Shown here: positions 1 through 64,000 of the stretch, piece after piece
Layout: every line of letters begins with the position of its first letter
How positions within the stretch are numbered: position 1 is the stretch's first letter
Origin: Macrostomum lignano
Taxonomy: Eukaryota
Direction: 5' to 3'
Assembly (NCBI GenBank): GCA_002269645.1
Contig: NIVC01001046.1
Location: 248,001 to 312,000, forward strand
DNA length: 64,000 nucleotides
Translations under genes and position numbers: made by a program
The notes under the pieces: model-generated
What the model was told of the DNA's origin: nothing
Database searches by the model: none
The model's input: the letters and a program-made list of their open reading frames with translations, nothing else

Positions 1-1582
1 TCTTCGCGAAGGCCAGCGTCCAAAGACAATACCCTACGTGGTTTTTGTCCCTGCAAAGAGCACCAGACGTTATTCGCCGGGTCCTACTGCGTCTGAACCC
101 CGACCTCCCTGCTAGTGGACTGGTGTATCAACGTAGCTCGTAATATCCGCAGGGGGGAGACGGGCAAATCAATCGTCCTCGGCCTTTCCAAAGCTTGGGC
201 GAGTCGGTACCCTAACGGATCCTCTTTCCAGCTGGGTGCCCTCAAGCTCAAGATGCACCGAGGAAAGTCTGCCAAAGGGAAGGCTTCTGCCAACCCCGGC
301 ATCTCCGGCAAGAGCGGGGTGCAGTCTAAGGCCCAAGGAAAGGCGCAAGCCGATCCCAAAACCGGAGCTGCATCTCGCCCCTCTGCTAGCAGCAGTTCGG
401 CCACCGCGGTAACGGCTCCGGCCAAGCCCCGGGAACCGAACCTGCCAGCCGGAGAAGGAGTTGAGGACGAGGCCGGGTCTTCGGAATCCGAGCTCTCCTC
501 GGCCACCCTGGTGGGGTCTGAAGGCATGAGGAGATGAGGAAGCTTCTTCCATCCTGTCACCGGAGCCCGAGGACTCTGCTGGGGGGGCTGGTGGGGATGA
601 GGAGACCATGGACGTCGACCAACTCCCATCTCCCAGTCAAGCCCCAGCGGCCTGGGACAAGGACGATTTGCTGTCCAAGTCTCTTTGATGGCCCGGGGCT
701 CTAGCCAGACATTGCATTTAATACAGTATGACTAAGCTTCACGCTGCCAAAGGAGCGAAATTCTGTCTGCAAATAAATTTACAGCATTGCGTATCTGCGT
801 CAGTAAATCTGATGAAGATTGCTGAGCTGTACAGGCCAGGCCTCATCCTGATCCAGGAACCCTGGATGCGCAACGGTAAGTTTCCTAACATTCCCTCTGG
901 CTACTCTGATTTTTATGTGTGTGGCCCGGGGAACAGCCGCCCTAGAGCGGCTATCCTCGCTGCCAGTCATTTCCATGCTTGGCTGAGGACTGATCTCTCA
1001 GATGGAGACCTCTGTGTCATCCAATTTAATCATCTCTCTCCGCGGACGTGTCTCGTTGCTTCGATTTATATTCCAGGCGACAGAGACCCTGCACCTGAGA
1101 GTCTACTACGCCTTGCGCAGTACTGCGAGTCCCAGAACGCTGAGCTGTGCTTAGGGGGCGACCTCAACGCACACCATAAGCACTGGGGCAGCAAAGACAC
1201 CAATACTAGAGGGGAGGAGCTTCTGGCCCTTATCTCTAATACAAACCTCATGCTCTGCAACCGCGGTAGCACTCCTACCTTTAACAATGGCAGATGGACT
1301 GATGTCCTCGATGTCACACTCGTTACCCAAGACTCTTTGACAGAGTTGAGGAGTGGAGAGTCTTGTCTGAGGAGCCCTCCCTGTCTGACCACTGCTTTAT
1401 CGCCTTTAACATCCCGGACACTAAACCCCAGTCCTCGATCACTTGGAGGCGTAACATCCGCAACACTGATTGGGCAGCCTATAAGGCTACCCGTGATCTG
1501 CACCTGCAGGAACTCACGGACTTACGTTCGATTGAGACCTGCGAGGATGTGGACCATGCGGCTGGTAGGGCCTCGGACTGCA

Positions 1583-1814
1583 GGACCGCCCTCACAGAAC
1601 GAAAGGCAGCCCAGGCAAGCCCGCGGCGGCGTCGCAGGTCCTCGCGAGAGTCTGGAACCAGACCGCCGAGGTAGACGAACTGCTGACATCGCGGGAGCTC
1701 GGTCGCCTGCCCGTCAGCGCCTCGGCAGAATATTGCAGCCTCGATGTCGTCCGGCACGCAGAGCACGACGGTCTTCTGCGTGTTGACCACCATGCCGACG
1801 CTCGCCGCAACGCT
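1583..1814 (-). mobile_element. Antisense internal fragment of a second (RTE-like) LINE reverse transcriptase inserted in the LOA-like element
   Basis: The minus strand reads ASVGMVVNTQKTVV...LPRCQQFVYLGGLV...DLRRRRGLAWAAFRSV (RT motifs 6-7 and the thumb region). Flanked by tgca (1579-1582 and 1815-1818); removing it restores the host frame ASDC-IIAAYEAACP. Confidence 0.75.
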
Positions 1815-3190
1815 TGCATTATTGCAGCCTATGAAGCGGCCTGCCCTGTCCGCACCTACAAAGGCAAGACCTCGTCGCCGTGGTGGAACCCGGAGCTGGG
1901 GAAACTCAAGCGGAAGGCCAAAAGCCTTCACCGCCGTGCCATGAAGATCGGAAACCCGAAGGACATGGAGCTTTTCCGACAAGCCTCCCGCAACTTCAAA
2001 TCTGAAGTGCACAAGGCCAAGGAATGTAAATGGCGCCAATTCTGCAATGAGTTGGATCAAGACAGACCTACTTCTAGGCTTTTCAAGACCCTTACAATGG
2101 ACAAAATGTCCAAATTAGCCATGATCAAAAGAGATGATTCAAGCCCTTCAAACCTCCTGGACCTGATGGTATCTACCCTGTTCTTCTTTATGAAGCAGCC
2201 AAGATACCCTCGTTCTTGAGACTTACCCGCAATCTCATGCGGGCCTCTATCCAGCTGGGATACGTTCCCAAGTGCTGGACCGAAGCTCGGGTAGTCTTTA
2301 TTCCCAAACCTGGGAAGGGTGACTACCAGAGCGTCAAGGCCTTTAGGCCAATTAGCTTAACGTCAGCAATGCTTAAGCTCACTGAGAGCCTTATTCTCTG
2401 GCGGCTGCTTTCTTGCGAGCTGACAGCAATGCCTCTCAGCAATCATCAGCACGCCTTCCGTACCGGGAGGTCGACTGACAGCGCCGTGCATGCGATAGTC
2501 GAGAAGATTGAACGGGCGGTACTGGGTGACGGTTACGCCCTGGCTCTTTTTCTCGACATTGTTGGCGCCTTCGACAACGTTATCTTTGAAGCGTTTCAGA
2601 GGGCCCTTCAAAACCGCAAAGCTCACGCTACCCTCATACGGTGGATCATGTACATGATCTCCAACCGTACGGTCACTGCCCAACTTCTTGGGCAAACTGC
2701 CTCCGCCAGAGTCTGTATAAGGATGGACCCCAAGGCGGAGTCCTTACCCCGACGCTCTGGAACCTGGTCATGGACGCTCTCCTGGGCGACCCACGACCTG
2801 ATCTGATCCCGTCTTCAAAGTCGGGTATGCTGACGACGTCACTGCCATTGTGGCTGGGCCGTCCCCCAGCACGCTCAGGGATCTGATGCAGAGCTTTATC
2901 CGCAAAGCAGAATCCTGGGCCAATGACAACGGTCTGGAACTCTCTGAGCCCAAAACTGTTGCCATTATGTTCACCAGCAGAATACGCTGGAACATACGAC
3001 CTCTGCAGTTATACGGCAGAGAAATTGCCTTCGCGCACCAGACCAGATGTCTCGGGGTCATACTTGACCACCGGCTCAGCTGGTCCTTCCACTTGAAAGC
3101 AAAAGCCAAGCGTGCCTCAGCCATCCTGGCCCAGCTCTATCCTCAAAGCGGCTTTGGTGGATCTACACTTCCGTAATTAGACCTGCCATT

Positions 3191-3550
3191 TTTTTTACTA
3201 GAGGCAGGGGGGTTGTGTGCACCCTGGCGCACTTTAAGCGACATAGGCACACAACCGGCGAGAGGCATTACTGCCCATTCCGCCGACTCCCCTGAGCAGG
3301 CATACAAGCGCGCGGATACGTACGCAGGCACACACTCACACAGGAGTGTACAGCGGCCCTAACTTTATTTTATCGTTAGGCATGTACATTTCACTGCGCC
3401 TTGGGGGGTTGGCTCTCAAGACCGTTAATTGCACGAGCAGAGCCAAGCCGAGATACCAATTCAGCCCCAAATTAATGTGACTGCACTTGGAATCGAGCCT
3501 GGGTCGCTGGCACACCAGAAGCCTGCGCTACCGCTGGGCTACGGCCCCCC
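3191..3550 (-). mobile_element. tRNA-derived SINE, full-length copy A
   Basis: The reverse complement starts GGGGGGCCGTAGCCCAGCGG (A box) ... GGCTCGATTCC (B box) and ends in an A-tail. Perfect 14-bp TSD ttagacctgccatt (3177-3190, 3551-3564). Homologous copies at 27261, 33421 and 38323. Confidence 0.93.
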
Positions 3551-5719
3551 TTAGACCTGCCATTACGTACGCCTCGGTTGTCTGGGTTAGCGCTACCCAG
3601 GTCAAAAGCCATGCAGATTTGCTCAACACGATCCAGGGCAGAGCGTGTAGGCTTATCTGCAACGCCACCAGGTCCACGCCCTTTGCCGGCATGGGGGCCT
3701 TCCTTAATCTACCGCGTCTCGACCTCTTCGTCAGAGGTGAGGCGGCTAGAACGACGCGGCTTTTACTTGATGCCGGTGTTAAATTCCTTTACATGAGGGC
3801 ACCTGCTAAGCGGAACCTCGTCCCGCATAGCGACCTGTGCCTCAACATTCTCAACGAGTGTCAGGCCAATCGCGTCTTCACCGATGGCATTGCCTCAACG
3901 CTCAACCTGAGACAACGCTAATCTGTAGCTATCGACTCGCGCGATACCATCAATGACCACTGGAACCATAGTGAGCTTCACTGCTACACCGACGGTTCTA
4001 AGCAGTCAGCCAACACCGGTTTTGGTGTTGGAATCTTCCTGAACGGGAGGGTTATCGCAACCCACGCTCAGTACACTGGGGTCAACTCCAGTGTCTTCCA
4101 AAATGAAGTTCTCGCCATCAGCTCCTGCACCACAGAGCTCCTCGCCACTGGTGTTACCGGTAAGAATTTTCCATTCGGACAGCCAAGCCGCCTTGCACGC
4201 CATCAGCGGCTGCAGCACCAATTCTGCTACAGTCCTCGACTGTATCAAACTCCTCAACATGTTGGGCTCCACCAACAAAATCACCCTCAAGTGGGTTCCG
4301 GGGCATGTGGGGATCCGAGGAAATGAGTTGGCTGACGCCCTTGCGAAAGTTGGCGCCTCCGGCTCCTCTCTCGGTCCCGAACCCCTTGTCCGGATTCCTG
4401 GCTGTGTCATCGACTCGCGCATCAAAGCGTGGATCAGGACCCAGCACCGCTCGGCTTGGGCGAACTGCACTACCTGCAGGCAATCCAGAGGCGCTGTCCC
4501 TCAGCCCTCTCACCAGCTCCGGAAGCTCCTCTTGCGCCTCTCGCGCAGAGACACCCGGGCTGCCACCATGACCCTCTCTGGTCACGGCTGCTTCTCCAGG
4601 CACCAGTACCTGCAGGGCAACGCCACCAACGCCATCTGCAGTTTCTGTAACTCAGGTGACGAAACCGCTGAGCATTTCGTCAGCATCTGTCCCGCCTTTA
4701 CGCGAGCCAGACTCACTTACCTCGGGCCACACAAATCTATTACTGAAGCGTGCAAACCCGAAAACTTTAACCAGCTCATGCGCTACCTCCGGGCCACCCG
4801 CAGGACTGAACTCTCCTTTCCAGAGAGCACTATAGCTGCTGGCGACACTGGGGACCTCCCTGGGCGGCGCCAACCCTTCGTCCATAGCGACGCGTCGGCC
4901 GTTCAGGGATTAGCGGAATGGGCGCTCGCGCCTTCCCGCTGTGTCCCCCCGGGACAGCCCTGCAGCTGAGTCAAGTAAGTCAGTGGGGGCGCCATACTGT
5001 GGGGGCGCCATACTGTGGGCGCGCCAAACTGTGAGCGCCATGAGACCGCGTGTCTGTCTGGTCTCGCGCTGTGGTAAAGACCGGAGCGAAAAAGCGCTAT
5101 GCTCGCATTCAGTGCTAGTTTTTGTTTAAACAACTCTGAACCAAATGATGATTAAGGCCTATTTCTAGCTGCAAAGAAAATATGAAGTTAAAAAAAACAG
5201 TTAAAAACCTCTCACAACTGCCCCTTGTGGTTGCTACAATGCCTCTAGCATATGTGGCATATGAAATGTCAAAAATTTTGAGTCTTCAGTATAGAGATCC
5301 TCTCTCTCGGGCTAAAAATAGTTCAATAGCAGCGGTGCAATGAGCAGCGCCAAGAAAAAAAATAATGCAAAAAAAAGTTCTCAGCTTTATCTTCATTTTC
5401 TGAGATCTAAAAGCCTTTAAGACACTCGCCGTGTGTAAAGCAACGGAGAGATAGAGAGCTAGATTTGATACAATAGATTCGTCAGGTGAGAATTGCACTG
5501 CATGACTGACTGCCTGCCTGTGGTCCCGTCATTGGCCGGCCCGGTGCAGACCCACCCCCCCCCCTCCAGACCAGAGCAACGATAAAAAACTTTAGAGATT
5601 GCAGCTAAGTCACGCATAGGCAGACCTTCTCGCAATTCTGCTCAAGTGCGGAGCAGTTCTCATCCCACCTCTGGTTCTAATTTGCTACATTTGAAGCGTT
5701 GAGATAACTCGACAAGACG

Positions 5720-16645
<10,926 letters not shown>

Positions 16646-17934
16646 CCAACTACTTGCTTTGCCATAGTATTATTCAAATTGCTTCTTCTAGAAGTAAACA
16701 GTTCAGCTGAAGCAGTAAGATTTCCCACCTCGAGGCAGCTGTTAATTCTGGCAAATTTTCTAACACGATCGAGCGCTGACGAACAGGAGGTGACAAGTGG
16801 CGATTCTCAATGGTTGTGCCGCTTATAACTGCTTTAATTTACCGGCACATATATGTCCATGCAGTCATAATTATTGCTTTAACACAACCACCCTGATCGT
16901 ATAGACAAGCACCGTCATCAATTAAAATTTGTTCAATTATATTGTACGAGTATTATAAGTATTTAGGACTCGATGAGAATTTATGAATGGATTTTCTAGG
17001 AAACGAATTTTGACGCTTAAACTCGCGCCAAAAAAACGGAAATTTATCTTAAGGAACTTAATATTGCTGGGCTAGAAATTCTAATAGATCGAATTAACGA
17101 GCGAATTACGCAGTGCTAATATGATTAACCTCGTTAGTAACGAATGCAGATTTACGGTGTATATAGTGAAGCGAATTTGAGAATGAGATTTGGCGCGAGT
17201 TTAAACCACTTTGCGGGCATTGATTACAATCTGCAAGGCTGTCTAATTAGAGTCAAATCAGTGTACAAGTGATCTTACTTATTAATTTCTGCAAGATCTG
17301 TGCAGCTAGATTAGGATTTCCATTGACCAGTTTTCACTCTGCATATTGATTGCGGTCACCGAAAAGTTTTCGACAAATTTTCATTTTTTTCTCTCGATAA
17401 TTATTACGAGTATTTTACTGAGTAAAGTTTGGTTTGTAATCACTGCACACACACACACACACCGGTGTTGCCAAAGCCTCATCTGGGAAGCTGAATTGAG
17501 CAGTCTGTTTAAAAATGTTCTCATTCTCTTGCATTTAAAAGCCCAAGTTAAACACAACTTACTCATTATTATTTGCAATCATTTTTCTTTGATGCGAGTA
17601 CAGATGCAACACGTGCGTGCGCGCTTATAATATCTATCTATTTTATTTAGAATATATAGCGCGGTCACTTGAATGGCTACATTGCTACTTCATATTTTAT
17701 ATGCATGTATCACCCTGCGAATGATACCTCCCTTCGATAAACTTATAATTTACGAGTATGATAATCTCCAGCGATTGATTAATTTGCATTGTACAATGTA
17801 CATTGTACATTAACATATGTATCTGCTATACATTTTTGTTAAGCTTATTGATCAAATTAGAAAGAAATACTTCTTTAGTCAAAATCGTCTTCTTGTACTT
17901 CTGTTTTTCACTTTGTATGCAGAATAGTGGGGTG

Positions 17935-19310
17935 CGTTAAAGGGTAGAGTTTATCAGAGAAAATGTACAGTTGGGGTTGGTCAGAAGCTAGTGTACATTA
18001 GGGGTAGAGTTTATCAGGGAGAGTACACAGTTGGGGTCGGTCTGAAGCTAGTGTACATTAGGGGTAGAGTTTATCAGGGAAAGTGTACAGTTGGGGTCGG
18101 TCTGAGCTAGTGTACATTAGGGGTAGAGTTTATCAGGGAAAGTGTACAGTTGGGGTCGGTCTGAGCTAGTGTACATTAGGGGTAGAGTTTATCAGGGAAA
18201 GTGTACAGTTGGGGTCGGTCTGAGCTAGTGTACATTAGGGGTAGAGTTTATCAGGGAAAGTGTACAGTTGGGGTCGGTCTGAGCTAGTGTACATTAGGGG
18301 TAGAGTTTATCAGGGAAAGTGTACAGTTGGGGTCGGTCTGAGCTAGTGTACATTAGGGGTAGAGTTTATCAGGGAAAGTGTACAGTTGGGGTCGGTCTGA
18401 GCTAGTGTACATTAGGGGTAGAGTTTATCAGGGAAAGTGTACAGTTGGGGTCGGTCTGAGCTAGTGTACATTAGGGGTAGAGTTTATCAGGGAAAGTGTA
18501 CAGTTGGGGTCGGTCTGAGCTAGTGTACATTAGGGGTAGAGTTTATCAGGGAAAGTGTACAGTTTGGGTCGGTCAGAAGCTAGTGTACATTAGGGGTAGA
18601 GTTTATCAGAGAAAGTGTACAGTTGGGGTCGGTCTGAGCTAGTGTACATTAGGGGTAGAGTTTATCAGAGAAAGTGTACAGTTGGGGTCGGTCAGAAGCT
18701 AGTGTACCTTAGGGTAGAGTTTATCAGAGAAAGTGTACAGTTGGGATCGGTCTGAGCTAGTGTACATTAGGGGTAGAGTTTATCAGAGAAAGTGTACAGT
18801 TGGGGTCGGTCAGAAGCTAGTGTACATTAGGGCTAGAGTTTATCAGGGAAAGTGTACAGTTGGGGTCGGTCTGAGCTAGTGTACATTAGGGGTAGAGTTT
18901 ATCAGGGAAAGTGTACAGTTGGGGTCGGTCAGAAGCTAGTGTACATTAGGGGTAGAGTTTATCAGAGAAAGTGTACAGTTGGGATCGGTCTGAGCTAGTG
19001 TACATTAGGGGTAGAGTTTATCAGAGAAAGTGTACAGTTGGGGTCGGTCAGAAGCTAGTGTACATTAGGGGTAGAGTTTATCAGGGAAAGTGTACAGTTG
19101 GGGTCGGTCTGAGCTAGTGTACATTAGGGCTAGAGTTTATCAGGGAAAGTGTACAGTTGGGGTCGGTCTGAGCTAGTGTACATTAGGGGTAGAGTTTATC
19201 AGAGAAAGTGTACAGTTTAGGTCGGTCAGAGGCTAGTGTACATTAGGGGTAGAGTTTATAAGGGAAAGTGTACAGTTTGGGTCGGTCAGAGCTATTAGGG
19301 GTAGAGTTTA
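17935..19310. repeat. 59-60-bp satellite array (~23 units) between the convergent 3' ends of the Ig gene and staufen
   Basis: Unit ttaggggtagagtttatcagggaaagtgtacagttggggtcggtctgagctagtgtaca. Confidence 0.97.
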
Positions 19311-20148
19311 TCCGAGGAAGCTGATAACAGAAAGATTATCTGTCTAACAAAGAAACGATTATTCATCATAAATTAGCCCCAAAAACTAAATAAAAAATTA
19401 ACAACAAAACTTAAGTACATTAATTTCTTTTCAGCAAATAGTCACTGTATTATCTATCAGGCAGTCGAGAAGCGCTTGCTCAGTTCTAAATATCGTATTT
19501 AATGACGCAATATGTTTAGTAAATCTCTCATATCCGCAATCAAATTCACGGCTTCAATTGTATACAATTGGTTAACGCAAAACAAAAAATTCAATACACA
19601 GACGCGTGCGCGCACTGCTACTGTTAGTAGGTACGAATTATTTAAAAAAGAAACATTTCTTTCACAATGATAAATTAAAAATAACATTTTAAAGAAGGGA
19701 AAGAGAGCAGAAATTGTTACAATAATTACAGAAAATCCATATTAATTGCTACATCAATACCGCAATCAATAAAAATTGTTACACAACAAATTAGGGCTGT
19801 TCCCTAGGCAACCAACACTGTCAATTTTGAATTGTAACGATTACAAAGACACCTCACTAGAGATTCCAATCTGGTCATGTTAGACAAACTAAAAGTACAC
19901 AACATATCTAATCACCAAGATCTATAAAATCTCCAAATGAAATGTCAGCCATACCCTCTCTGTTGAACTTTGCTCAGATTTTATATAAGAAATGAAAACT
20001 ACAAATTGCTTTGAATCTACCAATAAAAACACGATTTTGCGGCACAGTTTATCACATATAAAACAAAAATAACTGTAAAGACCAATAATAGACTAAATAA
20101 TAATGACAAGTTTCACTGCGCCCTATTCTACAGTGTAATGCAAGTAAA

Positions 20149-23100
20149 TTACACAGCTGGCACACTGGCTGGGCCGCACTCATTCAACTCATTAACAGCA
20201 GCCACTTGCGGCTGCTGCATAGTCGAGTTCAAAGACAGCTCAGCCAGCTTCTCTAGTGCGAGCGAAGCGGCTGCATCGTGGGCCCGCTCGACGCTGTCGC
20301 TCTCGGCGCACAGATCGGGCAGGCGGCCCTGCGGCGAGGAAGGATAAGCAGATTTGTTAGTCATGAAGTACTTGGATGCAAAGTGTGCGGATGGATCTGG
20401 AAGGGTGAAACTGAAGGATCTTTGGGATCTGGAAGGGTAAAACTGAAGGATCTTTGGGATCTGGAAGGGTAAAACTGAAGGATCTTTGGGATCTGGAAGG
20501 GTAAAACTGAAGGATCTTTGGGATCTGGAAGGGTAAAACTGAAGGATCTTTGGGATCTGGAAGGGTGAAACTGAAGGATCTTTGGGATCTGGAAGGGTAA
20601 AACTGAAGGATCTTTGGGATCTGGAAGGGCAACTGATAGATCTTTGGGATTTCGGAAGGGTGCCTGATGTTCCTTTGGGATTTCGGAAGGGTGCCTGATG
20701 TATCTTTGGGATACAAGAGGGCTGCGGCCTAGGTCATTGTTGAACTTAGCCCGAAGAAATCTCATCTCTCACCTGCACCCCAACCAGCACCCTGGAGCTG
20801 TACACAGTCCGGCCGTGCTCCTGCTGCCTAGCGGAGTCGGCAAATTCCACTGAACAGCCGGCAGCCTCGCACAGGTAGAGCAGCTGAGCCTTGGGCCGGT
20901 GGCGACCTCTCAGACAGGCGGCGCCTGGGTTAATGGTTTCGGCTGTTAGCGACTGGCCCTCGGTGAGCAGCTCGTGAGCAATGAGGCCCAGAGTCTCGAT
21001 TGGCAAGTCCGTGTGGTCGGGCAGCGGCGGCAGCGACTCGCCGCCAAGGGTGCCCCTAGCGGATGCTATGATGACCTTCTTGCTCGGAGTCTGAGAAGAT
21101 GCGGCAGCAGCGGCGGCAACAGCGGCGGATGCGGCCGCTACGGCGGCGGAGTCGGAAGCGGCGTTCGTACTGTCGGCTGCTGGCGAAGCCGACTGAGATT
21201 GGTGAGCGGCGCGAGCCAATCCCGATTTGAGGGCCGATTTTCGCGGCACGGCGGGCTCAATGCGGCGGTAGCCCATGAGCTCCAGCATTGCCTCGGCTGC
21301 CACTCGCTTAGCCAGCTTCTTATTTGGCCCAACGCCCTGGGTTCGCTCGCCTGTACTGGGCAGCATGCAGTCGATGTGGTATTCTCTGTGTCTGCTGTAG
21401 CCTATGGTGGGCCGGTCCAGCGACAGAGAGTACACCGGGTCCTTCTGCTTGCGGGCCTGGGTTATCTGGATTAGGCGACTGATTGGATTTACCTGCAGGA
21501 TGGCGATTAAGTGTTGTGAACTCAAATATAACTAAAATGACGATTCTTGGAAACAGTCAATTAAGGAGGCTATTTTATTGACCAAAACATCAGGGTGAAT
21601 CTTAGAAACTGTTTAGTGTTAATGCGATTCTTGTAAACAGTTCAGGTGAAGCGATTCTCGGAAACAGTTTAGTGGGCGATTCTTGGAAACAGTTAGTAGG
21701 CGATTCTTGGAAATAGTTTAGTGGGCGATTCTTGGAAACAGTTTGGAGGTAATTCTTGGAAACAATTTAGGGGTGATTCTTACAAACCGTCTAAGGGCAC
21801 TTCTTGGAAACAATCCAGGGGCAATTCTTGGAAACAATCAGGGGCGATTCTTGGAAACAGAAGATTCTTGGAAACAGTTCAGGGGCAACTCTTGGAAACA
21901 GTTCAGGGGCGATTTTTTGAAACAATCTAGGAGCAATTCTTGGAAACACTTCAGGGGCAATTTTCGGAAATAATCAGGGGCGATTCTTGGAAACAGAGAA
22001 GATTCATGGAAACAGTTCAGGGGCGATTCTTGGAAACAATCAGGGGCGATTCTTGGAAACAATCAGGGGCAACTCTTGGAAACAGTTCAGAGGCGATTCT
22101 TGGAAACAGTTCAGGGGCAACTCTTGGAAATAATCCAGGGGCGATTCTTGGAAACAATCAGGGGCGATTCTTGGAAACACTTCAGGGGCAATTCTTAGAA
22201 ATAATCAGGGGCAACTCTTGGAAACAGTTCAGGGGCAACTCTTGGAAACAATCCAGGGGCGATTCTTGGAAACAATCAGGGGCGATTCTTGGAAACAGTT
22301 CAGGGGCGATTCTTTAGAAACAGTTCAGGGGCGATTCTTGGAAACATTCAGCCCGTCGAACTTTTCACCCGGAATTTCGCCCGGAATTTTTTGCGTTCAC
22401 CCGGAATTTTTTCCTATTCCAGTAATGCAATCTGATCCGGGTGGAAATTCCGGATCTGTAACGAAAGTTTACAGAATCCGGGCGAAATTTCCGGATCAAA
22501 AAGAAAAATTCCGGAAAATAGACCCGGATCGCTAAAAAAAATCCGGTGACTGTTCCGGGTGCGATCCGGGCGAGTGGAACGGATCAGCACACAAATCCGG
22601 GCTAATTCTGGGCGAGTGAACCGGATCAGCACACAATTCCGGGCTAATTCTGGGCGAGTGGAACGGATCAGCACACAAATCCGGGCTAATTCTGGGCGAG
22701 TGAACCGGATCAGCACACAATTCCGGGCGAGTGAACCAGATCAGCACACAATTCCGGGCGAGTGAACCGGATCAGCACACAAATCCGGGCTAATTCTGGG
22801 CGAGTGAACCGGATCAGCACACAAATCCGGGCGAGTGAACCAGATCAGCACACAAATCCGGGCTAATTCCGGGCGAGTGAACCGGATCAGCACACAATTC
22901 CGGGCGAGTGAACCAGATCAGCACACAATTCCGGGCGAGTGAACCGGATCAGCACACAAATCCGGGCTAATTCCGGGCGAGTGAACCGGATCAGCACACA
23001 AATCCGGGCTAATTCCGGGCGAGTGAACCGGATCAGCACACAAATCCGGGCGAATTCCGGGAGAGTGAACCAGATCAGCACACAAATCCGGGCTAATTCT

Positions 23101-26100
23101 GGGCGAGTGGAACGGATCAGCACACAAATCCGGGCTAATTCTGGGCGAGTGGAACGGATCAGCACACAAATCCGGGCTAATTCCGGGCGAGTGAACCGGA
23201 TCAGCACACAATTCCGGGCGAGTGAACCAGATCAGCACACAAATCCGGGCTAATTCCGGGCGAGTGAACCGGATCAGCACACAATTCCGGGCGAGTGAAC
23301 CAGATCAGCACACAATTCCGGGCGAGTGAACCAGATCAGCACACAAATCCGGGCTAATTCCGGGCGAGTGAACCGGATCAGCACACAAATCCGGGCGAAT
23401 TCCGGGAGAGTGAACCGGATCAGCACACAAATCCGGGCTAATTCTGGGCGAGTGAACCAGATCAGCACAACAATTCCGGGCGAGTGAACCGGATCAGCAC
23501 ACAAATCCGGGCTAATTCCGGGCGAGTGAACCGGATCAGCACACAAATCCGGGCTAATTCTGGGCGAGTGAACCAGATCAGCACACAATTCCGGGCGAGT
23601 GAACCGGATCAGCACACAAATCCGGGCTAATTCCGGGCGAGTGAACCGGATCAGCACACAAATCCGGGCGAATTCCGGGAGAGTGAACCGGATCAGCACA
23701 CAAATCCGGGTGAATTCTGGATGATTGAACCGGATTTGCAGCCAAATCTTGGGCTTATCACAGTAGCAGAAAATTAAATAAAGAACGGGTCATTGTTCCA
23801 TACATTTTCCACGACTACGAATTGCATCGAATTCGATTTAGCCGTCCACGAACAGAAATACTGAATTCAGTTGTGCACAACTGCAAATCGTATATTTCTA
23901 TGCACTTCTACGTACTTTCAGAAACAAAAAATGCTGACCTTCTGAATGTCACTCGGATGGGCAGCTGGACTTCGATGCTACCATCAACTTTTTTTGAAGC
24001 CGTATACGGTTTTATATACCTTATCGCGACATTGGCTACTCTTCAGGGATCCCCATCGCCTACCTCTGATTGCATCTGCAATGTGGGTCACTCGCTATAC
24101 AGCTAATTAGCTAGTTAACTCAAGTCAGCTGACTTGTCTATTCACTTGCTTAAGAATTGTAAAGATCTCCGCAAAAATTAAGGAACGACTTTTGTCTCAT
24201 TTTCCAGGACCTATCAGGGCTCATAAATGTAGACAGCCAATGTCTCGAAGAGCGTTTCTAATGAAATCGAATCCAGCAAATTTGGCCTTAACAAAAAGCT
24301 AGAAATTAATTGCAAATAAATGCGGTGGTGGTGTTATGCACTCGATCTTGGACATCGCCCGCATTTCACTCCTCGAGTAGCTCGCGGTCTGGAAATATAT
24401 GTTTCCAGAAGTCGGCCCCTCATTTTCGGCAGCACTGGCGATTCGTCGCGCCTTCACCTGGTCCGCCTTCTTTTGCCGCTCTGCGGCTGGCCGAGATTGA
24501 AAGAGCGCTGCCTGGCTTCTCGCCACGGTCGTGTCGGATTCCGACGAGCTCGTAGCGGAGATAGCTTCCAATCGAAGAACTTCAGCTTTCATCTGACGAT
24601 TTTCGGCTTGAGCCTCCGACAGCTTTTCACGAACTCCGCTCAATTGATGGCCTATTAAGTACATAAAAATGAGGAGAGTGGCGAAGCAGATTCAAACTTA
24701 AGAATCAACAACACTTATATATATACGAGGCTGCTAACGTCTTCTAGTATATGCATTAAAAACTTACACAGTTCGTCCTCGGCTTCGCCTTGGGCCCGAA
24801 TCTGATCCATCATTGTGGTGCATGACGGGCATCGTGACGGCTGCGGTTGCTGCGATGGCACACGCGCCAAAGCAGTCGCTTCAATCGCTTGGGCCTTTCT
24901 ATCCAAAGGCCCCTTCCAGAGAGTGGCGGAATACCGGGATCCGGTACTCTTGTTAGCAGCCGTGACAACGTGATCTGCTCACGGCTGGTGCAACTGCAAA
25001 CGCCTTAGACAAACCACTGGAAGCATGTACCGACAAAAATCGGATTAGCGTCTATCTTAATAGGAAAGCTGCTTTGCATACTGGGCCAGTTAGAGCTATT
25101 TGGAACCATGCCACAGTCTCCGTCTAGACACCCAGCTGTGCCAAACAATATGGTTGGCTGATTTTATGCTTCTAAGCGTCAAATATGACGATAGAATCAT
25201 TCAGCCCGTTGACACACTAAGCAGCTGTGATAGACTACATGCCAGTGGAAGTCAAACCTCTCGCACACAAACAGGGCGCAACAATTTTTCAATTGTCACC
25301 TGTACGGAGGATGGGCTCAGCCTCACATTACGGACGCTACAGAGCCGCCGAAAAGCAGATCAATTCACATTGCAATTTCGAGGCTTTATTACCCCTCGCT
25401 TTCCAAGAGGAATTAGCGCCGTTGACCAAATGGATGCCAGGGATTGCCTGATGGGATAGCCATTTGCTGGGGTCTGTATTCAGCGGTTTTCCATCGGAGG
25501 CTTCCTCTCAAAATCCCCATGGAACTTATATAATGGATGCCGGATTGATTCCGACTCAAGTCCCGAAATTTTCCCGGATCAGCTTCGCCCGGAACTTGGC
25601 TGAAATTCGGGTCAAGGGAGCTGATCCGGGTGAATTTTCCGGATCAGTTGGTCCGGATCACTAGGGAATTCCGACTCAAGTCCCGAAATGTTCCCGGATC
25701 AGCTTCGCCCGGAACTTGGCTGAAATTCGGGTCAAGGGAGCTGATCCGGGTGAATTTTCCGGATCAGTTGGTCCGGATCACTGGAGAATTCCGACTCAAT
25801 TCCCGAAATCTCACCCGGAACATTTTCACCCGGAACACTACTGAAATTCGGGTCTACACCCAGAATTCCATAGTGTTCCGGGTGAAAAATTCCGGAAAAT
25901 CAGACCGGAACAGCTTTCCTTTTCCCGAAAATTTTCCGGATCATATTTCCGGATTTTTTTCCGGAACAAGGGGCTGTTCCGGGCCAAAAAAGCTGATCCG
26001 AGCCTTCACCCGGAAATCAATTAAAAATCGGGCCCGGATCACAAAATTCCGGGTGAAACGTTCGACGGGAGGGGCGATTCTTGGAAACAATCAGGGGCGA

Positions 26101-28665
26101 TTCTTGGAAACAGTTCAGGGGCGATTCTTGGAAACAATCAGGGGCGATTCTTTAGAAACAGTTTAAGGGCGATTCTTGGAAACAGTTCATTCAAGGGTGG
26201 ATACAATTTAGGGGAATTTTAGAAAGGCCAATAGTATTGGATATGGATAGTGAAAAATGTTTTGGTGAGTTCAGTCTGTAAACAACACGCACGCAGTAAT
26301 AAACGCACCTGATTTCCATACTGAGGATCAGCTTTCTGCTCTTTAATAACATTTTTAGTCTTCTTTTTACTATCAAATGCTTTAGCATAGTAGCTCTTGG
26401 ATTTCATAGCCACAGTCTGATTGTAGGCCTCCTCTCCCAGCTTGTCCCGCACCAATTCCAGCATTTTAGTGGCGCAAGTTTTCTTAGCCGTCATCTTGCT
26501 TTTACCCTCGGCCTGGCAGACCAAGTCGTCAACTCGGCAGGTGTAACGAAATGTTTTCATATGGGCCGGCCCGTTCTCCGTCTCTAGATAGAATTCCACC
26601 TGCCAGCGACGCTTATTGGCCACCTCATACAGCAGCGACACGTCCGACTTGTTCGCCGGCGGCCGCTCGCTATTGCTGTCTTCGTCCTCATCGGCGTGGC
26701 CTCCGACACCGTCGCATTCGGCGTCCGAATTGTTGCCATTAGCAACGGTTGCTAACGGCTTCTGGCATTGATGCTGCTGCTGCTGTTCGGCTTTAGATGC
26801 CGATTCTGATGACGACCGCTGCTTTAACAATCGCAACGCATTAACTGCGGCGTTTTGGCGGGCAAAATGCAAACTGGGCCCGTCAGCTGTGAATTGGCGA
26901 TTGCCGACTGTCAGGCGAACGGAGACGAGGCCAGCAGCTGCTGGGTGGTCGCTGGCGGCGGCGGCCAGGCTCTCGTAGCGGACTGTCTCGCCGAGGCGTC
27001 TGGCTAAGGCGTCCAGCTCGTGCGTTGGCGGCGGTCCGAGGGCGCGCAGCTCGCGACGTCGTTTAGCCAGCTCGCGTAGGTCGCGCAGCGTCGGCCGGGC
27101 ATAGCCGGTGGCTTCGAGTGCGCGCTCGGCTGCGGAGTGCTGCGCCTTCTTGATGCTGAGGCCCGACGCCTGCGGCGGGGGAGAGTATGTAATATATAAA
27201 AATTGCGGACACCATCCCATATCGTTACATAACCAGCAGTGAGGCAATTCTGCCCCATTTGCGCGGCGCTCTGGTGTGCCAGCGGCCCAGGCTCGATTCC
27301 AAGTGCAGTCGCATTGATTTAGGGCTAAATTGGAATCTCGGCTTGGCTCTGCTCGCGCAATTAAGGGCCTTGAAGGCCAGGCACAGTGAAGTGTACATGC
27401 CTATCGATAAATAAAGTTAGGGCCGCTGTACACTAATGTGTGAGTGTGTGTGCCTGCTCAGGGGAGTCGGCGGAATGGGCAGCAATGCCTCTTGCCGGTT
27501 GGGTGACAATGTCGCTTAAAGTGCGCCAGGGTGCACACAGCCACCTGCCTGTAATACTGTACTAAAAAAGAACTAATACTGTACGCAGGCACGCACTTAT
27601 TCATACACCTGCTCCAAGGGTGTACGAGCGGCACTGACTCTCTAAATCGTCAGGCATGTACACCCTGTCTGTGCCTTGAGCGGTTGGCCCTCATAGGCAA
27701 TGGAATCCGGTCCAGGAGCGCCAGAGTATCGGTAGAGTTACCGCTTAAGCTTCTACTGGTAATCCTTATCTATGTAGTATATGATTAACAAAAAATTGCT
27801 TTACTTTGCCTGCACTAACCTGATACTCCTCAGTGCCAAGACGCAGTTTAATAAAGAAAGTCTTCTTATGCGCCGGTCCCTGTTCGTCAACTAGAATGTA
27901 CTGCGCTGACACCCGGTTGTGCTTGGCGATGTCGTTCAACTGCGCCATGGGAGTTTTCGGCTTGCCAACCGGGCCGCTTCCATTTGGCATCGAATCGTCT
28001 TCCTCAGTTCGAATAGCCGCCTGACGAAAACCCTGACTAGTTGGCGGCGGAAATGCCGCGTACATTCTAGGATTATTAGCCGTGTAAGACACCTGGTATT
28101 GCTGAGTAGTTGCCGGGCCCGCCATAGCGTAGCTCAATCTAGGATAATTATTATTAGCATGGCTACTAGTGTTGGAGCTGACAATGACGCTACTATTGCT
28201 GCTTAATGGCAGACTGCGGTAAACAGACGATTCCGGAATCAGATGCTGCTGCTGCTGTCGGACAAATTGGGAGTGCATTGCAGGAGCAGACATTGGCGGC
28301 GGAGCCGCAGAACTGGCAACAATGCCGCTATAGTACAAAGCGGCCGAGACAGCGACTGAGGCGGCTGCACTAGAGATAGGCGGCTGCGGCTGGGAGGTGG
28401 CTATGGACCATAGAGTGGACAGATTATAAGCGCTACTAATGGGATAGCCTGCCGAGCTGCTCACAGCGATGGTATAGCCGGCCGAGCTAACAAGATAGCC
28501 GGCTGAGCTAAATGGATAGCCGGCACTGCTACTAACTGGGCCATAGTCGAAGCCGAGGCCCTGGCCAACCACAGGATTGCTAGTGAGCTCGGGCTGGACA
28601 TAGGCGGATGCTACGCCAGGATAATGGACTGGCGAATAAGCCGTGGACGCCGGGTGACGATTCAT
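20149..28665 (-). CDS. stau: Double-stranded RNA-binding protein Staufen homolog (~868 aa)
   Basis: Exons 28665-27820, 27169-26309, 21492-20773 and 20328-20149, all phase 0 with GT-AG. dsRBD1 KTPMAQLNDIAKHNR...GPAHKKTF...EEYQ/ASGLSIKKAQHSAA; split dsRBD2; dsRBD3 KSDVSLLYEVANKR...GPAHMKTF...GKSKMTAKK; dsRBD4 YGNQ/VNPISRLIQ...GPNKKLAKRVAAE; SSM IAHELLTEGQSLTAETI; dsRBD5. The start codon is uncertain; the exon acceptor is at 28704. Confidence 0.96.
20390..20710. repeat. 32-bp minisatellite (gatctttgggatctggaagggtaaaactgaag) in last staufen intron
   Basis: About 8 units plus degenerate flanking units. Confidence 0.9.
21600..22351. repeat. 23-24-bp minisatellite (ggggcgattcttggaaacagttca), left part
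   Basis: Continues at 26070-26190 after the inserted TIR element. Confidence 0.9.
22352..26069. mobile_element. 3.7-kb TIR DNA transposon, CMC/EnSpm(CACTA)-like, probably non-autonomous or internally deleted
   Basis: 26-bp TIRs cccgtcgaacttttcacccggaattt / aaattccgggtgaaacgttcgacggg (1 mismatch), CCC...GGG termini, 2-bp TSD 'ag' (22350-51, 26070-71). Subterminal CCGG-rich repeats (42/31-bp array at 22560-23710; 2 x ~121 bp at 25548-25790). Inserted into the minisatellite. The superfamily call comes from the ends only; no transposase was recognised. Confidence 0.8.
26070..26190. repeat. Right part of the 23-24-bp minisatellite interrupted by the transposon
   Basis: Same unit as 21600-22351. 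Confidence 0.88.
27261..27569 (+). mobile_element. tRNA-derived SINE copy B (5' end degraded) in staufen intron
   Basis: ctggtgtgccagcggcccaggctcgattccaagtgcag...gtcgcttaaagtgcgccagggtgcacac; collinear with copy A. Confidence 0.88.
27573..27744 (-). mobile_element. Related SINE fragment sharing the central domain, tail-to-tail with copy B
   Basis: Reverse complement gagggccaaccgctcaaggc...gtgtacatgcctgacgat...gccgctcgtacacc...tgcctgcgtac matches the middle of the SINE; the 5' part differs. Confidence 0.65.
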
Positions 28666-28842
28666 GCAACTGGATTGGTGGCCAAGCTGGCCGCCAGCCA
28701 AGGCCTGCAAATTCAAAAACAAAGTCAATATATAGTATAGCAACCTTTGAAGTTAGTGATGAATCTTAATATAAGCAAATTTTTCCTAGCATACAATCCC
28801 CGCTGAAAACGGCAACTAGGCCAAGAAGCGTCCTAAAGTTAC

Positions 28843-29001
28843 CTGGTAAGTCGAGTTGGCAAAGAGTCGCCTAAAAGTCTATTTGAGGTGTTTTATTGTC
28901 TGCGACTCTAAGATGCTTCTGTAGTGACTATGGGGCCATGGAGTCGTATCTGAGGCGTGCTGGAGTCGCTGTAGAGTCAATGAGTTGCATCTAAAGCGCA
29001 T
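28843..29001 (-). other. Probable 5'UTR exon of staufen containing a 40-codon uORF
   Basis: Acceptor gctaacacag|ATG and donor cag|gtaact. ATG at 29001 runs to a TAG at 28881-28879. Confidence 0.45.
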
Positions 29002-31103
29002 CTGTGTTAGCTTATGAAAAATTTGAATCGCATTTTGCAATTATAGCAACTATATTTACTCTTAAGGGACTTAAGCAATAGATTTGTGGATATCTGAATA
29101 GGGAATATGTGAATAGGGAATATCTGAATAGGGAATATTTATTATTCTGTGTACATTTTTTGTACCTAAAAATCATAAAAATGCATGGCACAGCTCCAAT
29201 CTTTGGTTTTATGAATCTATTTTATCATCTCTGTTACAAATATTGCTACACAGTCAGCTAAGAATGATAAATTAGACTCATAAAACCAAAGAGCTGAGCC
29301 GTGCCATTTTAATGGTTTTTAGGCACAATATAAGTGCAAATGTATGTAAAATAAAAATTAACATAGAATCCTAATTCTTTGAACAAAAAGCTTTATGAAT
29401 ATCGATTGAGAAATAAGAAAGGCACAACATATCAAAAGATAAACACTAGCTCTGCCTCCTATCAAAAGCAATAACAATTTTTGTGCTCAAAAAATTAAAA
29501 ATTCTTATCTCCATAGTGGATTTTTTTGGAAAAGACTGCCTTCAAAATTGTCCAAGAAACAAGGTTTCCCATCCTTCTATTTAAGTTGTCCTTGATATAG
29601 TTTGTCTGGTAGTACTAGCACTACTATAATATCCAGTATTATAAGCACAATTTTCAATGCTTTGCATTCTCATTAACAGATTGCAGATTACAGATATCTT
29701 TATCAGCTAGTTGCCAATGAAATATAACAAATGGTATTGCCAATACCATTTTAGCCTCATAGTCTACTAGCATCTGCCATTGAGTGTGACAAGTATAGCT
29801 GCTGGTTCACCAAAAGTGCTAGACAGGTAATTGGAACAGAGTTACCACTATCTACTTAAATCAAGAGCAGAATTTGAATAGACTTGCGTAGGGTACAAGG
29901 CTGAGACTGCACCTGTGGCTAATGGCTAAGCTTTATCTGCAATTGTGGATATATGGTTACTAATGCTAAGGCTGCATCTACAGTTATGGTTATAGCTAAG
30001 GCTGTGGCTGCAACTGTGTCTATGGCTATTGAAGCTGTGGCTGTGGTTGCTAAGGTTAAGGCTGCTAAGGCTAAGGTTGTGGCTGCAGTTGCATGTGTAA
30101 AAAGAGTGGCCTAGCTAGGTCCCCTGGTCAATGGGCCTATAGATATAGACTGGTTATAGCATAGCACAGCTGTCATTGTTCTAACTATCTCTGGACAAGG
30201 GCTTTATATTATATTAACAAGTAATCATAATATAATGACTCATTATATTAGTCATATATAGGATAAGGTCTTATCAACCAAACAAGATAAAGGTAGGCCT
30301 ACCTTCAAAATTGATTATAGTCATTTTGATAATAATAAAAAGACCTTTTTGGTATTTAGCCATTATGGTTTTAAATAGAAAATTATCTTGCCAATCTTAC
30401 ATAATATAAAACTTAAAACTTCACAGGATTGCTGAAATGGTAGTGTTGTCTTGTTTTATTTTATTCCTTTACTATTATAGAGTTGCATTTTTTGTATTTT
30501 TGCATTATCTAAATTCAGTGAATATTTCTCTGTGCTTTTTAAATGGGCATTTTAAAAGAAGGATCCTTTATGTTTATGTCAAGGACTTCTAGACTAACAG
30601 GACGTAAAAATAAAAATTTTTTTGGAGGCCACAATGTCCTGGAAAAAATACACTGCGAAGATAGGAAAAAAATCAGTTCATATAGCTGTGTAGTGAAGTT
30701 TTCATTTTCATATTCTTTTCCCTTTATTTCATAATCCCAAAGTTGCAAATACTCACAAGTGGCATTAGTCAAATATGAAACTAATTCAAGAAAAAAAAGT
30801 TATTCAAATTTGTAATATAATAATATTTTAGCCATATATATTATATATATTTCTATATATATGGTTAATTTTTCTAGGTAAACTACGAGTATATTGTAAT
30901 TTGTTGAAACTTGCACATTAATTTTGTGATAAATTTGAAGGCAAAGAAAATTACGCAAAGCATATATATTGAAATTAGATATTTAAAGTAATTAATGAAA
31001 AAAGTAGATTCTATAATTTTATGTTGCTATTTGCTAACTCAGAGATTCTAATGTACATAATAGCTCGTATTTGGTCAATTACAGGATGCTTGGTGCATGC
31101 ATC

Positions 31104-31400
31104 CATACATGCGCAACAGTCGGCCGAGTCGGCCGATCCGGCCGACCGATTTGGCGGCCAACCAAGGAGGTCGAAAAAATGCCCACCCGAAAACTTAGTA
31201 CTTAGTAGTACTAAGTAGCTGACGAGGCATTTTGGCTTAATAAGACAGTTATAGTTACTCCTGCCGTTTACCCAAAGTTGCGTTAATTTTGCTTTCGGGT
31301 TTTTTTTCATGTAAGTCGCATTTTTGGTCAAAAACTACGTCGCATTTTTGTTAAAACTAAGTCGCATGGCCGACCGAATTTCGGAGGTTGCGCATGTATG
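31104..31400 (+). mobile_element. hAT-type MITE, copy 1 (young, CpG-rich)
   Basis: 14-bp TIR catacatgcgcaac / gttgcgcatgtatg; perfect 8-bp TSD catgcatc (31096-31103, 31401-31408). Confidence 0.92.
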
Positions 31401-31699
31401 CATGCATCTGACTTATCCAGACCAGAAATTATAATAGATTGGTTAAAAAAACTTTTAAATAAAGAAGTTAAACACATGCAGATATATACATGTGTTTTGT
31501 TGTATTTTATTTAAAGTTTGTTTCATTTTCTTTTAGATCATATCAATTACTATTATTCTTACTTGCTACTAAAATGGCTATTATTGAAGTAGACTATTAT
31601 CATATAAATCATCTCCTATTACTCATGACCAACTCATTGACTAACCCATCATATCTTCTATTTTTCATGAAAGGTGAAGCATGTTTGTTTCTATATATG

Positions 31700-32061
31700 C
31701 TGGGTTTTTTGGGCCATACAGGGTTTTTTGGCCCCTCGAAAATTTCATTAGCAACTGGATTTTAGGCATTAGAGGCCAATCTGGCAATTTTATTTTCTCT
31801 GTGCTAGTTGCCAATTAAAAAAATTGTTTTTGCAAGTATAATGAAAGCACCATATGAATTGATATGATATGATAGAATTGTTAGTTTGTTATTAATATTG
31901 TTAATAGCATGTACATGTTATTCAAAATTTAGTGTTTTGGAACTATTTATCCTTAAGAATTTGGCTAGTTGCCAATGGGCAACTGAAAATAGCCATTAGC
32001 AACTGGATTTTGAGCATCAAGGGCCAGCTGGCAACTGGATTTCCAACCTTAAAAAACCCAG
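31700..32061. mobile_element. TIR element (ctgggtttttt ... aaaaaacccag) inserted into the left TIR of hAT MITE copy 2
   Basis: 11-bp TIR and 8-bp TSD tatatatg/catatatg (1 mismatch). A partial second copy starts at about 42324. Confidence 0.7.
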
Positions 32062-32343
32062 CATATATGCACAACAGTCGGCCGATCTAGCCAACCAATT
32101 TGGCAGCCAACCAAGGTAAGTTGCAAAAATGCCCACCTGAATAAATACCCCAAATAGTACTAAGTAGATAACGAGGCATTTTGCCTAAATAAGACAATTA
32201 AAGTTACTTCTGCCATTTACCCAAAGTTGCATTAATTTTGCTTTAGGGTTTCTTTTACATGTAAGTTGCATTTTTGGCCAAAAACTATTTTTTGTTTAAA
32301 CTAATTTGCATGGCCAACTGAATTTTGAAGATTGTGCATTATG
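32062..32343 (+). mobile_element. hAT-type MITE copy 2 (decayed)
   Basis: Collinear with 31104-31400. The original left end is at 31692; degenerate TSD tttgtttc/tttgtcac. Confidence 0.85.
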
Positions 32344-33420
32344 TTTGTCACCAAAACAACTTTTCACCAAAATGACCTATATTCTTCCGAATTGAACATG
32401 TAAAAAGACTTGTTTTTGTCAAAAAGAAATCTAACATGAATATTTCAAGAGCCCACAAAAGTATATTATTTAAGAGAAGATATTTTCATCTAAAAAGTAA
32501 AATAGATAGTAGACCTAATCAATTATACTTGTAGTTATAAATTATAATCATAGGCATGATATAGCATGAAATATTGAAATAGGCCTATTGCAATATAATA
32601 TTAAATCAGAGACTTAAGAAGTTGGTAAAACTAAAAGGCACTTATAGGCCTACATAAGGGTTAAAGAGCACTTATATATGCCTTACCTCAAAATTTTACC
32701 CGTCCAGTGCAACTTAATTTTGTCCAGATTTGCAACTTAGTTTTTCCCAATTGCAACTCAGTTCCTCCTAATTATGACTTAATTCTTCTTGATTATGACT
32801 TAGTCCCCCCAATTGCTACTTAATTTTCACTTTGTATATGACTTTTTGTGCTTTTCTTCTTTTTCTTTCTTCTCTTTTTTCTTTTTCCTTTCTTTTCCTT
32901 TTCTCTTATTCTCCTTTCTTTCTTCTTCCAATTTTCATTTTTCACATTTTTAATTTAGCGACTTACCTTGGCTAGCAGCCATTTCACCCATCTAGTTCAA
33001 ATGGGTATTGGACATATATGGGAGCACTATACAAGAGCTAGCGCTATGTATGACCACCTGATGCACAACCAATGGCAATGCACTAAAGTTACACATGCTG
33101 AGAAATTTGAAATTTTTGATTGTAATCACAAGAGTAGGCCTATAAAGTTGTCTATTCTCAAGGCATTGTACATTAAATAGTTAAAGCCCACTATAATTCT
33201 ATAAACATCCAACTTGGTGGTAGAAGGGCGAGTGTCCATTTAAGTATAAGGGTATTCTGACCCTATGTGCTTACCTCTTATTTAGGGCTATCTAACTCTG
33301 CTAGGCTACCCATACCTGCATCATTTTGGCTTACTAGGGCCTAGACTTTAAAAAAAATTACCAACTCTCTATATCAATATTATTGCCTGAAGTGAAGATG
33401 TAGATTGTTTGGCAAAACAT

Positions 33421-33793
33421 GGGGGTCTGTAGCCTAGCAATAGTGCAGCTGCTTTGGTGTGCCAGCGACCAAGGCTCGATTCCAAGTGAAGTCACATTAA
33501 TTTGGGGCTGAATTGGAATCTTGGCTTGGCTCTGCTTGTGCAATTAATGGCCTTGAGGGCCAACCCTTCAAGGCGTAGTGAAGTGTACATGCTTAACAAT
33601 AATATAGTTAGGGGCCTAGGGCTGCTGTATACTCCTATGTGTATGCCTGTGTATGTATCCACGCACTTGTATGCCTGCTCAGGGGAGTCAGCAGAATGGG
33701 CAGTAATGCCTCTTGCCAGTTGTGTGCTTATCAGCTTATGTCGCTTAAAGTGCGCCAGGGTGCACACAACCCCCCTGCCTCTAATAAAAAAAA
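33421..33793 (+). mobile_element. tRNA-derived SINE copy C (full length, C->T/G->A decayed)
   Basis: Collinear with copy A; A-tail; TSD ttggcaaaacat (33409-33420, 33794-33805). Confidence 0.92.
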
Positions 33794-33849
33794 TTGGCAA
33801 AACATGTTGTGCAATTGCAAGGATTAATAAATTGTAAGTTTGGTATTAT

Positions 33850-34700
33850 TAAAGAAAAAATGCGAATGTTCGTTTTTGCTTTCGTTTTCCTGGCTTTCCT
33901 CAAACGATGTACCTTACCTCGACTCTACTTTTGACTTTAAGTTTAACTTTAACATTTCATAGAATCATAGCGGGCATAGGGCTACAGACTAGGCCCTAAG
34001 GTCTTCCAATATAGTCAATCAACAGTATTCTTGTGCTCCCTACCCTAGGCTTACTACCGGTAGAAAACAATAATGTTCTGTTCAATAAGTTGTCAAGCAC
34101 TCAATATAATCTCTCAATGTGTTGGCACGTAGTTCGAGCCTTGGTTGGCTAGTGTAGAGAACCGGTTTTTTCTGCTGCTCAGCGAGTTCTCAGAAATTAT
34201 TATTTATTCTTAGTTAGTAAAAGCGTTTTAACTGACAGTAAAACTTTATTTTTTTAAATAAAAGTGCTATTCTTTCTAGCAATTGAACATCTAAAATCTA
34301 TTTTGCCAAAAAACATTTTGTTTTAGTATGTATTTACAAAAGAGATTCCCGGGTTTATCGTCTGGACATCAACGTAAACAGCGAATAAATTTATCATCAG
34401 TAGGCGTTGATAATTTTCGGTATCAAGTGCTCTCTAATAACGGTATAAAAGTTGTTAAGATACAACGTTCAGGTTAAACATCTTCCGTTGTTAGTTTAAA
34501 GCGTTGTTGGAATCTAAAAACGAAGAAACTGTTAAACTTAAAAGTTCAATCGATTCACATTGTTATAATTCTTTGTATAGCAAGCCGACCATTACACCAT
34601 TAACAGTTAAGACTTAGATTATCAGCTTCAGGCTACGACTTATCTATTATCGTATTACTTTCGTTCATAGACATGGAACTCGAGTAAGTGCTTTGTTTTT
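33850..34700. promoter_or_regulatory. CpG-retaining island; probable bidirectional promoter region of staufen (-) and ENY2 (+)
   Basis: CG dinucleotides are common here but nearly absent on both sides. Minus-strand donor gag|gtaagg at 33918/33917; ENY2 first exon at 34671. Confidence 0.55.
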
Positions 34701-37700
34701 TATATATTGTAGCCTACCATAAGCCTAACGCCCTAATAAAGCCCAAACCATAATTTTTTTTAGGATTTTAAACTTTTTTGAGTCTCAGGCCTAGCTAGGA
34801 AAGATAGCTCCCTATTTATTGTTGCCATTTTCAACCAGGGTTAAACAATATGGAAATATGTAGCATGCAAGTTAGGTGAATTAATTTCTGATGGTAATTA
34901 TAAATGGCAGTTGTTATTTGTCCGGTGACCGGACGAATAGCGATGTGGTTATTTGTCCGGTTACTGGATCCTGACCATTCTTTCCTATTCATCCGGTTAA
35001 TACCAGACAAATAGACATTTTGTTATTTGTCCGGTTAAATTGATAATGCTAAAATATCTAGTTTATAAAAACCACAAGGGTAAATATTCCTAGACTTCAA
35101 AGACTTCTTACTCATGTCTTGATTATTATATTGTTATACTAGTGTGTGTCTTATACACCAAATTATGCCGAATTGAATGCACTGCTTTGCTTACACTCAA
35201 CTAATACAAGAAAATATTAATCAGTATACGAGAAAAGGTCTTAAAAGTCTAGAATATTCATCACAAAACAAATAAGATATTTGTGTTAGCAATTTAACCA
35301 GACAAATAGCAAAAAGGCTATTCGTCTGGTCACCGGACAAATAACAACTGCCATTATAAATAGTAGGCCTATAGTATAACTATAGGCTAGGCTTTAGTAG
35401 ACCTATAGATATATGATATATTGTATCTAATCTAAAAATTTCAGTTTCAGTTTTAGTTTGTTTTAGATCTCATAAAGATAAATCAACTTTGTATTCTTGC
35501 AAACTTATAAACTAGGCCTAGCTGCCTAGGCCTATATCAACAGAAACAATATAAAATTTATAATATAGACCATCATACATGCACAATGTCCAAAATTCGG
35601 TCGGCCATGCAACTTAGTTTTAACAAAAATGCGACATAGTTTTTGGCCAAAAATGCAACTTACATGTAAAAAAACCCTAAAGCAAAATTAACGCAACTTT
35701 GGGTAAACAGCAGGAGTAACTATGACTGTCTTATTAAGCCGCAATGCCTCATCAGCTACTTAGTACTACTACTTCGGTGTTTTTTGGGTGAGCATTTTTG
35801 CAACTTCCTTGGTTGGCTGCCAAATCAGTTGGCCAGATTGGCCAACTTGGCCGACTGTTGCGCATGTATGTAGACCATACATGTACAACCTCCAAAATTT
35901 AGTCGGCATGCGACTTAGTTTCAACAAAAAATGTGACATCATTTTTGGCCAAAATGCAACTTACCTTGTCCTCAGTGCAACTTAGCTTGGTCCTATTGCA
36001 ACTTAGCTTAGCTCAGTCTTGCTACAACTTAGCTCTGTCCTATTGCAACTTAGCTTGGTCCTATTGCAACTTAGCTTGGTCCTGCTGGGACCTAGCTCAC
36101 CCTCAGTGCTGCAACTTATAGCTCTTACAACTCTTATGTTTTTCTCTTTTTTGCTCCCCTTTTCTCTTTTTTCCTTTTCCTTTTCATTTTCATCTTTTGT
36201 TTTTTGGTAGTTGATCAATTTTAAAACTTACCTTGGTTGGCTGCTAAATTGGTCAGCCAAATTGGCCAATTTAGCTGACTGCTACGCATATATGATATAG
36301 ACCTATACATCTTTTGAATTTCATTTATATATGAAATTTTTATATAAGAATACAGAAATAGAAAAATAAGCTTAATTCACAAATAAGCTCATTATAAAAA
36401 TAAGTTTAGAATTTGGAATAGACTTTGTTGGGCTAAGATTGTTTTATCATAATTTAGATCCAGATACCTGCAATTGGCTAGCCATTATACTAATTTCTTA
36501 GATACTAATGTTTTGGATGCATTTAGATGACAATTATAGCAACAAGTTGAATCTTAAAGCATGCATTTAATCTTTTTCAGATATGGGACCTGCCTAGAGA
36601 CTATTGATTAAGTAGATATTTGAGTATATTGATATTGGGAAATTATATTATAATTTACAGTCTTGCAAAATATTAAGATGATAGTTCCTTAAAATTTGGT
36701 CACTTCATTATCTAGATTTACTAACAATTTTTTGATATGACAAAGCATCTAAAAACAATGGCTACTTTGTCATCTTGATAACAAGATGAAAAATTGTCTA
36801 GGAACTATGCAAGCTTATCTATATATATCTATTTGTAGATATACATATATACATGAGCTAATGGTCTATGTGTATATACAAGTGTGTATGCATTTAATCA
36901 ACACATTGCCCATTTGCTAGCCAGCTCCACTTACAAAAAGCCTAGTTCTAAATGCCATGGAATATTGATGCTCTGCTATTTGCTGTACCACTGGCTGACA
37001 ATGGACTAGTTAAATGACAAGTTGCTTGTCTATTTAAATAAAGTCACAGTTACTTTCGCTATTTACCTATTTGCACATGCACATAAGTAACTTTCTCTTT
37101 TGCACAGGAGTGTCAAAGCCACTTATTTGGATAGGCCAGTATGGGTGTGGCCCTTTGAAGTATCCATGTGTGGCATGTGCAGCTTTTTGTATTTTATTCC
37201 AAAAAGGTTCATTATTTGTAAAAATCAAAAAAGTTTCTTATATGCACTTGAACTAAATAATAATGTTAAGGCATTTATTTACAATGCTTGATGTTGAATC
37301 ATTGATATGCTCATATTTAGAATTTTATCAGTAAAAGATTAGTTTTTTTTGTTGGATGTCCAAAATATGCCTAATTCCTCCACTTAACTACAGCACATGA
37401 CTAAAGGCTGTCATGTCACTTTGGAAGCCATTAAGTTTTTTTTCCTAGTTTTAATAGAGTCTTTTCATCACTTCATTCCCATCTGCAGTGAAAAGCGTGC
37501 CCGGGTTCGTGCCCAGGTCAACCAGCGCCTAATCCAATCTGGGGAGCGCGAGCGACTAAAGGAACTTCTGCGAACTCGCCTGAATGAATGCGGCTGGCGC
37601 GAGAAGCTCAAGCAGCACTGCAAGGAGATAGTTCGCCAGAAAGGTCTTGAACAGATCACCGTGGATGACCTGGTCGCCGAAATTACACCGAAAGGTCGCG

Positions 37701-37783
37701 CCCTGGTGCCTGACGAGGTCAAGAAAGAGCTGCTGCAGCGTATTAAGGCTTTTCTAGCGCAGACAACGGCCGACGAGAAGTGA
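34673..37783 (+). CDS. ENY2: Transcription and mRNA export factor ENY2/Sus1 (101 aa)
   Basis: Micro-exon ATG GAA CTC GA|gtaagt (34673-34683) plus exon 37489-37783, giving [93 protein letters not shown]. Confidence 0.95.
34906..35352. mobile_element. Mutator-type MITE in ENY2 intron
   Basis: 36-bp TIR ggcagttgttatttgtccggtgacc(g/a)gacgaatagc; perfect 9-bp TSD attataaat; internal atttgtccggtta sub-repeats. Confidence 0.88.
35571..36294 (-). mobile_element. hAT-type MITE copy 4 (long variant) containing nested copy 3 (35574-35870)
   Basis: Outer TSD atatagac (35563-35570, 36295-36302); inner TSD tagaccat (35566-35573, 35871-35878). Both ends match the copy-1 TIRs. Confidence 0.88.
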
Positions 37784-38322
37784 GAACAAAGTTGCAACTT
37801 ATTTTACAAAAGAACTACTAACTATTCACTTCCAACCGAATCCAAATAGCTACAGCGTAAAATTTCATTCTTGTTTGCTTAACTGTGCTTTGTTGTGCTC
37901 CTAATTTGTTATATTATATGGTACTCATACACTAAAATTATTTGTGTAGGTGCCACGGCCGCTGATCTATATTTGAGCGCTTCACGATTTTTTATAAGTT
38001 GCATCAATCTCCCAGTTTCCAGTGTATTGTAAATTATAGCAGTGCTTAAATAGCTTCGGCTGTGAATCATTGCTCTGTGTGTTTAATAACATTTAGTGTC
38101 CTGCTTTTCAACTTTCAAATTTGAAAAGAGAAGAATTGGTTTTTTGTCTTTACTTAAAAACTAGTTCAACTATGGTTTACACTCGACGTTAAGAGTGCAA
38201 CTTCAGATAATCAAGCTGAGACTCCACTCCACTCCACTCCATAGCAAACCGTATTTTAAGTTCTGTAGTGCCGCAAGGGTTTATGTTTTTGGTCCTAAAA
38301 TTAGCTTTTTATGCACTTTTAG

Positions 38323-39128
38323 TTTTTTAGTTATGGCAGGGGGGTTTGTGCACCCTGGCGCACTTCAAACGATATTTTCACAACCAGCGAGTCGAGGCAT
38401 TACTACCTATTATTCCAACTCCACTGAGCAGGAAAACGCGCGCGGATAAAAACATACACTGGAGTGTACAACATTCCTAACTTTATTTATTGTAGGCATG
38501 TTCACTTCTCTGTGCCACAGCGGTTACCGGTTAGTCCTTAAGCAGGGTGTCCACGACCTCGCAAAACCTGCAATTCAGATATGGAAAAACCTAGAAAATG
38601 CGCTCGTACTCGTAGTTGTTTTGATATTTCTTACTTTTCTTGTCACTTGTGACATTATATTGATTAACATGCAACTTCTATGAGCATATCTTGTACTGAT
38701 TTCTATAATTCTGTCTTGAAATTTGTGCAGCAATGGTCAATGGACAGCCCATCTCAAAATTCTTTTTACAATATCACATCCCCTGTATTCTTTTTCACTA
38801 TCTGTAAAAGCATGTACAGCTTAAAAGTCCTTTATATTTCTGTCTATGAGATAGGTACAGTGTATATATTATTTAGGATTGTATTGGTTAGTGGCACTTT
38901 TCCTACGAGTACCGTATAAAAGGCACCTGAAAATGGTCATAGTGATAGAAAATCTGATAATGGAAAATGCATAGACACCCTGCTAAAGGGCGTTAATTGC
39001 ACGAGCAGACCTAGGCCAAGATTCCAATTTAGCCCCAAATCAATGTGACTGCACTTGGAATCGAGCCTGCATGGGCCGCTTATTGGTATATAGGGCGCCT
39101 CGCTAAATTGCTAGTAGACTACGGCCCC
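38323..39128 (-). mobile_element. tRNA-derived SINE copy D, split by a ~440-bp insertion
   Basis: 3' half at 38323-38540 and 5' half at 38990-39128 (ends ...tagactacggcccc); both match copy A. Confidence 0.8.
38543..38982. mobile_element. Small TIR element (cagggtgtc ... gacaccctg), hAT-like ends
   Basis: 9-bp inverted termini exactly where SINE D is interrupted; no clean TSD. Confidence 0.55.
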
Positions 39129-40894
39129 GTTTTCTTTATGCCTTGTAGAACTTGTATTTGCTTGAGGGAAAATGTAGCTCAATAAACCAGCAGAATATTC
39201 TAGTTTAATGAGAGTGAAGACTGAATATTCTGCTGGTTTAAGCAGATGTCACTAAGCCTCGATAATTTAACTCGTCCAAAATAATTGAAAAAACCAGTTA
39301 AAGAATGGATCTCTATTCTCAATCGTTTTATTGTCTCTAAATTTGACATAATTGGTCTTGGCCTTTTCGTTTCTCGTTTTGAAAACTTTTTACAATAAGG
39401 GATTTTTTATGAAATCTTATTCCAAATTTAGTTACTTAGTCGACGTGTCGACAATTCTAATACATCTACTGATATACAGCCTACTTTTATTATTACGATT
39501 TGTCACCAGTACCGCCTTGTTTAAAATACAAAATAAAGCGTTATTGTGCATAACTAATAGATGGAATTAGTTTTTGGTTTGTAAGTCTGTCTTTGTTAGT
39601 TTAAGGGAACAATTTTTGTTTTTTTCATGCATAAACTATTATGTATTTAAACGCTTTTAAATTAGGAAATTTTATCAGTATATAGCCCAATACGTTACCA
39701 ACTTCGAACGACTCTAAAGACTGAAGTTATTGTGAAGACCCAACTCCCGTGATCCTTGAATCTAGATCTCTTGGACTTGTACACTTAGTATTTGCGCTTG
39801 TAAAATTGTTTGTGTACCCTTCTGTACATTGTATGGGCCATCGAACGTAAAGCGTTTCCTTGGAGTCGTTGGCGACTGGCGTTTGGGCATATAGGCCCTA
39901 CTGGCAAAGTTTTAGGCCTAGTTTCCCGCGTTAAATTATTGTTACTAGTTTTTCTTCATTTTCAATGTAAATCGTGGCTAGACAACCTCAAGTGCCTACA
40001 AAGGCTGTAACTATAGTACCTCTTGCCAAGTTGCAGCCATTCATTGTGTTGTCTGGGACACACATTTTGACTGATAGCTGGCAGGCATACAATGCACTTT
40101 CCATTCCCAACCACGCATTCATCAATCACGTTTTGGTTGTTTGTTTGAAATTTGGTTTCAAAATAATTTAATGCGGGAAACTAGGATATTGCTCTAGGTT
40201 TATTTTTTGTGCGCAGAGTACTGAGTAGGCCTATGCATATGCACTAGGCCTAAATTTAAAAATTGCACTCTGAAATTGAAAAGTGGATGCAGTTTAGGTG
40301 TGGTCTTATAACCTATTTTTCTATTAAAGCCATATTCACACTGCCTTAAAATCAGGGTGCCTACACCCTCCTTTATCTCCTTTATCTCCTTTATTTTCTT
40401 TTATTTAGCAAACCCCTCCTTTATCTCTTTTATTTAGAAGATTTTTAGGACTTTCTCCTTTATTTTAGCCACTTTCTTTAGCTACTAGGATTTTTAGCAC
40501 TTGTACTTAATGTATTGTTAGTTTAGGGTTCTTTTAAATAATCATTTTTAGAAGACTATTCCATTGACTTGTATTATTTTCCTAGGCAAAGTTATATAGA
40601 AGAATAGTTTGTAAGTCTCAACAAAGGTTTGTATATATGATTAGTTAATATTTGAACAAACTTTAAAGCAGCAACCCTATATTAGCCACAATATTAGATA
40701 TGTGGAACTGTGGAGCTAGAAATATACAAGTTATTTTTATGACTGCAAATTGGCTAGAAAGATGATATGAACAAAGCAGTCAACAAAAAGGCCACAGAAT
40801 GAAACAACCATGAGAGTACTATACTAGGCCCTATATCCCTTGAGAGTACAACTGGGAGAGTATATAAGAGTACAACTGGCTTTTGAAGTAGGGA

Positions 40895-41500
40895 TTAACA
40901 GATTTTTACCTCAAAGGCCAGATAAAGAATCCAGCTAATGGCTGCAGGGGCAGATAAGGGTGGTAAGAAGAATGAATAGACAATAAGAAAAAGGAAAGGT
41001 GAGAGAAAAGATAAGAGAATAGATAAAATATAGAGTAGACAGAAGGGTAAAGGAGAAAGAGAAGGCAGAAAGGAAGGAAGAGGAGTGTGGGGACAATAGA
41101 GAGGAAAATAAGCAAATAAAAGAGACAAGAAAAAAGAGGAAAGATGATAGAGAGAAGAGATAAAAAAAGAAAGAAGAAAAGAGAAAGAAGAAAGATAAAA
41201 GAGCAGAAAACAGATGAGAGAGAAGAGATTAAAGAGAAGAGATAATAGGGGAGAGTTAAGAGACAAGAGGAGATAGAGGGGAGAGATAAAAGGAAAGATG
41301 AGAGAGCCTAGAGGGAATAGGCCTACAGGAAAGATTAGAAAAATAGAATAGAGATAGGGCCTAAGCAAGATAAGAAAGAAAAGAGGAGAGTAGAGAGGAC
41401 AGGAGAATAGGAAGAATAGAAAAGAGATGAAAAGAAAGAGAGAAGAGAGTAGAGAGAAAAAAATAGATAGAAAAAAAGATAGAAGTTTCAGAGGACCCAA
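40895..41500. repeat. Purine-rich (GA) low-complexity tract
   Basis: Almost only A/G on the + strand; the minus-strand F/L/S 'ORF' is an artefact. Confidence 0.8.
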
Positions 41501-44500
41501 AGGACATAGAGATTCAGAGGCAAGAGGCCAGAGTTTGCCTATACAGGCCTTAGACAGACATTGCCTATCATTGTTACATTACCAAATTAAATCTCCTTTA
41601 TTTTGGGATCAGTCAAACAGTCTCACTTTATTTTACTTTCTCAAAATGTGTGGGCACTCTATAAAAAGAAAAAAGAGAAATTGCACTTTGAGCCTTAAAA
41701 TGCACCATGAAAGTAAGTAGCATAAGGTGCAATTTTGCACCTTGTCTCTGGCAAAAAAGAAAACCCTGACATTGCTGCTCTACTATATCTGGATCTATTG
41801 CATACTACTAGAGTACTAGTGCATTTATTGGTAGACATTCATATTCTTCACACTAAACCACACAATATAGCAGTTTAGTAGGCCCTAATAGTAATAGCCT
41901 TAACTTTAGAGCTTAGTCTTTTTTTCTCAGTATTACAATTTATAAACTTTAGTTTCTATAATATTATAGCTTCTATATTAAGCTTCTATGTTAATACAGC
42001 TTCTATATTACAACAAGATAGTTTACAAGATAGATACAAGATAGTTTCTATAACATTTTTAGTATGTAGGACTTATAATAGGGGCCTATGAGTTATTATA
42101 CTAATGATTAAAAATGAATAGGCCTATAGGGTATATTACCAAAAAATTCAAGAATGCAATAACAATGCATGTCTCAGTTTCAATGACAATCTTTAGGCCT
42201 TAGTTCCAACTTTAGAGTACAGGTAGCCTAAAGCTTTTGTCTAGCCCATACTTAAGATTATTAAATCATTTATATTAAACATTTCTAGTATATATTTATA
42301 ATAACTACTATATACTTGGTACCTGGGTTTTTTAAGATTGGAAATCTAGTTGTTAGCTGGACCTTGAGGCTCAAAATCCAGTTGCCAATGGCTATTTTTG
42401 GTTGCCTATTGGCAACTAGCCAAATTCTCAAGGATAGGTATTTCCAAAGCTGTATTTAAAAAGTAGAAATTTTTTCTCTTAACTTTATGATTGCTATCCA
42501 TGTTTCAAACAATAACAAACTAACAAAGTCTCATGGCATACATATACTTGAATTATGCCTTGTAGAACTTATATTTGCTTGGGGGAAAATGTAGTTCAAT
42601 AAAACCAGCAAAATATTCTAGTTTAATATATCTTTGAAACATGTTGTATTAGGCATATTTTTTGATAGAGCCAATATTTTACTTGGCTATGTGTGTCTAG
42701 CAAACAATGCTTTTAAAATACAAAGTGAATTGATAGGTAGTTTGTAGGGTATCTTTTTAGTTAAGAATCTATTTATTTTTCCTTTGCTAATATTAGTAAA
42801 ACATTAAAATAAAAATTTAGGTTTAACATATAAAAATTTCTTTGTGTTCAGAGCAATCTCTGTGAACAGAGGCTATCTTTTATTGGTCATAATACAAAGC
42901 TAGTATTTGATATATTAGAAAGCAATTACTTAAATACAGCAATCTAATTTTTATATAAGTACAAAATTTCTGCATTTTAAATAGTGTTTTGCCTTACAAA
43001 TATAGTTTTTGTTCCTTAGTCAATAGTAGATCTTGAATTTCATTGGGGGGGGGGGCAACCCAAGTTTGGGGCACTAACATGAGTATAAAAGTCACAAATT
43101 TTGAAGCTAATGGATGCAAATATGTATATAAAGAGTAAAAACCAAGTAAAGGGCCAAAATGCATATAGGAAGTTTAGAGGGTGCAAACATAGATATTCTA
43201 TCAAGGTTTTTTTTGGGGAGGGTAGCCACTCTCCCTACCCTCTTTCTAAATCTTCCCTTGGCAATAGTGATTATATAAATAGTGAAATGGCTACTTTTAC
43301 TATCAATATACAAACAAATTTTAAAATAAGCAAAAACATATAGTATAAAAATAATTAAAGGTTTTTAATATGGTAACTAAAGAGACTTTCTTTTTAATAC
43401 ATCAATACAATGGCAACTTCTAGGATTATTTGCCTATTTGACTATGGGTTTGGCTTATGCCTAAAACAATCAACAATATAAGCTTAATGGAAAAATCATT
43501 TAACAATCAGTCAAAATTAGAGTTATGCCATAACTAAAATTTTTCCATATCTCATATTTGTATCCATAGCTGTAAAAGATTGGCTGGCTATAATAGCTAT
43601 AAGAATGTAGCCATAAATAGTGCTCTATAGAATATATTTGTTGTTCTCAATGCATTCTATAAGCTAAATTGCCTTTTTGACTATTCTCTTTCTTTTCCAT
43701 TATTCTCCCCTCTTTTCTTCCTTTTGGCTCTCTTCACTACCTTTTTTCTCTCATTTCTCCTCTCTCTCCTGGTCTCCTTTGCCTTCTCTTCTTCTCTCCT
43801 CTCTCCTTTCTATATTGTCTAAAAACCTCCATATCCATAACTCCCCTAGCTATATTAATACCTACAGTGGAACTCTACTTAAAATAGATCATTAAGTCTT
43901 TTTGTCTACTGCCAATTTTGCAAATAGTATTGCACTTGACAAATAAGTAAAAATAAGCTAAATGAAAAGACTGCAATTCAAATGGATAGTATAAATGCCT
44001 TTTATTTTTCTGAATGCCAATGTTAAGTATTATATTAGGTTTACTTTTTTGTTACCTAATTTAGGTATATAATATTTTAGATATATAAATGTACTTTTGC
44101 CTCTAATTTTGCCTATTGTTTGCTTGTTACTTTTCATTTATCTTAGACTTAAATCAGTATAGCTTATAGAATCATTTTATATATCATTGCATTCAAGAAA
44201 AACTCAGCAAGCATTGCCAAAGTGGTAGAAAGCCTAGCAAATAATAATTGTAGAAGTTAGGTTACAACATAAAAAATTAAGAACAGATTATCTATAGAGA
44301 GACTAGATACCTAAATATGGACAAACCATTTCTAGGATATAGATAAGGATTGCTAGGTTATAAGCAACTAAATAGAAAGATATTTTTGCATGACATTTAA
44401 GTAAATTTTTAAATGGATCTAGTATTAGTACACATTATATATACCGGTTTTAACAGAGTAATTAATTTTAAAACAAATAGAACAATCAAAGTGTATCTTA

Positions 44501-44728
44501 TAGGCAATTTTTACTAGGAGCTAACAAACATCAAAACATAAAATATGAATAAATCAAGGGAAAACATGGAAAATGGGAAGAAGAGAAGAATAACCTTTAG
44601 AACTGATTAACACTATATACTTTAGTAATATATACTATAGGCACTACATGTATATAATAATACTATTAGGGTATCCTTGTATTACACCCAGCTGCATTGA
44701 TATGTCTAATTCAGCTATTGACTCTGCC

Positions 44729-47700
44729 ATGTACCGCGGCGGAGGTCCCAGAGGCGGCTACGACCGAGACGGCGGTGGCGGTCGGGGCGGCTTCAATCGT
44801 GACGGCTTCGGCCGGGGCGGCGGCGGCGGCGGATTCCGCGGCAGGCCGCCAATGAGAGGCCGGGGCGGAGGCGGCGGCGGCTATCGCGAGTACTCGCCAC
44901 CCCGTGGACCGCCAGGCGGGCCGCCGATGCCGGTGCCGCGCTCCAAGTACAGAGCGTCTCCTCCAATGCCTCCGCCGCCACCTCGTCACGGTGGTGGCGG
45001 TTATCGCGACTATTCGCCGCCTCCGCCGCCTTACTATCGAGGGGGTGGCAGGCGCTCTCCGTCGCCTCCACCGCCGATGATGGGCGGCGGTTATCGCCGA
45101 GATTACAGCCCACCACCAAGGAACAGGGGCGGCGGCGGCGGCTTTAGGGACCGATCGCCTCCTCCGCCTCATATGGGCCGGGGCGGACCTGGCGGCTACG
45201 GCGGCATGCGAATGAGTCCGCCAAGGTACAGGTAAGTAAATCGCTTGTTTGTCTGAGTTTATTGTTATCTGAAGTAAATAAATGTTGGTTTGTTGCTTAT
45301 TTATATTTCCTAACTTGATGCAACTAGGGTGTAGATGTAGATCCATAGTTCCTGTTAATGGAGTAATACAGTTAGTAAGTTAATGCAAAGAAATTTCTTA
45401 TGATCTCAATCAGCTCCATGATTTTTCTGAAAAAAACCCCAGAATGTAACTTTCTTAAGTGCGTACCAACACAATGATAAAGATCGTGTAAACATGAGAA
45501 CTTCTCAAAAACTTTCGTAATAACCCTACAATTTTTCCGTTTCTCCAGAGAACGCTCGCCAATTAGGAACCATCGGTGAGTCTTCGGAGGAATATGATAC
45601 TTCAACCTGACATGTAAATGTTTTAATTCTATTTTCAAATAATCGTTACTAAGTAATAGAGATCGACAAGTCAACAAAGATGATCGATTATCGAAGGAAA
45701 TTTTTGAAAGATGGAAGTAAAGAAGTTTTATTTGGTTAATAAAGAAGCCGTCCACCTGTTTCGAATGATATCAGAATTATGGACTGTGAATTTTACATTA
45801 ATTTACTGGATTATCGCCAGCTAAGTGGCTTCTATAGGCAGTCAAGATGCAAAGAATCAATGTTGTTTTGATTTTACGCAAATATTCAAATAACCAAAAA
45901 TCTTGAAATTGAAGACGACACGAGGTCTCGGTTTACCTGTAATACGAGCTAAATTTGAAGAAAAATGAACTATAGTATCAGCAAAGTCGATAATAGTGGA
46001 AACTGCTGCGAGTACGTATTGAATCTTCAATAATTGTCAGATATCAGAAGAGTCAAAGAAGCCGTCATCCGGAAATTGACTACCAATCTTCAAGTCTTGA
46101 CTCATTGAATAGATATAAAAGCATTTACAAATTTGGCTTTTATGAACTATTGAACTGCTGCACAGACAAATGCAAGCTCAACTCGTCAATGCATAAACAA
46201 GACGAACTGCAGGAGGAATTGCGATTGCATTCACGTGTTATAACGTTATCATTACAAAACTGCAAACCAAAAATGAACATTCCAGAATTAAAGTACTTTT
46301 ACGAACTTTTTAACAAAAAAACTATGGATCTTCGAAAGTAAACATTAAAAATTCCGATTTCAACTAAGAATCTCTTCTCACGGGTGCACAGAAACAGTCC
46401 TGAGTATTTTTGCTGGTCTTTTGGCAAATTTACACAGCCAGTCTACAGTTCATCAGAGCTGCTTAGTGAAGTATATTCGCGAACCATACTGACCATAATA
46501 ATGGTTAGAAGCAGTTATAACGACAAGAAAAACAATGTTACAGAGAGTTCCGGCATCCAAGCCCCAGGGGCCCGTCCCCGCCTCGCTACGACCATCGAGG
46601 CGGACCGCCGCCTCCACGCTTTCCGGATAGGCCGCGCTTCGACGATCGAAACAATGGCGGCGGCTTCAGGCGCGATGGCGGTAAGAATGTAGAAAATGTA
46701 TATATAGTTATCTTAATGCAGTCTGAGAGATAAAGTCTTGAGCCTTCTTAGAAGAGCAAAGCGACGTTAGACTTAAAAACCAATTGATTGAAATTAAGCA
46801 ATCGTCAGGATTGTCGCTAAAATTGATATTTTACAATTGATTTTATTCGGAATAGCACTGATGCAATCATAAAATTTCACTGCGAATTCAAGTGGAAGAG
46901 CGATGGTTAAAATGATTGCATCAGGCTAGTAGTATTCTGAAGAGCGTGTTCGACACAACCAATGAGCTTTATAAACTCAATGAGAATCAACGATCGCGCA
47001 GGCTGTTTCACTCGTTCTTTGATATTCAAATTTTCAGAGATTTGCACTAGTTACTACTTTCAGCGTTAGGAAAGGCAACAAGCGTGTAAAATGTTAGGCG
47101 ATGATTAGGTGTAATCTGAAGTGCAGCAAACGACAATTAAGTTTAACATATTAGCTGTAGTTATAAAGGTTCCGAAGTCATTTTCAATTGCTATTAAAAA
47201 ATACGACTGTCATAAAGTTGTATTTTATGGTTTTACTACAATACCGATTTGCAACTTGTGACGACTGCAAGGAATCTGTTCGATTATTTCAAAAGTGACG
47301 GAAAGTGAAATCTACATGCGTGTAATATCTAAAGGAAGAATTTCTAGAGAGTATATCGAATCTTACTACACCAGTTTTGTTCCAATACGTTTGTGTCGCA
47401 GTTCTTACAAATTGCTAAACTAGTAGATTAGTTTATCTTGAACTAATTAATTAGGTGGACCAGTTTAGGTTCTGAAAAGCCAACAGAACATATATGAGTG
47501 TAATCCATAGTAGAATAGTAGAGTCGCGCCCCAAAAAAGCATCACACTGTTCCGTCAAAAATAAAAGCCAGTGCTATGCATCGGGTTCCGCCTATCTGCT
47601 TAGCTCCAAAGCTATTGTTTTAAAAGATTTTATATAGTACTGTCACTCGAAAACATGTTGAAAAGAATTGCTGCGAATTCTAATTACGATCAGTGACGTA

Positions 47701-48049
47701 CGTCTTTTGGTTTTGTAACAGCTCTTGGTCGAATGTTAAAATGACTATCATAAGCAGGCAGTTGCCAACGATGGAGAAACTACCACTTACGTTACACGCA
47801 TTCTAATTAACGGCGATTGCAGAGCCTTTTAGAGGCAGAGGCGGCGGTGGCGGCTATTTCAGGCCGCCTAGGGGAGATTTTCGTAATCCGCGCAACGGAG
47901 GCGGCGGCTATCGCGGCGGCCGCGATGAGTTTTTCCACCGACCAAGAGGTCGAGGCGGCTTCGGCCGCGGCGGCGGTGGCGGCGGGGAGTTCCGTTCGCG
48001 CCGCCGTAGCGGCAGCGGCGGGCCGCCCAACTCGCCTCCTCGACGATAA
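44729..48049 (+). CDS. Uncharacterised low-complexity RGG/GYR- and (D/E)YSPP-repeat protein (~288 aa), probable RNA-binding disordered protein
   Basis: Exons 44729-45231 (ag|gtaagt), 46544-46680 (g|gtaaga) and 47823-48049. Phases join cleanly (867 nt). GC-rich coding islands in AT-rich DNA; no folded domain is visible. Confidence 0.85.
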
Positions 48050-50140
48050 TAATAGTTCTTCAAGGCCGTTGGCCAAGCTCGTAAAAGTTGATTTATCATG
48101 GCCGGTTTAATCAAGTCGATAAATACTGATGAATCTAAACGCCAACGAGTGAACACGTTTTAAAATATGAGCGAGAATAATTCGCAAACAGTTTGTAAAC
48201 TTTTAAATGTCATTAATCCCTTTATGCAAAACGCCTACGGCGACGTAAAAGCGGGGTGTTTATAAGTGACACATTTAACCTTTGTTAGCATATTTTCTGC
48301 GCACGTATCTTGTTTGACATGTTTTTGACCGCAATTCAACGATCTCTAAGCAACAAGAAGTTTTTACGGTTGATGACACGAGAAAGGTATTGTGCATGGA
48401 GTTTGTCGAATAAAATTGCTTTAAGCATCTGTCAGCCATAAAGGTGCAATGGCTTTAAAAGCTGTTGGTTATTAACGACTAAAATTGCTTGAACGAATGT
48501 TAAAAGGTTGCAATACTAATTAAATATGGCAAGTAAACAATGAACTAATATTTAAACGAATTAAACAGACGTTCGTTCACCCAAGGCAGCGTCAATAGAG
48601 CAAAAAAATCTACAATGATCTTGTCGCGGCTAATTGGTTTTCTTGAAGGAAATTGATTGATTAAACTAATGAAGATATTGATAAGGTCAAATTCTCAACT
48701 GATGGTGCACATAAACACATTTTAAGTCTCAAATTAATTGAAGGCAATCGGTCTGAACCCAATAATTGTCAGCTGGTCATTTATCTTCCCCCCCCCTGTT
48801 TGTCTGTTGTAACTATTCGTAATATTCAAATTGATTTTTCTTGTTCCTTTAGTGCGAGTATTGTTCCACTTCGCATCTATGCAGCGTTTGTTTCGTGTTT
48901 TATGGCTCTTTTTTATTTTTACTTATGCTGCTGTCTCCCCAAGAGTTGCTCACATTGATAGGGGCTGTCTAAATCTGAAACCTGGAAAACAACTGATGCT
49001 ATCAAATTGAAACCATATCTGATTGTGGGGCAAAAAATCATTGTTATTTACAGAATCACAGGTACTAGATTTAATGCTCCTCGAGATGATGTGCTCAGTC
49101 CTCCTAGCTTATTAAGCAAGTTTTGTTGTCTAATTAATTTCCTAAATAATCCCACTAAACTATAGTAGTTTGAAATACGGACGCATCTCATTCATGTTTT
49201 GCACAATTAAGTCGGTTAATGTGAAATCTACTCTCAATATTTAATTGCTTTTTTAATGAAAAAATAATAAACTTGCTTTTTTTAATTCGTACTGTTAGTT
49301 GTGTCCCACCAACGTGACTGTGTTTTGCTTACTTCCATATATCAGTCTGCAGCGGTTATTTTAGTTTGTTAGCCACTATTAGAAACTGAAGGTAAAAGAT
49401 GACAGTAAGCCATCGGCTGTGGCAAGTGTCTGACTCGCTGATACGCAACTCCAGTTTATATAGTCGAGGAGATCACTGTACCCTAATGGAGTCATCGGTA
49501 CGTGAAACAAGAGGACGCCAATTAGACTCTTTATTTCGGATCCGTTAGACCAGATTGCTAATTTTTATTGGATTGAAAGTACCAAATATCCGTCAGGTTG
49601 ATGATCGAAAAGTCCATCGAAGTCAACGCAGACTCGAATGTCGATAATTTCGGTACAAGTGCTTTGAAAAGGCTTAGAAAAGCCCCATGCTTTGGATTGA
49701 AGATCAAAATGTATGAAGTCGATTCATCTTCAAAGAAAATCCGGTCGTTCTAAACTGTTAAATATTTTTGAATTGAAGTTCTTGAAAGACAATGATTAGA
49801 AGCTTTCCGTAAGTATGCGATGTGTTATCCATGCTTGATTCGGATGTGGCAAAAATTCTTCGGTCTGAACAACTGTGGACATGATATAATTGCATACTGT
49901 TAAACCGGGTTATGCTTCGATGCCAGTATTTAGTTTCTTAGTCTATAAGTTAAGACTTTTCATCGGCAAAAGTCAATCAGCAAACCTCTTATTTCAGCCT
50001 GCGACACTCCGATCATCGCCTGGCAACGTAAAATTAAATTGTGACAAATTGTAGTGCGCCGATCGCGTTACACATTGAGCTGAACTTTGGCACTTATATT
50101 ACTGTAAATATTAGTTTATTGGTGTTTTGTAGCTTTCTCC

Positions 50141-50415
50141 CAGACCCGTCAGGCTAAGCCGCTATCCTCCCAGACCCGTCAGGCTAAGCCGCTATCCTGT
50201 CACACCCGTCAGGCTAAGCCGCTATCCTTCCAGACCCGTCAGGCTAAGCCGCTATCCTGTCACACCCGTCAGGCTAAGCCGCTATCCTGTCACACCCGTC
50301 AGGCTAAGCCGCTATCCTGTCACACCCGTCAGGCTAAGCCGCTATCCTCCCAGACCCGTCAGGCTAAGCCGCTATCCTGTAACACCCGTCAGGCTAAGCC
50401 GCTATCCTCCCAGAC
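50141..50415. repeat. 30-bp x9 VNTR immediately upstream of DBR1
   Basis: cagacccgtcaggctaagccgctatcctcc / cacacccgtc...tcctgt variants; ends about 90 bp before the ATG. Confidence 0.95.
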
Positions 50416-50504
50416 TAGGCCGCTACCCTCTTATTGCCTCTCATAAAATTCAAGTTGATATTCTCTTTAATTCCCGCCTCATTCAGACAACATAAATCAG
50501 TACA

Positions 50505-53500
50505 ATGAAAGTGGCAGTTGTTGGCTGTCTGCACGGCGAATTAGACCGCGTCTACGCCACAATTCGCGATCTTGAAGCGGAAGGCGGCTTCACAGTCGAT
50601 CTGCTACTTTGCTGCGGCGACTTTCAAGCCGCTCGGAATGCAGCCGACTTGCGTTGTATGGCCGTGCCACCGAAGCACCGCAGAATGTGCGACTTCTGGC
50701 AGTATTATAATGAGACTAAGAAGGCGCCAATACTTACTATTGTTGTCGGCGGCAATCACGAGGCCTCGAATTATATGCAGGTGTGGCTTCGCTTCTATTT
50801 AGGGGAATTTTGGGCTTCTCTTTAACCGTCGCTTTATCGTGCTGAATATTTGTCTATCGATTGCTGAGAATACTGAAGAGAGCTCAGCGGCTGGTTGAAT
50901 AAACCGAGAGAATCTGGTGGCTAAGGGGGGGGGGCTTCACAAGACCGAAATTTCACATCGTAGAAAACTCAAAATACGAGTATGCAAGGTGTCTGAAATT
51001 TCTTGTGAAAGCGACCCATGGCTAAGTGAAAAATCAGAACAAATATATAGTGACTGATTAAACGACCAGCTCATACTCGTAGAATCTAGCAACTGAGCTG
51101 ATTCTGAATGTATCTGATCAGAATGAATCCGAAACTGGTGTAAAACTTAAAACTTTGCGTCGCCGAAAAGTCTTGGTAGTCACTTCCGGCAGCTCAAAGC
51201 CATACGATGTTATGAAAATATCAAGCTTGTAAAAGCGACCCGAGAATTCCCATTTAAGTTCATTTATCCCATTGAACCCCTAGTAAGAAGGTTGTAGCCT
51301 AGTTATTAGAGCGTCGCACTCGCGACTTGAAGGTCGGGGGTTCGATTCCCCATCTCACTGGAACAATTTGTGTCTTTGAGCAGGACACTTAACTGTGCAT
51401 TGCTTCAGTTCACCCAGCTGTAAAGTGGGTGCCAGCATTAGCTGGGGTAATTGAGGGTGTGTGTGGCGACCCCTCTCCAGTCCTTGGACTGAACAGCCCG
51501 TATAATAGCTGCAGCTGAGCTGTCGGTTGCACACCTGCCCAATAGGCCAGGTGTATCAATTATTATTTGGAATTCTAGTGGAAGCGCCATCTCTACAGTA
51601 TCTCTATTGCTAATCACCATAGGAACTGCCCTACGGCGGCTGGCTGGCTCCCAATATTTGGTATCTGGGCTACGCCGGCGTAGTGAATTTTGGCGGCCTC
51701 CGCATCGGCGGCCTGTCCGGCATATTCAAACAGCACGACTACGTGCTGGGCCATTTCGAGCATCCGCCCTACGACGATAGCAGTTTGCGCAGCGTCTATC
51801 ATTTGCGCAGCATCGACGTGTTTCGCCTGCGCCAACTGCAGGCTCCCATTGATGTCATGCTGAGTCACGACTGGCCAAGGGGAGTCTACCGCTACGGCGA
51901 CACGGATGGCCTGCTTCGCCAGAAGTCGTTCTTCCGAGATGAGGTCGAGAGCAATCAGCTGGGCAGTAGGCCTACGGAAGAGTTGCTAGTCCGGCTGAAG
52001 CCCAAGTATTGGTTCTCGGCGCATTTGCACTGCAAGTTTGCCGCTGTCATTCAGCATAGGGACGACTTTCGATCCGTAACAAAGTGAGTTGTTGACACAC
52101 CTGACCCAATCATCTGAGATTCTTCTGACACACCTGACCCAGCCATCTGAGATCTTTCTGACACACCTGACCCAATCATCTGAGATCTTTCTGACACACC
52201 TGACCCAATCATCTGAGATTCTTTTGACACACCTGACCCAATCATCTGAGATCTTTCTGACACACCTGACCCAATCATCTGAGATTCTTCTGTCACACCT
52301 GACCCAATCATCTGAGATTCTTTTGACACACCTGACCCAATCATCTGAGATCTTTCTGACACACCTGACCCAATCATCTGAGATTCTTCTGTCACACCTG
52401 ACCCAGCCATCTGAGATCTTTCTGACACACCTGACCCAATCATCTGAGATCTTTCTGACACACCTGACCCAATCATCTGAGATCTTTCTGACACACCTGA
52501 CCCAATCATCTGAGATTCTTCTGTCACACCTGACCCAATCACCTGAGATTCTTCTGACACACCTGACCCAATCATCTGAAATTCTTCTGTCACACCTGAC
52601 CCAATCACCTGAGATTCTTCTGACACACCTGACCCAATCGTCTGAGATTCTTCTGACACACTGAGTTCTTTCTGAGTTCTTTCTGACGCATTTAAACCAA
52701 TATCTGATATCTTTGACGCGTGTGACTCATCAGTTGATATCATTCTGTGGTGTACCTGAAATGCATGATGCAAACTATTCTACTCATCCGGTGATTTTTT
52801 CGTCATTCGACCTTGATATAACCTCACCCAACCCCCTCTTTCCCAGGTTCCTAGCCCTGGACAAAGTGCTGCCTGGTCGGGATTTTCTACAAATTCTCGA
52901 CATTGACGCGCCGCCCGGCGACAAGGTGCTTAAACTGGACGCCGAGTGGCTGACGGTGCTGCGCTCGACTAACGAGCTGATGTCACTGACCCGAGCCCCC
53001 GTCATGCTACCCACCAGGGCCACGCACGCCAAGCACGACTACTCGGCTACACCGGAGGCTCTGCGCGCCACTCTTGAGCAGTTCGACGGCGACCTAACTG
53101 TGCCGGAGAATTTCGAACGAACCGCGCCGACGCATCGGGAAGGTCAGGCGGACAATTCGGCTAGCGGGCCATTGATACCGATTAATAATCCCCAGACTGA
53201 GCTGCTGTGCGCCATGTGCGACCTGCTGAATCCCAACGCCGGAGCCGGTGGCGGCGGCGGCGCTGCTGGCGACCTGCTGAATGCGCCTAGCGACGACGAC
53301 GACAGTAATGATGATGATAATGACGTCGATTCTGATGTTGACGAAGCCCAGATGGCGGACGCTGCGACTGCCGCGACAGCTAATCAAGAAGAGATTGCTA
53401 TCGGCGATTTATCGGACGATTCGTGCAGCAGCAGCAGCGACGAGGATGACGGGGTGGGCAACGATATCGAAGAATATTCACCGGTGAAGGTCAGCCAACA

Positions 53501-53747
53501 GCTGGCTGCCGCCGAAGCTGCCGCTGAAACTGCCACCAAAACTGCTGGTGAAACTGCCGCTGAAACTGCCACCAAAACTGCTGGTGAAACTGCCGCTGAA
53601 ACTGCCACCAAAACTGCTGGTGAAACTGCCGCTGAAACTACCAGCGAACCTGCCGCTGAAACTGCCACCAAAACTGTAACTACATCCGTAGAAAATGTTA
53701 GCCAACAAGAAGGCGGAACAACCGTCGAAACTGCGGTAGACAATTAA
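50505..53747 (+). CDS. DBR1: RNA lariat debranching enzyme (~545 aa)
   Basis: Exons 50505-50780, 51623-52083 and 52847-53747. Motifs [53 protein letters not shown]; acidic tail; AATAAA overlaps the stop. Confidence 0.97.
51290..51567 (+). mobile_element. tRNA-derived CORE-type SINE in DBR1 intron 1
   Basis: A box tagcctagttattag, B box ggttcgattcc, and tgtgtctttgagcaggacacttaac...tgcttcagttcacccagctgtaaagtggg, which resembles the MIR/CORE domain. 3' stem-loop and (att)n tail. Confidence 0.8.
52090..52660. repeat. 33-bp minisatellite x~17 starting right after the DBR1 exon-2 donor
   Basis: gacacacctgacccaatcatctgagattcttct units. Confidence 0.95.
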
Positions 53748-53809
53748 TAAAATATTGATTGATTTTGTTCTTTAATTTTGTTTCTTAAATAGTTTCTGCT
53801 GGACTCTCA

Positions 53810-54070
53810 GCTCTGTCTCACTTTACCTGTCCATCTCTGTCTCACCTTACCTGTCCATCTGTCTCACCTTACCTGTCCATCTGTCTCACCTTACCTGTCT
53901 ATCTCTGTCTTACCTTACCTGTCCATCTCTGTCTCACCTTATCTGTCCATCTCTGTCTCACCTTACCTGTCCATCTCTGTCTCACCTTACCTGTCCATCT
54001 GTCTCACCTTACCTGTCCATCTGTCTCACCTTGCATATCCATCTCTTTCTAACCTTACCTGTCCAGCTCT
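53810..54070. repeat. 22-24-bp minisatellite (ctgtctcaccttacctgtccat) just downstream of DBR1
   Basis: About 11 units, 8 with exact CTTACCTG. Confidence 0.92.
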
Positions 54071-56369
54071 ATCTCATCTGTCTATTAGCATTTTATGATA
54101 ATGGCTCTTTGCTAAATGGTTAGCTTTGTGTTAGTGGTTCATTTATTTTGTTAACTACATCTTTTAAAAAACAGCATTTCTTTTGTTTGTCGTGCTTGTC
54201 ATTTGTCAAAAATTCAAATAGGTTAGTTGTTTGTTTATTCTGCTAAGATAGCAGTTCAAGAGTGCATGATTTTACGTTGTGTCTTCGCTGTTGTATTTAC
54301 AATATTTAAGTTTTTTATAAACTACTTGCAGTAGCTTATTTGCTCTGCTTGCTATTCTGTAAAAAAATTGCTAATTCGAATATTTTTAACCTATTCAAAT
54401 AAATTAAATTGACGCCTTTGTGTTCACAAGCTCGCTTTCTACCTATCGATCATACTATTGTGTCGACTCTTAGCCGGCGAATTAGCTTATCATTAGCTTA
54501 ATTCTTTAGATAATGTCACTTTGTGTTTTTTGTTTAGTTGACTGGCCCTACGTACAGCAGTGAGGTTATCTTATCTGCTGCTGATCCCAGACAAGGGTCG
54601 AAAAAGGCTTATTAGAAATGGAACGAAAATTCGCTGAATAAAAATACGTTTGCACTTTTGTAGGTTTCTGGAGATTTGGCAGTTCTTTACTACTAGTTTG
54701 GAATCTGCAATTCCGAGTCTACGAATTTCCTTGACTCTATACTTGACGAACAGAGCCGCCTTAATTCCGCATCTTCACGCGCCTCTCCGCAGACTCTTCT
54801 TCTTCTTCTGTTATCCCTTTCGGCCTCAAGAAGGCAATTAACAGGCCCTTTGACTGGCAGGCTAATTAAAATAGCTTCCCTGGCATCGGCTTTGAATTGA
54901 AAGGTTCTGCAGCCTTCCGTGCGGAGTTGAGAGGCTTTTGGCACTCCTGATTTTGCTGCCCTCTAGGCTGTGATGAGTTACTGCTGTGATAGCTTTGTGA
55001 GGCTTTGAGTCAACAAGAGTGCAAGACAGGCTGACTGAGTGTCCATAGTCACATAGTTTCACCTGCTGAAGGTGTCGACGCCGTCAGGACGATGACTGCT
55101 TGCTCGAGTGACTAGTTGAGGATGTCCAGCAATTGGGGTTTGCCCATTGTCGAGGCTTGATCAGAGCGACAGGGTTTCTATAGCCACCTGTTGAAGGTTC
55201 AGAAGCTTCTCCGTCTAGGTGAGTGCGACCACCACCGAAGTCAGAGGTGATGTTTGAAGCCTTGGCTTGGCCTCACCGAGGCGCACAAGGCAGGAGTGTG
55301 CTGAGTGCACTAATGCTCAAGAAAGCCACTTCGTTCGACCTTCTGGCAGAATCGATGAATACTGGAGTACCTCGATGGTCTGGAAATAAAGTTCTCTCGT
55401 GTTCTTAAATTTCGTGTGCCAATTATTGGCTTGGTATTCCTGGTGTTACTGTCCAATTAACAAGCAATATTGTGTGCCACCATGCACGTATTAAATGGTA
55501 GGTCCGGAATCACGGCTTGGCTATTCGGCTGCTTATCGCGCACTTGCGCCCCGGGATAGGATGGAGACTACCGATATGTAGAGAAAATCAATTTCAATTA
55601 GTTTACATAATCGAGATCTTATCTCTTGCGAATGCATTGTATGGCCTGATCCATGACAACACAGACCATAAGAAATCTCAGATTTGCAATTGTCACTCAA
55701 TTAATTGCATAATTATAACATTTTTTGTTTACTGTGACTGGCCTGGACCAATTTGCCCAAGCCACCATTGCAGGTAGAGGCTTCACAAGTCCAACAATCA
55801 CCTGCATAAGCGCTTGGCACAATCCTTTATAACCAAATTCTGCACCCACAATGTCCACTCGTGTTTACACAGGCTAGAGATTTCTGCCTTATAATGCGCA
55901 GACAGGCCCAGCAGTCACGAACGCTGACTTCTTATCGAGTCTTGTCACTGTCCGCCACTGATCTCTCTGCATCCAGGGTCCGAGCTGCATGCCCACTCTC
56001 TGCCCTGTCCAGGCCGCGCTTTCAATATAATGGACAACTGCCTAGCTAATGGCATTAGCGGACAGAGAGACAGGCCCAGCCCGCTTTTCCCAGGCTGTGT
56101 ACAGTCTAATAAAAGCAAATTCGCAGGGTTGATCAAGTCCAAAGCTATAAAAATTTGCTCGTTTGATTTTTATTACTCTCCAGCTGTATATTGGTTCATT
56201 TGTTAAAAGCACTTGAGTGGATGATAAGATCTTGCTGCTGCAGCTTAAGACATCTCTTTAGCTGTCAGTGAAATTCAGCCGCCTCAGTTAGTTGCTGGTT
56301 AAAAACCCAACAAGAGCGACAGTGAGTGTCCCCTCTGGCTGGGGCAGTCATAGCGATTTCGACCCAGTC

Positions 56370-59300
56370 ATGCCGAAGAAGTATAGCAGCAGTAGCGGCG
56401 GCGGCCTCGGCGGTAGCGCAGCTGGTGGCAGCGCATTTCTGGATTCGTCCGCGACGATGGCCTCCAGCTGCGGCGGCGGCGGCGACTTCGGCGCTCACAA
56501 GGCCGAGCGGCTGCACAACTACAGCCGTGAGTATCAGCTGTTCCACCGGTACAACGGCGCCGTCTTCGGCGGCTCGGAATCCTCCGAGGAGGTCATGGAG
56601 AAGCGCGGCTTTGCCATGTTCTCGCCGAGCGGCGGGGGCGGCGGCAGTCCGCCTTCATCGGCAGCGTCGACGTCCGGGTCAACTGCCACCGCAGTCGGTG
56701 GTACCGTCGGATCAACATCGGCTCTTGAGCGGCACGCCGGGTCGCCCAGGCAGCCAAAAACGGTGAGCTGTCGTTATTGGAATTCGACTGGTTAGCGATG
56801 GCCCATTTTACTGTGTCTAAGCTTTCCGGTGTGGTTTCATTGGATTTCCAGCTTTCCGATATGGTTTCGTTGGATTTCCAGCTTTCCGGTGTGGTTTCGT
56901 TGGATTTCCAGCTTTCCGGTGTGGTTTTGTTGGATTTCCAGCTTTCCGGTGTGGTTTCGTTGGATTTCCAGCTTTCCATTGTGGTTTTGTTGGATTTCCA
57001 GCTTTCCGGTGTGGTTTAGTTGGATTTCCAGCTTTCCGGTGTCGTGTGGTTTAGTTGAATTTCCAGCTTTCCGGTGTGGTTTCGTTGGATTTCCAGCTTT
57101 CCGGTGTGGTTTCGTTGGATTTCCAGCTTTCCGGTGTCGTGTGGTTTCGTTGAATTTCCAGCTTCCCGGTGTGGTTTCGTTGGATTTCCAGCTTTCCGGT
57201 GTGGTTTCGTTGGATTTCCAGCTTTCCGGTGTGGTTTCGTTGGATTTCCAGCTTTCCGGTGTGGTTTCGCTGGATTTCCAGCTTTCCGGTGTCGTGTGGT
57301 TTAGTTGAATTTCCAGCTTCCCGGTGTGGTTTCGTTGGATTTCCAGCTTTCCGTTGTGGTTTCGTTGGATTTCCAGCTTCCCGGTGTGGTTTAGTTGGAT
57401 TTCCAACTTCCACTCATACTGCATTGTTTGCTTTTGTTTGACTTAGTTTTCATTATTCCTAAAAAGGGGGCATCGCAGTGCTTGCGCTTCCGCAGGACAA
57501 AAGTGCGAAATGGTTTCCAGGAAATAAGCTGTTTCGATAACTTGTTTAGCTCTGCTTTTTGCAACATTAGCTTAGGCGCATTGCGTACTTGATCATCATG
57601 CGAAAACCGAGTTTGTACCGAGAAACTTACATCAAGTTTTTCCGTTCGGATTCCATTGCCAAGGACGCGCACTGTCCTGTGCCATGCCAGCTCTCTGTGC
57701 GCGAGGCTTTCCCGTGCTGTTTTCGATACAAAAATAGCAACCGGGGCTTCGCGCGCAGCTGCAGTATAAATTTATGGTACCCTGCTTCATCCATGCTTAA
57801 GCTCTGGACCCGAAACTCGCAATGCAGCTGGACGCGACCCCATCATTCCACCTCGTCTTCCCCATCCATCAGGTGATGGTGCAGCCGCCGCGCCGAGTGA
57901 AGCTGGAGGCCATCAAGAAGGCCGCCTTCAAAGAGAAAAGCCCCGACGTCTCCAAGGATATCGGCCGGTGCAAGACCAACTCGGAGACGCGCCTGGACCT
58001 GTCCGGCCAGCGGCTGCTCGCCCTGCCTTCGACTGTGCGCGACTTGAACTTCGTCACCGAGCTCTATCTCTATGGCAACAAGCTCAGCCAGCTGCCTGAC
58101 GAGATCGGCGCCATGGTGAGCCTGGAGAAGCTGATGCTGCAGCAGAACCACCTGTCCTGCCTGCCAATGTCCATGCAGTACCTCACCAAGCTGCGAGTGC
58201 TGGACCTGCGCCACAACAAGCTGGAAGGCCGCCTGCCGCCAGTGATCTACAAGCTGTACGGCCTCACCCAGCTGCTGCTCACCTACAATAAAATCAGCGA
58301 GATCGACCCGGAGATTGGCAGCCTCATCAGCCTCATGGTGCTGGTTGTCAATAGCAACAACATCAACGGGGCCATACCGTCCAGCATCGGCACCCTGCGC
58401 CAGCTTGTGAAACTCGACCTGTCGCATAACAAAATCAGATCGGTGCCGGAGGAGCTGGGCCGCTGCCTGCTGCTCTCGGACTGCAACCTGCAGCACAACT
58501 GCCTCACCAGCCTGCCGGACCACATGGGCGACTTGCGCAACCTCACCCGCCTGTGCCTGAAGTACAACAGCCTCACCCAGCTGCCTCGCACTCTGGCCAA
58601 CTGTCAGAAACTGCAGGAGCTCAACATCGAGAACAACAGCGTGCAGGCGATGCCAGACGGCCTGCTGGCCTCTATGCGCGGCCTAAGCACCATCGTGCTG
58701 TCGCGCAATCGCTTCCGCCGATTCCCAACCGGAAGCAGCGCGCAGTTCACGCAGACGCAGAGCCTGGCGCTCGATCACAACCAGATTGCGGAGATCCCGC
58801 CCGGGGCCTTCGCTGCTGCCCGCCAGCTGGCCAAACTGAGCCTCAGCTCCAACGAGCTGACCCAGCTGTCGGCCGAGACTGCCGCCAGCCTGCGAAATCT
58901 GGTGGAGCTCGACCTCAGCGGCAACGGGCTCGAATCCCTGCCGGAGGAGCTCGGCCACCTGAGGAAGCTGCGCAGCCTGTTGCTAAGCGATAATCAGCTG
59001 ACTGGCCTGCCGGACAGCATCGGGAACTGCGCCTCGCTGCGCTCTCTGCTGCTGGACTACAACCAGCTCACCGACCTGCCGCTCGACATCAGCCAGCTGG
59101 GCGAGCTGCGGGAGCTCAGCCTCACTGGTAACCGCATGGCAACCGTTCCGCTCGGAGTCACCCTGCTGTCCCAGCTGACCCTGCTCAGGCTAAACGAGAA
59201 CAAGCTCACCGAGGTGCCGCGCGAGATTAGCCGAATGACCTCGCTGCAAGAGCTTTACCTGAACGACAACCACGAGTTGGACAATCTGCCGTCGGCTCTG

Positions 59301-59453
59301 TCGCAGTGCGCCCGGCTGGAAATCCTCAACATCGACCAGTGCCGGATGAGCCACGTGCCAGCTGAGATTGTGAGCTGCGGCTCCAACGTGATCATGCGGT
59401 TCCTCAAGCAGGTGTTTGTCTACGAGAAGAACTGTCTGGTGCATGAGATTTGA
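56370..59453 (+). CDS. SHOC2: Leucine-rich repeat scaffold SHOC2/Sur-8 homolog (~657 aa)
   Basis: Exons 56370-56762 (acg|gtgag) and 57873-59453. RLDLS...TELYLYGNKL, VLDLRHNKL, LQHN, LKYNSL..PRTLANC, LSRNRF..FPTG..AQF, LYLNDN..L..LP..L..C..LEILNI, all collinear with SHOC2. Divergent, so could be a paralog. Confidence 0.9.
56820..57410. repeat. 30-bp minisatellite (ttccagctttccggtgtggtttcgttggat) in SHOC2 intron
   Basis: About 19 units. Confidence 0.95.
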
Positions 59454-59559
59454 GTAGACTGTGTTTTTTGGTTGACTGTGTTTTTGTTTTTGCAACACGT
59501 GATTTTTAAAATCAGTTGACCTTTAAAATTTGAGTGATTTCGACTTATAGCTGCTTTCT

Positions 59560-60350
59560 GTTCAGTGCCAGGCTTCAAGATTCCAAGGTTTCAGAGCACC
59601 TGGGTTCCAGAATTTCATGGCTCCAAGGTTTCAGAGTTCCAAAGTTCAAGGGTTCCGGAGTTCCATGCTTCCAGAGTTCCATGCTTAGGGAGTTCCATGG
59701 TCCCGGAGTTCCATGCTTCCGGAGTTCCATGCTTCCGGAGTTCCATGCTTCCGGAGTTCCATGCTTCCGGAGTTCCATGCTTAGGGAGTTCCATGGTCCC
59801 GGAGTTCCATGCTTCCGGAGTTCCATGCTTCCGGAGTTCCATGCTTAGGGAGTTCCATGCTTCCGGAGTTCCATGCTTAGGGAGTTCCATGGTCCCAGGG
59901 TTCCATGGTTCCAGAGTTCCATGGTTCCGGAGTTCCATGCTTCCGGAGTTCCATGCTTAGGGAGTTCCATGCTTCCGGAGTTCCATGCTTCCGGAGTTCC
60001 ATGCTTCCGGAGTTCCATGCTTCCGGAGTTCCATGCTTCCGGAGTTCCATGCTTCCGGAGTTCCATGCTTAGGGAGTTCCATGCTTAGGGAGTTCCATGG
60101 TCCCGGAGTTGCATGTTTTCGGAGTTCCATGCTTCCGGAGTTCCATGCTTAGGGAGTTCCATGGTCCCGGAGTTCCATGGTCCCGGAGTTCCATGGTTCG
60201 GGAGTTCCATGGTTCCGGAGTTCCATGCTTAGGGAGTTCCATGCTTCCGGAGTTCCATGGTTCCGGAGTTCCATGGTTCCGGAGTTCCATGCTTAGGGAG
60301 TTCCATGCTTCCGGAGTTCCATGGTTCCGGAGTTCCATGGTTCCAGAAAC
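59560..60350. repeat. 16-bp minisatellite (ccggagttccatgctt) downstream of SHOC2 stop
   Basis: About 45-50 units with aggg/ccgg and gctt/ggtt variants. Confidence 0.95.
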
Positions 60351-61189
60351 CCACAGACTTTCTTGGCATTTCATTTCCTAGAAATAAACCAGCAACAACC
60401 GGCCTTCAAAATTTCTACTAATCAAGCGTGCATTGTTTCGCTTCCGTTTGGGTTGGAACTTTGCCTAAAAGCTTTCCAAACAATTTCGGAATGTTTGAAC
60501 TGTTCAGTGACAAATGAGTCTTTTTAACTTATAGGCCCTTAGAATCATGTTTTGACGTATGTCAGATGTAATAAAAACGTATGTCATTCTTAAGTCTTCA
60601 TGTTTGACTTGCAACAATCAATTTTTATTTTTGCAAATTCCATTCCTTAATTCTAAAACATTTTGCAGCCAGCTTTCAGTAGTTTTTGTGCAATATTAAT
60701 GCGCCTAACAATATTTATTGCTCATACAGAAGTGCTCAGTTCGTTCACAATCGTTTTTTTTATTTCAAATTCGTTTCAATTGTAAAGACGCGTAGCTTTT
60801 AAAAGGTTGCAAATTTCAGTCACGTGACAACAATATCAATAAAAGGGCAAATCCCGTGACCACTAATATAAAGTCTGACAACATGAGGAAATCGACAACA
60901 ATAGTTATCTATGCCAGTTTTGTTCAAAATCATCAGCTAGCTCTATAAACTTAGGCCTACCTATAAATAAACTTCCTGCTAACCCCATATCTTCATCTTA
61001 TTAATGACCTCACTTGACCTCCCCTCGAGACCTTCCTTAACATACTTTCCACATAAACTCTATCACTATGACCTCTCTCAATCATGACCTTTATTGTGAC
61101 TTTCGATATGACTTCTCAAATACCTTTCTATGACCTGCTATAAGATCTCTCTCACGAACCATTACCCGCCATTACCTACCTAATGGCAC

Positions 61190-63025
61190 TCAGCACCCTC
61201 ATGACTTCTCATGATTTCCCAATGACCTCCCTAATGACCTCCTTCATGACCGTCCCTCATGACCGTCCCTCATGACCGTTCCTCCTAACTGTCCTTAATG
61301 AAGTCCTAATGACCTCCTTCATGACCGTTCCTCCTGACCGTCCCTCATGACCGTCCCTCATGACCGTCCCTCCTGACCGTCCCTCATGACCGTCCCTCTT
61401 GACCGTCCCTCATGACCGTCCCTCCTGACCGTTCCTCCTAACTGTCCTTCATGAAGTCCTAATAACCTCCTTCATGACCGTTCCTCCTGACCGTCCCTCA
61501 TGACCGTCCCTCATGACCGTCCCTCCTGACCGTCCCTCTTGACCGTCCCTCCTGACCGTCCCTCTTGACCGTCCCTCATGACCGTCCCTCCTAACTGTCC
61601 TTCATGAAGTCCTAATGACCTCCTTCATGACCGTCCCTCCTGACCGTCCCTCATGACCGTCCCTCATGACCGTCCCTCCTGACCGTCCCTCATGACCGTC
61701 CCTCATGACCGTCTCTCATGACCGTCCTTCCTGACCGTCCCTCCTAACTGTCCTTCATGAAGTCCTAATGACCTCCTTTATGACCGTCCCTCATGACCTC
61801 TTTCATGACCGTCCCTCCTGATCGTCCCTCTTGACCGTCCCTCATGACCGACCCTCATGACCGTCCCTCATGACCTCATGACCTCCCTCCTGACCGTCCT
61901 TCATGATCGTCCCTCCTGACCGTCCCTCATGACCGTCCCTCATGACCGTCCCTCCTGACCGTCCCTCATGACCGTCCCTCATGACCGTCTCTCATGACCG
62001 TCCTTCCTGACCGTCCCTCCTAACTGTCCTTCATGAAGTCCTAATGACCTCCTTCATGACCGTCACTCATGACCTCTTTCATGACCGTCCCTCCTGACCG
62101 TCCCTCTTGACCGTCCCTCATGACCGACCCTCATGACCGTCCCTCATGACCTCATGACCTCCCTCCTGACCGTCCTTCATGATCGTCCCTCCTGACCGTC
62201 CCTCATGACCGTCCCTCATGACCGTCCCTCCTGACCGTCCCTCATGACTGTCTCTCATGAACGTCCCTCATGACCGTCCCTCATGACCGTCTCTCATGAC
62301 CGTCCTTCCTGACCGTCCCTCCTAACTGTCCTTCATGAAGTCCTAATGACCTCCTTCATGACCGTCACTCATGACCTCTTTCATGACCGTCCCTCCTGAC
62401 CGTCCCTCTTGACCGTCCCTCATGACCGACCCTCATGACCGTCCCTCATGACCTCATGACCTCCCTCCTGACCGTCCTTCATGATCGTCCCTCCTGACCG
62501 TCCCTCATGACCGTCCCTCATGACTGTCCCTCCTGACCGTCCCTCATGACCGTCCCTCCTGACCGTCCCTCATGACCGTCCCTCATGACCGTCTCTCATG
62601 ACCGTCCTTCCTGACCGTCCCTCCTAACTGTCCTTCATGAAGTCCTAATGACCTCCTTCATGACCGTCACTCATGACCTCTTTCATGACCGTCCCTCCTG
62701 ACCGTCCCTCTTGACCGTCCCTCATGACCGACCCTCATGACCGTCCCTCATGACCTCATGACCTCCCTCCTGACCGTCCTTCATGATCGTCCCTCCTGAC
62801 CGTCCCTCATGACCGTCCCTCATGACCGTCCCTCCTGACCGTCCCTCATGACTGTCTCTCATGAACGTCCCTCATGACCTCCCTCATGACCGTTCCTCAT
62901 GACCTCCTTTATGACCTCCCTCATGACCTCCCTTATGACCTCCCTTATGACCGTCCCTCAAGACCGTCCCTCATGACCGTCCCTCATGACCGTCCCTCAT
63001 GACCGTCCCTCATGACCGTCCCTCA
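61190..63025. repeat. 13-bp minisatellite (tgaccgtccctca) with higher-order structure
   Basis: More than 130 units; a marker unit ctaactgtcc recurs at 61285, 61438, 61591, 61744, 62020, 62322 and 62624. Confidence 0.95.
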
Positions 63026-63048
63026 TGACCTCCATTGCAATCTTCTCT

Positions 63049-64000
63049 TCAAACTTCCACGCCGCCCTGGCCGCCATCCGCGGCTTCAATCCGCTGCCTG
63101 CTGCTGCCTCCCCGAAGCGACGATGCCGCCTGCCCGACGTTGGTCGCCTGCTGGCCGCCGCCACCGCCGCCGCCGCAACAGCCGCCGAAACGGCACAGCG
63201 GCACTTGCATGAGAATGTCTACAGGGCCTCGAGAGAGCAGGCAAGCGATGGCCAGGTAGATGGACTGCATAGCCTGCAGCATGTGGAACAGGTACCACAG
63301 GCAGAGTGCCTCGCAGTTGGGGTGCAGCGCCAGCGCCACCAAGCCACAGGGCCAAACAGCCGCCTGACTGACCGCCAACCGGCAGAGCAGCTGCACCGCG
63401 TTAGCGGCCGATTCAGCGCCTGCGGCGGCCGCGGCGGCTGCGGCGCTACGCGCGGTGGCGCTGACAACCCCGGCGCGTCCAGCCGTCGCTGCTGCCGCCG
63501 CCGCTGAGGCCGCCGCCGCCTCCTCAGAAGCAGCTTGCGCTTCCGGAAGCAGATCGTCTCGCAATAGCAGCAACGGCGGAAGCAGCAGCCAGTAGATGAA
63601 GGTGGCTGGACCGGCTAAAAGCAGGGCGTAGCCAACTGCGGCCGGGTGATCGGAGCCGCTGCCGCCGCTGCAGTTGCGGAAGAGAAGAGCGGTGCTGACC
63701 CGGGTGTAGCCAGTGTCCAGCGACTCTGTGAATGGCGATTGTTGCGTTTTATGAGCCGTCTCAAGGTTCAGAGGGTGGGGTTGTGTGTTTGCTGGGTTCA
63801 GAGATAGGTCAAAGCTATCATTGCTGACCGGAGATCCAGCGACCTGTCGCTCCCAGCGCCACCGGCACTCCGGCGAAGATGCCGCAGGTGGCGAGACCCG
63901 CAGCCAGTCGGCGACGCCAGCCGCTCGAGTCCATCACTATCAGAGCGGCCGTCGAGGAAGGCGGCGGCGGGCGCCGGACCAGTCGACTTCGGACCCGCCG
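63049..64000 (-). CDS. C-terminal part (TM4-TM7 + tail) of a divergent class B/adhesion-like GPCR; 5' part outside window
   Basis: Exon ...-63844 (RRRLAAGLATCGIFAGVPVALGAT), a 118-bp intron, then exon 63725-63049: AVGYALLLAGPATFIYWLLLPP (TM5, with GP), AVQLLCRLAVSQAAVWPCGLVAL (TM6), LWYLFHMLQAMQSIYLAIACLL (TM7, like YLFxxxNSxQG...C). The donor GTCGCT is weak. Confidence 0.6.

Follow-up and report, generated by a model that had tools for sequence, protein, structure and literature searches.

Invertebrates such as Ciona, honeybee, oyster and annelids have mosaic methylomes, with gene-body methylation and depletion of CpG below expectation (observed/expected ratio, o/e). In these genomes methylated and unmethylated domains adjoin, gene starts stay unmethylated, CpG is lost as TpG or CpA, and the whole depends on DNMT1 and DNMT3. 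Methylation in Hymenoptera and Daphnia is 5'-biased, lying mainly within a few kb downstream of the transcription start site (TSS), centred on exons 2-4 and fading further along the gene. Vertebrates are methylated globally, with a bulk CpG o/e of about 0.2, hypermutable CpGs, sharp borders and protected promoters, while fungal RIP is directed at duplicated DNA, where C-to-T hypermutation leaves AT-rich, CpG-poor blocks with sharp edges. Mosaic methylation has been described in annelids and molluscs (PMC11292947), and reviews report that the flatworm Macrostomum lignano keeps DNMT1 and DNMT3 with a low overall level of 5-methylcytosine (5mC; PMC11292947, PMC9246332, PMC10658182), which fits a genome with only a minority of its DNA methylated.

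In this work we analysed a window of 64,000 nucleotides of the M. lignano genome (contig NIVC01001046.1, positions 248,001 to 312,000), in which three blocks almost devoid of CpG, named deserts 1 to 3, lie beside the genes for staufen, ENY2 and an RGG-rich protein. Read as methylated domains, the deserts would share with mosaic methylomes all the traits listed above other than the methylated gene body. The differences lie in what is spared. The ENY2 exons of oyster, Owenia and Lingula are depleted like their introns (CDS o/e 0.24, 0.39 and 0.19, respectively; every intron 0.08-0.36), whereas the exons here are spared, at 1.07-1.16; and where mosaic methylomes involve the whole transcription unit, only a 5' intron or spacer is depleted here, the downstream introns being spared (1.20). 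Depletion in the deserts is also deeper than in these yardstick species, and no CpG-free run in 71 kb from three other spiralian genomes exceeded 926 bp, versus 4.2 kb here. The canonical gene-body signature is missing both from the downstream introns of the RGG-rich gene and from the 5' part of DBR1 (0.97), a fourth gene which has no desert; the M. lignano pattern is not the usual invertebrate one.

Concentration in the first few kb of a gene would recall Hymenoptera and Daphnia, but here the exon that immediately follows the desert is unaffected. CpG hypermutability of a similar order, sharp borders and protected promoters recall vertebrates; unlike in vertebrates, where only the CpG islands depart from a methylated default, CpG-normal DNA is the default and depleted blocks are the exception, with o/e near 0. 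The locus shares with RIP C-to-T change in sharp-edged, AT-rich blocks; RIP was nevertheless rejected, as depletion affects unique DNA in the deserts, and CpG is kept by repeats elsewhere (a LINE with o/e 0.7-0.9, non-desert SINEs, minisatellites), by the young MITEs and, outside the deserts, by the two locus copies that are 98% identical. A protein search with the LINE endonuclease ORF at a threshold of 1e-30, which was too strict, returned no matches.

Extent and borders of the CpG deserts

The coordinates of the deserts, of the transposable elements (TEs) within them and of the flanking segments are given in Table 1. The longest CpG-free run extends from the last CpG at 40212 to the next at 44445, a distance of 4233 bp with a GC content of 31.6% which still holds 144 GpC. 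The initial annotation had seen by eye no CG between about 40214 and 44444, and this was borne out, with 92-105 CpG expected in the run: base composition predicts 104.7, and 91.5 remain when composition is taken per 50-bp block, which takes account of the low-complexity tracts (purine-rich and CT-rich) of desert 3. Block shuffling, repeated 2000 times, gave 93 CpG on average and never fewer than 68. It could be argued that the deserts are a compositional or technical artefact, caused by low complexity without room for CG or by assembly errors at modified bases, and desert 3 does contain about 0.9 kb that is purine-only or CT-only. However, blocks of 20-50 bp still predict 85-92 CpG, the young TE insertions within the deserts are read through with normal CpG, and an independently assembled second genomic copy has the same deserts with other residual CpGs, which makes such an artefact hardly credible. 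This second copy (NIVC01002242.1, here L001), reached through an ENY2 search that matched M. lignano at 99% identity, is 96-98% identical to the window locus; a search with the DBR1 exon found no close relative.

Table 1. Features of the M. lignano locus (positions within the window)
Feature	Position	Strand	Description
Desert 1	29030..33862	.	Between staufen coding exon (minus strand) and ENY2/staufen island; holds young MITE, old MITE copy, window-only indel, old SINE
Young hAT-like MITE insertion	31104..31400	.	8-bp target-site duplication CATGCATC
Old copy of same MITE family	32076..32343	.	Inside desert 1
Old tRNA-derived SINE copy	33421..33799	+	Right end of desert 1
Segment with normal CpG	33863..34683	.	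ENY2 start (exon 1, 34673-34683) and minus-strand donor-like site 33917
Desert 2 (ENY2 intron 1)	34684..37488	+	From coding sequence and L001 annotation
Young MITE in desert 2	34906-35352	.	9-bp target-site duplication; missing from L001
Old MITE copies in desert 2	35574-35964, 36231-36294		
ENY2 exon 2	37489..37783	+	Nearly entire CDS; normal CpG up to intron border
Non-coding segment with normal CpG	37784..40212	.	ENY2 3' end, TE fragments
Desert 3	40213..44691	+	Upstream of first coding exon of RGG-rich gene
Low-complexity tracts in desert 3	40.35-40.5, 40.9-41.5, 43.68-43.81 kb		
First coding exon, RGG-rich gene	44692..45235	+	Acceptor-like site before exon (...tattacacccag)
Control region	45236..50100	+	Downstream introns and exons of RGG-rich gene; AT-rich, normal CpG

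In 1-kb windows the stretch 29-31 kb had a CpG o/e of 0.15-0.18, 32-34 kb one of 0.23-0.33 and 36-37 kb one of 0.04; the four windows of 40-44 kb gave 0.13, 0, 0 and 0, versus 0.99-1.35 in the AT-rich controls at 44-50 kb. Outside TEs, desert 1 has 12 CpG where 95 are expected (0.13) and ENY2 intron 1 has 3 where 49.8 are expected (0.06), in agreement with the scarcity noted earlier at 29.0-33.8 and 36.3-37.4 kb; desert 3 as a whole has 1 where 109 are expected. The AT-rich DNA at 45.3-50.1 kb had been called normal in CG and is so, the control region having 215 CpG versus 179 expected (1.20 at 38% GC). The CpG o/e comparison that had been proposed, made by feature, separates deserts, at 0.00-0.13 outside young TE insertions, from flanks of similar GC content at 0.78-1.20. 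Residual CpGs in the deserts occur for example at 29300-33753, 34729, 36285, 37057 and 44445, and the clusters among them are the two young MITE insertions, which matches an earlier guess that TE copies account for them; both are missing from the second copy. The segments between the deserts had been described as CpG-rich promoter islands: their normal CG content was upheld, their CpG richness was not, since an o/e of 0.8-1.15 at 35-39% GC matches the bulk of the window once tandem repeats are set aside (0.6-1.3). The borders are sharp, as had been claimed (about 100-450 bp): of six, four or five have a splice site or a motif resembling one within about 100-450 bp. Scanning the window for Rfam families and tRNAs gave no matches, so no RNA gene accounts for the deserts, and a look-up of the window ORFs for ENY2 and an LRR protein matched no record.

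The initial annotation had placed the deserts within the few kb that follow the inferred promoters of staufen, ENY2 and the RGG-rich gene, which was shown for ENY2 only. Desert 2 coincides exactly with ENY2 intron 1, and the spliced coding sequence translates into the 101-aa ENY2. Desert 1 probably corresponds to one or more 5' introns of staufen; the segment at 33863-34683 (o/e 1.15) is likely a divergent promoter region, and the evidence on the staufen side is a minus-strand donor-like motif, gtcgag|GTAAGG at 33917, at the edge of the desert, which fits, without proving, a staufen 5'UTR exon in the island. In the RGG-rich gene an acceptor precedes the coding exon, and neither an upstream exon nor a TSS was found near 40 kb. 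Desert 3 is either an intron/outron or a spacer, and the promoter possibly lies within 37784-40212 (o/e 0.78). The exons flanking the deserts show no synonymous CpG loss (o/e 1.07 in ENY2 exon 2, 1.16 in the very CpG-dense RGG exon with its 75 CpG, 0.88 in the staufen exon). In none of the three does CpG across codon3/codon1 junctions fall below expectation, with 11 observed versus 9.6 expected in ENY2 exon 2, where 12 of 12 Arg codons are CGN, and 35 versus 24.7 in the RGG exon.

Direction and tempo of CpG loss

The direction of change was read from TE copies. The young MITE at 31104-31400, which keeps 23-24 CpGs (o/e 1.49, versus 0.84 in the other young MITE) and whose empty site is visible in the second copy, served with its 24 CpGs as the reference state for the older MITE copies. 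In the copy at 32076-32343, TG or CA has replaced 13 of the 20 reference CpGs and three are kept, with a non-CpG mismatch of 10%; the same conversion has affected 16 of 23 CpGs at 35574-35870 and seven of nine at 36231-36294. Aligned with a non-desert copy at 3184-3550, the SINE of desert 1 has TG (nine) or CA (seven) at 16 of 22 CpGs, and no reverse changes. The old MITE and SINE copies of deserts 1 and 2 have thus lost 65-78% of their CpGs to TG/CA with 6-13% divergence elsewhere, a decay of CpG at approximately 15-35 times the rate of other substitutions. One way to account for this would be age alone, with CpG decaying in all unconstrained DNA, the deserts being the oldest neutral DNA and CpG-normal sequence being young or constrained. 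The most depleted block, desert 3, does look old and degenerate, with its low-complexity tracts and high divergence between copies. Yet two non-desert SINE copies keep 11 of 16 CpGs at 7.8% non-CpG divergence, close to the 8.5% of the desert copy; about 4.9 kb of unique AT-rich sequence of the RGG-rich gene, mostly introns, remains at 1.20; and the non-coding flanks have no excess CpG turnover between genomic copies. An age effect is accordingly quite unlikely, and decay in TE copies tracks location, not sequence family or age.

In three desert TE copies, 45 of 52 lost CpG sites are TG (21) or CA (24). Such strand-symmetric products are expected for 5mC and not for deaminase damage to a single strand. 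One might consider a different CpG-directed mutator in place of 5mC deamination, for instance a cytidine deaminase with R-loops or single-stranded DNA of promoter-proximal introns as its substrate: R-loops form at gene 5' ends, the deserts adjoin gene 5' ends, and the sparing of exons is awkward for ordinary gene-body methylation. Besides the symmetry of its products, the loss is limited to the CpG context, other sites having only a slight GC-to-AT excess (16 vs 7 and 16 vs 12), and animals are not known to have such a CpG-specific enzyme; we regard this explanation as highly improbable. Selection against CpG in introns, for example to avoid CpG-reading proteins or silencing, is barely conceivable. 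An enrichment of the palindrome TAGGCCTA in the deserts does give their sequence some special character, but selection would not convert TE CpGs specifically to TG/CA at 15-35 times background, and the deserts diverge as fast as their flanks or faster, which indicates that they are under no strong constraint. It should be noted that TAGGCCTA was also considered as a transposon excision footprint, and this was not supported, since the two MITEs whose ends can be seen have different termini and duplications of 8-9 bp. In deserts 1 and 2 the decay is region-specific, strand-symmetric and directed at CpG, the signature of germline 5-methylcytosine.

For desert 3 the polarity test on TEs is not applicable, since a self-BLAST returned only two short TE fragments, both with CpG-free partners. 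Its TG/CA o/e of 0.91 shows no excess (desert 1, 1.20; desert 2, 1.28), a measure which we judged non-decisive for deamination since at long-term equilibrium the surplus need not remain as TG/CA. Four sites that differ from the second copy (two TG-versus-CA discordant, two CG/CA), together with analogy to the other deserts, hint that desert 3 may also have arisen by deamination. Its counterpart in the second copy (15229-17940) holds 3 CpG, and part of desert 3 is 10-16% divergent between the copies, versus 1.3-2% elsewhere. The absence of CpG over 4.2 kb exceeds what the decay ratio from TEs predicts, which by a rough estimate is approximately 7 CpG at steady state.

Comparison of the two genomic copies showed that 14 of 32 residual CpG sites differ within deserts and 40 of 589 outside (Fisher P = 4e-8), a turnover about six times faster in the deserts. 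Shared and differing sites number 10 and 9 in desert 1, compared with 28 and 2 at 33863-34683, 62 and 5 at 37784-40212 and 74 and 2 in the RGG exon; all 25 CpGs of ENY2 exon 2 are shared. Sites with TG in one copy and CA in the other number four in the deserts and none outside. The faster turnover and the confinement of these discordant sites to the deserts point to decay after the copies split, and CpG decay in the deserts appears to be ongoing. Together with the polarised TE comparisons, these data support the deamination domains that had been suggested earlier. Were the deserts instead a fossil footprint, with the blocks methylated in an ancestor, not now, and the deserts persisting through slow regain of CpG, the low global 5mC reported for adult M. 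lignano and the normal CpG of the two young MITEs would be readily understood. That is unlikely, given the sixfold turnover between copies only 1.3-2% diverged and the discordant sites; and as the MITEs postdate the split, they should have decayed little.

Probable germline methylation and its possible targeting

Taken together, the sequence evidence from one locus in two copies makes it likely that the deserts are non-coding blocks heavily CpG-methylated in the M. lignano germline, now or until very recently. Bisulfite data for this species were reportedly produced by Wasik et al. in 2015. Under germline methylation, deamination of 5-methylcytosine on either strand would turn CpG into TpG or CpA, and any sequence within a methylated block would lose its CpGs: young insertions would retain theirs, older ones would be two-thirds to three-quarters decayed, and the oldest DNA, that of desert 3, would have none. 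Unmethylated DNA would bound the blocks, namely the coding exons, the region in which ENY2 and staufen start and the remainder of the RGG-rich gene. The methylated unit would resemble a 5' spacer or long first intron and not a whole gene body. We infer that the blocks may be defined relative to promoters.

The sparing of exons is the reverse of what canonical gene-body methylation does, which makes it necessary to assume some other targeting rule. A more specific proposal, which we put forward only tentatively and consider possible but doubtful, is a non-canonical landscape in which near-complete germline CpG methylation would be aimed at long first introns or 5' spacers, sparing both exons and the remainder of the gene body. 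It would stop within approximately one nucleosome of splice sites and drive decay at a rate at least 35-80 times that of A:T>G:C transitions, erasing every CpG over several kb. If this were true, the targeting rule would be unlike the H3K36me3- or exon-linked one of other animals, and T:G mismatch repair would possibly be weak.

The locus predicts, by sequence alone, that germline methylation in M. lignano occurs in discrete non-coding blocks beside gene starts and not in gene bodies. If the pattern is confined to this locus, it would be one further case of methylation-driven CpG loss. If it is genome-wide, it would represent a new arrangement of animal DNA methylation, CpG o/e combined with TE-copy decay would provide a cheap sequence-only map of methylated domains, and M. 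lignano, in which RNAi and transgenesis are established, would offer a tractable system for the function of first-intron methylation.

Extent of the deserts and their recurrence in a second copy

Desert 3 contains a CpG-free run of 4233 bp, bounded by CpGs at 40212 and 44445, with a GC content of 31.6% and 144 GpC inside. Base composition predicts 105 CpG for this run, and composition in blocks of 50 bp, which allows for the purine-only and CT-only tracts of desert 3, still predicts 92; in 2000 block shuffles the CpG count had a minimum of 68. The gap from about 40214 to 44444 described by eye in the initial annotation is thus real, and the scarcity of CpG claimed for the other two deserts outside transposon copies also stands (12 CpG versus 95 expected in 29030-33420, and three versus 50 expected in ENY2 intron 1). 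AT-rich neighbours are CpG-normal, with observed/expected ratios (o/e) of 1.15 (33863-34684), 0.78 (37784-40212) and 1.20 (45236-50100), the last of which agrees with the normal CG content noted for 45.3-50.1 kb. The islands described as CpG-rich in the initial annotation lie in the first two of these segments, and are therefore CpG-normal.

The spliced ENY2 protein matches one from Macrostomum lignano at 99% identity (next-best match at most 82%), and the contig which encodes this match, NIVC01002242.1 (GCA_002269645.1; L001), is colinear with 20.4-49.7 kb of the window across staufen (minus strand), ENY2 and the RGG-rich gene at 96-98% identity. We regard L001 as a second genomic copy, either homeologue or allele. 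All three deserts are found there too, with three CpG in its desert 3 (15229-17940), and it is therefore very unlikely that the deserts are an artefact of assembly. The middle of desert 3 (41695-43176, against 15408-17204 of L001) is only 84-91% identical, compared with 96-98% for the rest of the locus; divergence there is 10-16% versus 1.3-2% elsewhere, and about 2.2 kb of the window (40350-41695 and 43176-44005) has no counterpart in L001.

Features of the window, in window positions
Feature	Position	Strand	Remarks
LINE	728-4969	+	non-LTR retrotransposon; CpG o/e 0.7-0.9
tRNA-derived SINE family	3184-3550, 27268-27556, 33421-33799, 38323-38516		about 370 bp; A-/B-box-like 5' ends; four copies in window
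Desert 1	29030-33862		staufen side
MITE, hAT-like	31104-31400		297 bp, 24 CpG; 8-bp duplication CATGCATC, terminal repeat CATACATGCGCAAC; missing from L001, empty site visible
ENY2 exon 1	34673-34683	+	last CpG at 34681
Desert 2	34684-37488		ENY2 intron 1
Second MITE	34906-35352		9-bp duplication ATTATAAAT, ends GGCAGTTG...CAACTGCC; missing from L001, clean empty site
ENY2 exon 2	37489-37783	+	CpG every ~12 bp, first 8 bp past acceptor
Desert 3	40213-44691		upstream of first coding exon of RGG-rich gene
DBR1	50.5-53.7 kb		gene
LRR protein	57.8-59.5 kb		gene
Palindrome TAGGCCTA	30294, 32580, 32645, 33135, 35364, 35513, 35527, 39913, 40226, 40245, 41318, 42119, 51967, 60952		8 bp

The palindrome listed in the table occurs 14 times in the window versus 0.8 expected; 11 copies, with unrelated flanks, lie within the three deserts, two of them at the very left edge of desert 3, and none is present in the CpG-normal RGG introns. 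There are six extra variants of the form TAGG(G/C)CCTA, and GGCC is enriched about 3-fold across 29-50 kb. Minisatellites are abundant across the window (period 13-155, 64 TRF rows), including a 13-bp unit (ATGACCGTCCCTC, about 143 copies) at 61222-63030, where the near-absence of GpC over 1.8 kb follows trivially from the repeat unit. The LINE is probably degenerate, because the endonuclease, reverse transcriptase and RNase H are each encoded in a separate ORF; searched against proteins, the endonuclease ORF gave no match at E <= 1e-30.

Borders of the deserts and sparing of exons

Desert 2 coincides exactly with ENY2 intron 1. This is the only intron of ENY2 in M. lignano, where nearly the whole CDS lies in one exon; coding introns number three to four in the orthologues from oyster, Owenia and Lingula. 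The right end of desert 3 is an acceptor-like site about 10 bp upstream of the ATG of the RGG gene (44702), and the exon which follows holds 75 CpG in 544 bp. At its left edge (40212) there is no splice-site support, the sole donor-like site being at 39581. For desert 1, a strong minus-strand donor-like motif, gtcgag/GTAAGG (33917), is located some 55-120 bp from the right edge (33800-33863), and splice-site-like motifs at the staufen coding exon (donor-like at 28842, acceptor at about 28706) some 190-600 bp from the left edge. DBR1 has no desert. The initial proposal that deserts lie downstream of promoters is thus supported only in part: it is shown for one gene, ENY2, through its CDS-defined exon 1, is plausible for a second, staufen, may or may not hold for the RGG gene, which has no splice support at 40212, and does not extend to DBR1. 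A 15-bp unit (ATATCTGAATAGGGA) is repeated 3.3 times at 29090-29138. This repeat, which may be regulatory, lies just upstream (minus strand) of 230 bp with normal CpG content that could be a staufen 5'UTR exon.

NCG codons are common in the ENY2, RGG and staufen exons. At codon3/codon1 junctions, most C-to-T changes being silent there, CpG is not depleted and lies at or above expectation (ENY2, 11 versus 9.6 expected; RGG exon, 35 versus 24.7; staufen exon, 22 versus 24.8). Nor do exon CpGs show extra turnover with respect to L001 (25 shared and none different in ENY2, 74 shared and two different in the RGG exon). The ENY2 loci of three spiralians with ordinary mosaic methylation, Crassostrea virginica, Owenia fusiformis and Lingula anatina (71 kb in all), served as a yardstick. 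Their ENY2 coding exons are depleted (o/e 0.24, 0.39 and 0.19, respectively), as are all of their ENY2 introns (0.08-0.36), whereas in M. lignano the exons are spared, and the pattern therefore differs from canonical gene-body methylation. Within the yardstick loci the longest stretch free of CpG measures 926 bp, compared with the 4233 bp of desert 3.

Direction and dependence on place of CpG decay

Two transposon families, a MITE and a tRNA-derived SINE, are represented within the deserts as well as beyond them. The two MITE insertions which are missing from L001 point to recent transposition. In older desert copies of the 31104-31400 MITE, CpG has become TG or CA at 16 of 23 (35574-35870), 13 of 20 (32076-32343) and seven of nine sites (36231-36294), with only 6-13% mismatch at the remaining positions. 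The SINE copies, none of which was called as a tRNA by ARAGORN, provide a control. Comparison of the desert copy 33421-33799 with the non-desert copy 3184-3550 showed 16 of 22 CpG changed to TG/CA and no change in the opposite direction, while two non-desert copies kept 11 of 16 with two to three changes each way. Divergence outside CpG was 7.8% for the non-desert pair versus 8.5% for the desert copy. Conservation of CpG in a control pair of equal divergence argues that the loss is set by place and not by family or age. The decay products are CpG-specific and strand-symmetric (21 TG, 24 CA), and as a rough estimate the CpG mutation rate in the deserts would be 15-35 times that of other sites.

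Decay appears to be ongoing between the two copies of the locus: CpG sites differ more often in the deserts (14 of 32) than elsewhere (40 of 589; Fisher P = 4e-8), an excess which persists once the estimated four or so ordinary new CpGs among the desert differences are allowed for. At four aligned dinucleotides in the deserts, two of them in desert 3, one copy has TG where the other has CA, as opposed to none outside; such a pair is the sign of one ancestral CpG decayed twice independently.

Methylation as the probable cause

The best reading of these sequence patterns is regional CpG methylation in the germline, followed by deamination of 5mC. Reviews report that M. lignano has retained DNMT1 and DNMT3, which sets it apart from planarians and parasitic flatworms, and that its overall level of 5mC is low (PMC11292947, PMC9246332, PMC10658182); according to one of them the genomic methylation pattern in free-living flatworms is not known. 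Low global 5mC would fit a genome with only small methylated blocks. All of the evidence comes from one locus in two copies. The deamination domains first proposed are supported for deserts 1 and 2 by the place-dependent change of transposon CpG to TG/CA, and are likely for desert 3, which has no informative transposon copy and no TG/CA excess (o/e 0.91 versus 1.20 and 1.28 in deserts 1 and 2), and where the complete lack of CpG over 4.2 kb goes beyond what the rough rate estimate predicts. As to the borders, we speculate that CpG-dense DNA may be protected and CpG-poor DNA methylated, a self-reinforcing process whose edges would be sharpened at constrained sequence. The deserts would be of a familiar type, the loss of CpG driven by methylation within a mosaic genome; what is unusual is their placement, confined to intron or spacer with exons spared, and the near-completeness of the depletion.
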